A stretch of 64,000 nucleotides of DNA from Lepidodermella squamata (Eukaryota > Animalia > Gastrotricha): positions 310,001-374,000 of the forward strand of contig JBLDXI010000034.1 of assembly GCA_047495785.1 (NCBI GenBank), in the 5' to 3' direction. The notes under the pieces are model-generated. The model was not told where the DNA came from. It worked only from the letters and a program-made list of their open reading frames with translations, and ran no database searches. Positions 1-64,000 of this stretch are shown here, in pieces. Position numbers and translations under genes: made by a program. The first letter of the stretch is position 1. Each line of letters starts with the position of its first letter.

Positions 1-240
1 GTCAGACCGGCACCGGTTCCGGAAACCCCGGTTCCAGTCAGACCGGCACCGGTTCCGGAAACCCCGGTTCCAGTCAGACCGGCACCGGTTCCGGAAACCC
101 CGGTTCCAGTCAGACCGGCACCGGTTCCGGAAACCCCGGTTCCAGTCAGACCGGCACCGGTTCCGGAAACCCCGGTTCCAGTCAGACCGGTACCAGAAAC
201 CCCGGTTCCAGTCAGACCGGTACCAGAAACCCCGGTTCCA
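1..240 (+). repeat. Coding tandem repeat: 5 x 36 bp then 2 x 30 bp
   Basis: gtcagaccggcaccggttccggaaaccccggttcca repeated exactly from 1 to 180, then gtcagaccggtaccagaaaccccggttcca twice. Confidence 0.95.
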
Positions 241-1257
241 GTTAGACCGGTTCCAGCGGAACCGCCAGTTTTTGTCCCGGTCAGACCAGTTCCGGATCCT
301 CAATTACCCGAATGGCCGGTTCCTGAGTGGCCTTCACCAGTTAGACCGCCAGTGGATCCTCCAGCCCCAGTCAGACCAGTCATAGGTAAGATTCGGCAAG
401 CTCAAATTAAATAACTAATTTTTTAATTTTTTTTTAATTGTAATTATTTTATTTTCTCAACAGTACTAGACCCGGAGCCGATTTCTGGTTCGATCCCAGT
501 ACCAATCCGACCGCAGCCTGGTAATGAAAGAAAATTTATTAAATTGGAAAAAATACGATTAAAATTGTTAATATATTTATTTTAACTGATTAATTCAATT
601 TTAATAGAAATTCCAACTGTTCCAATTCGTCCGCCGATTCCTGTACCAGCCGAGCCCCAACCTGTCCCACCTAAACCCGAAATCGGTATGTCCTACTTTT
701 TTTTAGAAAATTATGTTACAATACCATTGAATTTAGAATTTCAATTCCCGGGAGAACAGGGTGGCCAAATCTGGTACATGTTCGACAGGCCCGAAGTTTC
801 GGCGACAGATTTCCGACCGATTCAAACTTTCAATCCGAGACCGACCGGAATTTTCGATCGCCCGGTTCCAGTGCCAGAGTCACCCTGGTCCCAGCAGCCG
901 AGCCCTGTTTGGCAACCCCATCAATGGGAGCCAGCTCCGCGCCCAACGATCACCCACATCCCGATCCCAGGGCCCCCGGGTCCTCCGGGCAAGCAAGGCC
1001 CGCCCGGTAAACCGGGTCGGCTCACCGAGAAGCACCTCGACTACCTCGCTGAGAAGGTGTTTGAAATGTTCAGCAGCGATGATGATGACGATGATGAGGA
1101 TGAGTCGAGCGAGGAGGAAGAAAAACCTCGTCGTCACCGCAATCGAAAATCAAGGAAGCACCGAAAACGGCGAGAGGAGTCGAGTGATGAAGAGGAAAAT
1201 CGCCGTCGTCATCAACGCAATCGAAAATCGAGAAAGCACCAGAAATTGCGCCATTGA
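1..1257 (+). CDS. 5'-truncated Pro/Val-rich protein with short collagen segment and acidic/basic tail (exons ~1-385, 463-520, 608-685, 737-1257)
   Basis: Frame +1 encodes (VRPAPVPETPVP)n. GT-AG introns join it to the 688-1257 ORF, which has [17 protein letters not shown], then LTEKHLDYLAEKVFEMF, poly-D/E and a duplicated R/K/H-rich block. AATAAA at 1317. Confidence 0.8.
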
Positions 1258-1357
1258 AGAAAATAACTGACAACGTTGAATTATTTAAATAATTATTTAT
1301 TTTGCGAATTTATGGAAATAAAATGTTTATTTGAAATTTTCGATTTTTTTAGGAAAA

Positions 1358-4300
1358 ATGAGTGATTTTTTTATTTCGCTCATTTTTTACGGTATTATTT
1401 TGATTTATTCAACAACATGCGAGGCGCCGAATGAAATTCTTATTGGTTGGTTCGTTAGATTTAAATTTTTCAATTTTAAATTTTTCAAATTCTTTTCAAT
1501 TTCAGGGAAAATCGAGAATGAGACTAGCACTGATTTCTTTGGCCTGGGACCTGAGGATAAGAATTTAGGCACTTTAAAATTTCTAATCATTTTCGACTTC
1601 TCAAAATTGGAAAATTGAAATTTTTAATAAATTTATTTATTCAATTTCACACAGAAATTTTCGAAATTTTAAATTTCAAAGTCCTAAAAATTCCCAATTC
1701 TCCCAAAAATTATATTTTTAACATTTATCGTTATTTTTTTTAATTTCAGGGAGAATCGATAACGAGACTAGCGTTGATTTCTTTGGCCTTGGACCTGAGG
1801 ATAAATCGCTGCTGACCAAATTATTGAGACCTGTGAGTTCGCGACGGAAACAGCCGCGAAAAACGCACCATAAACATCATAAACATCGCGATATGCCGCC
1901 AGGTAACTTAGCTTGGCCTTGTAAATTTTCGAATTTTATTCAAATTTCTTACCAGGTTACCAAGCAGCAGGCACCAACGGAATGCCGCGCAAAACAGGTG
2001 AGCTTTTAAAATTAAAATTAAAATTTCTTATTTCAAGTTATTTATTCTCAAAAAGGGCTCGAATATTTTTGAAATTTATTTCACATTTATGCAGGCTACC
2101 CAGGTATTATTGGGATGCCGGGAAAAACAGGTAAGATTTTAAAATGAAATTATTCTTATTTTATTTCATTGTTATTCTCAAACAGGGCCGCTAGGTAATT
2201 TTTCTGATTTTGTGGAAGCTTTTTTAATAATTAATATTTAGGGTTACCTGGTTGCGACGGACGCACCGGTCCACCGGGGTCAAGAGGTCATTTTCATTTT
2301 TGCGAACCAAATTGATTATAGGTTTGAATTTCAGGTCGTGATGGCGTTCCTGGTGCTGACGGAACGCCCGGGAAGCCAGGGAAACCTGGTCAACCAGGAG
2401 CTGATGGGTTACCGGGACCCATGGGTTCCAGGGGTGCCACCGGGCCCCCAGGTGAGCAGGGACATGTCGGCGAAACAGGTTAATTTCAAATCGAAGCTCC
2501 TGAAATTAAAAAAAATTGAGTAGGCCAACCTGGTATCCAGGGACCACCGGGCGCTCCGGGTCCTAAGGGCGACATGGGTCACCCGGGTGCTGACGGTCAA
2601 ACTGGCGCTCAAGGTATTATTGCTTTTTTACGATTTATTGGTTGACGCGATGATTCTTAGGTCGAACTGGCCAATCGGGGTTGAATGGGCTCCCTGGCCA
2701 AGACGGTAGACCGGGTCATGACGGCAAACCCGGGAGAAATGGTGTTGATGGGAGCCCAGGGTCACCCGGGCGCCCTGGACAACCTGGCTCCCATGGCCAG
2801 ACAGGTGATCAAGGCGAGAAGGGAAATGAAGGCGAACCAGGTCGCGATGGCTCACCCGGTCGGAAGGGTGACATGGGTCATCCGGGAGCATCGGGCAACA
2901 ACGGGTCACCTGGAATCCCCGGTAGCCCTGGTGAAAAAGGTTAGAAAAACTTTTGCGACTCATCAAACATTTTTAAAGTTCATTTTTTTAAAGGAAGAGA
3001 CGGCCTGAAAGGTGATCGAGGCCCAAAGGGGCCCTCGGGTGAGACTGGCCCTGCCGGTATGCAAGGCATGCCTGGACCTCATGGGAAAAACGGCTGTATT
3101 GGTAGTTAATTGAGAAATTAATTCCACTTTGATTCTTGGTTTTTCAAAGGATCACCTGGTCACCCGGGTGCAACGGGACCCACGGGTAATCTGTCATTTT
3201 TTTTTTAATTTGATCATCCTAACTTTTTGATGTCCAGGAATGGCCGGCCAGCGTGGTAAAAACGGAGAACCCGGCCCGCCGGGTACGAAGGGTGATTCAG
3301 GGTTCCCTGGTCGACCCGGCATCAAAGGCGACCATGGAGAAAAGGGTGACTTGAGTAATTTGAGGAATGAATCGCCGTCTATTCTTTCCAGTTTAGGTTC
3401 CGAAGGCGCAGCTGGAAAACCCGGAGTAGATGGAAAAGCTGGCACAACGGGAGACAAGGGCCGCATGGGTGCTCCGGGTGCTCGAGGCTCCAAAGGTATG
3501 GATATTTTTTCAACTAAATTCGTTTTTCTCCCCTTCTTATCTTCATTCTTAGGTCACCCTGGTACAACTGGTATGGACGGTCACAAAGGAGCTCCAGGTC
3601 CCTTTGGGCCCACTGGACACCAGGGTTATTTTTTCATATGGTGCAAAGAATTGTTTCCTAGTCTTTTGTTTTAGGGATACAAGGCTCCATGGGACACCCC
3701 GGCGCCCCAGGTGCTAAGGGTGATCATGGTGACACTGGACCGCAGGGTCCTACGGGTCACAATGGATGTCCTGGTATAAGCAGTTAAATGGCTTTAAATG
3801 ACATTTGAATCTAATTGATTTGCTAATTAGGGCAGCCTGGGTTACAAGGGTTACCTGGTCCAACTGGCGCCACAGGCAGGCATGGCGATAAAGGTGACGC
3901 TGGAGAACCTGGTAAGACATTTGCCGTCTTGCTGAGGGAATCCTCATCATATCACTAGATTTCGATCCTTATAGGCAATCAAGGGTCAATCGGACAGACT
4001 GGTCAGTCGGGAGCTAAAGGCGACTATGGCGAGCCAGGTCACCCGGGTAAAAAGGGTGATCAAGGTGCGTGAAGGGTGAAATTATTTTTATCCTGTGTCA
4101 ACATTTATTTCAAACAGGTCACCCTGGTCGAGATGGCGAAAATGGGTTTCCAGGTCAATCCGGCCTTAACGGTTGGAATATTTTTTTGAGAAATCTGAAT
4201 ACGTTTTTCATTTTCCCTATAGGTCGCCCAGGTCAACCAGGTGCTAAGGGTGACAAAGGCAAAAAGGGCCGCAAGGGTAAGCAAGGGTTGGATGGAAAGC

Positions 4301-5199
4301 CCGGGCCGATGGGTTCGATAGGACTGCCGGGACCTGAAGGTCAAACTGGTCCGAAAGGGTCGACAGGTCCCAGAGGTCCCGGAGGTAGACGTGGGAAAAC
4401 GGGGCCAACCGGAGACACCGGGGAGCCAGGTCCACCTGGAAAAGATGGAGCTACAGGTAATGAATTTTTTTCCTCTTGAGAATTCAGGTTTTTTAATTTA
4501 ATTCGATAGGACTCAGAGGACATCATGGTCGCAAGGGTGATCGTGGCTCTGATGGTCACCCTGGGTTGCAGGGTTCTAAGGGTGATCGAGGTAAGCACCC
4601 TTTGTTTAGGGTTTAGGGTTTACCGATTATTTAAATTATTTCAAAGGGAATACTGGGTTGACCGGGCCAGCTGGCAAAAATGGTTGGCCGGGTGTCGATG
4701 GTCTTCCGGGTGTTACGGGTGCTAAGGGTGTCAAGGGTAAAAATGGTCAACCTGGTCGCGATGGCCTCCCTGGATACAAAGGTATTTATACCAATATTCT
4801 GGATTTCCGTTGTTATAATCGATTTAAAAAGGTGAGCCTGGTTTGCCTGGTTACGGATTCCCCGGCGCCCCGGGTGTCGGCATTCGAGGGCCCCGAGGCC
4901 ACAGGGGCAGAGATGGCCGGCCTGGTAAACGAGGCCGAACCGGCCCTCCGGGTCCGCCTGGCAAAGTCAGCATGAAAGATTTCCGAATAATGCTGCAAAT
5001 GTTCCTACGCGAAATTCGAGGGAACGCTGATCAGCCGCCGCCGTACCAACCTCAGCCGGGCCCATTTTGGCAATTTGAAGAGAGCTACGCGCAATGGCCG
5101 AAAAATAGCGGCGAATCGGCGGAAAATTCGGCCAGTTGCGAATCTCACGAAGTCAGAAAATCACACGTCAGAGATTTTGCAAGGAAAAAATTCCGATGA
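1358..5199 (+). CDS. Secreted collagen with many short phase-1 Gly-X-Y exons and a short C-terminal non-collagenous domain
   Basis: Signal peptide [23 protein letters not shown], a His/Lys-rich N-terminal stretch and continuous Gly-X-Y exons split G|GN by ~50-60 nt introns. Ends [27 protein letters not shown]...; AATAAA at ~5276. Confidence 0.9.
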
Positions 5200-5296
5200 C
5201 CTGAATGTTTTTGAATTATTTTTGGCACAAATTAAATAATTATATTTACACCGTTAAAATATTTCAAAAAATGCCAATAAATGTATGAAATCGATT

Positions 5297-8200
5297 TTAT
5301 TGAGCGTTTGAATCATCATTGGAATCTGAAAGATCCACCACAGAGGAGTTCGGCATTTCTACGGATTCCATTTCTTGTCGTTTCGAGAATGATGAGAAGA
5401 AATCGAGGGGCTTTTCGAAGGTAGGTTTTCCGCGCACTGAAACAACCATTGCGATCGTGACAAACTGGAGTTGATATCTAGATAAATAGATTAAATAATC
5501 AAAATTACCTTAAAAAATTTCCGTAAATTCCAAAAACAGGTAGAAATAATTCGAAATTATGAAAAATCGAGATAATTCAATCGGATTTTTTTTACGGAAA
5601 ATCTTACTCTGTGCCTTGAGATCCAGTGCCGAAAGTTCGCCTGCCAACGACGTGACCAATCCTGATATTTTTAACATCATTCAGAAAAGCGACTTTCCCC
5701 TGAAGTTGATTAACGTTCCCCTTCGCTGCATTGGCTTCAAAAGCCGCCAGACGTTCACCAGTATAGACCTCTTCATCCTCATCATCGGAAATTGGCGGAG
5801 ATTCAACGTCACGACCTGGTTTTTTCTTACGCTTCGATGAATCATTCTCGCTTTCTGAACCTTTATCACTATTCTCAGCGTCTTCATCGAATTGCTCCCG
5901 CAAGAAATCAGAATTGCTAGCGATTACCCGACGCGTGTAATTAAGGCGAGGAAAGGTCGACCGTTCCGGATCATAAACTTCAACCTGAAAAAAATCGAAT
6001 GCAAAAAATGAAAATTCCTCCTTAAAAATTATTTTGAAATAAAAATTTGACAATTCCTTCAACTCAAAATGATTCTACATCTTGCTTTGATCATCAATTT
6101 CATCGATTTTTTGCTGGCTTCCAATGAAGTAGTTTTCACTGGGGTGTTGGGCCAAGTCGATTTTACTAGTCTCCCCAACAACGAACGACTTTTTGTTACG
6201 GAACGGCCTGAAAATGAAAACTTCACTCTAGGTGCAATGAGTGGCCTTCAGACGCTTGCCTTCTTCCTAGACAAAGGCATAGCTTCGGGCATCAACACGA
6301 ACTTCACGATTCTGGTCGATATGACAATCGACGTTGTGAAGCGAGCGACAAGCGAACATCTTGGTCACCACAAATCATCGTATGTCATCAAGCCATCAGC
6401 AATTGTCGTGAGTTTCAGCCGGGGGATGTTCGCACAAGCGATAGAGGACAAGGATTGTCGAAGGGAAAACACGGTAGTTGGCGAGGCTACTGGGACAGCT
6501 GCTGAAATGTGGACTTTAGACCCTACAACAACCGGGGCGATTCTTTTGGCTGTGCCAAGCGCTGATCCTTACTACAACGAGCGATCTCTGTTATGGCCTA
6601 TCATTCTTCTGGCTGATAAGGGCGCTACTCTCCCGCTTCGTTGTGTTCGAGAGTCTTGGAAATGTAAAACGGATGTTTTGGGGGATTCCGGTGCGAAGAA
6701 GTCAGTTATTGCCGTCACTTCGCAGTTGAGGATTCGTTTGTCGGGGCCGGATTCGCAGCGAATTCGAGTTTTGGCTCATGCTGACAATCCTGATCGGGTT
6801 AGTAAGGTGTACGCAGCGATGGAAAAGCTGGCTGTTACTGAAGTCAACACGCAAGTGGCAGTTGACCAGCCTAAGTGCTTGAATCACGGCCAGGTATAGA
6901 TTTTCTTTCAAGTTTCCGGATTGTTTTCGGACAAAGGACGCAATGGTGTCCATGTAAATGTTTGCATACTTTCAGATAAGATGCAGTTACTCTTTCAACG
7001 TCAACCCACTTCGAAAAATCGGCCAATTCGCCTGCCAATTCAACAAACCAGGCCATTCAAACTTGTGGTGGCTCTGCAACGACTTCGGCCTTTACCCATC
7101 CCAGTACACTAACCAGATCACCGACGGCCGAATAATCGTCGCAATCTACGGCGATCCGCCCTACTACGAAGAAGAATGCATCGGCGTTTCGTCAAACTGG
7201 CTGCATTACAACGCATCGAGCGACCAGTTCTCCCAAGTTCCGACTAAGCACCTGAAGCATTCGCTAAATTCAGTGCAAATTACGCTAACAACAAGCAGTG
7301 ATATGTACAACGCTTATCGCTGTGTTGTGAAGACCAGGCAAACCACGGTTACGTTGAGGGAGTTCTACTACAACGCTGCGTCTCGATACGTATCAAAGTG
7401 CGAATTCCAATCGTCGGGTGTTTCTAGCTCGTCAAAGTCAGTAGCTAGTTCTGTTGAGGTAACTGGAGGTGAGAGTGCCCTTATCTATAGCACAAAATGC
7501 CAGCTAACGAAATCAGCCTCCCGTTTGAACCCATCAGTCCGAGCTTTTGCGTATCTTTCGAACGAAACAGAAAATGAATTCACCTTTCGATCGGAACCAA
7601 TCATTGAAGCTAACATGACAATCATACCAGGCGTTGATATGGAATTGGAAATTGGTATCTATTTCGACTCAAGTCAAGCTTTACTTGACCTAGCTCGAGA
7701 GAAACGAAGCCCGGTTCAGGCAGGTGGCCAACTTCAATATGGACCTATGAATATGATTGCGGAGATCTGGCTCCTTCTCGAAGGTGTTAGTGAAGTTCAC
7801 TTGAGGGTCCTAACACTTCCTATCACTTTTTATATCCCTGCAAATAGAGCTTTAGATCTAGAAGACTCGTCCAACTAGGATTGAATAAAGATGCACTTAC
7901 TTGAACGTAGACTGAAACGTTCGATTGAATCGACTCTTTGAAATACGTTTCAGCACTTCGTTTTGCGTGGTTGTCCTTCCCAAGGCCTTCGATAGTCACG
8001 AGGACAGGTACCAGGTCTACCTTGTAATTATTCACGGTCTTCAAAGCTGTCCATAAGCTTCGATCGATGCCCTTTAGAGAAAACGGGTCTATTTTAAGGC
8101 TGGGCATTGGATATCGATTTTGCACGAAGATTCCACAGCTTTTCTCATCCCAGCGAGACATTTTGAACAGTTGGCTAAAACCTGCTGTGATTTTCCTTTC

Positions 8201-10247
8201 GAATTCAATCAAACTTTTCTCGGTTGTTTTCAATTTTTCGACAACGTCCTTTGCTTCAGTGTCGATGAAAAGGTCGTAAACGAGTACGAGAAGAGCTCCG
8301 TCCAAAACTCGAGAAAACTCGTGTGGCCGATCGGCATAACAACAGAAAAACTGACATCTGGAAGTGCAAATGGGAAATATTCAAATAATATGGGAAAAAT
8401 CAGAAGATTAAATTGGACTTCTAAAATTCTTTTTAAATTTTAAAATTTCGCAAAATATTAAAAAGAAAAATACCTAAAATTATTTTGAAATATTTTCGAA
8501 ATTTTTAAAATTGATAAATGAAAGAATAATTATTTTTTGGAAATTAGCATTTTACCCAATTTCTCGAATTTCAATCACGCTCAATGTTCAATATCTGAAA
8601 TGTTTCGAAAATTTTGAATTTATACCTTCCAACATCTTCCGGAACTCCAATAGGTTCGAAGGACTGGCTTACTTTCCCGTAATGAGCCGTAAATTTCGCG
8701 CCGACAAAATCGCTCGGCAGAACTACGTACATGTAAGCAAACGGCTTCAGCCCAATAATTTGAGCCGGATTCTCCGAGTTGGAATGTTCTTCAATTTTCT
8801 CCGGGTGTTTGAAACCACTGCCAAACTGCAAGGCGATCATCCTATTAAGGCGGGCGGACATTTTCGGCGAAAATGGCGCCAAGACGCCACGGATTGAATC
8901 TAAGAGTCGACTTTTCGATGAATCACTTATCAGTTCTAACCAGCTTGTTGACTGAATTTCAAGCTGGGTTTTTGTGAAAAATACATTTTGACGGGAAAGG
9001 CCAAAAAGGAATGAAATAAACCAACCTTATCAATTGGAATATACCACGAATAGTTGAGTTCGTGATTCAGAACATTGATTTGATGGCCCATTTGAGGTTT
9101 AGCATTTAGGCCTGACGATATCGGAATATGCTAAAATTAAAAATTTGAAACAATTTTGGCGAAATTTAACTTTCGAAATGAAAATGAACGATCGCGATTT
9201 TTTTAGTAATTTATTTTGATTTTAGATAATTAATAAAAAAATATCCGGAAATTGAATCGGTAGTTTTGGCCATCGTATAATTAAAATTTGGTTAATTTAA
9301 ATTTAAATTTGACCTTGAAATTTTTTTAATTTTTTATTTCAATTTTCAAAATTTAAATCAAATTCAGAATTAAAAAAATATTAAAATTATTAGTTCAAAC
9401 CTCTGACAATGGATTAGTACATTTCCCAGATGTTTGGATTGCTTTTTTCACCGAAGCCGAGTCGCATGGGTACCTGAGACGTACTGGCGGCTGGGAGGTT
9501 GCCTCAGAACCAGCAGCTACCTCATCCTTACTGGCCGCAATCAAAATCGCCGGCGTAGAATCGATAACTCCCGAACATCGCAAATCGAATTCCGGCACTT
9601 CGCCAGTGTTCGCTGATTTTCGATTTCGAACTAGAAATTCGTTCAATTCATGGATCAGTTCCTTCTCAAGGCAAGCTATTTTTGACATGTTTCTTATTCG
9701 GATTCGTTTCTTAGCAGGACTGACAACGGCCTCTTCCGGAACTGGATCTGGTTGTTTTTCAGCCGCATAATTGTGAATTATTTGCTCGGGATTCTGCTCA
9801 CTGCTTGTCGATGGCTGGTTGATGGAGACAACATTGGGCCCTACGACGGGTCTATTGGCAAATTTTCCCAAAAAATGTTGATGAAGAGTTCGAACTAAAT
9901 CAACTGAAATAAAAAATTAATTTCATAATTTTAAAATTTATTTGGATTATTCTCAAATTTTCATTAAGTCCACCTTAATTTTTTTAATATTTTACTTGAA
10001 ATTTTGAGAATTCTTCGAGTGATTTTGTATGAATTCAGCATCGAATTTCGCCCGATTGAACTGAAAAATTATGTTTACCTCTGTACAGTGAAGTTTTCAG
10101 GCGCTGTCGTTTGGCTTCACTTACGAGGTCTTCTTTCTTGAAGAATTGAAAGGCGAACTTTCTATTGCCGCATTTCAGCCACGCGCTTTCGATTCGGCTG
10201 AGATTTTTGCGGTGAATGGGGCCAACACCCCGATAATGAGTTGTCAT
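5297..10247 (-). CDS. 2OG-Fe(II) oxygenase-like (prolyl-4-hydroxylase-like DSBH) protein with NLS-like motifs; 7 exons
   Basis: Exons ~10247-10079, 9903-9401, 9131-9027, 8964-8626, 8357-7901, 5984-5608 and 5477-5297 splice in frame. Motifs WYIPIDKLEIQSTSW, VVLPSDFVGAKF, YADRPHEFSRVLDGALLVLVYDL and NRYP..L....LKGID resemble a microbial-type 2OG-Fe(II) oxygenase family. Recognised by eye, not searched. Confidence 0.7.
6069..7878 (+). CDS. Nested antisense gene, ~575-aa secreted protein of unknown function (exons 6069-6893, 6976-7878)
   Basis: Signal-like N-terminus MILHLALIINFIDFLLAS. A phase-0 GT-AG intron joins two long ORFs; several N-x-S/T sites; AATAAA at 7884. Lies entirely in host intron 5985-7900. 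Confidence 0.75.
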
Positions 10248-11485
10248 GATTTATCCGAAATTAATCGCAATTAACGGCAAATAACCTAAAATATCAAAAC
10301 AAAGCAAAATGATGGGAAGTTGCTAGAAAATGCTGAGGATTTTTGATATAAGCTCAGAATTCAAGTGTTAGCATAAAATGGGGCACCAGTCGTTTCTTTG
10401 TGCAAGATGTTGCCCACGTAAGCAATAAAACCGGCCACCACACAACGCTAGTTGGCAATAAAAAAGAATGAATGACCTGACCCAATTGTGGTGACCCAGT
10501 TCACTATCACAATCACAATGGCGATTGTTTAGGCATATTTTTCGTTATAAACCGAACAATTTTTAAATTTTTGAAAAATGAAGGGGAAAATGAACCCGGT
10601 GTTATTAAAGCGGCGATCTTGAATGCAAAATAATATGGGAATTATTTTCCATTAACTTGGAATTTCTAAGAAAATAAAAAACCTAAAACTGAAATAACAC
10701 TTGATTCCCAACTTTTCTGTTATTTCGAAATTTTTTTATTCGCGAGGCCGCTGAATGTAAAAATAACCGCTAGAAATTACAGAAAGTGATTTTACACAAA
10801 AATCAGGGAATAATCGAGCAAGAGACGGGTTTTTCTTAATTTGTTTTTTTAATTCAAATGTTAAATTCCATTTCGCTTCTCCGACAAGTCGACCCTTTTC
10901 ACCTTTCACCTTTGTGCGCAATAAAAATGAATGACCTGACCCAATTGCGTTCACAATCATATTATAAAATAGGGCTATAATATCTGTCATGAATGTTTCA
11001 TCGTAATTTACCGACAAATTTGAAAATACCTAATATTTGAAAATATTTTTATAAAAATAGTCGAAAATCACTATATTTTAAATTCCTCGTCTAATGATTA
11101 ATTTATGCTCAATTTCTAAAAAACTAAAAATATATTACCTATAACACAAAAAATATCTTCGAAAATTCCCAAATCACTAATTTTTTTACTTAGATTTTTC
11201 ACGCTCAGGCATTCCGAGAATAGACGCATCATTTTATTCATTTTTATACTAATAATGATATAAGCATGTGGACGACGGAAAAACGGACGAGATCGTCAAT
11301 TCGAATATTTTCAACTTCGTTTTTAATTCATCAATGATGCGATTGAATTTTCATTTCGAAGGCGTCGTCGATAAGTCGCGATTGATAAATGCTAATTCTA
11401 ATTGCGTTAAACGATGAAATTTTCAAAAAACAAACTCAATCATCATTTGAATTATAAAATAATTTATCTTCAAAACTGACTCGTC

Positions 11486-14400
11486 ATGAGTAGCAGCGTG
11501 AGGTTCCAATTTGCGGCTATTATAATCATCGCGCTTTATTTGCTGACAAATGCCAAGAGCCAGGTAACCGTGGGTCCAGCGCCTGGAGCTACTGGTAAGT
11601 TTTATGCAGAAAATATTGTTTTAATTGTTTTTTTTTAAAGAGCAAAATTTTAATTATATTCCTTTCGTATTTTTAACAGGCCCAAAGGGCGAGCCGGGTG
11701 TCAAGGGTGACAAAGGCGACAAGGGTGACAAGGGAACAACTGGCGACAAGGGAGCTCCGGGTGTTCAAGGTTCAAAAGGCGATCCGGGTAAGTTATTTGT
11801 AATCCATATAGACAACAAGTTTTGAAGCTTTAATTCGTAATAAAAATGTTTGTACATGAATGAAAAATTAATTAAAAATAATAAAAATAATAAAAATTAA
11901 TTAAAATAATTAAAATTGAATTGAATTATGATAACTAATTCATCCCAAATATAAAACCATTTCTGATTTTTTGGTGTTATTAAATAATTTTGTAAAAAAA
12001 AATTTGCTCAGTTAATCCGCCAAAAATAACAGGAAAATATAAATTAATCAAAAATAATTAAAAATAATTCCCCAAGAATTACAGGAAAATCCCAGCTTAA
12101 TAATAGGTTTTTTTTGGCACCCATTGTTATAATTTTTAGGCAGCGAACCCTCTAGAACCTTCTGGACCTAATTATTTTATTTTCGAATTGTGAGTTTCAT
12201 AATCTTCAGTATTTTTTAATTTTTTATTGAAGGCGTCGATGGAGGCAAAGGCGACAAAGGCAACAAGGGAGATTTGGGACCGCAAGGCTCACAAGGCATA
12301 CAAGGCACCCAAGGCATACAAGGTGTGCAGGGTCCTGTTGGTTCCAAGGGTCAAAAAGGCGAACTGGGTGATATTGGATCAATTGGATCCATCGGCTCGA
12401 AGGGCTCTACCGGAGACAAGGGTGCCCAAGGTGATATGGGATCTATCGGCTCTATCGGCTCCGTTGGCCCAATCGGGTCAAAAGGTGACACGGGCGGTAA
12501 AGGATCAACTGGCGACAAGGGTGATCTAGGTGTTCCAGGTTCAAAAGGCGAACTGGGACCGCAGGGTACGATATTTCGAATCCATTTGAGACGGGCCCTA
12601 ATTTTCTTTGATACAAAACTAGGTTCGGCTGGAGCCGACGGAGCCGCTGGCTCGCAAGGTCTCAAAGGCGAAAAAGGTCAGTTTTCGAAATTCTCAATTG
12701 TTCTTTTCATAGTTTTCTGTTTTATTTATTCTATGTACTATTAAACAGGCGAGGTGGGCCTGCAAGGCTCAGCCGGAACTGATGGGATTGAAGGTGAGAT
12801 CAACTCTGCTCTCTTTTTATTTCTTATTCTGTTGAATTAATCCAGGAGCTCAGGGTGATACGGGTGATAAGGGTGACAAGGGTGATCAGGGCGAAATTGG
12901 CTCCATCGGGTCGATCGGCTCGAAAGGCTCCACCGGTGACAAAGGCGACCAAGGTGATGTTGGATCCATCGGCTCTATTGGTTCAAAGGGCGCCTCGGGT
13001 GACAAGGGCGACCAGGGTGATATTGGATCCATTGGATCCATCGGCTCGAAAGGCTCCGCCGGTGATAAAGGTGATCAGGGCGATATTGGATCAATCGGCT
13101 CTATTGGATCGAAGGGCTCCACGGGTGACAAGGGTGATCAAGGTGACATCGGCTCCATAGGATCTATCGGCTCGAAGGGTTCCACGGGTGATAAAGGCGA
13201 CCAAGGTGATATTGGATCAATCGGCTCTATGGGTTCGCAGGGCGCCACGGGTGACAAGGGTGATCAAGGTGACATCGGCTCCATGGGATCTATTGGCTCG
13301 AAGGGTTCCACCGGTGACAAAGGCGACCAAGGTGATATCGGTTCAATCGGATCGATCGGCTCGAAAGGTTCCACGGGTGACAAGGGTGATCAAGGCGATA
13401 TTGGATCGATCGGATCGATCGGCTCAAAGGGTTCCACCGGTGACAAAGGCGACCGTGGCACGGACGGCTCGAAGGGTGATCAGGGCGTTATTGGATCATT
13501 CGGATCCATCGGCTCGAAAGGCTCCACCGGTGACAAAGGTGACAAAGGCAACAAGGGTGATTTGGGACCGCAAGGCTCCCAGGGCATCCAAGGCGTCCAA
13601 GGCATCCAAGGTGTACAGGGTTCAATTGGTTCCAAGGGTCAAAAGGGCGAACTAGGTGATATTGGATCTATTGGCTCGAAAGGTTCAGCTGGCACAAACG
13701 GGTCGAAGGGTGACGATGGAGACAAAGGCGACAAAGGCAGCAAGGGTGATCTGGGACCGCAAGGCTCACAAGGCACCCAGGGCATCCAAGGTGTGCAGGG
13801 TTTCATTGGTTCCAAAGGCCAGAAAGGCGAACTGGGTGATATTGGATCTATTGGCTCGAAAGGTTCCGCTGGCACAAACGGTTCCAAAGGTGACGACGGA
13901 GACAAAGGCGACAAGGGCAGCAAGGGTGATTTGGGACCGATGGGCTCTCAAGGCATCCAAGGTGTGCAAGGTGCAATTGGTTCCAAGGGTCAAAAAGGCG
14001 ACCTAGGTAACGTCGGATCGATCGGATCTATTGGCTCGAAGGGCTCAACTGGTGACAAGGGTAACCAAGGTGATATCGGATCAATTGGATCAATCGGCTC
14101 AAAGGGCGCCACAGGCGATAAAGGCGATCAAGGTGATATTGGATCGATCGGCTCTATTGGCTCGAAAGGCTCCACTGGTGACAAGGGTGATCAGGGCGAT
14201 ATTGGATCAATCGGTTCCATCGGCTCAAAAGGTTCCACTGGTGACAAGGGTGATCAGGGCGATATTGGATCTGTCGGATCCATCGGTTCCAAGGGCGACA
14301 CGGGTGACAAAGGCGACAGTGGCACGGACGGCGCAAAGGGTGACAATGGTGTCCAAGGTGACATTGGCTCCATCGGCTCGAAAGGCTCAACTGGTGACAA

Positions 14401-15981
14401 GGGTGACAATGGCAATAAGGGTGATTTGGGACCGCAGGGCTCACAGGGCATCCAAGGCGTCCAAGGCATCCAAGGTGTGCAGGGGGTGATTGGATCCAAG
14501 GGTCAAAAAGGCGACCAAGGTGATATTGGTTCCATCGGATCTATTGGCTCGAAAGGTGCCGTTGGCACAAACGGTTCTAAAGGTGACGATGGAGACAAAG
14601 GTGACAAAGGCAGCAAAGGTGACTTGGGACCGCAAGGCTCACAAGGCATCCAAGGTGTGCAGGGTGCACTGGGTTCCAAGGGCCAAAAAGGCGAACTGGG
14701 TGATATTGGATCCATCGGCTCGAAGGGTTCAGCTGGCACAAACGGGTCGAAGGGTGATGACGGAGACAAGGGTGACAAAGGCAGTAAGGGCGACATGGGC
14801 TCACAAGGCATCCAAGGCATCCAGGGCATCCAAGGTGTGCAGGGTTCCATTGGTTCCAAGGGTCAAAAAGGAGAACTAGGTGATATTGGATCTATTGGCT
14901 CGAAAGGTTCCGCTGGAACGAACGGGACGAAAGGTGACGATGGAGACAAAGGCGACAAAGGCAGCAAGGGTGATTTGGGACCGCAAGGTTCTCAAGGTAT
15001 CCAGGGCATCCAGGGCATCCAAGGTGTACAGGGTTCCATTGGTTCCAAGGGTCAAAAAGGCGACCAAGGTGATATTGGATCAATTGGATCCATTGGTTCG
15101 AAGGGCTCCACTGGTGACAAAGGTGATCACGGTGACATTGGATCCATCGGATCCATCGGCTCGAAGGGCTCCTCGGGTGACAAGGGTGACCATGGGGACA
15201 TTGGCTCTATTGGTTCGAAAGGCGCTACTGGCGACAAAGGTACCCAAGGTGATATCGGTTCAATGGGATCCATCGGCTCGAAGGGTTCTATGGGCGACAA
15301 AGGAGATCAGGGTGATATTGGTTCAATGGGATCGATCGGCTCAAAGGGTTCCACTGGCGACAAAGGTGATCAGGGTGATATCGGATCCATCGGATCCATG
15401 GGTTCCAAGGGCGCCACCGGTGACAAAGGTGACAGTGGCACGGACGGCGCGAAGGGTGACAAGGGTGCAGCAGGCCTAAATGGTCTACAGGGTGCAAAGG
15501 GTGAATCGGGCGGTCAGGGCATCCAAGGTTCAGTCGGTTCGAAAGGTGACAAGGGTGATGTTGGCTCGAAGGGTGCGGATGGTCTTCCGGGTTTAGTTGG
15601 TCTATCTGGTTTGGCTGGGATCCTGGGCCCTCAAGGCTCGAAAGGCGACAAAGGATATAAAGGTAACCCTTTCGCCTTAATAATCGCCCGAATCACTCGG
15701 TACTTTTAAATTTGTACAGGTGATAAAGGTGACAAAGGATTGACTGGTCAAAAGGGCGAAATTGGTATTTTTTATTTAAAAAAAATATATAAATGTATTA
15801 TTGAACATGATTTATGAATATAGGTTTCGGTGTACCTGGTTACGGTTACCCTGGAATTCCTGGTCACCCTGGCAAACCTGGTCGGCCGGGTAAACCTGGC
15901 CGTGTTGACATTCCCAGACTTAAAGATATTTGTTCTGAATTATTCGCCGAACTTCTTTCTGAAAATTTGGAATCTAAATAA
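11486..15981 (+). CDS. Large secreted proline-poor collagen-like protein (~1,200 aa, GSK/GDK/GSI/GDQ triplets)
   Basis: Signal peptide [25 protein letters not shown]. About 8 exons, including one ~2.8-kb exon (~12847-15662) of uninterrupted Gly-X-Y. Ends [31 protein letters not shown]. Confidence 0.9.
12860..15460 (+). repeat. Coding higher-order repeat built from 63-bp (21-aa [21 protein letters not shown]) units interleaved with [12 protein letters not shown]...GQKGELGDI blocks
   Basis: Visible directly in the translation and DNA, with synonymous variation between units. Confidence 0.9.
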
Positions 15982-16443
15982 ATTTATATTTTCTTCACGT
16001 GAGTGATTAATTTGTTGGATGAAAATGGCCTGAGCCTCATTTTCAAAGTTCCTTTCAGGAAAAATAGCGACTTTCCCACCTTTATATTTCGGCGTATAGG
16101 GTCATTTTCGATGACAGCAGCGGCGATCTTATATAGGTTCCAATGATCGCCTTGTTATAAGCAAAATGCGAAAATTCGAAAAAATGCGTGAATAATTCTG
16201 TGGCTGTAATGGTGATAATCAAAATCAAAATCAAAATCGGAGAAAATTAATAAAGTGTTACGATTATGTGACATTTATAATCGTTGAAAATCATTACTAT
16301 TTTTCATCATAACGCAGTGATTAGGCCTCATAGATACTGAATTTTCTTTTTAAATTTTCTGGAATCAAAATGATCGGAAAATTTCAGGAGACTTTAATAG
16401 AGTGGCATATTTAGGCCCATTAAATTTGGTTCTGCTAAAATTG

Positions 16444-16780
16444 CAGCGTGTCCCATAGAAACGCAAGCGAAGAAAATACACTGAAAGGGTACAGAAACTC
16501 TTAAATGAGAAACGAAGCCACATCTCATGGCCAGAAAAATTTCAGAAAAATTCGACAAATTGCTAGAATAGTAATCAAAAGTGTGTCACGTGTTAATGGG
16601 ATTAAAAAAATACGAAGAAATGTGGTCAAATCGGAAAAATACCGAAAATTACCAAACCAGATACCATTTTATATTTATTCCAATAAATCGCTTATAAAAG
16701 ATGGAATAATCTCTCGGTAGGTTTGATTGAAAAAAATTAGTTCAATGTCTTTACAAAAATTAAAAATTGCCAAATCGCAG
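16444..16780. mobile_element. Tc1/mariner-like MITE family copy (degenerate at right end)
   Basis: Starts CAGCGTGTCCCA; the body is the reverse complement of the 62620-62965 copy. Confidence 0.65.
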
Positions 16781-17480
16781 TATTAAACTAAAAGTTTATT
16801 CGAATTTCGTTCTCATTTTTAGGTAAATTTAAGAAATTATAATATTTTAAAATTTTTCAATATTTTTTCAATTTCAATTTATAGTGAAAAATTCCCGATG
16901 GGCAAAAGATCGAATATTAGAATTTTATTTTTCAAAAATAAAAGAGTGACACGGTTTTAGTATTATCGATTGATCCGATGGCTTCGAATTGCGTTCTAAA
17001 ATTATCCTAAAAAAATAAGCAAATTTGAAAAATTGTGATCACCGAGTCGTATTCCGTCAACTGATTCTCGACTATTTAGAAAACAAAAACTCAGCCATGA
17101 CTTCTCATGCCACAACAACTCAGCGTTTATTCAATTATGGAAATGTGAGCCGGACTGAGTATTTTCCAAACATTCAACACATAATGAATCTCTCGTGTTG
17201 GTTTTAGCAGCCTATTGGCAATCGCAGCTTAATAGGGACATTTCTTCTGAATTATTCGCTGAACTGATAATTTTGAATATAGAATAATTATATTTTTATT
17301 GCTGCGTGATTAATTCGAAGGATAAAAACGGACCACGGCTCACTTTTAGAGATAACGGAAGCGCTTATCAGCGCAAATAACACGACACAAACACTTGTTT
17401 TGTTATCTCAGTAACCCTTCCGAGTTGGCTTATAGGGTAATTTTTGATAATTCGGTCAGATTCATTTTTTTTCATTTCAA

Positions 17481-18447
17481 ATGGGAAAATCATGGAAATG
17501 CGCCTCAAATGTTACCTGCGCACTTAATCTCGTATTATCATTAGCCGCTTTTGTGAGTTTAATTAATTAAAAAAAAATTCCGCCTTAATTTCTCATTTTA
17601 ATTTTACAGTTCGCTGGAATTTCGAATGTAATAATAGGAGTTTGCCTAGTAACGGGAGGATTTCCGCGATATCCTATTACTTTTGCTACAAACACTGAAT
17701 ATGGCCTTTTCATGACGGCTATTGGCTGTATTTCAATCGGAGTCGCCATAATCGAATTTTTCTCAATTTTTCAAAGATGGTAAATATTACTCATAATTAT
17801 TCCTGATTTTTCTGAATTTTTCCCTAATTTTTTCCAGCAAAGTTATCAACGAGGGGATTATTATTTTTTCAATAATAATTTTCATGGGCAATTTGGTCGT
17901 CATGATAATGGGCATTGTCTGGGTTGTTAGCACGAAGCAATTTTTCAATAGCAACATAAAATTCTTGGAAATGGGCCTCGAAAACTACAACAACACATAC
18001 GACCATTTTTACAAGGAAAATACCGATCAGTTGCAAAATCGATTCGCGTGCTGCGGCATTAATAGCGTGGACGATTGGGACAAATTAGGCTGGAAGGACC
18101 ATTTGCCGTCGAGTTGCTGCCAGGATTTAGTCGACCCTGGACTTTGTAACCGGAAATACGTCGATTCGCACCATATTGGCGCATGCTACCAGCCGTTTCA
18201 CGACATGTTCTTCAACGTATTCGCGGTTTTTATTTCTGATTACAGCCTCATTGTAGGCGGGCTGTTGGTTGTTATTTCGATTGCGGCGTTTATTGTAGGT
18301 TATTGTCAACGGCAGACGGTGACGCGGAGACGGCGCGGTTATCAAGTGATGGCTGGCGCAACGCATCGTTATAACGTCGCACAGCCCGATTTGACTGACT
18401 CGGAGAAGGAAGCTTTAATTAACACAAGCAATGCATATTCGCAATGA
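17481..18447 (+). CDS. Tetraspanin (exons 17481-17552, 17610-17779, 17838-18447)
   Basis: Four hydrophobic segments and a large extracellular loop with CCG, PxSCC and GAC motifs (FACCGINSVDDW...LPSSCC...GACY). Confidence 0.9.
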
Positions 18448-19200
18448 TATTTACTACAACCTCTATATAATTTATATCAATTTATTTCAAGTTAGAAAAA
18501 CGCCATTTTTCATTTGATGTTGACCAAAATAAACACTAGATACATATATTATTTGGGTCTGAATCTTTACACGACTTGGTTCCATGGCTTAGCAGGGTGC
18601 GAGTGGTCCAGGCGAGAAAACTAATAAAAACCTCAGGGGGAACTTCATGGTAACTTCAAAGATCTCCTACTTCATCCACTGGTGCTTAGTTTCAAACATG
18701 CTTGACTTGTCCAATTAGCTTTCTACTCCTAGGTATAGGAAAGAATTTGAACTTTAAGCGTCTTGTTCATAAAGGTCTCAAAACTAGCCCTAATTTCGGC
18801 AACTTCCTCAAGTGCTTTGTTACCATGAACACCCCAGGTTCCGGCATCACGTCGCCAAGGGAAAGCTCTGAGGTGAACAAACAAAGGCGATTTCCACACT
18901 CAGCTTGCCGAGACGAATTTAACGATATCAAACTTGAGGTATTAGCGTGACTGGACGAGGTGATCCTAATTTCGGCCAGGAGTCTGGGGGACTACAAAAT
19001 TAGCCATAAATCAAGGTAGAATCGTCCGGACCTGCCGAAACCGGCATTTGACAGCCCAAGAACTCATCTATACTTCTGTATTTGCCGAATATTTTCTAAA
19101 AATTCACCATGCTGGTGTTGGGGCCCGAGCCCGACTTTGACCCGTACGCTTTCGGGCCGGCCCTTATGCGACCGGGTAACAGCACTTAACCACTCCGCGC

Positions 19201-19628
19201 TCGGGCCAGTCTGTAACGTGCCCGTATGCGAAGTTTACTGTAACTTTAACAAATTCGAAGGAATCACGCTTCACCGCACACGGGCCGGCCAGAGTGTTGG
19301 CCCGAGCACGGCGGAGAACAATAGGAACCAGCGCTATTGTTAGGGACTCGCGCGCGCCGTACCCGGGCCGGGACTTGATACAGTTATCGGGTCGGGCGTT
19401 GGTTGTAGGATGACCCAATCCCGGCGATCCAAGCCCGACGGCTCGAATCGAGATGTCCGAGCCCGGCGGCCCGAGTGCGGCGCTGAACAATAGCGCTGGT
19501 TCCTATTGTTCTCCGCCGTGCTCGGGCCAACACCCTGGCCGGCCCGTGTGCGGTGAAGCGTGATTCCTTCGAATTTTTTAAATTTACAGTAAACGTCGCA
19601 TATGGGCATGTTTTAAAGCGGCCCGAAA
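19201..19628. mobile_element. GC-rich foldback/palindromic element (MITE-like)
   Basis: ~125-bp arms (19215-19340 vs 19486-19612) are near-perfect reverse complements, and the spacer is also partly self-complementary. Confidence 0.8.
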
Positions 19629-20052
19629 TTTTAAAGTAGAAAAAACCCAAAAAGTGGCCGAAATTAGGGCGGGATGCTCTAGCTCTATGGTCTCATTTAG
19701 CATCGCCCGTTCAGCTGGAAAGAAAATCATGGAAAAGCACCCGGTTCACTGAAAACAGCAGCACGTGCGAGACATGGCTGGGAAAACGCGTCCGAACACA
19801 CCTAAGAATGGGCGGTTCTACGAAACGGGTGGTTTTTTGCGTTAATCCAGTGCAACCGAAATGTGTCTTGTTTTTGTTCAGCCCCTCACGCGTCTCCAAG
19901 CTTGGGGATTTCTGGCGCAACTGTCTCCACGCGCTTTGTTTATAACTGGGGACTGAAATAAATAATTTTCTCCAAGCAAACTCTGAACATTTTTCATTAT
20001 TTTCCCGTCAAAAAATCAGTAGTTTTTACAAATAATCCTGCTTGAGCAAACA

Positions 20053-22803
20053 ATGCGATTAATTCTCCCGATTGCCATGTTGTTTTTCGCTGGTGGCAGT
20101 AATGTGGGCGGCGATTGGGCTCGCTGTTTCTCCCAATTCGATGATACGTTCACTAATTGCCGTGAATTGCCATATGGCTGCCAGCGACTACACGAATATC
20201 AAGTAAAACTAGTTGCTAGTTGAGAATTTTAATCAAATATTTTACAGCTTGGAAATAGCGTGCCAGATCAAACGACGTGTCTGAGAGCGGTAAACATTTT
20301 GGCCTGATGATCAGAGCGATTTTAAAGAGTTTTCCTCTGCAGACGGCTAGATTGTGCTACAGACTGCCTACTAATACGGCGACATGTAGACCTGGCAGCC
20401 CGGGTTGCGCGAAAGCAAATGAAATCATGGTTAGTCACTGCGATATTGCTTCAAATTTCACGGAACTGGATGTCCTGTTTCATTCCAGATTGGAAATTCC
20501 TACAACGTCTACTTCCCGTTCAGATCCAATCTGGCAAACTGCTCCACAGATTTCAACCTATTCCCGGTAAAATCCCGATTCTGGAATAAATTTGTGTTTT
20601 ACAATCTGTTCTAATTTGAAGAATCGAAAATTTGATTCGTGCGTTGACGCTACTCAGCAGTTTGTTACCTGCGTTCCAAGTAACAGTCCATGTCCAAATA
20701 ATGCGGTAAGATTTTTAGGGAGATATCGCTATTTTTATTTTGCTTTTAAATTAGGTAAAGTCGAGAACAGGATTCTTGAACTTGGACGCCTGTCTGCGAA
20801 GTATCAGCAGTGAGTTGATAAATTTCATGCATACCTTTTTGTATAAAACTTGATTCTATCTCCAGGTGATACCGCTGATTCAATCAATCCCCATATCCGG
20901 TGCTTCAATGCCTCTTCTGGTGCGTTCACTGGTTGCCGATTGAAATGCTCGGCTGGTGAAACGGCAGAATTTTCAACTGGAATCTACAGAAACAAAGCTA
21001 ACTGCTTATCTTGGGTAAACAAAGTCCCCGCCCAGACAAACGGGGTTGAAACTCGATGCCCTTTAAAATCTCCAGAAATGCGGTCCTAATTTTTCTGAAA
21101 TTCCGAAGACTGATCAGAAAAAATAATCCAATTACATGTTGATCGCTCTTCTAAAACTTGGAACCTAGGAATGATGATCGAACCTCAAATTCGACCTCAA
21201 ATTTGATATAAAACAGTCATGTACCTGCAGTTTTATTCCTGAGTACTTGATATTACAATTTCGAACCTTTTCAGAATGCTGTTCAGTGCGATACTCCAAA
21301 TGGCAAGAAGTGCTACAACATCTGCCCGAATGGTACAACTATGGTAAGCTTGAGCTTCCTTTTGTCACTTCTACTTCGAATGCAAAATTTTTAGGGGAAA
21401 ATATTTTCGAACTCTACAAAGTTTGCCGATAATCACGCAAATTGCCTGGCTGATTTGACGCCGGTTTCCCTACCCAAGTACTTCGTCACCCCCGAGCTAA
21501 ATTCATTCCGAGAGATGATAGCTGCCTGCAAGAATGGCAGCGCACGCCTGGCGACATTCTCCACGGCAGATGATTTAGCCGAGGGCTTGAAACTCTTGAA
21601 CCCAAATAGGGCGACATTCATTGGGCTGGTGAATGATTTCAGATGGGACGACGGCAGCCAAATGGATATTTATTCGCCGTTCTGGTCCCAGAGTACTCCA
21701 TTCTTTAATGGTGAATGTAAGTTGTTGTTTAACACCTTGAAATGTTTTCAAATGTAGTAAAGGGATATTGGTTTATATGTTGTACGAAACAAAGTGTTAT
21801 TGGAATTCTTGGAATTCTACTAGAGATTGTATAATTTATCTTCAAAGAAAGGAATTAGGAATTAGTAATAATTTAGAATGGAATAGTCAATTCCGGGATG
21901 ATAAATTTGTAAAAATGTCATTTATCCTAGGTGTTAAAATGACGAAAGTTGGAATTGCCGATGTAGATTGCTACGGGCAATACCAAGGTCTTTGTTCCAG
22001 CAACGTAAGAATCGAAAATTTGCCTACACTTCAGCTTAAATCATTAATAAATTTCAGACATCGACAAGCCTTGAACTAACTGCAACTAAAGGCAACAGAG
22101 AGGCTATGGCGCAGGCCTGCAAGGATCTCAACAAATCGTTGGCCATCATAAAGGACCAGGAAACATTCGACGCCGCTAAAGCACTGATGGACCCCATCAA
22201 CCCATATTTTGGAGCATTCATCGGCGCAACACTCCCCGACCGGGCCATTTTTGTCTGGATAACAGGCGAGCCGCTCAACTCCACATTTCTCGATTTCTAC
22301 CCGCCAAATCAATCCTCGAGATCTCATTGTAAGGCGAAATACAATTAAATGTTCATTTTGCTTCAAAACCACCTAAAACGTCATGGCGTTGCGCAATCGA
22401 GGCAAAGTGTGCGTTCGTATAGCCCGAATGCCAGCCTAAATTGAGGGTTACCTCTGAGCGGTGACATTTTTAAAATAATGATTTTTTCACATTCTTCGAA
22501 GCTTTGAAAAATTTACTGTTCACCTTGAATCGATTAGCTGTCAAAGTTATATTATAATATTTCAGGGGCTAAAACTCAAATTTGAATTACAAATTACGAA
22601 TACAAATTATGATGAACAACTGATTATCGATCATCGAATTTCGAAGCGAGCGCAACGCGGTGACGTTCTTAGGTAGTGATTCAGACACATTTGCTAACCT
22701 ATATCACATATTCTATCCAGGCGCTAAGCTATTTGCTGGCTATCTTTCAAGCGAATCCTGCAATGCCAAGGGCTTTGCCTTATGCGAGCGCGTTCCAGCC
22801 TAA
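20053..22803 (+). CDS. Secreted Cys-repeat + 2x C-type-lectin-domain protein, copy 1
   Basis: Signal peptide, then DWARCFSQFDDTFTNCRELP..., then CTLD motifs (ARLATF, FIGL..F.WDDG; LAIIKD, FIGA..FVWITGEP). Ends ALCERVPA*. Multi-exon. Confidence 0.85.
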
Positions 22804-24083
22804 TCATTGCGATTGCACATCTAAAGGCTAACGACAAGGCTAAATTAGAACGATTTCCGAGCTGTTTTGGAGCAAGACTAACTGTATTTCTATTCTTAAA
22901 TATCTTGTTATAATTCATTTGGAGTGCAGCATCCAAAAAAGTGTTATTTTAGGTTTCTGGGTTTGTCGCTGATTCGCGATTCAGTGATTTTGTAACGGTC
23001 TGAACCATTTACAGCGTTATTATCTGTTTTCGTGAATAAATCTCATGAATAAAGTTCAAAGCTAAGTAAAACTCTCTAATAGGACTCTATCAAAGATAAT
23101 TATTTGTTCACAAATACAGCCCGTGGTACCATTTCCAGGAATACGTTAATTCGTTAATTTACTACTGCTGGTAATTAAACATTGCATGCAAATGTTTGAA
23201 TGAAACGACTGATAAAACATTTTGCAGAAAGGAACTGCTTCGTGACGTGCATTCGAACCCGTGAGGTATCACGCTTCGAGTCAATTTTGACTAGAGTTTC
23301 AAGTTGCAGTTTGAAGTCTAGTTGCAGTTCAAGTCTTGCTATAGTTTTGTGCCATTTTTAAAAAGCTCTCTATCAAGCTCTCCTCGACGTGTCTATGCGA
23401 CTGCAGATAATTATAATTCCATCCCAGCTCTGAACCCAAGCTGATACTGACAGCTGCAGCTCTTCTGCTGGCTCGAACACCTTTCACCTAAGTTTGATTG
23501 AAGCCATGTCCATTTCCACGAAGCGTTAGATTTTTCAGGGCGAGCACACACATAGGTCTTAAGAAACAATGCTCAATAACTATATTGCCTTTACCGCGTC
23601 CCAGATAATATTTGCCACGGTTTATTTAGATTTGGAACCCCTTCGTGCGCTCTATAATCGTAAAGAGCAATGGCGTAAAGCCAATGGTAAATTTATGCGT
23701 GGTAGCACGGTTGTTGACACAATGCCGCGCCTCTCATTGAAATAACCACGTGACAAGAACGCATTTTTTTAACAGAAGCATTACGTGGACGAGTTTTTTT
23801 ACTGCTTGAGCGGTGAACAACACAAAAACGTAAGAAAAAATGCTTATTTTCTCTTGAAAATGTTTTCTTTTTATGAAGAATTACATGCCTTGAAGTATTG
23901 TAGTCTAACATTCTCTTAGCGCCGGTGTATGACTGGAATTTCAGCCTTTTCGAGTCGACTTTTTTACAAAATCAACTGTTTGTCCCTAAACTAATATTCA
24001 AAGACTCCTGCTCCACTTAATATCTCTAATTCTTGCTTATTCGATCTGTGGAACTTTCAGAAACTCTTCATATCAATTATTAG

Positions 24084-25532
24084 ATGGGAAACGTATCCAA
24101 ATGGTTTCTTTTCAGTCTCTTTGGAATTTCCATGGTTAGCTTTTTTATCGCCGCCCAGTCGAACGATGGATCGGTAAGAAATGAAATTAAAATGAAAAAA
24201 AACTGGATAGGAACAGAGCCCTTTGATATATTCATTCCAACTTAGCTTTTCATCGAATCTGTGGCAAATGGTAACATTTCCATTGTAACACAACTGCTCG
24301 CTCATAACAAATCGCTGGCCAATGCTAGATTCTCACGTTTGCCTTATGTTGAAGGGCTTAACCCGAAGTTCAGGAATGAAGGCTCATTCCCGGTTCTGGA
24401 AGTCGCAGCAGCTTATAACCAAAGTTACGAATTGGTAAAGCTACTTCTCGACAACGGTGCTCAGGTGGATGCGGGCGATTACGGAGTTGAGAGTGACGGA
24501 AGAACAGCCTTACAGTGGGCGGTCCTCAACGATAGAACAGACCTTGTCGAACTTCTTCTCAGATACAACGCAAGCACGGCTAGGAGAGATAGAGGTGGCT
24601 GCGATGCTCTGTATCACGCTGCCGAGTCTGATAATCTTGACATGGTCAAATTTCTTGTCTCGAAAGGCGCCGCAATCAACTCAACCTACGACGGAAAGAA
24701 TTTGGTCCATGTCACAGCTCTATTGTGTAAACCAACAATTTTGCAGTACTTCCTATCGCTAGATCTACCAGCTGATGCTGAGACAGATCGCAAATCGCGG
24801 GCTATTTGCTTTTGCCCTCAGAATCCTAATGTAGCGAAACTGCTAGTGTCAAAAGGCGCTAACGTGAATGGTTTATGTGACGACGAGCCTCTGATAATCT
24901 CTGTGATGCATCAAGATTTAGCAGTCGATACGCTTCGAGTTCTGATCGACAATGGCGCGAATGTTAGCGCTGTTTCGTCGCAAAGTGGCGAGACTGTGTT
25001 GCAATTAGCTGCTTCTTATACTAAGGCTGAGATCGTCCGACTTTTGATTGAAAAGGGCGCGAAAATGACCGTGGACGCACGGGGCTATTCATTGTCGCTG
25101 AGAGCTGCCTTGGGTCAACTTCCAGCTGACAAAGCTAGATTTGTCGATATTTTGAACTACTTGTTGGATAAAGGCGACGTGATTGATGGAAAATTGACGC
25201 GTAATGAAACATTCCTGTCAATGGTACTCAAGAATACTAACAGCTACAGCATTATGCTGCCATTTGTCAAGCTAGCCGTTGAAAGGGGCAAGGCGAATGT
25301 CAATAAGACGGATGCGGATGGCCGTAATGCTTTGCACCTAGCGGTCTTGAATGACTCGGACGGATACACAGATGATAAAGTTGAAACTATCAAATATTTG
25401 GTGTCTAAAGGCGTGAATCGAAATGCGAAGGACAAGCGTGGAAAAACGGCTCTACAATATGTTAGGGAGAGTCGATATTACGCGCAACATCAGGCCCAAC
25501 GTCAAGTTATCATCAATCTGTTGAGTCGTTGA
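24084..25532 (+). CDS. Secreted ankyrin-repeat protein (exons 24084-24173, 24246-25532)
   Basis: Exon 1 encodes MGNVSKWFLFSLFGISMVSFFIAAQSNDGS. A phase-0 intron joins it to an intronless ORF of about 10 ANK repeats (GRTALQWAV, GCDALYHAA, GETVLQLAA, GRNALHLAV, GKTALQY). Confidence 0.85.
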
Positions 25533-26506
25533 AATGTTGACATCATTAATTATTACAAAACCAACGTTATTTTTAGCTAAAAAACCGCGTGATTTTTAAT
25601 CCTTCATGAGCCTTTTCGGGTCTCGTTCTATTTTGAAAAATGTGCCCGAATAACCTTATTTTCGGTATCGAATGATCATGAAGTGATTTTTTTGTGACTA
25701 GAAAATAGTAAAATGATGACTGAACTCTGAATCACAGCGTTATACGGCTTGAAAACGGTGGAATTCCAACCAAGCTCAACAGCATATTCTGGTATAGATC
25801 TTCCCTTAAATCCATAGTGTCACATGAGATCCGTATTACAGGAATCATATTAGAACGACCCTGGCTAGCTTTGGCCGGTTAAAACTTCCAGGAGTAATCG
25901 AATGTGTTTTTTTATGCTACTGACTTTTCCTTAGTTGCGATTGATTAGTTTAGACCTGATGCTATAGTCTCAATTCATGGTCCCGTGCGATGTCATCTTA
26001 CAGATCTTAGTTGATGGATATACAGAATACGGTCGTTAAAAGTTAAAATTCAGCTTTGTGTTTAGCGGCTCAGTCTTCCATTCGATCTAGATTCATTTAA
26101 TACTAGAATATAATTGCCTATCATTCAATGTATTATTCCACAAATGTTCATGAGTTTAGATTGAAATCGGACAATTGGCCTTATGAAAAATTTTCGAATT
26201 TTGCTAAAGTCGCCACAGTCGACTAGGCCTTTTTGATTTTCTTGTATTTTCAGAAGCAAAAAATACATTTAAAATATATCTATCTGCATTTTATTTTGTA
26301 ACTAGGTTAAATGACCTCGAGGTTAGATAGAGTATTTTTGAGTTCAAGCTGATGAATGATGTTCGTCTTTTAAACGCCTGGCACGTGAATTTGTGCATTA
26401 TTTTCGGTGCCTCATTGCTTACGTAACCGGCTGCACGCGATCAGAATAGCTACCGAAGTCGTAGCGTCTTATTTTTTTCAGTTGTCTTTTTTACCGGAGC
26501 AAAGAC

Positions 26507-28884
26507 ATGTATTCAATTTTAGCAATAATCTCAGTGTTCCTCGCCACCACTAATGTGGGGCTTTGTGGGCAATGGGTGCGCTGCTTCTCACAATTCGACG
26601 ACACATTCACCGATTGCCGAGAACTACCGAGCGGCTGTTCGAAATTGCGCGAATACCAAGTAATTTCGAATCATTTATCAAGGCATCTGTTTGACGAATG
26701 TCTTTTGACAGCTTGGAACTAGCCTGGTAGATCAGGCCACGTGCTTGAAGGCGGTGTGTTATTCCACTACATGACTTCGAGCTCTCGAATTGTTAACTAT
26801 TTTAGACCGCTCGATTGTGCTACAAATTCAACACGAATACAGCAACATGTCGACCTGGCTCTCCTGGTTGTAGTAAAACAGATGAAATTATGGTTTGTTA
26901 AATCAAGCTCAAGGAAAAAAAGTGGGTTTATACGCTGATTATTAAGTCATGGCTCATGGGATATCAAAATGCCCGTGCGAACAACCATGGCGTGTGTTTA
27001 TAACTATTTTAGCTAATTCGAAATTTGAAACTTTTGAGAATGGGACCTAATTTCTAGTATTTTGAATTTTCTCTTATTTTTCTGATATTTTAGATTGGCA
27101 ACGCTTACAACGTCTATTTCCCGCTGAGGACAAATATGGCCAACTGCTCGAAAGACTTCAACTCATTTCCGGTGAAAAATCTCGAATTTAGTTCTTTTAG
27201 CTAAATTACTTTTTTCATTGAAGAATCAAAAATTCAAGCCTTGCCGTGATTCTAATCAGCAATTTGTTACCTGTGTGCCCAGCCTGTTATCATGTCCAAA
27301 TAATTCGGTAATTGTCGAATAATACAATTTCATTTTAAAACAATTGTTATTTGTGTACTAGTCAAACTAGTCAAATAATATCAGTATGATATTTTGAACC
27401 ATTTTTGTTCTATCAGATTAAATCGACTCCAGAGTTTTCGAGCTTGGACGCCTGCCTCGGGAGTATCAACAGTGAGTTTAAAATTATTGATTTTGGCTGC
27501 GATAATAATTTGTTCCTAGATGCAACTGCTGACTCTGTGAAGCCACACATTCGCTGTTTCAATGCCTCGCAAATCGGCTTCAATGATTGCCGACTGGCCA
27601 GTGCTAACTGCTCGGCTGGGGAAACCGCGGAATTTTCAACTTGGTTTTTTCAACAGAAACAAAGCCAACTGCTTATCATGGGTTACAAATTGAATAGGAA
27701 CATTATGGATCATTTTCTCGTGGTTTGTGTCAATAGAATGCTGCCCAGTGCGATACGCCAAGCGGGAAGAAGTGCTACAACATTTGCCCTGGCAATTCAA
27801 CTGTTGTAAGGCTGAAGAGACTGGGAATTGACGCGTATTCACTTGTTTCTCAAATCACAGGTGAAAATTTACTCGAATTCGACTTCGTTCTCTGGAAACT
27901 TTGCCAGCTGCGTGTCTGACTTGGGACCTCCCACCAAGGATTACTTCATAGTTCCCAGTCAATCTACCTTTTCTCGCCTAGCAGCCAGTTGCATAGCTAA
28001 CGGCGGGCGCCTGGCGACATTCCACTCGCAAGCTGATTTCGATCGAGGCATGCAGGTTATTGCGAATTCGAGTGCTATCATCGGATTGGTGGCTAATTTT
28101 ACATGGGATGATGGCACTGCTCTTTCATTGCAATCGGCATACTGGGCCAATTCGCAACCAGGTGCTAACGGTGCTTGTAAGTAGCCATATTTTGATCATT
28201 ATCTAAGATGGAGAGAAGCAGTCTATTTTTATTGAATTATTTTAATTAATTTTAATTTTGATTTAACCAACTTGAATTAACAAGTTCAAGTAGTTTGGGC
28301 CAATGTGTTTTTTGTATTATTAGCAGGTATTGGCTACTTATGTTCTCCTTTTCCTATTAGGTGTGGCGGTGACTTCTACTGGTCTCGTAGACGCTGCCTG
28401 CGATGCAACAACTCGCTTCAGCTTATGCGGCAGCGTAAGGAAGACATATGCCATGGTATGCGCGTTGCAACTCATGTTTTCAGACAGCGACCGATATCCT
28501 GCTGACCACGACAAAATATCTCGGAAAGTTTTCAGCTGGATATTGTAAAAACCTTGGAAAGCAGCTGCTTATTATCAAGGACGAGGAAACATTCACAGCT
28601 GCTAAAGCTAAAGTTCCTACGGGTACTGCAGTTTTCGTTGGCGCTAGAGTTACCGAACAGGCGCCGTATGTATGGATAACAGGCGAGCCGTTAAACGAGC
28701 CGTTTATCAAATTTGCACCCCTCCCGGCCCCGGACAAGCACTGTGAGTAGACTTGACCAGAAAAAATGTAGTTGCTTTGAAAATATTTCGAATATTTCCA
28801 GGCGCGTTGCTTAAAAATGGTAAAGTTTCACCTAACGCCTGCCAAAACGCTCCTCAGGGCCTTTGCGAGAGAATCCCAGCCTGA
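26507..28884 (+). CDS. Cys-repeat + 2x CTLD protein, copy 2 (apparent +4 frameshift at ~27640: pseudogene or assembly error)
   Basis: Near-identical to copy 3. acttggttttttcaacaga versus actggtgtctacaga shifts the frame. Confidence 0.75.
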
Positions 28885-28959
28885 CCTGACGAATTTCCCA
28901 AGCCGTCATTACGGAACATTTTCCTTTCAAGATGAACTTTATGATGATAAAATGCCTTT

Positions 28960-29130
28960 TTTGGGCTGGATTAATTTATTGCCATAAAATAATGATGAAT
29001 ATGATAATGAATTACGATAAAATGAAAGTTTTCACGCTTGTGTTTGACTTGTTTATAATCTCGAAATCCTGCCAGCGAATTTGTCTAGTGTTCTTGTTTA
29101 TCATAGTTTGTCATCGTTTGTCATTGCACG
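28960..29130 (-). pseudogene. Relic of the 3' end of the 33728-34726 gene
   Basis: ggctggattaatttattgcc...atctcgaaatcctgccagcgaatt matches 33721-33870. Confidence 0.7.
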
Positions 29131-29452
29131 TGGGAAATTATGATTTCGAAAAAATTGCTATTTTAAGACGGGTCGAGTGGTAACTGGGATTTCTAACAAA
29201 ATCCTAGTTGCCACTGCTCAAAATCTTAAGGAACGGGATAGATGGGATTCCCTGGCGGGGTTGCCCTGGATGGGTGGAGACGGGGTTTGATTAAGCGGGT
29301 CCCAATGGTTTTACCAATCCATCGCGTTAAAAATATAAAATTGGGTGGCGGGAAGTGGCTAGCTAAATGCGGAACATCGGTGGGCCCCAGCGTTGTTGCC
29401 AGCAAGGGAAGTCCATAAAGTAAGTAGCAAGAACTCTGTCATTGATTTCAAA

Positions 29453-29527
29453 AGAGTAGATGGCTTAGTGGTGAGAGAGGCTGGGAAAAGAGCGTGAGAA
29501 CGATGGTTCAACTCCCACAGCTTTTTC
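29453..29527 (+). other. tRNA-derived / Pol III type-2 promoter-like element (pseudo-tRNA or SINE head)
   Basis: A-box TGGCTTAGTGG, B-box-like GGTTCAACTCC at tRNA-like spacing, then a T run. No convincing cloverleaf. Confidence 0.4.
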
Positions 29528-29765
29528 CTCGAATTTAAGCTATCCGAACAAGGACGAACAAATTGGCATGAATGCAGCCGAACACGTCAGTACAATTCGA
29601 TTTCTCCCCTTTGTTCGGCACACATTTTCAACCCCTGTGTTCGGCGTTGTTCTACAGTACAAACGCCGGTCTGGGGGGCTGGGCTCACAAAAGCTAAGAA
29701 AGATAAAACAGAAATGAAACGGAACCTGAGTGGTTCTAACTTCCCGGAGTTTTGGAATGTGATTA

Positions 29766-30346
29766 CCGTATATTCCGTATTAGCTTCAGGGGGCATTGTA
29801 ATTTCAATGCCTCGAAAAAGGGGGGTTGTAAACGGGACGTGTTACAATTGCGAGCTGCGACTTTATTGTTTCAAAGCAAGTTTTCAAGTGTTAAAATTGA
29901 GTAAAAATAAGAATAAATTGATAATTTTTAAACTACAGCTTGTAAAGTCAACAGCTTTTCATCAAAATCGAGAACGTCGTCGTTCGATTGCGAGTTTTCA
30001 GCCATTTTTAAGCAAATTATTGAAATTTTAAAATGTTAGTTTTCTTCAAATCATGAAGGCTAGGAAATCGACAGCTACTTTGGCAATTTCCGTTGCTGAA
30101 CTTCTCTCACTCGGCTATTTTTCGCCATTTTCTATAAAACAAGGACATCAAAAGCTTCAGAAATGGAATTTCAAAACGATAGGCGCTATTATTTTAGAAT
30201 GCGATTTTCAAAGTTTGAATTTGAATTTAGGTCCCGAGTAGCTATTGCGAGTATGAGGCTTTAATTTTTCAAAGGGCTTAAAAAGGGGGGTTGTAAACGG
30301 GACGGGCGGTAATAACGGGTATATGAAGCTATTACGGAATATACGG
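29766..30346. mobile_element. Tc2/pogo-like MITE, 581 bp
   Basis: TA-CCGTATATTCCGTATTAGCTTCA ... TGAAGCTATTACGGAATATACGG-TA: 23-bp TIR with one mismatch and TA target duplication. Internal direct repeat aaaaagggggttgtaaacgggacg. Confidence 0.85.
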
Positions 30347-31005
30347 TATTTTTACTGCTGCTGAATTTTCCGAATCTGTACCAAACATGGGGTTTATAGT
30401 TGCGATCGATACGTCTAGACATGTTGCTATAGTCGCAAGTCATGGTCCCGTGTGATGCCGTCTTACAGATCATAGTTGATTGATACTTAGATCATGGCCA
30501 TTCAAGCCCAGGCCTAGTCAACGAGGTCAAGGTCATTCGCCTTTCACTTTTCGGTTCCGCGGCTCAATCTTCAATCAATCAGATCCGGATAAAATTGATA
30601 CTGAACGATCGCCTATTATTATTATGTCTTATTCCTCAAAAGTTTATAAAACTAGATTGAGAAAGAAATTGGCATTTTCAAAATTTGGCGAATTTGGCGA
30701 AAATCGCGGTTGACCTGCCTTTTTAGACTTGTGTTTAAAATCGTTGAATGTATTGTCTCTCTGAATTTTTTATAAGGTTAAATTTTCGAGGTCATTCTTG
30801 AATTTCGTTCGTCTTTCAAACGCCTGGCACGTGAATTTGTCAAATACTTTTAGTTCTCCTTTGCTTACGTAATCGGCTGCACGCGCTCGGAATCGCTCCG
30901 AGGTCATAGCGTCCCGCTCGCGACCTTACAACTTTTTTCATTCCAGTCCTTTTTACTACTTTTTCAACTTTGTCTTTTTTATTTATCGGATTTAGAGTAA
31001 AAACC

Positions 31006-33655
31006 ATGCGTTCAATTTTAGCAATAATCTCAGTGTACCTGGCCACCACTAATGTAGCGCTCTGTGGTCAATGGGTGCGTTGCTTCTCACAATTCGACGA
31101 CACATTCACCGATTGCCGAGAACTACCGAGCGGCTGTTCGAAATTGCGCGAATACCAAGTAATTTCCAGTAATTTATCCTAGCTAGTAATCTGTTTCAAA
31201 AAATGTGTTGACAGCTTGGAACTAGCCTGGTAGATCAGGCAACGTGCTTGAAGGCGGTGAGTTATTGAGCAACATGATTTGAAGCTATAATTTATCAAAT
31301 TTTTGTGAAATATTTTAGACCGCTCGATTGTGCTACAAATTCACCACGCATTCAGCGACATGTCGACCTGGCTCCCCTGGTTGCAGCAAAACAAATGAAA
31401 TTATGGTTTGTTTTATCGAGCCCAAGTGATAACATCGGGTTCATTGCCTGATTGTTAGTTCCTGGAACTGTATTACTAACAAACCCGGTTTTTTAGAATT
31501 TTTTAGTTAATATGTTTTGGAAAAATTTGGGAATGGGACCTAATTTCTAGTATTTTTAATTTTCTCTTTTTTTTCTGGAACGTTAGATTGGCAACGCTTA
31601 CAATGTCTATTTCCCGTTCCGGGCGAATCTGGCGAACTGCTCCAAAGACTTCAACTCATTTCCAGTGAACACTCTCGAAATCCATTTTTAGCCGCAACAT
31701 TAATTTTTTTATTTTATTGAAGAATCAAAAATTCAAGCCTTGTCGTGATTCTAACCAGCAATTTGTTACCTGTGTACCAAGCCAGTTATCGTGTCCGAAT
31801 AATTCGGTAAATTGTGAAATACTATCAGTATGATATTTTGAACCATTTTTGTTCTATCAGGTGAAATCGATTCCGGAATTCTCCAAGTTGGACGACTGCC
31901 TCGGGAGTATCAGCAGTGAGTTTAAAATTATTGATTTTGGCTGCGATAATAATTTGTTCCTAGATGCAACCGCTGACTCTGTGAAGCCACACATTCGCTG
32001 TTTCAATGCCTCGCAAATCGGCTTCAATGATTGCCGACTGGCCAGTGCTAACTGCTCGGCTGGGGAAACGGCGGAATTTTCAACTGGTGTCTACAGAAAC
32101 AAAGCCAACTGCTTATCTGGGGTTGATTTTGAATACAAATATTATTATGGAATATTATTACCTGATTTGTGCCATTAGAATGCTGTCCAGTGCGATACGT
32201 CAAGCGGAAAGAAGTGCTACAACATTTGCCCCGGCAATTCAACTGTTGTAAGGCTTAAGATCCTTGGAATTGACGTTTGAGAATATTCACTTGTTTCTCA
32301 AATCACAGGTGAAAATCTACTCGAATTCGACTTCGTTCTCTGGAAACTTTGCCAGCTGCGTGTCTGACTTGGTACCTCCACCGCCGAAATATTTCGTAGT
32401 TGGAAGTCAATCTACTTTTGCCCGCGTATCAGGCCGCTGTATAAATAACGGCGGGCACCTGGCGACATTCCACTCGCAAGCTGATTTAGATCAAGGTGTT
32501 CAGGTTACTGGAAATACGAACTCTATCGTCGGATTGGTGGCTAATTTCAAATGGGACGATGGCACTGCTCTTTCATTGCAATCCTCCTACTGGGGTGGCT
32601 CGCGACCAGCTTCAGACGGCCCATGTAAGTGCTATCATTTTAATATTTTGCTCCTATCATCATACTCTTGTTTAAGTGGTTTGAAAAACAACGAGTGGTC
32701 TGAGAGGGATTTGCATAAAGGGGATAATGGATTAGTATTCTTCAGATAATTTCCCGTTAGTTTACCGTTCAGGAATGTTTCTAGGAACTATAATGACCTC
32801 TACTTTTTTTGTAATTTTTGCTAATAAAGTCCAAAATTGAAGAAACTTCAAGGCCGCGTCCACTTTTAACCTAAATTACAATCGACGCTTGGCGTTTGAA
32901 CGGAACTAATATGGGCCCGTCAGAGATAAGATACCTATAGATAAGGGTGATAAGATACCTATAGATAAGGGTGACACCCTTTCCAATTTGAATTTTCCGA
33001 ATTCGGAAATCTAAAATCTCCCTTAAACTAAAAGTTGCCCTGATTTTGTCAACATCAGATTGAAAGTGTATGCAACAACTAACTGAATTCATCAGATTAT
33101 ATCACGCATCTCTCCTCTCTGCTTTCTCTAGGTGTGGCGATAACTAGAGGAGGCCTCAGCGACTCATCGTGCGATACTTTGCCTCGCTTTGCCCTATGCG
33201 GCACTGTAAGAAAGACCTACACCATGCTGTCATTGTGTGACAACTCATGTTTTTAGACATCCTCTGATCTCCAGTTGACCACAACGCAAGTTCTCGGAAC
33301 GCAAGCGGCCGATTCATGCAGTGCCCTAGCAAAACCGCTGCTTATAATCAAAGATGAGGCAACATTCACAGCCGCAAAAGCTGCAGTTCAAACGGTTGGT
33401 ATCGGAGCTTTCGTTGGCGCTAGACGTGACCCGGTAGAATCGTATGTATGGATTACCGGCGAGCCGTTCAACGCACCGTTTCTCCAATTCGTATCTCCCC
33501 CTGTCATGAACAAGCACTGTAAGTAGCGTGAACTAAGCCTCAATTAGTTTCTTCGCTAATACTTCCTCAATTTTGCAGGTGCAGTGCTCAGCAATGGTAA
33601 AATTTTACCTAACAACTGCCAGAATGCTCCTCAGGCCCTTTGCGAGAATAACTAA
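31006..33655 (+). CDS. Cys-repeat + 2x CTLD protein, copy 3
   Basis: MRSILAIISVYLATTNVALCGQWVRCFSQFDD...; same exon structure as copies 1 and 2. Ends ALCENN*. Confidence 0.85.
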
Positions 33656-33727
33656 GCAACTGCCAAGCTGTGATCACCGAGCATTTTCGTTTCATGTTAT
33701 AACATTTATGCCTTTTATTAGGCTGGA

Positions 33728-34726
33728 TTAATTTATTGCCAGTCTGTAATATGATAATTTTCCTAGTAATAAATCTAGTCTAACTGCAAAGAGTGCTAAA
33801 ACTGCGATCAAATGAAGGTTTCTCACACGCGTGTTTGACTTGCTAATCTCGAAATCCTGCCAGCGAATTCGTCTCGTGTTTTTCTTCGTTGTAGTCCCAT
33901 TGCCTTTCGCAGCAAGCTGTGTCGTAGTCGCTGCGCCAGTCAGAATGACCATGTAATCACTTGGCATCAAGCCAACTGAATAATTTCCCGAAATTTCATA
34001 CGGCAGGTCGTTAATCGTGCAGAATTGCTGGGAATCTTTCGAATACATCATTATCAACCGAAGCAGGACATTGACTAGAAGTTGGCTCGAAGATACCGCA
34101 TGTAACGGGCAGGTTTTCCCAACAATTTTACTGAATAGGGCCTGGTACTGCTTAGCAGCCTGGCACGTAAAAGCCCGATCACCACTCGCCAGTAGTCGAT
34201 CACATTTTTCCAACTCAGCCTTGAAGAGAGATGAGCTTTCGTTGAATAAGCCCTGCCTAATGCATGGCAGATTCTTCTTGAAATCCTTCGAAATCAACGG
34301 ATCGCACAAATCTTGAAAGACGTCGAATTTTCCGCGTAGGTCCGAGTAATTCGCCGGGACGTAGCCGTCGGTTTTGTTGAAATAGCTCATCACAGACTTC
34401 ATCTGTTTATCATCAGCACAACGCCACCATTTTTGGACACCCTGCCTCGCCAAACACTCGCCAACCTCGTTTAGAGGTTCACAAATCCACGACAAATCGT
34501 CAAACCAGTCGTTTCTAGCCGCATCCGGCCAGGCCATGAAATTGCTGACATTGCCTAGCGTTTCCGTTAGTTGCGGGAAAGCGGAGAAGTCTACCGTGCC
34601 GTAGTGTCTCAGACACAAATTTCCAATAGGCCCAATGAAGCAGTTGTTGGTGGTCGGGTCAGTAACTTCCTGACTCGCGGCGTTAAGCTGGATGATGGAT
34701 GCGAAGAGAATGTAGCGAAAAGCCAT
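33728..34726 (-). CDS. Intronless secreted Cys-rich helical protein (DUF19-like spacing), possible GPI anchor
   Basis: Likely start MAFRYILFASIIQLNAAS within the 349-aa ORF, spaced Cys in a helical context, Thr-rich linker and hydrophobic C-terminus. Confidence 0.7.
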   Translation of the reverse strand: MAFRYILFASIIQLNAASQEVTDPTTNNCFIGPIGNLCLRHYGTVDFSAFPQLTETLGNVSNFMAWPDAARNDWFDDLSWICEPLNEVGECLARQGVQKWWRCADDKQMKSVMSYFNKTDGYVPANYSDLRGKFDVFQDLCDPLISKDFKKNLPCIRQGLFNESSSLFKAELEKCDRLLASGDRAFTCQAAKQYQALFSKIVGKTCPLHAVSSSQLLVNVLLRLIMMYSKDSQQFCTINDLPYEISGNYSVGLMPSDYMVILTGAATTTQLAAKGNGTTTKKNTRRIRWQDFEISKSNTRVRNLHLIAVLALFAVRLDLLLGKLSYYRLAIN

Positions 34727-36543
34727 TTTACACTTCTGGATCCTGAGAAATGCGTAACAATGCTCTGTGGATGGCAATGGTTCACGTTCACAATCTCACG
34801 CTACGAGTCAGTCACACATTGTTAAACGTGCGACACGGCAGCTAATAATAACAATCAATACCTACACGTGTGCGGCATTGTAATAACTTGGCTTTATCAC
34901 ACTACGCTATGTATCATGCGTAAAAAGTGGAGAAAAGTTATACACAGGATACTGTGCTAATACGTGTATCAAGCTCGCAGCCTCCTTATTGCCCATTTTC
35001 ATTTGTCAACTCACAGGTTTTGCGTGTATTTGTCAAGTGATAAAGGGTGTCTAAGGATTAACTATGTGAACCTATAGGCTCTTTTTTGGAAGTTGGTCCC
35101 ATCTCCCAACTGTTGGTTTCATATGATCCCCATTATCATGTTTGTGATGCACATTTATCACAACCCTGCACGAAATCGTTAATTTTTGCTGCAATTAAGA
35201 CACCTAGAGCAAATTGATGGGTAACAAAAATCCTCTTTTTGTAATCCGGTGTTGCTAGGAGTAAGCAGTGGATGAAAACGAAAAAATATGATAGCTGAAT
35301 GTGGCTTTTTAAATTGATGTAAGTGTGATATGTAAACCACAAGCCACAAACCAACGAGAACCTATATGGAGCAGATCAGGGCGAACTTCCATTGTTAAAA
35401 TCGGTTTACATTCCAGGAGCCAAATATTCTAGTAGGAATTCAGCCTAGCAGTGTTTCATGCTCACATCAGAGTACATTGCGTTATACCTACTCTGGAGGG
35501 CCATTTTCTTGAATTTTTAGAAGCCAGAGATTGGAGAGACGCGAAATCTCAACGCAAGAGAACTTGCTAGCTTTCAGTTGCTACTTTTTCTTTTCACTGT
35601 GATGGCTGTAGAGGGGCGTGCGAAAAGACCAGTCTAATTCTTAGGGCTCATTTCCGCTTCGGTATTTCAGTCAGAGTCAGATACCAATCCGCCGAGATAC
35701 ACTTCTGCTACGATCATTTCCGCAATTGCCATTTCCGCTAAAATGAGGAACTCACTTCCGCTCTTTTAGCAGAAATGCAAAAGCGGAAAGTAGAGCACGC
35801 GATTCGTTGACCCACGGTCGCTGGGTATGGAGAAATTGAGAATGACTAGTTTCAATTATAAATTGCCAAATACTTTTCAGCTCTTGAAGGTCTGAAGGAA
35901 AATTATGCAAGTTGAATAGGTAATGGTTATGGGTAAGAAGGGAATACTCTATGGCTAGCCATGGAGAACTAAAATTTCCCCCCAATCAGGAACCCAGAGT
36001 GAGTTTGGCGCAGCCATTCGACGTTTGTGTCAATATACCGTTTCCGGATTTGGAGAGGCTTTTTAATTTAAAACAATTTTTCAATTTTTCAATAGAGAAT
36101 ACATTTGGGAGCAATAATTCGAAAACCCCATATTTTTATCAAGTACGGTTGCGGAGAAATTCCAGTGTTAAGTTGGTCACGTGACCTTACCTAATGCGTC
36201 ACACCAGTCACACCTGAGCGATTATCTCGAGAACGGTGATAGTTGAGAAGCCGCCCTCCAAGAAAAAGTTCATCAGCGTGATGAGATCTACCAAGAAATA
36301 TGCGTTATGTACGAGCAAGCAGATTTTAATGGCGTCTTGGCGACAATCCCAAAAAACAGGTCCTAGCTCATCACCAAGCTGACGAGACACTGAATTTGTA
36401 TCCGCATTCACTGAATCTACATCTACACAATTTCGCGGAGATATTTGGAGATGTTGTAGTCACCCTGCAGAATTTTTTAAATTTAAGGTGGTCAAAAAAG
36501 CTAATACCATAATATGATGATTTATTACGAATTTCATGTTTTA

Positions 36544-38327
36544 TCACATTACATCAAACCAAAACAAGTGGTTGAGAGATGGCTGTAGGAAAGGCCGTTT
36601 CGGAAAATCGTCCCACAAGCACAAATCGGGCCGCCATATCGACATGAGCCTCCGAGTTGGCACCAGAGACAACCTCGCCGGCGTAGTAGCAAAACCACTG
36701 ATGCTTATAAATAGCCGATGCATTTTGGCTAAAAACAGCCAATCGACGTAACTCTTAGCCGCTGCAAACCAATCGTCGCCATCATTTGCTGGGCCATCGC
36801 CAATATTGTCGATATGCTTAATCGCTAGATCGACCTGGAAAATTTTAAATTCGATATTCGACTGTGGGCTGTTTGCAGTTCTCGCGAGATTTGTATTCGT
36901 GAAATTGTGAACGAAAGCTTGCCAAGCTTTTTCGCTATCAGCTGTCACGAAAATCGTGAACTTCGATGAGCTCGTTAAATTGGAGGCTGAAAATTCGGTA
37001 ATGAAACGTTCGACTTCTTCAGCGTAACATTGAACTTGAATCAGCTCGAAGAAATCCATTTTATCGAGGGCTTGAAAAAATTAAAATTAAAATTAAAAAT
37101 TGAAAATGCCTAATTAAAATTTCATTTAAAATTCTAAAACTGAAAAAAAAATTAAACGTAATTTAAATGATAAACATTAATTTGAACACAACACCAAATT
37201 AAATTTTTCAATTTCAAAGATTTTTGAAATTTAATTTTGAAAATAAAAATTTTGGGATTGGAAAATTTAAATTAGGTATAGAAAAAATTGCGAATGATTT
37301 CAAACTTACCAAATGTTCGAATTTGAACTCCCAATTTCATAGAATTGTCCCAAAATTTGCGACCAATATTTTCATCGATGGTTGAATCTATCAATCGCTG
37401 AAATTTATCGACAGGGTGTCTAAAAAGCACCCGTAAAGCTGCTGAGATCGCCAAATTGAAATCAACTGGGGAGTCGTCACGCTTGAATAAACTCGGCATT
37501 ATTCGACGTAATCTCGCATTGAAAACTTTATTTTCCAGGAAAATCACATCAAGACCGGTATATCGATTCGACATAACTCTGACATCGATTGATTTCTCAA
37601 AATTCGATGCGATTAATTCGTCGAAAAATGGCCCATTATCGATTTTAGCCGTATGAATCAGCCAAGTGATTTGCGAGTCTTCGAAATCGAATTCAGAAAA
37701 TTTTCGATCGCTTTGATAATTCGGGTAGTGATTTTCGTTGACCAGGTAAAATCGATTCAAATCAGTCTGATGCGGCCAATCGAATCGGAAGAATCGATTT
37801 GTGGCCACGGCTAGGTAGAAAGCTAAAATAGATCCCCGTAATCGATCGCCAAGGCCTTGACAGCTCAATTGCGGTCGTTGACACTCAGTTTGGTTGCGAT
37901 TTGAGCGAAATGTTGGAAATAACTCGTCGTAGCATTGCAATTTCGGAAATTTACAGATTGATGTGACGAACTTAACAGGATTCGTGTCTGTTAATTTTTC
38001 GAAATAATTTCGCCGTAATTCATCGGCTATTTTCTCTGCGAGAATGATATCGGCTCGATTTTCTGTTGGGATAAACAAATCCTTCAAAAAATGTATAACA
38101 AATGTTGAATTTTTAATTTAAAACATTCACTTTACCTGTGAATCAGTGAATTTTTCGAAGCTTGAATATTCCGGCTCGAATATTCCGGGGGATTCAGGGA
38201 TTGGTCTGGGTTTGATCTCGATTTTGGCGAGTTCATTATCGCTCAAAGAAATAAAAATGATTGAAAGAGGACCTGAAAATCCTAAAATAAGCGCGATTTT
38301 CAAAATTGCGTAGCGCCTTAATGCCAT
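36544..38327 (-). CDS. Type II membrane fucosyltransferase-superfamily (GT-B) enzyme (exons 38327-38136, 38081-37310, 37070-36544)
   Basis: N-terminal TM segment. GLGDRLRG..AFYLAVATNR, LGVQIRTF (motif I), IFVTADS (motif II), DWLFL....ISISGF (motif III). Introns splice in frame. Confidence 0.8.
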
Positions 38328-39074
38328 TTTATCATCGAAATTTCGCTTAATGAGAGGTCGCGATATCGATTTTTCAGCCACGCTGGAAAATCCTGAGTCG
38401 TTCTGATGTTTTCATTCTGATTGGCACGCGCTGCTGTTTTAATCAATAAAAATTAGGTGTAAAAATTCGCACTAAAAAATTTATGAATGAAAAATAGGCT
38501 CGAAATTTGGGTAAAAAGTATTTGCTCAGTTAAAGTTATGGTTCCAACAGAATTTTTCCATCTGATTTGCGCGTTCTTTTCTCGACCTACCATGCCGATG
38601 CTTTCGATCAGTTCTTGTTACCTGGTACATCATCTTCAGCCATTATCTATCAGTTATCTATCAGGATAGAAATACTATCTACTCACTAGACTGTTGTTGT
38701 GCACTTGAGAAACATTTTTATTTTTGTTTTGTTTGAGCCTGATGAGCCTAATGTAGACATTCCCTTTATTGCTGCTCCCCTGTTATTCCATTTGTCAAAC
38801 TACATTGAAATATCCCATGTGCGTTTTGTCAAACTACATCTCGATTCGCTGTTGCATGGTTGTCGCATTCGATGGCTACGTCTTTGCCGAAAATTACGAA
38901 TATAGCTTCGATTTTATTCTGCCACATTTTAGTAAATTTTGTCTTGAATATAGTTTGGCGCTGGGTTATGGATATTTATCAGCGCCGACAGTTTCTAGTT
39001 CATAGTTCCATATTTCCATAGTTCCACATTTTTAGGTCATTGTGCCTAGGTAAACATTTTACGGCGACCCAATT

Positions 39075-41363
39075 TAATTTTGGCTGCTTGAGTGTTTCGC
39101 TTAGAGATTAACCTGTTAATTATCATCAGCATAAACACTGACATGAACAGTTCTCAGCCAAATGCAAGGCTGTCTTATTACGGCAATCAAATGCGTCGAT
39201 GATGACTAGGAGATTCGTCAGGATTATCAGCATCATCTTCATTGCCGTGACATGCAGCTGCCTTCAACGAAGCGTCGCACCTTCGTTCCTTGTAGCATTC
39301 ACTTTGCCCTTGTTGGCGCGTAGTGCCTCTACCAACTCGACGTGGCCACGGCTGGCGGCAACATCCAGTGGCGTCGAGCCATAATTTGTGGCCCTATTCA
39401 CGTCGGCGTTGAACTCGCCAGCCAACATCCTCACCACCTCGACGTGGCCATTCTGGGCGGCGACGTACAGTGGAGTCGCGTCATTTATATTCGCAGAATC
39501 TACTTTCGCCTTGAACTCGCCAGCCAACATCCTCACCACCTCGACGTGGCCATTCTGGGCGGCGACGTACAGTGGAGTCGCGTCATCTATATTCGCAGAA
39601 TCTACTTTCGCCTTGAATTCGCCAGCCAACATCCTCACCACCACGACGTGGCCATTCTGGGCGGCCACGTGTATAGGCGTCCAGCCATCCTTATCGGCCC
39701 TATTCACGTCGGCGTTGAACCCGCCAGCCAACATCCTCACCACCTCGACGTGGCCATTGTAGGCGGCTGCAAACAGTGGAGTCGCGCCATCATTCATCGA
39801 AGAATCTACTTTCGCCTTGAACTCGCCAGCCAACATCCTCGCCACCTCGACGTGGTTGTTGAAGACGGCGATGTGCAATGGCGTCGCGCCCTTGGCATTA
39901 CGAACTTCTAGTTCCGCCTGAAATTGCTCGACCAGAGTCTTCACAATGTCGCTGTAGCCTTTCCGAGCAGCAAGGTACAACAGAGGACGCCCCTCGTCGT
40001 CTTTGCAATCAGGGCTAAGACCTAGGTCCCTGTTCAACAGCAATAGCACCAATTTCAACATGTCTTTCTGCCGACAAACGCAGTCAAATAGCTCCTGATA
40101 ATTAAAATTACTAACGCCTGAATGAATTGTAACATAATCCGTTGCTACCTTAACAGCCTCTTGGTTAGGTCGAACGAATGACTGGTCTGGCTGAAGAATG
40201 AAAGGGTTGATGCATCAAGGTTGCAACATTTTAGATGTTTACCTTTGTATACCGCATGGGTGCTGATTTCAATAGAAAACTGTGTTCTTGAAGCTGACTT
40301 GAGTTCGGTCGATTGTCAGGATTGACGGAAAGCATTGTCATGACAAATTCTCGGAATTCATCGGAATAGCCACGTGATTCGTCAAATGGTTTAAGGTTAT
40401 TACTACAATGTTATAGATTTCAGTCGGAGGACACTGTGTCAAACTGAAAATACCTCAAAATACCCGGCGAAGAGATGAACTGGAAAATTAGTTAAAACTC
40501 AGTAAGTATAACTCAGTCAAGATAATTCTCATACTGGTACATAGAAGTTGGCTAATTTGAAGAGCGCGAATCCCAACGACCAAACGTCACTTGCAGGGGA
40601 TTTCGGTCGACCGTTCAATACCTCTGGAGGTGAAGTGCTCCACTTAGCTAGAGCGTGTTGGCCACTGTTTTCGGCATCTAACTTATTTCTTATTAAAAGC
40701 TCATTTTCCAACTTACATTTCCAATTTCTCAATGATTCCCAAATCAGCTAGTTTCGATGTGCTACGGTCTGCCGTCAAAAGTACATTGCTTGTAGTTATA
40801 TTTAGATGAACGATATTTCGGTCGTGAAGATAAGCTAAAGCAGGTACGAGTTGGCGGGACCATATTTGAAGCATAATTTCCGGGATGGGTCTAGTCTCAG
40901 GTGTGATCAGGCTTTCGAAGCTTCCTCCCCCGCAAAACTCCATCACCAAATATCTCATCATGCAGTTGCGAGAAGAAGAATCATCACCGGAATATGTCTC
41001 TATAGTTGGAATATTATTAAGAAGAACTAAGAGGAGTAGAGCATTACCTTCGAAAGCGCCGAACACTTTGACAATGTTTGCATGGCTGATATCGACCATC
41101 AACAAATCCTGAGATTTGAAAATATGACATGAATTATTGTGGTTATGGCGAAAACTCACTCTTTCGTGGAGAAGTTCAGCAATTTTGTCGAAGTGTTTTT
41201 CGAAAGTCTTGCGAAGGGTTGTCAAGTTGGTTTCTTTGATAACCACTTGCTGTTGATCACGCCCGTTACGTTTGCACAACATAGGTTGTCGAAGGCCGCC
41301 ATAACGCAAGACTTTACCAACAGTGAACTCCGACATAGATCGAGGATAATTTCTTGGTTCCAT
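39075..41363 (-). CDS. Pseudokinase-ankyrin repeat protein, copy A (C-terminus frameshifted at ~39270; possibly decaying)
   Basis: VVIKE, YLVMEFCGGGS, IVHLNITTSNVLL, KLADLG, PPE, SDVWSLG, then 34-aa ANK repeats. The tail aligns to copy B only across frameshifts. Confidence 0.8.
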
Positions 41364-41812
41364 ATTCAATCCGAAGCTAAAAATAATGGAAAGGAAGTAA
41401 AATTTGCCCTTGGGAATTAGAAAAGAGGAGAAAAGCATCACTACAAAAGGAACCTATTTCTTCAAAGTGGTGATAAGAAATCGGAGATACCGCGGTGGCT
41501 CGTCATATCATATCTGCCAGAAACACGCTGAAACGCGCATTAATATTTGTACACCAATCTCTGGGCGAGGTTTGCCGGCAATATTGAGACCTCTTGCTAT
41601 CTTTATGTTTACGACCTTATTCATCTTGCACCTCCATAGAGTGAAAACGGAAGTATTATGTTTGAATGAAAGATGAACTGCCCTCATGGTGTGGCAAGAG
41701 TCATTTCAAGTTTTCGGAAATCAAAATCGCAGAAGTTTATTATTCAAGATAACTCGATAAATCAATCAAAAATTCGAGTTGAGTCAGTTCTCTCAAAATT
41801 TTCCCTTTGCTC

Positions 41813-41862
41813 TTCAAGGAGCTTCGATAAGCTTGCCGTACTTCGCCAAGAACTTTTGAAAC
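41813..41862 (-). pseudogene. Short relic of NmrA-like 3' end
   Basis: ttcaaggagcttcgataagcttgccgtacttcgccaagaact duplicates 42415-42456. Confidence 0.6.
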
Positions 41863-42415
41863 TTTTCACTCTACTGTCCTGCTTCAAATGTTCCGCAAAA
41901 CCAGGGGACATTCCTCTACATCAACCGCTTAGCCCCAAGCAACGGTAGTGCACATTGTTGCTATTGCGAATTGCACCATGGCTATGCCGCAATCGAGCGC
42001 CGACTTTTAGAAGAGCACATGAGTGAGATTACTCGATGTTCTTCAAATGCAATGAGATTCAAAACCTGCCCAAGGGTCACGTATTAATGAGTCAGCTATT
42101 GCTGATCGATCCATGGATCGCTTCCATGGCTTTCTACATCGGAAGGGAAGAGACGCCGAGAATCTGATAGATATAATAGCGAGAGCTAGAGCAACGTTTC
42201 GTCAAGGTTCACTGGGGCTTTAACATAATGCTCGATTAGGATGCGAATGAAATCAACACTGTTTGAAGTTTGCATAGGTTTATTATTCCAAGTTATCGTT
42301 GAATACAGTTTCAGATTCTTCGCTAAGTGTAACATCTGCAAATTGAAACCTATTTCCGCCTTATTGTCCAAAGAGTCGAAATTTTTTTTTCAATTTTTCC
42401 GATATTCCAACGGTT

Positions 42416-43722
42416 TCAAGGAGCTTTGATAAGTTTGCCGTACTTCGCCAAGAACTGATCAAAGTTCATGAGTTTCGGGTTCAGCTTTTTCGTAGCTTCG
42501 AAATCGCGGCTAGCAGTCAATGGCTCGGAGAAATCCTGGTAAAACTGGAACATGTTCGCCATATCAGCCGCGCCAGGAAACGGCAAGTTCCGGAAAACTT
42601 CGATAGGAGTAGGCTGGTACAGAATCTCCTCACCTAGAACCTTACCAACCTTCTCAGCTTGCTCGCTCATCGTCATGGTTTCACTGGCAATCGCAACTCG
42701 CTTACCAATCCAAGTTGGGTCTTGGAAGATTCCGTAAGCACATCGTCCAATATCGTCCACGGCCATTCCAGGCGTTTTGACGTGCCCCATCGGCGCCGTG
42801 ATCATCAATTTACCATCCTGACCACGATGCATCGCGACCATGCCGGTACAGAAGTTGTCCCAAAATCCCGGGGTTACCATAAAGGTAACAGGCTGGCCGT
42901 CGAAGAATTTGTCGGAGCCAGCTTTAGTCTCGCAGAATGGTACTTTGTACTTGCCGTGCAATGTTGGCAATCGATCGTCGTTAAGAGGTCCAAACTTGTG
43001 CGGGTCATCCAACGTAGACCAGATAACATGCTTGATCCCAGCTTTCCTACAAAAATAGGATAGGATAGGATAAGATAGGGCAGATAGGATAAATGGTCAC
43101 ACTTCGCTAGTTTGTATTTAATAATTTTTCAAATTTGTTTATTTAAATTGAAGGAGATGCAATGGATCGCTTGAATTTCATTACTGAAACTTATCCCGGG
43201 AGGGTTTTACTTCTTGCGAATTTCGTATTCTGTTGTATAACTTTTTTTAAATCATTTTAATTTATTTCCGTTTTAATTTGGGTTTTAGGGCTTTTTTTCA
43301 AGAGAATAGAATAGGATTCCATTTTCTAAGGACATGGCAGAAAGTATGCTTCAACTTGCCTCGCCGCGTTAGCCATAGACTTGATTTGTGTAGTTTCTTT
43401 CTCGGGGTCAGCCCAATCGATGACCGAAACGCAAAACAAGCCATACGAGCCTTTGATAGCCTCGGCCAACGCGTCCTCGTCATTAGCGTCGACCTGGACG
43501 ACTTCGACACCCTGCTCAGTCAAGGCCTTTGCTTTCGCCGAATTTACGTCTCGGGTTAAAGCACGAGCCTTGAATTCGGTAGTAGGATCTTCCAAAATTG
43601 CTCGAACAACAGAGCCACCCTTCAGAAAATGAATATAATATATAAAGTAGCTCTGAAGGTTGCTACTTTACCTGTTGTCCAGTTGCTCCTACAACAGAAA
43701 TGATTTTCTTGTCAGATGCCAT
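42416..43722 (-). CDS. NmrA-like (NMRAL1/HSCARG-type atypical SDR) protein, copy A; 3 exons
   Basis: MASDKKIISVVGATGQQ|GGSVVRAIL...RALTRD...GIKHVIWSTL...VDDIGRCA...MFQFY. Intron 2 is GC-AG. Confidence 0.9.
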
Positions 43723-45165
43723 TATAATTCGAGGAACAATACTACAGACTGTTTTGTTGCAGCGGTGAACTCGTAATCTTATATCAACAGCCTACAAGTT
43801 GGAATAAATTTGACCTATCAAATTAAAAAATCTCAACCACTATTTCGTGTTGCGGTTTTTGCTTGAATTCAGCTGTTTGAAAATAACAAGCTTACACGTG
43901 TTATTTCCATTCGTCATCATGGTAGACAGTGCTGAACAAAAATTGTCAGCTTTTTCGGTCAAAATTTCTTCTGTGATCGGACAACTCACTCATTGGCAAA
44001 AACAACATCCAAATCACGCATCCCGCGGCTCGTCCGTTATTGCCTAGTGCTACACGCGTGATCTTTATTCGTAATCATGGGTGAAAGTGCGGGTCAAAAA
44101 GTGTCAGCCTTGTTGGTCAAAATAACTATTTAACCCGTATTAGCCGAAACACACGCCCGTGTGTAGCAATTTTAAAAAATTGCAGAAAAATAACAGTGAT
44201 AGTTGTAGTTAAAAAAGAATATATTCTGGTTCCTCATGGTCTTAACTATGTTGAAGGAATTTTTAGGATTTTTTCGTCAATTGTTGTCATGGAGAAAATA
44301 TTACGCAACCGTTACACACTTGGCTGGTCGTGAAAAAAACAGTAGTCGCGTGTTTTTTTCGACCTGGCACGCGATGGCCAGTAGTTTGTGGCCTGAAAAG
44401 CTTTTGTAATTTCATTTTCCAGGTCTTAAGCTATTTATTAAAAAAAAATTACTATCATAGTGTTCACCGACTTAACGGTATTAATTTTTAAAAAACACCA
44501 CACACCGGTGTGTGTTCAGGCACAAAGTGAACTATTCAAGAATATCATATTTTTACTATAACACCGCTATAACCTCGAATTGATGATCACTTATGCTTGG
44601 ATTCCACCAAAGTAAGCCTGGGGATCAAGATTCTACAGTTTCCGGACTTCCATGCGCCTCACATTGCTAAAAAACAAAATATGTGCATTTTTTACGTCTA
44701 AAAAACGTGCTTAAATGGAAATTACTCCAGAATGGTCGCCGACTGTCGCAAAATGCTTTCAAATTATTGTTGGTCAATGTTTATGCGATAACGTTACGCA
44801 TATTTGTGAAGCCTGATGGTCATCCAACATGTCCCACATAAAAAACAAGCGTAAAAAATGAGAGGTCAAAAAGTTAAGTTTGGTTTTTTTGGAAAAATTT
44901 CATGGAAATTGGAAGAGAGCATGTTGAAATGACCTAAACTACATTTTTCCGCACAAGAATCCTCCACATTGGCGAGATTTTACATTTTTTGTAAAAAAAA
45001 TTGCATTTTTTCGGGCAGCGCATTGCGCCTGGACACACACCGGCGTGTGGTTACACCGGTGGTATTCAACACAAGAAAATTTGACGTCACAGATTTTTTT
45101 CTCAACATTCCATGTTGTTGCCCGACCAAGCAGCGTTAAACAGGATCGGGTTTCAGCGGTTTGAA

Positions 45166-45660
45166 TCAGCCCTGTGTTCGTTCGCAAATGGCAGTAAAAG
45201 CTTGGGTGCAGCTTACTCTGATCATCGAACCGAAACGTATACCCACACCTAGATAATAAATTTGATTGGCGAACACGTCGTAGAGAAGAATTTTTCTGGC
45301 TTACAATCTTTGTCTTCACTACTGCCAATATCCTCAGCAAAATCGAATGCCGAGTTGTTGAAGGGCACATCCGTTATCCAAGAATAGGTCCTGGGCTGCG
45401 TTAGCTTCCCGCCTATGAAAAATCCGTAAAGTTGAGTCTGATTCATAATAGCCCTGGCAGCGTCGTAAGTCGCCTGATCCTTGATAATGACCAAAGTTTT
45501 GTTTCGGCTCGCGCAGTAAGCTGCCGTCGCATCTCCAACATCACCGGTTGTTGGCGTGACCTCCAGATCCGCTAATGTCTGAAAAATATGCACAAAAATT
45601 AATAATTCAAGATATAGGCCCATATAAATACATTCCCGCCACAAATACCGCTGGTATTAC
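45166..45660 (-). pseudogene. Partial lectin-family copy: intact second-CTLD exons only
   Basis: TLADLEVTPTTG...LVIIKDQATYDAARA...WITDVP...C|VGIRFGSM...AICERTQG*. Upstream exon is truncated at ~45660. Confidence 0.7.
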
Positions 45661-46629
45661 GATCAGGGTTGGCAATGTAAAAACAGGCGTGTTAAAACAA
45701 GCCTGTAAAAACATGTAATTCCAGGTCATTTTCTGCATTTATAAACTGTAAAAACTCATTTAGCGTTGTCAGGATAGGCAATTGCCCAGTTTTCTTCGCA
45801 AAACGCTGTATATTTAAGCCTTCCAATTATTTAAACAACTTTGCCACTAGAGAACTATGGCTACACAATATCTATCGTCAGCCAGTAATGTCGATTATGC
45901 CAAGCGGCTGTTTATGTAGCTTCACAAGAATTTGTAAATTACTCATTTCCATTAGTTGTTATCTCTGAACATATTTATTTAATTTATAGAACTCGGAGCA
46001 AGTTCACCACAGTTGACAGTTGCTAATAGTCCAGTAAATTTAAGGAAATCGGTTTCTTGGGAAGTTTTTCGCCGATACCGCAACCAAGACTGCAATGTCG
46101 ATTTAATGGAGAAGGCGCTCCAAAAGAAACTGGACAGCCAAGCTAGAGACCCGGCTACAACGGCTGCTACAACTTCACAAGCTGTGAAAGTTGAAAATGA
46201 TTCCGACTGGGAGTAACTCTGTTGAGAAGATGTATCAAACACATCAAAGATAGAATTCAATAAAAATCCAGTATGCAGGTGCAATGCAATCATGTAGAAT
46301 TACTACGGCTGTACCCATAAAAAATGCCAATGTATTTTTTTGCAGAGTCATTATCAATAACGTTCCATGACCAGAGATCGTCTCTGAAAAAATTATCTTG
46401 CTCCTTTATTTTTGTTTATTTTTCAGCTCCCAAATTCTAAGAAAATCTATACAAATCATAGATAATTTCAGATTCATTAAGCCGCGGATCATGCTTCGCC
46501 AATCAGGCGCATTTTCGGAATACGATACTAACACGATTATGTTATATTTATAAGTTGAATATTTTATTAATGAGTTTGGGCTTGACTGCGATGCGAAAAC
46601 GAGTTAAAGAGAGCAAGATCTAAAAAATG

Positions 46630-46760
46630 AAGCCGATTTTTGGATCCGCTTTCTGGATCTAGAATCTGGGTCCAATATTTAGATCTGATTCTCAGAGCCA
46701 GAATCTGGATCCAAAATCTGGATCCAATATTTGGATCTAAATTCTGGAACTCGGACCCCT
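46630..46760. repeat. Degenerate ~12-bp minisatellite (aaatctggatcc-like)
   Basis: Repeated tggatcc/tggatct/aatctgg units. Confidence 0.6.
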
Positions 46761-46882
46761 TATTTGGGCAGTTAAATTGTTAACACACAAGAGAATCTAT
46801 TAGCGTGCAATCATTTTCTCAACGTTATTCGAAATTTGGTCCAAAATCGTGCAGCATCACAGATCACAGGCAAATGTCTCAA

Positions 46883-49473
46883 TCAGGCTTGAATTCGCTC
46901 GCATATTGCAACATATGTAAGAGAGCAAGCCGTCTTTCTCAAATAACCGAGATACAGACCCGCACCTAGGTAATAAATTATATTAAGCGAACGCGTGATA
47001 TGACCTATTTTCTGACTTACAGTCTTCACCTTCGAGATAAGGTATGTCAGCGAAATCGAATAGCGAGTTGTTAAAGGGTTCGCCCGTTATCCATGAAAAG
47101 GTCATTGGTTCCACTTGTGTCGCTCCTATGTAATATCCGAAACCTGAATCACTCGCAACAAGAGCCCTGGCAGCGTCGTAGGTCGCCTGATCCTTGATTA
47201 TGACGAGGGATTTATTTCGACTCGCGCATTCAGCAGCCATTTCAGATCTATTGCCGGTGGTTGGCGTGGCTTCCAGGTCCGACAATGACTGAAAATTAGA
47301 TAAAATTAGCAATGGGCGATAAATTAAGAGGATCAGATTACATTTCCGGCACAAATACCGCTGACATTATGGTAGCATAGTGCATCCCAGTAGCCTCCAT
47401 CGTGCCGTAAGGTCATACCTGCGAATCAACCAATGAAACATAATAAATAACCATTATAATCCTAATGCAACCATCTGGCAATTGAATAACAAAAACTGCT
47501 GCCAGATTTGTGAAAAACTCAATCGGTACTATAAGTAAAAATCTGACAATAACCGAAGAGAATTGTTTCGGTGATATTTGACTTGGAGAAAAAATCAAAG
47601 AAATTGGACAAAATCTCGAAAAAAACAATACAATATCAAAACATTTATATGGATTTATAGATTATGCGTTGAGTAAGGACACTCACATTTCCTATTGCCC
47701 ACTGGAGCGTTGGGATGCCAAAATGGTGAATCAACTTCAACGAGAGTGCCATCGTCCCACCTGTAATCAGCCGACAGGCCAACCAGAGCGATGCGTTCCG
47801 GAAGCATTGCTGCGGCGGAATCAAAATCAGCCTGCGAAAAGATGGTCGCCAGGCGACCGCCTTGTTCCTTACAGGCATTTAGTTGATGACGAAAGTTGCG
47901 CCGAGTTGGCTCGAGGAAATACTTAGATGGTTTCAGGTCTTTCATGCAGGCTGCGTAGTTATCAGCGAATTTCGTCGAGTTTGAATAGACGTTCACCTAT
48001 TTTGAGAAACGTGAATAATCCTAAATAACGCCGGTAAAACTAGCTCTTTAGTCCCTACCTTGGTTGAACCGTCCGGACAGATGTTGTAACATTTCTTGCC
48101 GTCTGGAGTATCGCACTGAACAGCTAACTTCGAAGCCAAAACAAAAATTCTCAATTTTCTAAAAGAATGTCTAAACGATTCAATGAAATTTACCCAAGAT
48201 AAGCAGTTTGCTTTGTTTCGGTAGACACCAGTGGAAAATTCGCCGGTCTCATTGGCGCCGCATTTCAGTCGGCATCCACTGAATTCGCGAGTGACAGCGT
48301 TGAAGCAGCGGATTTGCGGCTTGGAAGCATCGGCAGCTTCGCCTGCGAAACAGAAAGTCTTGCGAAAATTGACTAAATATAGGCACTCACTGCTGATGCT
48401 CTGCAGACAGGCGGGCAAGCTCGGCAGTCCCTTCACATTGTCTAAATTCATAAGCTCATAAACGGGTACTTGAACGACGCGTTCGATCATTTTACCGAAT
48501 TTGCTGGGCAGGGAAAATTGCTCGGAGTGCAAGTTACGGGCCGTTGAGCTGAATCTACACACTGGTCGAATTTCCCATTCTGTTAAATAAGAAACAAATT
48601 ACATGTTTACTTTTAGTAACAAAAATGCCTCGATTATACTTACAGGAAAAGCGTTGTAATCAGTAGCACATGCCGCTAAATTCGACCTGAAAGGATAGAC
48701 GCCATTGTAGGAACCACCAACCTAGAATGGGGTTGCAAAAAGAAAATTAGAATTATTATTTAAATTTTAGCTAAATCTGGCTGTAGTATCACGTCATAGG
48801 GAACTATCACATCTACATATTGTTTGAATTTTGAAATCTTCTGTTTCATTTTTGAAGCTTTTAACAAGAAACAGCGCTTTTCGAAATCAGGCCGAACTAG
48901 TCAGATGAATAATTGACCAACCATAATTTCGTTGGCTTTGCCACAACCAGGGCTGCCAGGTCGGCATGTTGCTGCGAAACTGGTGAATCTATAGCACAGC
49001 CTGGCAGTCTGTATGTAATAAAACAAATATTCAAAAGCGAACTAATATGGGACAGGATAACATACCGCCTTCATACACGTGGCTTTATCTGGCTGGCTGT
49101 CACCAAGCTGCCGAAAAATTATTATGGATTATTTGCTGGACTAAACATTTTAGTGTGAAGCTTGAAACGTTTTGACAAGATTTTTGATAATTTTGTTCTA
49201 ACCGCGGGTGAAATACCGATAGTTACCGTAACATCAGGTTTTTCCGGTCAACTATTTGGCGAGATCGAATAGTGGCACTCTGGAAATGTGTAAAAGTGTT
49301 AAATATCATCAACTCACTTGATATTCGCGTAATTGCCAACAGCCGTTCGGAATTTCCCGGCAATCAGTGAATGCGTCATCGAATTGCGAAAAACAACGAG
49401 CCCATTCGCCGCTTTGCACAACGTTGATGGTAGAGAACAACACGGCCAAAATCGGGATGAGTAACCGTTTCAT
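46883..49473 (-). CDS. Cys-repeat + 2x CTLD protein, copy 4
   Basis: MKRLLIPILAVLFSTINVVQSGEWARCFSQFDD...; same exon series. Ends ICERIQA*. Confidence 0.85.
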
Positions 49474-50084
49474 AACTCGCTTGTTGCAGATTAATTCCAA
49501 GGAATTATTAGATTTTCAGATTTAAATTATTAGAAATGTTTTATATTCGATATTTTGAAACGAGACCGGAGACAGGAGAGCCTGATCCTCTCCAGTCACG
49601 TGCAATTTTCCTATATCTGTATTCGGACACCTCATTATTGGCAAGTAGCAACATTCGGACCAGGTCGCGTGTTGTCTTTTTAAATCAGGCAAAAAGTGAG
49701 ACCGTCTGCAAGAAAAACATGTTTTTAGGGTTTTTTATTCCCTGCCTCGTCCTTGGTGGCCTGGTGGAGTTCGATGAAAAAATGTGACACTCCAAATGAC
49801 GAACAAAGTCGAGCGACCAGATTTTCGTGAACCATTTTTGGATAGAGCTCGAGCAATAAACGGGTGTGTTAGCGCCTTTTGCCCCTAACACAAAAATGGC
49901 TTTTGAAAACGGATTGCAACGCCGAATCCTAGCAACCGTTACCAAGACGCGGTACATCTGGTGTTGACGGAAGTTTTTCTTGATCATTTATGGCCGCAGT
50001 CAGCAAGTCTTGCCGAGAAAACGGGATGTGCGGAAGAGGGTCAAAATTTTGGACCCTGATCGGAGTCTTTCGCAATTTTTTCTT

Positions 50085-50270
50085 TCAAATATTTATCTGC
50101 AACACTCATTTTACGGAAAATGTTCATATTCATCGGTATTATAGTTCTGGTAACCCAACAAGGTAATAAAAAATATAAGCGTTTCATAGCATTCATATTG
50201 TTAATAAAAAAATTAATAAAAATATGTTGGTGACCGAAAATGACCCCAAGATTCCACCGAGGTTTTATCG
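50085..50270 (+). pseudogene. Internally deleted copy of the 55172-56643 gene
   Basis: Upstream region plus signal-peptide exon (55140-55216-like) is joined directly to the last codons and 3' flank (56613-56716-like). Confidence 0.75.
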
Positions 50271-50996
50271 CGGTTTGGTTAGGATCGCAGTTCGATCGTA
50301 ATTTCAAACATTTCAGTTTTAAATTATTACAACTTGCCCAGAAATTACGCAACTATTCTTTAATTTGGCAAGAGAAAAAATTTGATATCAAGTCGAAAAC
50401 ATTTCGATTGGTTCGCCATGTCGGAAGTATCACTAGAATGTTTCCTGGCTAACCAATCAGAAATTGTGCATGGCTATTCGTTGAAATGATCGTTCAAGCA
50501 GTAAAATGAGGCATACTCAAAGAATCTGAGGCCAAAACGATGACAAGTCCGGTCCTCTGAACATCAACGCACAACTGCTTCTCCTTGACAGTTGAGGGAT
50601 CTAACGTTTTGCGATTCAACATAATCGTAAAACGTAAAACTGGCCCGTTTGTTAGTAAATCATTCAGTCTTACTTGGATGGCTGCTCCGACGGTTACTGT
50701 TTTGATTAAGAATTCACGTCAACGCTATGATATTTGAACCTGCTTATTAGATTTTGAAATGCCTGTGTACTCCTTGAAGATATTCAGGTTGCCCTTATGA
50801 CGGCGGCATAGTGAACTAAGTGTCAACACATTGCAAAGGTCACAGAATTTATAACGCAGACATTTATTATTTCAAAGCTATCGCGAATTTCCGAATTGGC
50901 CAACAGTAACACTGGGCATTAATCAAGTATTTCTGATCTGCTTTGTTCTCCAACGAGACGAAAACAAGTCAATTTTCCAATTTATTCCCGCGATCT

Positions 50997-52241
50997 TTAA
51001 GGAGCTTTGATAAGCTTGCCGTACTTCGCCAGAAACTGATCAAAGCTCATGAGTTTCGGGTTCAGCTTCTTCGTAGATTCGTAATCGATGCTAGCATTGA
51101 ATTTCTCTGTGAAATCTTGGTAAAACTGGAAAATGCTCGCCAGTTCACCCGCACCAGGAAACGGAAAGGTCCGGAAAACCTCGATAGGTGTAGGTTGGTA
51201 CACAATCTCCTCACCTAGAACCTTGCCAACCTTCTCAGCTTGCTCGCTGACAGTCATCGATTCACTAGCAATCGCAATTCGCCTGCCAATCCAAGTCGGG
51301 TCTTTGAAAGCTCCGTAAGCACAACGACCGATATCGTCTACGGCCATGCCAGGCGTTCTGACATTCCCCAACGGCGTTGTGATCGCCAATTTACCATCTT
51401 GGCCACGATGCATTGGTTCCAAGCCGGTGCAGAAGTTGTCCCAAAATCTTGGTGCTATCAGAAACGTGACAGGCTGACCATCGAAAAATTTGTCAGAGCC
51501 AGCTTTGGTCTCGCAGAATGGTATTTTGTATTTGCCATGCAAAGTAGGAAATCGATCGTCGCTGAGTTGTCCAAATTTGTGAGGGTCGTCCAGGGTAGAC
51601 CAGACAACATGCTTGATCTCAGCTTTCCTAAAAAAACAGGGTTATCACAAATCACTATTTTTTATGCATTCATTTTTTCAAAAGGAGAACAATAAAGCGT
51701 TTGAATTTTAATAATTAATTCGAGTTTAAGTAATTGAGGAATTTCTGAAAAATCTTCAAAAATCATATCATTTTGTTTCGATTTCAATTTGGCGATCTTT
51801 CAGCGTATATATTTTCAGATCGAAAGTACTTTTGTTTGAATGCTTTCTTAGGACAAGAAGGAATATTTTTCAACTTGCCTTGCCGCGTTAGCCATGGACC
51901 TGATCTGGGCTATTTCTTTCTCAGGATCAGTAAAATCAACAACCGAGACGCAAAACAAGCCATAAGAGCCTTTGATAGCCGCAGCCAACGCGTCCTCATC
52001 ATTAGCATCGACCTGAGCGAGTTCGACGCCTTGCTCAGCCATAGCCTTGGCTTTCGCGGAGTTGACATCTCGGGTTAAAGCTCGAGCCTTGAAATCGGTG
52101 ACAGGATCCTCCAAAATCGCCCGAATAACAGAAGCGCCCTTCAAAAATTCAACAAATTACAACTATAATCTCAAAATGTTGATGATTCACCTGTTGGCCA
52201 GTTGCTCCTACAACAGAGATTATTTTCTTTCCAGATGCCAT
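50997..52241 (-). CDS. NmrA-like protein, copy B; 3 exons
   Basis: MASGKKIISVVGATGQQ|GASVIRAIL...; highly similar to copy A with the same introns. Confidence 0.9.
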
Positions 52242-53936
52242 GAAGCGAGAAAACATCTACAGAATGGAGCTCGTAATTTTATATAGACTGCCTATGTCCA
52301 AAAAGTAATAAAATGGACCTGTTAATTTAAAAAGCTTAACCACTTGGTTCAGCCGTTTTTGCTAGCATTCAGCTCTTCGACTATAACATCAGACATTCGA
52401 CATCAGACATTCTATAACATTCGACTATGCCTAACATCAGAGATAACGCTTACACGCGTTATCTCCATCAGTTATCTTGGTACAGAGAATATTGAACAAC
52501 AATTGCCGGTCTGACACCCATGGCCACATAGTTACTTTGTACTTTGTCACCGTTTAATTAGTCTCCAATTTTGTTCGAGGATATAACTTTTATATGGCTC
52601 AAGGAAATTATTTTGAAATGACAGAAGACAAATAATATATTGATATCGATCGGGTTTGACAAATAAGGATTCATCAATTAAATTTGACCCATGGGACATT
52701 TAGCTAGCTATAACTTCAATTGTTGCTGATGTTTGATGTTTGATCAAATCTGCTTTGATAGTTTGATAAATAAAAAATAATAGAAAAAAGAAAAATGTTC
52801 TAAGGTGTAAGATATAAAAGATATAAAACGATGTATTAAGTGAGACGGATGAAACACTGAACTAGAATTATTCTTGAATGACAGCTGTTAGAAAATGAAA
52901 TAGCGTAAATGGCTTGATTCAGCTTTAGCACGGTGGCAGTGGTCGCGTGCGCACGATTCTCCATGCCAGCAAATGGCCATTTTTTTCCTGTCGCAAATAA
53001 TTGTTTTGTAATCTTAATATCGATCGAAAGGACAATGAGACGTGGCTATGTAATAATCTTAATATCGATCAAAAGGACAGTGAGACGCCGTAGCTGGGTT
53101 GTTTACGAGAAAAAAGTGTTGTCAAAAACAATTAGGGTCAAAGGTCACTTTTTGAAAAAAATGAGATGAATCACTTATCATTAAATGTTCGCGTTCTTTT
53201 TATCCGTCATTATATGTTGCTAAAATAAGGTTAAAAAAACCCTTGATTTAGACGCGATCAATCGATAATTCGGGGAATGCATTGTAAAAAATGGAATCAA
53301 CATTCTGCTCCGAGCCTTTAGTTTTCAAAAATTATTGAAATCAACCGATTTTTCATTCCAGTTGGAACCCCCAGTAATTTATGAGACCGCAAATGAGCAA
53401 TCAAGTTCCCGCTGAAAGTCCTATAGCCGAAAACGTTGAAGATTTTCGACTGAAAAACTTTCCGGTTCGATTGTTAAAGAGATGAAATAATCTCGCGTCA
53501 ATACGAAATAGACGCAGCATAATCATAACGTGAAAGAAAACAGCTCCATTGTGTGACCACTGTTTACTATGGTCATCTCATACAAAAGCACAAAAGCATT
53601 AGAGAAAAAAGTAGAACGGGCTAATGGTCACACTATGAGTTGTTTTTTGTCCCAAGAAAGTACTCAAGATGTAGTTTACTAAGATCTACATGTCATAGCT
53701 TGCGTTCTCTCGATTCTTCTCTTTGTAACCATGGACGCCTACGATTTTTAAAACATTTCGAAACTTCAACTTGATACTTTTCAAATTTCAGAAAATAATG
53801 AAAACTAAACATTGTTATTAAACCCTGAAAATTTAATTGTTTCAAAGGGGAAATTATCCAGAATTTTCAAGCATGCATAATGCCAGCACGGCAGGGTTCA
53901 AGCTTCGGCGCCTAAGTTATGTCTCATGAAAACAAC

Positions 53937-54353
53937 GGGTCCCTCACGAGGCAGCAGGCTTCAAAGCAGGATAAACCCAAAAGTGGTGCAAACGCCACGC
54001 AACAAATAAATCGAATCAATTACGATAAAATTCTGCGTAATTTTCAGACTATGAGCCCATCATAACTTCAAGAGCCCGGCTTATGAATTTTGGGAAATTT
54101 TCGAAAAAGATTTTTTTGTGACCAAATTGACCAATATGAGTTACATTACGGAGAATTCAAAATCAGAGACTAAGCCTGTGCGCCTACTGAGGGGACTGTT
54201 CAGTGCGTTTACCCCATAGACATAATTTAGGATAGGCTGCTTACTCACGAGGGAAAGGGCGCTACGCCATGGGCGCCCGATGGGCAGCTGATTCATCCTA
54301 AATTATGTCTATGGTTTAACCTGCATTGAAGCCTGCTGCTTCGTGGGGGACTC
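53937..54353. mobile_element. Non-autonomous TIR element (~40-bp imperfect TIRs) carrying a nested MITE
   Basis: gggtccctcacgaggcagcaggcttcaaagcaggataaac versus gtttaacctgcattgaagcctgctgcttcgtgggggactc. Confidence 0.7.
54215..54313. mobile_element. 99-bp MITE with 8-bp TSD (P-element/hAT-like)
   Basis: CATAGACATAATTTAGGAT...ATCCTAAATTATGTCTATG, a 19-bp TIR flanked by gtttaccc/gtttaacc. Confidence 0.75.
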
Positions 54354-54599
54354 GATAACGACTTGTTATTTAGTTTCTTTGCTATTTACATGGCCTCGTG
54401 ACCATTCGCAAGAAAACACAAGAATGAACCTATTTTTCCAGTTTGAAATTATGGGAAATGTTTATTTTAAATAACAGGAGAGCTCATTCATAGTCACTAG
54501 ACATTATAGTCATTTCCAGCACACTTTCCGCCAACAGTGACATTTCCAAACTATAACATTTCTTATCTTCCTTAATGTTAGAAAAGTCAAATAACATTC

Positions 54600-54890
54600 A
54601 ATCAATTTTCCTGATATTTCCACGGTTTGCAAGGAGCTTTGATAAGTTCGCCTTATACGTCACCAACAACTGATCAAACGTCATGAGTTTCGGGTTCACC
54701 TTATTCGCCGTTTCTTCAATTGCTCGGAGAAATCCTGTGAAACTGAAACGGCAAGTTCCGGAAAACTTCGATTGGCGCTGGACGATACACAATTTCCTCG
54801 CCTATAGAACCTTGCCAACTTTCTCAGATTGTTCGCAAATTTTCATCTTTTCACTAGCTATCGCAATTCGCTTGCCAATCCAAGTCAGGT
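54600..54890 (-). pseudogene. Decayed NmrA-like fragment (3' part of last exon)
   Basis: Aligns to the WIGKRIAIASE...NPKLMTFDQ region with indels. Confidence 0.8.
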
Positions 54891-55171
54891 TTTTCACATA
54901 ATCGAAAATCCGAATAGAAAATAAAACAATGCAAATGTGATTTTGTGTGAATTTTCTGAATCAAGCCGCTACATCTGGGCCTCATTTGGCTATTGTTTTA
55001 GAAAAAAAATCGATGAAACTTGGCTATGGCTTCACTCTGAGAGCTTGCCCTCCAACTTGTTATCAAGTTTTCTTATCTAACTCAATAATTAATAATTAAT
55101 CTCATTACAAGATAAAATGACGCCCAGCACAACTTTCAAATATTTATCATAAACACTTATTTTTACGAAAA

Positions 55172-56643
55172 ATGTTCATATTCATCTGTATTTTAGTTCT
55201 GGCAACTCAGCACGGTATACTCCTAAAATGTTCACCTTAAATTTTTGGATTTTTGAATTTTTGTTAGGCTATTGTCATGACGAGCTCACCGACCAAACCA
55301 GCTTAGTCTCAAAAATCCTCGAAAACCGAATAGCTAATTACCTCGAAAAAGGTTCAATCACCGCAAATCAAGCCGCCGTTCTATCGAATTACGCCAGCCA
55401 TGATTTACCGGCAATTATCGACTACGTCACAACTCGCCATAACAAATTCAGCTATACCGACCCGAACAAGGCTGGAAACCCGTTTCTAAAATCATCATTC
55501 GATTTTACGGACAAATTCTTCGAATCTTTAGAGCAGTTACTGCCCCAACTTGTCGAGGCAGGCATTTTCGAGGGAAATGAAGAACTAATCACGGCATCGG
55601 AATTTATTTTACTCTACATTCGCGAGACAGTTCTAATTTTGGAGCAAAGCAACCAGGCTAAACTTAGCGAAAAATTACAGCAAATTTTTGAAAAATGGTC
55701 GCTATTCAAACAAGCTTTAGTCGGGACATTGCTCGACAATTATGCTATGGATAAAAATTCCGAAAAAAATCGAGAAAAAATGTCGGATTTATTAACAAAA
55801 ATCAGCGAAATTTTACTCGAAAATACGCGAAAAATTGAAAATGGCCAGGAAAATTTTGAAAAATTCATCGATAATACAGTTGACTCGTGCCGAGAGGAAA
55901 TATTGAAAATTATCATCAAAAATGGCCAAAGGGTGAAATTAGAATGTTATTCTGAAATATTCAAATTTTTTGCAAAATTATCCGAAATTTTGTATCACCG
56001 TGAAAAGTTTCACGTCGACTTGAAGAAGGCTAAAATTTTAATTGATAATTTTAATTCTAAAATTGCTAAATTCCCCGAAAAACTGACTTGGATGTCTAGT
56101 GAAGATCGCGAAGATTTTACGGAAATTTTCAGATTTTTTAAGAAATTTTCGGAAAATTCCCTCGATTTTCTATCGAGTTACCGCGACTACGGCGAGAGCG
56201 ATGTTCTCGGTTCGAGAATTGCAATTTACGAACAGCTCAAGACGCCTGGTAAGAAGGTTGTCTCGATTTTATTGAAGTGGAAATTGCGAGATAAAGCCAA
56301 CGATTTGCGGACGAAATCGCCGCAGGAGAACGAGCAGATTCTGCGCTATTGTCTGTATCTAGGTCAAGAATTTTACGGCCTCGTTTTCGCTGGGTTGACG
56401 TCGCAAATTGACAGCAAATCACGCCCGGAGTTGGTTGAATGGCTGCTGGAGGCTAAAACGGCGACGGCTAAATTTTTGGCACTACAACGCGAATCAGGCG
56501 GCGGTTTGACGGCGAGTGATAAGGAAATAGCGGCATTTCAGGCCGAATTGGATGCGATTGTTGACTCGGTTTTAAATGTTGTGAATCATTTCGACATTGC
56601 TCAGCTTGCTTTCAAGCGTTTTATTGCATTTATTGTCGCCTAA
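55172..56643 (+). CDS. Secreted, predominantly alpha-helical E/K/L-rich protein of unknown function (exons 55172-55214, 55268-56643)
   Basis: Signal exon MFIFICILVLATQH|G splices in frame to the 471-aa ORF. AATAAA follows the stop. Confidence 0.8.
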
Positions 56644-56761
56644 AATTGTTAATAAAAAAATTAATAATAATATTTTAGGTGACCGAAAATGACGCCACGA
56701 TTCCATTGAGGTTTTATGGGAATTTCAACAGTTTCATCCTAATTTCAGTCGTAGATTATGG

Positions 56762-57083
56762 CAGCGTGTCCCAGAAGTTTCGCAACTATTTTTTTTAATT
56801 TGGCAACATTTTGTAGGAAATTAAATTTATTTTTTAATTAAACCCACCGACAGAATAAGAATTCCTCCGCGACTTGACCGAAGAAATACAAAATTTACCG
56901 GTGAAAACCCGGAAAACCCCGATGGTAACTGGTTCGGTAATTTTCGGTATTTAACCCGTTTGGAAAAAATTTCTCCGCGATTTTTCATCCTATCAACAAG
57001 AGAGGCACACTTGATATCTTTCCTCGGGGATTTTTGAATTTTTCTATAATTTTTCGAGATGGGAAGTTTTTTGGGACACGCTT
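56762..57083. mobile_element. Tc1/mariner-like MITE family copy
   Basis: CAGCGTGTCCCA...TGGGACACGCT TIRs; body similar to 62620-62965. Confidence 0.75.
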
Positions 57084-57449
57084 CAGCCTGCAGAGCCGAT
57101 ACGAAAAATCTCATATTCTCAAATTTCCACCGCTCCTATTCTTCTAAGGCACGGAGCGATTCCAAGAGCTTCGTCATGGTATAGTAGTGACAATTAAAAG
57201 CCATTTTGACCGACTAGGCTGACTGTTTTTGTTCGGCAATTGTTTGCCATGATGAAGAATAAAGATGAAGCGTGTAAGCTTGTTATGGTCAAATTTCTGA
57301 GTTCAAGTAAAACCGCAACAACACAAGTGGTTATTACGCTTTTTTAGTTTTGAAGTAGGTCAAATTTTATTGAACCTTGTAGGCATTTTATATTTAAGTA
57401 CGAGCTTACAGCTGCAGCAAAACAAATTGTAGATTTTTATAACCTCAAA

Positions 57450-58646
57450 ATGGCACCTGAAAAGAAAATCATTTCTGTTGTAGGAGCAACTGGACAACAG
57501 GTAAACCATCGAAATTCTAAGATTTTTCCTGAAGTTTGTTCAATTTCTGAAGGGTGGATCTGTTGTTCGAGCGATTTTGGAGGATCCTGCCACCGAATTC
57601 AAGGCTCGAGCTCTAACTCGCGATGCCAACTCAGCGAAAGCCAAGGCCCTGGCGGAGCAAGGTGTCGAAGTCGTTCAGGTCGATGCTAATGACGAGGACG
57701 CGTTGGCTGAGGCTATCAAAGGCTCGTATGGATTGTTTTGCGTTTCGGTAATCGACTGGACCGATCCAGATAAAGAAATCGCACAGATCAAGTCGATGGC
57801 TAACGCGGCAAAGCAAGTTGAAAAATAATTTCCTACCTTGTCCTAGGAATAATAATCCAGGCTCAAACGCTTTAATATTGTCATTCTATAAAAATCCTAC
57901 AAAGAAATTGAAGATATTTTATTTGTCTGTATTTTAGGAAAGCTAGAATCAAACATGTTATTTGGTCTACCTTGGATGACCCTCGCAAATTTGGACCGCT
58001 AAGCGACGATCATTATCCAACTTTGCACGGCAAGTACAAAGTAACGCATTGCGAGACGAAAGCTGGATCTGACAAATTCTTCGATGGCCAGCCTGTTACC
58101 TATCTGATAACCCCAGCATTTTGGGACAACTTCTATACTGGCTTTTTCCCAATGCATCGCGGCCAGAATGGTAAATTGATTATCACAGTCCCAATGGGGC
58201 ATGTTAAAACGCCTGGCATGGCCGTAGACGATATTGGTCGTTGTGCTTACGGAATTTTCAAAGACCCAACTTGGATTGGCAAGCGAATTGCAATTGCTAG
58301 TGAATCGATGACGGTCAGCGAGCAAGCGGAGAAAATTGGCAAAGTTCTAGGTGAGGAGGTTGTGTACCAGCCTGCGCCTTTCGAAGTTTTCCGGAACTTG
58401 CCGTTTCCTGGTGCTGGCGAATTGGCAAACATGTTTCAGTTTTGCCAGGATTTCTCCGAGAAATTGAATGCTAGCCGCGAAGCTACGAAGACGCTGAACC
58501 CGAAACTCATGAACTTTGATCAGTTTCTGGCGAAGTACCTACGGCAAACTTATCAAAGCTCCTTGAAGACCTTGGGAACATCGGGAAAATTGACTCTTTC
58601 GACACTTCGGTTCGGATATAAGGGAAACTCCTTGAATAATCACTAA
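57450..58646 (+). CDS. NmrA-like protein, copy C (4-nt insertion near the end gives an altered, extended C-terminus)
   Basis: MAPEKKIISVVGATGQQ with the same introns. aagtacctacggcaaa versus aagtacggcaaa bypasses the ancestral stop at ~58566. Confidence 0.85.
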
Positions 58647-59095
58647 TTTATAGAAAAATGACTCCATTCAAGACTGCATAATATTCGATGATTTCTAATT
58701 ATATTTTTGAGTTCACGAATAACTTGAAACAATAAACTTCTGCGATTTCGATAACCAAAGCCCTGAAATTACTTATGTCTTGTGCCTCAAGGGCGAATTA
58801 TCTTTGTGAGTGACTATCGAATTTCTTTTTTATTCTATCGAGGTGCAAGTTGAATAAGTCTTCGAACAAATAATGAGCCCAAGTCGCCGCTAAAACCGGC
58901 ACACTTCACTCATAGAGATAGGATAGTGCAAATAATAATGCGTGTAAATTTCATCGCATTCGCCGTTTTCTTATCGCCGTAACTAGGGAGAATGAAGCTT
59001 CTTATAATGTCGCTCATTTGTTGAAGCTTTATTACTATTTCCTGTTTGATAAGGCCTGCTTTTAACTCTGTCATCATTTTTAGCTTCGCTTGAAT

Positions 59096-62000
59096 ATGGA
59101 ACCAATGAAATATCGATCTATGACATCGTTCTCTGTTGTTAAAGCCTTGCGTTATGGCCGCCTACGAAAATCTGTGTTGTGCGAACATAACGGGAGCCCT
59201 CAGGAACAAGTGGTTATCAAAGAAACCAACTTGACAACCCTTCGCAAGGAATTTGAGAAAGACTTTGGAAGAATTGCTGAACTTCTCTACGAAAGAGTGA
59301 GTTATCGTCAATATATGCCTTATTTTGGCATGAGACGTACTATAGGACGCCGCGGCTTGCAGAAAATCAGAAAAAGCGTGATATTTTTAATGAGGTCCAA
59401 AGTCCAACTCGCCCAATGAGTCATCTCATTACATTTTTGCAATCATCTTAAGCCTCTTTTTTTGCTTAAGATCAACGAGATTAACACATCTTTACACAGC
59501 GTCACGCCGATCTTTTGCTGTAAAAGAATTCTCAGCAGTTTTTAATTATTGACATTTATTGACATAAAAAATTAAAATGTTATAAATTAAAAAATTTTAA
59601 ATTTCGAAATTACTGGACTAAAAATTAAATCGTATGCACGGAATATTTATGCACAGTGGGTCGCAGCCGCGGGGTCATGTAATGGGAGCTTCGAAGCCGC
59701 GGCGTCCTATAGTACGTCTCATGTATTTTGGGGGTGTTTTACGTCTTTTCCACTTGAGTTATCAATCAAACTCAAAGTAGTTTGAACAAGTTAACTTCGA
59801 AGACAAATTAGGATTATCCTGGGAAGAGTCTGTACACCCCAAATCGCGCATATTTTAATATTTCAGGATTTGTTAATGGTCGATATCAGCCATGCAAACA
59901 TTGTCAAGGCGTTTGACGCTTTTGAACGTAACTTTCTACTTTAAATTCAGACATAGAAGTTCCTAGTAATAATATTCCAACTATAGAGACATATTCCGGA
60001 GAGGATTCTTCTTCTCTCAACTGCATGATGAGGTACTTGGTGATGGAGTTTTGCGGGGGAGGAAGTTTCGAAAGCCTGATCACGCCTGAGACTAGACCTA
60101 TCCCGGAAATCATGCTTCAAATATGGTCGCGCCAACTTGTATCAGCTTTGGCTTACCTTAACGACCGAAAAATCGTTCATCGCAACATAACGACAAGCAA
60201 TGTACTGCTAACAGAAGACCGAGGCACAGCTAAACTGGCTGATTTGGGAATGGTCGAGAGATTAGACACGTAAGATTGAAAAGAAGCATTTAATCCTTGA
60301 TGAATTCGATATTCAAAACAGTGGTTCACAAATGACCGCTCTAGCTGCGTGGTACCCTTCCGCTCCTGAGGTTTTGAAATGTCAACCGAAATCATCTGCA
60401 AGTGATGTTTGGTCGTTGGGATTCGCGCTTTTCAAATTAGCCAACTTTCAAGAACCAGTATGAGAATGAACCTATATACGCGATGATTTACTTTTGTTTT
60501 ATCATTCCCCAGTTCATCTCAACGGCGGATATTTTAAGGTAAACTCATGAGTTGGATACAGAGGTCTCAAGCTTAAATCTATGATAATTTAGTAATAAAC
60601 TGAAACCATTCGACGAGTCACGTGGCTATTCCGTTGAATTCCGGGATTTTGTCATGTCAATGCTTGCCGTGAATCCTGATGATCGACCGGCCTCAACTCA
60701 GCTTATATCCAATAGTTTTCTGTTGAAATCAGCACCCATGCGTTATACAAAGGTATGATTGGTTCCCATGTCTTCTGAATTGTTGCTGCAAACTTGATTC
60801 ATCTTTCCTTCTATACTTTAGCCAGACCAATCATTCGTCGAACCTAACCAAGTGGCTGTTAAGGTAGCTGCGGATTATTTTACAATTCATTCAGGCTTTA
60901 ATTATTTATATTGCCAGGAGCTATTTGACTGCGTAATGAAGCGAAAAGATGTGTTGAAATTGGTGCAGCTACTCTCTAACAGTGATCTCGGTCTTAGCCC
61001 AGACTGCAAAGACGATGATGGATTGCCTCTGTTGTCGCTTGCAGCTGGGATTGGCTACAACGACATTGTGGAAACTCTGGTCAGGCAGTTTGAGGCAGAC
61101 ATTGGAGTTCGTACTGCTAGAGGTTCGACACCACTGTTGATTGCCGCCGGCAATGGCCATGCCGAGGTGGTGAGGATGTTGGCTGGCGAGTTCAATGCCG
61201 ATGTTAATTATACCAATATAGCTGGCGCGACGCCACTTGGGATCGCCGCCAACAATGGCCACACCGAGGTAGTGAGGATGTTGGCTGGCGAGTTCAATGC
61301 CGATGCTAATTCTGCCAATGAGGATGGATTGACGCCACTGTATGCCGCCGCCTTCAGTGGCCATACCGATGTGGTGAAGATGTTGGCTGGCGAGTTCAAC
61401 GCCGACGTGAATACTGCCTCGAAAGATGGCTTTACGCCACTGTATGTCGCCGCCTCCAAAGGCCACAGCGAGGTTGTGAAGATGTTGGCTGGCGAGTTCA
61501 AGGCGAACGTGAAATCAGCGAATAAAAATGGGGCCACGCCACTGTATGTCGCCGCCCAGAATGGCCACATCGAGGTTGTCAGGATGTTGGCTGGCGAGTT
61601 CAAGGCACACGTGGAATCGGCGCTCGAAGATGGCACGACACCATTGTGTAACGCTGCTCTGAATGGCCACGCCAAAGTGGTGAGGATGTTGGCTGGCGAG
61701 TTCAATGCCGACGTGAATTCTGCAGATAAAGATGGCTTTACGCCACTGTTTGTCGCCGCCCAGAATGGCCACATCGAGGTTGTGAAGATTCTGGCTGGCG
61801 AGTTCAAAGCGAACGTGGAATCGCCGAATAAAAATGGGGCAACGCCATTGTACATCACCGCCGAGAATGGCCACATCGAGGTGATTGAGGCACTAGCTGG
61901 CCTATTCAGCGCCAAAGTAAATGCTGCTTGTAATGATGGTCAGACGCCGTTGATGGCTGCTGCATATTTTGGCCATCACCATGTTGCTGAAGTTCTCCTT

Positions 62001-62141
62001 ACGAAATTCCAAGCAAACATCGCTGTCTTAGATCGCCGTAATAAGACAGCCTTGCATTGGGCCACGATCTGCGATAAAAGTGTTTCTGCTGATGACAAGC
62101 GCAAGACTATCGAAATACTCGAGCGGCCAAAATTAAACTAG
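59096..62141 (+). CDS. Pseudokinase-ankyrin repeat protein, copy B (apparently intact, 7 exons)
   Basis: Kinase-fold exons (VVIKE, IVHRNITTSNVLL, KLADLG, APE, SDVWSLG, VNPDDRP) splice in frame into the 429-aa ORF with about 10-11 ANK repeats. Confidence 0.85.
59329..59723. mobile_element. 395-bp MITE with perfect 30-bp TIRs and 8-bp TSD (P-element/hAT-like) in intron 1 of kinase copy B
   Basis: tattttgg-CATGAGACGTACTATAGGACGCCGCGGCTT...AAGCCGCGGCGTCCTATAGTACGTCTCATG-tattttgg; absent from copy A. Confidence 0.92.
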
Positions 62142-62619
62142 CTCGCAGTCAAGCATTTACCTAGACACAATGACCCAATAATCTATCGATAAACAAATGT
62201 GAAACTATAAAAAACCTCTTGCGCTGGTAAATTGTTGTAGCCCAGTGTCAAACTCTATTCAAGAATATTTTGACTAAAACGTCCCTCAATGAAAACGAAG
62301 ATGGAAGTATCATTTTCTTTGGCGTATTGTTGAATTATAGATAGAGAAGAGTCGAAGCGTCTATCTCACTCATCGCATAGTTATTCATGTTATTAGCTGA
62401 AGCAAGAACATTATCCGAGTGCCGAACAACAATGGCAAACTCGTAGCCATCGACGGCGACAAAGCAGCAAGTTATTGCGACGAAAGCGGCTGCAACTAAT
62501 TCAAGAACCACTAACGGACGGGTTGAATTATTTAGGCAATTGGCTTGCAATTGGCTTGATTTGAGCCTCATTTGCTAAAATGTCACTGCTGAAAAGTCTG
62601 ACCTCGTCGTCAATTATTA

Positions 62620-62965
62620 CAGCGTGTCCCAGAAATTGCGCAACTATTATTTAATTATAAACAAAAATTTTTAGGAATTTCTTTTTTAAATTAAACCTAC
62701 CGAGAGAATATTCCATCCAATTTAACCGAAGAAATAAAAAATTTACCGGAGAACACCCAGAAAACTGGTTAGGTAATTTTCGGTTTTTTACCCGGTTTGA
62801 CCAAATTTCTCCGGACCTATTAATCACATTGACAAATAACATACTTGAAATCTTGATCTTTCAAATCAATTTCTGGCCATGAGACGTGTCTCTCTCATTT
62901 GATAGAATTTCTGTCTACCCTTTTCCGTGTACTTTCTTCGCTTGCATTACCTATGGGACATGATG
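62620..62965. mobile_element. Tc1/mariner-like MITE family copy
   Basis: TA-CAGCGTGTCCCA ... TGGGACATGATG; shared body with the 16444 and 56762 copies. Confidence 0.75.
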
Positions 62966-63274
62966 GACTTTCTAGTGAAATCGATACTAGAAATCGATAT
63001 AATGTCTCAGGTTTCCAGCGCTATTTCGCTGTCCTATTTTTTCAGGTCAGGAGCGATTGTCAAGAGCATTAGTTCACTGTTCACTGGTAATTAAAAGTCA
63101 TTTTGATTTAAATAATCGAATATAAAATGGAGCCTTGACCGTTTAAATTCATTTCTGCTGATATTAATATCTGCTGCCATCTCTTTCTATGGGAAATATT
63201 TCACCTTGCTCTCTTAGCTCTTGGGCGTGATATTTCCAAATAAATATATTAATTGAAAAGTAGAATTTAATATA

Positions 63275-64000
63275 ATGGATAAATTACTGGCCACTATTCG
63301 CTCGTTGCCTGTGAGTTCGGACTTGGAAGCGGATACTTCCTATATTTCGAAGCATTTCGCTACAGCAGTAAGAGGCAACCCTAGAAATTTGCAGGAAATA
63401 GCCGCGTTGGTCCCGTCCATGATAGCCGACCAAAATAAACGGTATGAAATTCTGAAATGCGACGCAAGTAATACCTGGCGTCGCATGTCCGCTGAAACAC
63501 GGTCTCAAAAGCCTATTGATGATATACCAGTACTCGGACTTGATAGCGAAAAAGAAAAGCGCCCTATGCTTAAGCGTCATATTGTTCAACAAGATGACCA
63601 GAGAAAATCCGCGTCCAAGAAGCCGAAACCGAGTAATTTACCCGATCAGAATTTATTTGTATTCGAAACTGACCAAATTCAGGAAAATAATGACCCCGTC
63701 CGTATTGAGGGCCCGTCTTCCGAGATGAAAAGCATCGACCTACCTGAATCGTTCAACACAGAATTCATGCCTGAGACGAACAATGTCGACATTGAAATGG
63801 ATATATTATTGTTTCCCCTAAACCCATCACCGATTGAACCCTTTAACTTCGAATCTGAAATTTCAATTGATACATGTCACGCGGATGTTTTCGATTACTC
63901 CGAGTCACCAAGAATAGTGGAACAGCCCGATTTGAGTTCGACTGCACGCCAGAGTAGTCGCCAAGTAGCAAGGGAATTCCCAGTAATACATATGCACAAT
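63275..64000 (+). CDS. 3'-truncated ORF of unknown function (242 codons, open to window end)
   Basis: MDKLLATIRSLPVSSDLEAD...KSASKKPKP... with no stop before 64000. Missing from the ORF track, probably because it has no stop. Confidence 0.6.
   Translation, partial: MDKLLATIRSLPVSSDLEADTSYISKHFATAVRGNPRNLQEIAALVPSMIADQNKRYEILKCDASNTWRRMSAETRSQKPIDDIPVLGLDSEKEKRPMLKRHIVQQDDQRKSASKKPKPSNLPDQNLFVFETDQIQENNDPVRIEGPSSEMKSIDLPESFNTEFMPETNNVDIEMDILLFPLNPSPIEPFNFESEISIDTCHADVFDYSESPRIVEQPDLSSTARQSSRQVAREFPVIHMHN

What the first reader, a model, noticed from the sequence alone, without database searches (positions are those of the whole stretch)
961..15981. Three clustered collagen-domain genes share a collagen-IX NC2-like C-terminal helix: possible modular trimer system
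Seen: each Gly-X-Y tract ends in a similar junction and amphipathic helix: PGKPGRLTEKHLDYLAEKVFEMF (gene 1), [23 protein letters not shown] (gene 2) and [24 protein letters not shown] (gene 3). Genes 2 and 3 also share a PGYG(F/Y)PG interruption just upstream. Known: the collagen IX NC2 domain is a short helix after a PGR/PGK junction that drives trimerisation and chain selection. Inference: one trimerisation module is fitted to three very different rods (a polyproline-like repeat with ~6 triplets, a conventional collagen, and a Pro-poor giant collagen), possibly forming a lineage-specific secreted fibre, cuticle or glue system. These lack nematode cuticle-collagen and fibrillar COLFI architecture.
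Basis: partly seen in the sequence, partly recalled or inferred. Interest (0 to 1): 0.75.

Follow-up and report, generated by a model that had tools for sequence, protein, structure and literature searches.

The report
Shared end-cap helix on nine collagens
Three neighbouring genes of a small invertebrate end in the same short module, a few collagen triplets followed by one amphipathic helix. Six more collagen genes in the genome carry it, so it is probably a family-wide device for starting triple-helix assembly, but descent from the collagen IX NC2 domain is not shown.

Summary
All three quoted tails and both PGYG(F/Y)PG interruptions lie at the stated places, each in the last coding exon of an intact + strand gene.

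- **Family size:** the module is not limited to these three genes. Own-genome searches find nine copies: four on this contig, four on contig C31 and one on C11.
- **Shared design:** all nine align without gaps and end rods ranging from 6 triplets to at least 950 triplets. In the eight collagens the module sits in a terminal exon that opens with a phase-1 split glycine codon.
- **Conserved pattern:** seven columns are hydrophobic in 9/9 copies, one is basic in 8/9 and one acidic in 8/9. Shuffle z is 16.8 for nine copies. For the three window tails z is 4.8, reached by 1 of 20,000 shuffles.
- **Structure:** AlphaFold2 predicts a 22-residue helix starting three residues after the last triplet in genes 1 and 3.
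- **NC2 link:** the tails of genes 3 and 1 pick collagen IX NC2 as their best match among solved structures (E 0.006 and 0.034), in the register of NC2's hydrophobic core. The match needs the Gly-X-Y part. Helix-only queries find nothing, other members do not repeat it, and a chance contactin hit scores nearly as well.

Heterotrimers among the three window genes are implausible. Expression, oligomer state and presence in other species are untested.

The parts
1..1257 (+). Gene 1, the part inside the window. The full gene has 5 exons and encodes 544 aa. Exon 1 lies 951-786 bases before the window; the other exons are at -427..385, 464-520, 608-685 and 737-1257. It has a signal peptide, then proline-rich 12-residue repeats, then the module.
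   Evidence: ORFs and sequence; 36/66-nt tandem repeats. All four introns are GT-AG, phase 1. An AATAAA follows the stop.
970..1017 (+). Gene 1: its only Gly-X-Y tract, six triplets
   Evidence: The Pfam Collagen match is only 15.3 bits, below the 27.2 cut-off.
1018..1092 (+). Gene 1: junction Arg plus amphipathic helix
   Evidence: Alignments A2/A3. AlphaFold2 predicts a helix at residues 29-50 of window:943-1254, i.e. 1027-1092; pLDDT is 94-97 in the core.
1072..1254 (+). Gene 1: unconserved tail made of one acidic block (a shorter acidic stretch interrupts the basic part) and two basic blocks
   Evidence: AlphaFold2 predicts a second, basic helix with pLDDT about 80.
1358..5199 (+). Gene 2: conventional collagen, 22 exons, 816 aa. 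It has a signal peptide, a run of 203 uninterrupted triplets and a further 10 triplets, and 14.7% Pro.
   Evidence: Exon model in which every junction is GT-AG, all 21 introns are phase 1, and 19 of them are 45-63 nt. Pfam Collagen match.
4832..5199 (+). Gene 2: terminal exon, made of the interrupted triplets, a basic Gly-X-Arg/Lys cluster, GPPGPPG, the helix and a 58-residue unconserved tail
4846..4866 (+). Gene 2: PGYGFPG, the first of two Gly-X-Gly register breaks
4963..5019 (+). Gene 2: junction Lys plus conserved helix core (alignment columns 8-26)
   Evidence: The leave-out profile gives E 2.5e-5.
11486..15981 (+). Gene 3: proline-poor giant collagen, 8 exons, 1,222 aa. It has a signal peptide, a run of 380 uninterrupted triplets and a further 7 triplets, and 2.1% Pro.
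   Evidence: Exon model; Pfam Collagen E 3.9e-125 on the 826-aa exon
15824..15981 (+). Gene 3: terminal exon
15835..15855 (+). Gene 3: PGYGYPG register break
15901..15975 (+). Gene 3: junction Arg plus amphipathic helix
   Evidence: AlphaFold2 predicts a helix at residues 29-50 of window:15826-15978, i.e. 15910-15975; mean pLDDT 87. The leave-out profile gives E 4e-8.

Best explanation
The three tails are copies of one C-terminal 'end-cap' module of a paralogous collagen family with at least nine genes in this genome.

The module has four parts.
- Several Gly-X-Y triplets, often rich in Arg/Lys at the X and Y positions.
- A GPPGxPG clamp.
- A Lys/Arg junction with an invariant hydrophobic residue after it.
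- An 18-22-residue amphipathic helix whose hydrophobic stripe is flanked by a conserved basic and a conserved acidic residue.

In the eight collagens it is encoded in the terminal exon. Gene 1 carries it in the middle of a larger terminal exon.

The proposed mechanism is inferred. After translocation into the ER, the three helices of three chains pack into a small bundle. This brings the adjacent GPP-rich and Gly-X-Arg-rich triplets into register and nucleates a triple helix, which then zips toward the N-terminus. Because the helix sequences have diverged between paralogues (22-31% identity), the same segment probably also keeps the different collagens from mixing. Each window gene would then form a homotrimer.

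In function this matches what NC2 does in collagen IX and what the neck does in collectins. Descent from NC2 is not shown.
For: **Shown**
- Nine ungapped-alignable copies exist, all immediately before unconserved C-terminal tails of 6-60 residues.
- Columns 9, 14, 17, 18, 21, 22 and 25 are hydrophobic in 9/9 copies. Column 15 is basic in 8/9 and column 24 acidic in 8/9. Shuffle z = 16.8.
- The hydrophobic positions follow an i, i+3, i+4, i+7, i+8, i+11 spacing, i.e. one face of a helix.
- The leave-out profile recovers all three window tails as the top three hits.
- All eight collagen copies have the module in a terminal exon whose acceptor splits a Gly codon in phase 1.
- AlphaFold2 gives a helix at the same place in genes 1 and 3, with pLDDT of 88-97 in gene 3 and 94-97 in the core of gene 1's helix.
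- The rods differ hugely: 6 triplets up to at least 950 triplets in one exon. The module is therefore the constant part.
- Signal peptides are readable in all three window genes.

**From the literature**
- Collagens fold from a C-terminal nucleus toward the N-terminus and need a trimerisation domain next to the helix (PMC5126661; abstract of PMC11923368).
- In the NC2 crystal structure the hydrophobic core begins at Ile44 (PMC5126661). In the printed alignments this residue falls on family column 14.
Against: - No oligomer state was measured or modelled, because only monomer prediction was available.
- The conserved core is short, 12-13 residues (columns 14-26), shorter than NC2 or a collectin neck. 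It may be too weak to trimerise on its own.
- Expression and secretion were not shown.
- No relative was found outside this genome, so conservation rests on paralogues only.
- Gene 1 has only six triplets and fits the profile least well (E 2.8e-3, aligned mainly on the junction).
Confidence: 0.6

Rival explanations
1. The module is a true homologue of the FACIT NC2 trimerisation domain. It would be an ancient NC2-type domain kept here as a C-terminal cap.
For: - With 14 Gly-X-Y residues included, the gene 3 tail's top five hits among 177,635 solved-structure sequences are all collagen IX NC2 chains: alpha1, alpha3 and alpha2, E 0.006-0.09, plus one at 3.9.
- The only hits of the gene 1 tail are NC2 chains, E 0.034-1.4.
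- Both align with the same one-residue gap after Gly-Arg.
- That alignment puts NC2's I-K-x-V-C-x-x-V-I-x-E on family columns 14, 15, 17, 18, 21, 22 and 24.
- A plain (Gly-Pro-Hyp-like) model peptide scores only 10.7 bits against 20 for NC2.
Against: - The helix-only query and the helix-only profile find no NC2 at E <= 10.
- The family profile that includes 7 Gly-X-Y residues ranks NC2 eighth, at E 0.36.
- The gene 2 and C11 tails give no NC2 hit, and the C31 tail gives only E 0.39.
- An unrelated contactin-1 chain scores at E 0.04-0.16.
- The collagen XIX NC2 present among the fetched proteins has a different hydrophobic spacing and is not hit.
- No collagen domain follows the helix, and no other FACIT hallmark is present.
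Confidence: 0.2
2. The helix is conserved for some purpose other than trimerisation. Possibilities are a docking site for a chaperone, processing enzyme or matrix partner, or part of a C-propeptide that is removed after secretion.
For: - The conserved core is very short.
- Basic Gly-X-Y clusters (Arg/Lys-Gly-Lys-Arg type) lie just upstream in five of nine copies, and basic residues end five of nine tails. These could be convertase or glycosaminoglycan-binding sites.
- The conserved Arg (column 15) and Glu (column 24) could equally be ligand contacts.
Against: - A continuous hydrophobic stripe six residues deep on an otherwise charged, secreted peptide needs to be buried.
- Its fixed distance from the last triplet in all nine copies is what a registration device requires.
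- No candidate partner gene is evident in the window; the neighbouring ORFs have no Pfam match.
Confidence: 0.15
3. The resemblance among the three tails is chance: any sequence after a collagen tract can look helical.
For: Plain residue identity among the three window tails alone is not significant (z = 1.3). The helix-only leave-out profile finds only gene 3, at E 0.064.
Against: - Pattern test: z = 4.8 for three tails and 16.8 for nine.
- Pairwise links in searches of the whole genome: E 2e-8, 5e-8, 1e-4, 5e-3 and 6e-4.
- The leave-out profile ranks the three tails first of 1,542 frames.
- The eight collagens share the same exon design.
Confidence: 0.03

Closest known systems
NC2 trimerisation domain of collagen IX (FACIT collagens; PDB 5CTD/5CTI/5CVA/5CVB; PMC5126661)
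   Same: - A Gly-Pro-rich end of a triple helix is followed by a Gly-Arg/Lys junction, a 5-6-residue cap and an amphipathic helix.
- In the printed alignments the hydrophobic, basic and acidic positions coincide at seven signature columns.
- It is the best solved-structure match for two of the three tails.
- Its known role of trimerisation, chain selection and stagger setting is the role proposed here.
   Different: - The cap is one residue shorter here and the conserved core is roughly half as long.
- The module ends the protein instead of lying between two collagenous domains.
- There is no Cys pair at a COL1/NC1 junction and no TSPN, vWA or FN3 domain.
- The similarity is not significant once the Gly-X-Y residues are removed.
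Alpha-helical neck of collectins such as surfactant protein D, and the coiled coils of class A scavenger receptors and MACIT collagens XIII/XXIII/XXV (PMC5126661, PMC4678570)
   Same: A short parallel helical oligomerisation segment directly adjoins a collagen triple helix and nucleates or registers it.
   Different: - Those are classical heptad coiled coils of four or more heptads.
- In collectins a lectin domain follows the neck.
- In MACITs the coiled coil lies N-terminal, next to a membrane anchor.
- Here there are only about two heptads, a wide a/d/e/g-type stripe, and nothing structured afterwards.
C-terminal (GPP)n nucleation clamp of fibrillar collagens, and Gly-X-Arg stabilising triplets
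   Same: In seven of nine copies a GPPGxPG motif ends the helix. In several it is preceded by Arg/Lys-rich triplets, as in known high-stability nucleation ends (my own knowledge of collagen peptide work).
   Different: There is no COLFI C-propeptide. Here a single helix takes its place.
Nematode cuticle collagens
   Same: They form a large paralogous family of invertebrate collagens with short non-collagenous ends.
   Different: No conserved Cys clusters flank the Gly-X-Y blocks. No Col_cuticle_N match was seen in the frames scanned. The rods reach hundreds to at least 950 triplets.

Membership tests
Collagen triple-helix repeat (Pfam PF01391) | Gly-X-Y repeats scoring above the curated cut-off (27.2 bits) | tested here: met
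   Met for gene 3 (408 bits) and for a gene 2 exon (67.5 bits). Not met for gene 1, whose last exon reaches only 15.3 bits with six triplets. Gene 1 is a proline-rich protein with a collagen-like stub.
FACIT collagens / NC2 domain | Significant sequence or profile similarity of the non-collagenous helix to NC2 | tested here: inconclusive
   With Gly-X-Y context, E is 0.006 (gene 3) and 0.034 (gene 1), and NC2 is the top hit. There is nothing for gene 2 or C11, and 0.39 for C31. The profile with 7 Gly-X-Y residues gives E 0.36. Helix-only searches give nothing. A chance contactin hit appears at a similar level.
FACIT collagens / NC2 domain | NC2 lies between two collagenous domains (COL2-NC2-COL1) | tested here: not met
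   In all nine copies the helix is followed by 6-60 non-collagenous residues and a stop codon.
FACIT collagens / NC2 domain | Two conserved Cys, four residues apart, at the COL1/NC1 junction | tested here: not met
   No such pair is seen in any tail. Isolated Cys occur near the junction in four copies and inside the helix in gene 3.
FACIT collagens / NC2 domain | N-terminal TSPN/LamG, vWA or FN3 domains | tested here: not met
   Gene 3 runs from the signal peptide into triplets within 33 residues, and gene 2 within 94 residues. No such Pfam match was found in the frames scanned. The short N-terminal segments were read, not scanned.
Fibrillar collagens | C-terminal COLFI propeptide (PF01410) | tested here: not met
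   The Pfam scan of the three terminal exons shows only weak Collagen matches.
Collectin-type neck | Heptad coiled coil of at least about 4 heptads, followed by a C-type lectin domain | tested here: not met
   The conserved stripe covers 12-13 residues, and no domain follows it.
Nematode cuticle collagens | Col_cuticle_N domain and conserved Cys clusters flanking the triplet blocks | tested here: not met
   No such Pfam hit appeared in the frames scanned, and no Cys clusters are seen in the gene 2/3 models. N-terminal exons were read rather than scanned, so this is a partial test.
The nine-member end-cap family defined here | GPPGxPG, then Lys/Arg, then a hydrophobic residue, then x4 and h(+)xhhxxhhx(-)h, placed in the last exon | tested here: met
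   All three window tails fit without gaps. Leave-out profile E is 4e-8, 2.5e-5 and 2.8e-3. Gene 1 departs at column 15 (Asp) and column 24 (Met).

The most novel reading that the evidence does not exclude
The module is an ancient NC2-type trimerisation and stagger-setting domain that predates the FACIT collagens. This lineage uses it as a universal C-terminal cap. Its nine diverged helix sequences form a chain-selection code that keeps nine collagens sorted in one ER, from a 6-triplet stub to micrometre-long proline-poor rods. It would be one of the shortest natural collagen trimerisation tags known.
Probability: 0.15. Interest if true: 0.7.

Novelty: new variant of a known kind. Interest (0 to 1): 0.48.

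Why it matters
Every collagen needs a neighbouring domain that brings three chains together in register, and only a handful of structural classes of such domains are known (PMC5126661).

A module of about 30 residues that ends nine very different rods in one genome would be a compact natural trimerisation tag. These rods include nearly proline-free giant collagens, whose folding is hard to explain.

The nine diverged helices offer a ready-made set for testing how short helices encode chain selection.

If the likeness to NC2 proves to be homology, the origin of that domain would move well outside the vertebrate-centred FACIT family. If it is convergence, it shows the same solution found twice.

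All of this rests on sequence alone. Nothing here shows that the proteins are made or that they trimerise.

Tried and rejected
1. **Profile search of the representative library.** I searched 1.84 billion representative proteins with the 32-column family profile. The three hits were all spurious repeat proteins. The search was underpowered: unseen members score only 14-29 bits in the leave-out test, far below what that library size requires. The genome's own proteins are apparently not in the library either. The blank therefore says little.

2. **Word-index search with gene 3's 826-aa exon**. It returned only generic collagens at 31-47% identity. No hit carried the tail pattern.

3. **Word-index search with the 292-aa first large exon of the C34:457k paralogue**. 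The aim was to find orthologues through its non-collagenous N-terminal domain and inspect their ends. Only the collagen fifth of the query matched anything.

5. **Heterotrimer idea for the three window genes.** Rejected because of their mismatched helix lengths.

6. **Salt-bridge reading of the conserved Arg15/Glu24 pair.** Considered and dropped. The two residues flank the stripe but are nine residues apart, so no specific pairing can be claimed.

7. **Fold search of the single-helix models.** Not run, because it would be meaningless for one helix.

8. **Taxon.** Not verified by me. Earlier scan notes call the animal 'probably a rotifer'.

9. **Spliced models.** They were joined only inside local scripts, to check frames and count residues.


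Full report
**What is there**

The window is G000:C34:310001-374000 of a 121-Mb animal genome with very short GT-AG introns. It is not human. Earlier scan notes call the animal 'probably a rotifer'; I did not verify this.

- **Gene 1** begins 951 bases before the window. It has five exons and encodes 544 aa: a readable signal peptide, a long proline-rich block built from 36/66-nt tandem repeats, only six Gly-X-Y triplets (970-1017), the helix, and then acidic and basic blocks.
- **Gene 2** (1358-5199) has 22 exons and encodes 816 aa. It has a signal peptide, a run of 203 uninterrupted triplets and a further 10 triplets, and 14.7% Pro. All 21 introns are phase 1, and 19 of them are 45-63 nt.
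- **Gene 3** (11486-15981) has 8 exons and encodes 1,222 aa. It has a signal peptide, a run of 380 uninterrupted triplets and a further 7 triplets, and 2.1% Pro.

The PGYG(F/Y)PG motifs are real (4846-4866 and 15835-15855). Each sits within a few residues of the start of the terminal exon, and each region contains two one-residue Gly-X-Gly register breaks.

Joined exon models were used only in local scripts, to check frames and count residues. All searches and folds used single exons by reference.

**The module is family-wide**

Six-frame searches of the whole genome with the gene 3 tail, then with alignments of the tails, found nine copies and no more. This is a lower bound, because the tool scores only the best candidates.

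The copies are the three in the window plus C34:457757, C31:747703, C31:921378, C31:1654717, C31:1687811 and C11:1427077. Each lies at the end of a collagen gene. These collagens range from short ones to rods with at least 950 triplets in a single exon and to cassette-amplified giants.

In all eight collagens the module occupies the terminal exon. The acceptor of that exon splits a Gly codon in phase 1. The exon carries 6 to about 13 triplets before the junction, and they are interrupted in three of the genes. After the helix come 6-60 unconserved, mostly charged residues and a stop codon.

**Conservation**

The nine tails align without a single gap when anchored on the end of the triplets.

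- Columns 9, 14, 17, 18, 21, 22 and 25 are hydrophobic in 9/9 copies.
- Column 15 is Arg/Lys in 8/9 copies and column 24 is Glu/Asp in 8/9.
- Overall identity is only 22-31%.

Against within-sequence shuffles, the class pattern scores z = 16.8 for nine tails. For the three window tails z = 4.8, and one of 20,000 shuffles reaches it. Plain residue identity among the three window tails alone is not significant.

A profile made from the six non-window copies ranks the three window tails 1-3 among 1,542 open frames of the window, with E 4e-8, 2.5e-5 and 2.8e-3. A helix-only version of that profile is weak and finds gene 3 only, at E 0.064.

Pairwise links in whole-genome searches reach E 2e-8.

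What is conserved is a helix face, not particular residues.

**Structure**

AlphaFold2 was run as a monomer with the nine sequences as the alignment. It predicts a helix at residues 29-50 of both the gene 3 and gene 1 terminal segments. The helix starts three residues after the last Gly-X-Y triplet. Block pLDDT over the gene 3 helix is 88-97; in gene 1 it is 94-97 in the core and falls to about 75 at the end.

The hydrophobic columns follow i, i+3, i+4, i+7, i+8, i+11 spacing. That gives a stripe about 140 degrees wide, flanked by the conserved basic and acidic residues, which is the kind of face that gets buried in a small helical bundle.

**Comparison with NC2**

- With 14 Gly-X-Y residues included, the gene 3 tail's five best matches among 177,635 solved-structure sequences are all collagen IX NC2 chains: E 0.006-0.09 for four and 3.9 for the fifth.
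- The only matches of the gene 1 tail are NC2 chains, E 0.034-1.4.
- Both alignments use the same one-residue gap. They place NC2's Ile44 on family column 14. The crystal-structure paper names Ile44 as the start of the NC2 hydrophobic core (PMC5126661). The next NC2 core residues and a Glu then fall on columns 17, 18, 21, 22 and 24.

That is a good lead, but several results count against it.

- The helix alone finds nothing, and the helix-only profile finds no NC2.
- The profile with seven Gly-X-Y residues ranks NC2 eighth, at E 0.36.
- The gene 2 and C11 tails give no NC2 hit, and the C31:1654k tail gives 0.39.
- An unrelated contactin-1 chain that happens to start with GPPGPPG scores at E 0.04-0.16.
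- The collagen XIX NC2 in a fetched protein has a different spacing and is not hit.
- The FACIT layout is absent: nothing collagenous follows the helix, and there is no Cys pair and no TSPN, vWA or FN3 domain.

I conclude that the module works like NC2, but its membership of the NC2 family is unproven.

**Mechanism proposed (inferred)**

The helices of three chains associate first. This holds the neighbouring GPPGxPG clamp and the Arg/Lys-rich triplets in register, and the triple helix then zips toward the N-terminus. This is how the literature describes collagens in general (PMC5126661; abstract of PMC11923368).

Divergence of the helix between paralogues would give self-selection.

The three window genes cannot share one helix, because their lengths are 6, about 213 and about 387 triplets. 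Gene 1 would be a trimer with three proline-rich arms held at a short collagen-plus-helix stalk.

**Limits**

No relatives were found outside this genome. However, the profile search was underpowered, the genome's own proteins are not in the libraries, and no eukaryotic genome collection was available. Lineage restriction therefore cannot be claimed. Expression, secretion and oligomer state are untested.

The scan had already noted gene 3 as a nearly proline-free giant collagen, and had noted other giant collagens of this genome. None of the notes I retrieved mentions the shared end-cap. One follow-up report on an overlapping stretch was withheld.

Noticed in passing
window 17233-17351 (compare 15930-16048): A decayed second copy of the last coding bases and 3' flank of gene 3 lies 1,303 bases downstream, just before the tetraspanin gene. 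The 49-nt core is 71% identical. It looks like a remnant of a local duplication.
   Followed up: partly
window 1496-1620 versus 1750-1902: The first intron of gene 2 holds a diverged copy of exon 2, with the same opening peptide. This copy runs into a stop and has no usable donor site, so it is a dead duplicate exon or an unused alternative.
   Followed up: partly
window 2186-2194: A predicted 9-nt micro-exon (one Gly-Pro-Leu triplet) in gene 2 has good splice sites on both sides. Using it gives two introns of 55 and 47 nt instead of one atypical 111-nt intron. RNA evidence is needed.
   Followed up: no
L025 6139-6830 (G000:C34:456139-456830): The paralogue 146 kb downstream starts with a Cys-containing non-collagenous domain of about 230 residues. 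This domain has no Pfam match and no relative in the word-index protein search. It is followed by about 70 triplets and the same end-cap.
   Followed up: partly
terminal exons of gene 2 (about 4890-4940), L004, L005, L016 and L017: Five of nine copies carry a dense run of Gly-Arg/Lys-Arg/Lys triplets just before GPPGPPG. Several of these read as Arg-X-Lys-Arg, so they could be stabilising triplets, glycosaminoglycan-binding sites or convertase sites. Four copies also have a lone Cys within a few residues of the junction, which could form an interchain disulfide.
   Followed up: no
L031 5059-5877 (minus strand; G000:C34:308059-308877): Directly upstream of gene 1 and divergent from it lies a 272-aa ORF with a signal peptide, an Arg-rich block and a poly-Ser/Thr run. 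It looks like a small mucin-like secreted protein.
   Followed up: no
L031 44-71 and 1090-1486: A short ACCCTA (telomere-type) repeat and a 12-nt array of about 33 copies lie a few kb upstream of gene 1, in the interior of the contig.
   Followed up: no
window 42416-43012 (-), 50997-51542 (-), 57972-58646 (+): Three paralogous ORFs share a long conserved block (the same roughly 180-residue sequence family). They are interspersed with ankyrin-repeat genes at 24261-25532, 39264-40061 and 60852-62141.
   Followed up: no
window 6069-7878 (+): Two long open frames (276 and 306 aa) lie between genes 2 and 3 and have no Pfam match. They are possibly one lineage-specific gene.
   Followed up: no

Follow-up and report, generated by a model that had tools for sequence, protein, structure and literature searches.

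A proline-poor collagen gene in the gastrotrich Lepidodermella squamata, with a fibrillar-length helix region rich in lysine-aspartate pairs

We found a gene in Lepidodermella squamata that probably encodes a secreted animal collagen chain, maintained by selection, with a triple helix of ~326 nm that would form independently of proline and hydroxyproline. Animal collagen is usually held to owe its stability chiefly to hydroxyproline. The exceptions known to us are microbial or else small, as in sawfly silk, where Pro is still abundant, and to our knowledge the salt-bridge design has so far been bacterial or viral. Here, judging from the sequence, Lys-Asp salt bridges seem to hold the triple helix in place of hydroxyproline. 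The best reading of the protein is a C-terminally nucleated, electrostatically stabilised collagen rod that would assemble with its like.

The window analysed is a 64,000-nucleotide stretch of contig JBLDXI010000034.1, and coordinates below are positions within it; the exons, blocks and collagen genes described are all on the plus strand. Translation and splicing give 8 exons at 11486–15981 and a product of 1,222 residues. All seven introns are GT-AG and all seven are in phase 1, within a Gly codon; the exons lying wholly inside the triple-helix region (2–7) each have a length that is a multiple of 9 bp. Exon 1 (11486–11594) holds the start codon, which has an in-frame stop 3 codons upstream, then a signal-peptide-like N-terminus of 23 residues followed by KSQ, then the first triplets, and closes with the donor G/gtaagt. 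Judged by eye, a basic n-region, a hydrophobic core of 12 residues and a TNA/K site can be made out in this N-terminus, and ~10 non-collagen residues separate it from the helix. Exon 2 (11680–11787, 108 bp) encodes moderately Pro-containing triplets and is bounded by ag/G and G/gtaagt in phase 1; the intron that follows it includes an AT-rich simple repeat (11861–11909). Exon 3 (12233–12565, 333 bp) encodes one B-like and two A-like units of the repeat described below and matches Pfam Collagen at E 9e-17. Exons 4 (12623–12676, 54 bp), 5 (12749–12793, 45 bp) and 7 (15720–15764, 45 bp) are short, and exon 6 (12846–15662, 2,817 bp) supplies most of the helix, 313 triplets with the repeats. Retention of intron 5 or intron 6 would bring in a stop codon. 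Exon 8 (15824–15981) encodes two one-residue breaks (G-F-G and G-Y-G), a G-X-P run, a terminal helix and the stop codon, which is overlapped by an AATAAA (15977–15982) that reads as a likely polyadenylation signal. Codon usage and GC3 are like those of the neighbouring genes. An Rfam scan of window positions 12000–64000 gave zero matches.

Residues 34–1173 are 380 consecutive Gly-X-Y triplets without interruption, the source of the ~326 nm length. Pfam Collagen (PF01391) matches exon 6 at E 5e-142, scoring 462 bits where the cut-off is 27.2, and the Pfam search found no other family at the N- or C-terminal end, COLFI (PF01410) included. The six commonest triplets make up 53% of the helix: GSK (51), GSI (48), GDK (47), GDI (24), GDQ (17) and GIQ (16). 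Y positions are mainly Lys, Ile and Gln, and X positions mainly Ser and Asp; every Lys falls in Y and every Asp in X. Lys amounts to 10.3% and Asp to 10.7%, and the whole protein has a single cysteine, Cys1207, within the C-terminal helix. The residue most often found in X, Ser, is no strong former of the triple helix. Pro occupies 17 of the 760 X and Y positions of the main helix (2.2%), with 12 in X (3.2%) and 5 in Y (1.3%); eight of the 17 are in GPQ, and most of the others are close to the ends. The imino-acid content typical of animal collagens (~30% Pro per position) is not matched; human fibrillar collagens have 31% Pro in X and 34% in Y (PMC8968730).

A first-pass annotation, made from the sequence by a model, had described more than 350 triplets led by these same six kinds, with Pro nearly confined to X-position GPQ and the termini and almost no substrate for hydroxyproline formation, and the counts bear this out, down to the five Y-position Pro among 380 triplets. 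It had also called the collagen giant; the helix is long, yet just ~12% above that of a vertebrate fibrillar collagen. Its alternative fold, a polyglycine-II bundle, is unsupported, because Gly recurs at every third residue over 1,140 residues with no GGX pattern, and such strictness is a requirement of the triple helix.

Within the helix, 21-residue A units alternate with Gln/Ile/Lys-containing B units of ~60 residues. Tandem Repeats Finder (TRF) reports a 63-bp unit (21 residues) and a 180-bp super-unit (60 residues) in exon 6, in agreement with the 21-residue unit and longer super-repeat noted earlier. The first A block (12872–13501) has ten 21-residue units at TRF period 63. It is followed by a B block (13502–14050) of three ~60-residue units at TRF period 180, and each of the three contains an N-G-S sequon. 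The second A block (14051–14341) comprises four to five units of 21 residues, the second B block (14342–15112) about four of ~60 residues, and the third A block (15113–15421) about five of 18 to 21 residues. Five N-G-S/T sequons are conserved in the protein.

The repeat copies are themselves a record of selection. Among 16 A units pS is 0.62 and pN 0.049, and among seven B units pS is 0.45 and pN 0.089, so that pN/pS is 0.08–0.2: synonymous sites are saturated while the protein is conserved, and all 380 helix Gly are retained. The copies diverge by 14–36% in DNA, and no exact internal repeat longer than 42 bp occurs in exon 6, where 2,725 of 2,787 31-mers are unique. The gene is therefore old and under purifying selection, and the repeat is no assembly expansion, one of the findings that the first-pass annotation had named as fatal to its reading.

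We counted Lys-Gly-Asp/Glu junctions, and found 70, or 18.5% of the junctions in the helix. In 2,000 shuffles of the triplets the expectation was 40.9 ± 4.4 with a maximum of 56, placing the observed count at z ~6.6. Junctions of this type account for 3–6% in collagens generally, and KGD for 13% in viral collagens (PMC11923368). Such pairing is a known means of triple-helix stabilisation independent of hydroxyproline (PMC7824840, PMC11923368); KGE and KGD raise host-guest melting temperature by 15–17 °C, and Scl2, which is free of hydroxyproline, melts at 36–39 °C (PMC7824840; PMC8968730). Scl2.28, with low Pro and high Lys and Asp, melts at 35.6 °C (PMC8968730). At the level of composition the helix fits a design in which KGD/KGE pairs stand in for hydroxyproline. 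Scoring the stagger of fibril packing residue by residue was uninformative, given that Lys and Asp never occupy the same position of a triplet (Y and X, respectively), and a triplet-level map was used instead. The earlier interpretation is supported in part, namely as to the collagen gene, the scarcity of Pro, the block repeats and the enrichment of K-G-D/E pairs, and finds no support as to polyglycine-II.

These measures also bear on whether the chains form a long helix at all. It is possible, though we think it unlikely, that no stable long triple helix exists in vivo, the C-terminal end alone trimerising while the Pro-poor region forms a flexible polyampholyte arm, much like gelatin, within a hydrogel, a coacervate adhesive or a mucus-like coat. 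The 2.2% of imino acids, far under the ~31–34% per position of human collagens (PMC8968730), and the predominance of Ser in X would suit such an arm. However, Gly is kept at 380 of 380 positions in the face of saturated synonymous change, which only tight triple-helix packing requires; the excess of K-G-D/E pairs is relevant only between the chains of a helix; and bacterial helices low in Pro and high in Lys and Asp melt at ~35 °C (PMC8968730).

The C-terminal exon is distinct in character from the rest. Six consecutive G-X-P triplets (15844–15897) form the sole Pro-rich stretch of the protein and its only cluster of Y-position Pro, a candidate hydroxylated folding nucleus. Close behind is a 21-residue amphipathic segment (15910–15972) that holds the only Cys and is a candidate trimerisation helix; the stop codon follows it, and the protein terminates 25 residues past its last triplet. 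AlphaFold2 predicts the helix at residues 29–49 of the model with pLDDT 85–95. When triplets and helix were searched together against the PDB, the top matches were the collagen IX NC2 constructs 5ctd and 5cva, weak at E 2.6e-4, in which the lone Cys falls opposite the one that makes the disulfide in alpha1/alpha3(IX). As a bundle of three helices, NC2 brings chains into trimers, sets their register and, in collagen IX, selects them (PMC12562938). A PDB search with the helix alone found no match at E ≤ 10, and a profile built from this tail and those of two neighbouring collagen genes did not retrieve NC2. We therefore dropped homology to NC2 and treat NC2-type trimerisation as an analogy.

Those two neighbours (genes A and B) suggest where the gene came from. 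Gene B (2241–5199), 7 kb upstream, is a conventional collagen of at least 16 small exons with 30% Pro in Y and 13% in X. It has the same phase-1 introns splitting Gly codons, and its C-terminal exon is of the same design, with G1G breaks, Pro-rich triplets and a helix in the same place. The last exon of gene A (688–1257) encodes a short GPP-type collagen stretch and a similar helix, followed by acidic and basic tails; its tail has a weak PDB match to collagen IX NC2 (E 0.024). The hydrophobic positions of the terminal helices are in register across all three genes. Most likely the Pro-poor gene began as a tandem copy of gene B, and repeats then expanded inside one of its exons.

The identity of the partner chains also has to be considered. 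The Pro-poor chain might pair with other Pro-poor chains encoded elsewhere in the genome, the blocks setting chain registration; we hold this heterotrimer to be a little less likely still than the flexible arm. Selection of chains by NC2-type helices in collagen IX (PMC12562938) offers a precedent, and a single Cys per chain permits no symmetric disulfide knot in a homotrimer. Genes A and B, however, differ greatly from the Pro-poor gene in helix length despite their like tails, no length-matched partner was seen, and K-G-D/E pairs function in a homotrimer.

Searches for relatives returned nothing specific. A word-indexed protein search with the 938 residues of exon 6 found only generic collagens or phage and bacterial collagen-like proteins. 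A 188-residue piece containing A and B units, chosen so as to pick up fragments, likewise found only generic and microbial collagens; in both searches identities were ≤56% and coverage was partial. Matches to the helix have 42–56% identity, of which ~33% is Gly, and none goes beyond generic collagen similarity. An exhaustive search of 1.84 billion representatives found no protein carrying the GSIGS/GDKGD signature, a metagenome locus scan returned 80 loci of microbial type of which none has GSIGS, and a look-up of the exact product gave zero matches. The nearest ESM Atlas features were bacterial collagen clusters (0.92, with low recognition), which is uninformative.

The closest known collagens resemble it in part. 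Streptococcal Scl1 and Scl2 and the bacterial and viral collagen-like proteins are similar at the level of composition, in having a Lys/Asp-rich helix without hydroxyproline; in those proteins its place is taken by K-G-D/E salt bridges between chains and by polar hydration. Unlike them, the Pro-poor collagen is encoded by an animal gene with seven spliceosomal introns, has by eye an animal-type signal, and lacks an N-terminal V domain and a cell-wall anchor; it shows no specific sequence similarity to the bacterial and viral proteins. Its 3.2% of X-position Pro is far below the 19–31% of typical bacterial collagens, and against the ~80 triplets of Scl2 it has 380, together with Ile-rich hydrophobic bands and the C-terminal G-X-P run and helix. 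The silk collagens SfC A–C of the sawfly Nematus oligospilus are likewise lineage-restricted animal collagens, free of hydroxyproline, that form a secreted material, but their chains have only 60–62 triplets, with abundant Pro mostly in X, and Gly-rich non-collagen ends that differ from the termini here (PMC3790195). In FACIT collagens (type IX and relatives), too, a short helix comes right after the Pro-rich end of a collagen segment, NC2 being the weak match described above; the Pro-poor protein has neither a COL1 segment with its Cys motif nor an NC1 after the helix, no TSPN or vWA head, and a main helix uninterrupted over all its triplets. Fibrillar collagens (types I–III, V and XI) share a long uninterrupted helix (~338 triplets and ~300 nm), exons of 45, 54 and 108 bp, and, if our proposal holds, folding that starts at a Hyp-rich C-terminus and zips toward the N-terminus. 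They differ in their COLFI C-propeptide and N-propeptide, both absent here, and in having ~32% Pro per X or Y position against 2%; in the Pro-poor gene the introns split Gly codons, and most of the helix sits in a single 2.8-kb exon.

The likeness to microbial collagens raises the improbable case that a bacterium, a phage or a giant virus supplied the repeat region by horizontal transfer, to be grafted onto an animal collagen gene. Pro-poor collagen-like proteins rich in GDK and GDQ are often met in microbial and viral data sets, the language-model features are closest to bacterial clusters, and NmrA-like genes in the window have bacterial best matches. Against this, no microbial match has the GSIGS signature or more than the identity given above, much of it Gly; the small flanking exons are intermediate in composition; gene B has the same intron phase, exon lengths in multiples of 9 bp and a C-terminal exon of the same design; and GC3 and codon usage fit the host. 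Searches of sequencing runs for the gene returned no RNA run, and only one DNA-type match that is probably the source assembly. Least probable of all is an unexpressed relic or assembly artefact, for which this result and the failure to find an orthologue in protein and metagenome searches might speak, but which is countered by a 1,222-codon frame intact over seven canonical introns, the low pN/pS and wide DNA divergence of copies sharing at most 42 bp exactly, and the AATAAA at the stop codon.

We return to the self-assembling rod, for which the following steps are proposed. The C-terminal helices would join three chains as a three-helix bundle, like collagen IX NC2 or a collectin neck, and Cys1207 may link two of the three. 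The adjoining G-X-P run, probably G-X-Hyp, would nucleate the triple helix, and zipping toward the N-terminus would be expected to be fast since hardly any prolyl bonds would have to undergo cis-trans isomerisation. Some 70 interchain Lys-Asp/Glu salt bridges per chain, about one per five triplets, would hold the helix, with Y-position Ile and Gln probably contributing further stability. In a homotrimer each GDI-GSI-GSI stretch would form a hydrophobic band of ~2.6 nm. Bands that are charged but locally neutral would lie between these, the alternation recurring every 6 nm, and it would lead the rods to pack laterally into a fibre, sheet or gel with fine banding. The abundant Lys and Gln and the five conserved sequons are candidate sites of cross-linking and glycosylation.

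Taking the parts together, we tentatively picture a fibrillar-sized animal collagen without Pro or Hyp along its helix, evolved from a Pro-rich collagen by expansion of a single exon. Hyp would be found only in the six-triplet C-terminal nucleus beside the trimerising helix, a salt clamp would occur about every five triplets along with beta-branched Y residues, and the 6-nm bands would program lateral assembly. This joint reading is somewhat more likely to be wrong in some part than right in all.

If it is right, the protein would be a natural block-copolymer collagen that folds quickly and could be produced in bacteria without prolyl hydroxylase, and so a template for recombinant collagen materials free of that enzyme. 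It would further provide a natural test of folding rate against prolyl isomerisation, and a case where the electrostatic "folding code" (PMC11923368) carries an entire helix of fibrillar length in an animal. With its conventional sister gene 7 kb away, it would be a clear case of a collagen rebuilt through repeat expansion.

The collagen gene at 11486-15981 on the plus strand (gene C) encodes a product of 1,222 residues, in which residues 34-1173 form 380 Gly-X-Y triplets without interruption, a helix about 326 nm long (at 0.286 nm per residue). The first-pass annotation had claimed a giant, nearly proline-free collagen built of block repeats and dominated by GSK, GDK, GSI, GDI, GDQ and GIQ, and this was borne out in all particulars: these six are the commonest triplets (53% of the helix), Pro takes only 17 of the 760 X and Y positions (12 X, 5 Y), and the big exon scores E 5e-142 for Pfam Collagen. 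The triplet composition that it had asked for shows Ser (37%) and Asp (31%) at X, and Lys (32%), Ile (21%) and Gln (19%) at Y; on the Brodsky host-guest scale, Ile and Gln rank with the better Y residues that are not imino acids. No Pfam family other than Collagen was found at either end of the protein.

The coding frame was followed through a three-frame translation of 11300-16200 and the raw sequence, where collagen triplets shift frame at short AT-rich gaps with GT and AG edges. Joined translation gives eight exons (11486-11594, 11680-11787, 12233-12565, 12623-12676, 12749-12793, 12846-15662, 15720-15764 and 15824-15981). All introns are GT-AG and phase 1, each interrupting a Gly codon between its first and second bases, and exons 2-7, those entirely inside the triple-helix region, are each a multiple of 9 bp (108, 333, 54, 45, 2817 and 45 bp). 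Retention of intron 5 or intron 6 would bring in a stop codon. An in-frame stop lies three codons 5′ of the ATG, and AATAAA overlaps the stop codon. Intron 2 contains an AT-rich simple repeat at 11861-11909.

Two repeats, a 21-residue A unit and a B unit of about 60 residues, account for the block layout. According to a triplet-level map, a mixed N-terminal part (to which exon 3 contributes two A-like units and one B-like unit) is followed by ten A units, three B units, four to five A units, about four B units, about five A units, and a mixed C-terminal part. There is local charge balance, the net value per 20 triplets ranging from -5 to +2. All five N-G-S/T sequons belong to B units, where they occupy one and the same position.

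Tandem Repeats Finder reports periods of 63 bp and 180 bp, with DNA identity of only 64-86%. Among 16 copies of the A unit pS is 0.62, near saturation, and pN 0.049 (0.64 and 0.147, ratio 0.23, for 18 copies in unfiltered register windows); for seven B units the values are 0.45 and 0.089. Gly has been lost from none of the 380 triplets. The array did not arise by expansion in the assembly, the outcome against which the first-pass annotation had staked its reading, because exact repeats in the 2.8-kb exon reach at most 42 bp and 2,725 of its 2,787 31-mers are unique. Searches of sequencing runs for the gene returned a single match, a non-RNA run that is probably the source data.

The main helix is followed by two breaks of one residue each (G-F-G, G-Y-G), six consecutive G-X-P triplets that form the sole cluster of Y-position Pro, and a 25-residue tail, for which AlphaFold2 predicts helix over 21 of 25 residues (pLDDT 85-95). 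The same kind of ending was found in two upstream collagen-domain genes on the same strand. Gene B (2241-5199) encodes a conventional, Pro-rich collagen in at least 16 small exons (Y-Pro 30%, X-Pro 13%), and its introns likewise split Gly codons in phase 1. As in gene C, its last exon (123 residues) carries G1G breaks and Pro-rich triplets, and a predicted helix starts immediately beyond the final triplet; the exon closes with this helix and a Pro/Gln-rich tail. The last exon of gene A (688-1257) encodes a Pro-rich non-collagen segment, a stretch of only about six GPP-type triplets, and a helix comparable to its counterparts in genes B and C, beyond which lie a poly-Asp/Glu run and repeats rich in Arg and Lys. 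In all three tails the hydrophobic positions line up with no gaps, in register with the last Gly. From these shared endings, phase-1 introns and tail register, gene C is most simply a tandem relative of ordinary collagen, rebuilt through repeat expansion in one exon, and gene B is likely its ancestor-type sister.

When PDB sequences were searched with the last exon of gene C, the top matches were constructs of NC2, the trimerisation domain of collagen IX (5ctd and 5cva, E 2.6e-4), and the single Cys of the protein (position 1207) aligns with the α1/α3(IX) disulfide Cys; the gene A tail also matches NC2 weakly. As a three-helix bundle, NC2 both trimerises chains and sets their register (PMC12562938). 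The gene C tail may act in the manner of NC2 or of a collectin neck. We treat NC2 as a likeness rather than as demonstrated membership, since the helix alone had no PDB match at E ≤ 10 and NC2 was not recovered with a profile built from the three tails.

No orthologue of gene C was found in a word-indexed protein search (best 36-45%), an exhaustive search of 1.84 billion representatives (best 42-54%, the GSIGS/GDKGD signature being in no match), a fragment-oriented search or JGI metagenomes. These searches showed Pro-poor GDK/GDQ collagens to be common in bacteria, phages and giant viruses, and by sequence the gene C protein converges on this microbial and viral chemistry. Acquisition of the repeat region by horizontal transfer is unlikely, because the intron phase and C-terminal exon are shared with the neighboring gene, GC3 (0.485) and codon use are like those of neighboring genes, and specific similarity to microbial or viral proteins is lacking. 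The salt-bridge-only design is seen in extreme form in a microbial or viral collagen-like ORF on metagenome contig Ga0208492_1000204 (match 6001-9408), which has about 388 almost purely GDK/GDQ triplets (Y Lys 55%, Gln 42%; X Asp 54%; Pro about 1%). Sawfly silks, the best known of the animal collagens that lack Hyp, run to 60-62 triplets and retain much Pro at X (PMC3790195), unlike the far longer and Pro-poor gene C helix; we found no description of a Pro-poor full-length animal collagen in the literature.

Elsewhere in the window are three NmrA/HSCARG-like gene copies (Pfam PF05368; 42416-43012 and 50997-51542, minus strand; 57972-58646, plus strand). For the one copy searched, the best database matches come exclusively from bacteria or metagenomes (about 49% identity; Terrimicrobiaceae, Chitinophagaceae), which makes this gene a candidate for horizontal acquisition and later amplification. 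There are also long, highly regular ankyrin-repeat arrays (39264-40061, minus; 60852-62141, plus), whose regularity accounts for long antisense ORFs, and nearby kinase-like ORFs (40713-41441).

Lys-Gly-Asp/Glu junctions number 70 of 379 (18.5%) in the gene C helix, against 40.9 ± 4.4 in triplet shuffles (maximum 56 in 2,000), which supports the earlier reading of a salt-bridged collagen. Across collagens as a whole such junctions account for 3-6% of triplets, and in viral collagens for 13%; they have been proposed to clamp the helix against unfolding locally while it zips up from the C- to the N-terminus (PMC11923368). Host-guest Tm is 15-17°C higher with them, and bacterial Scl2 helices, which lack Hyp, melt at 36-39°C when longer than 150 residues (PMC7824840); the low-Pro, Lys/Asp-rich Scl2.28 has a Tm of 35.6°C, or 24.2°C at acid pH (PMC8968730). 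The junction excess and these Tm data suggest an order of folding in which the C-terminal helix would trimerise the chains, the G-X-P (Hyp) run would nucleate the triple helix, propagation would be fast with few prolyl isomerisations, and salt bridges would stabilise the product. The rod may serve as a matrix, sheath, egg coat or adhesive. In a homotrimer each GDI-GSI-GSI stretch would form a hydrophobic band, alternating with charged bands every 6 nm, so that lateral self-assembly of the rods would be favored, with Lys, Gln and the sequons as candidate sites of cross-linking and glycosylation.
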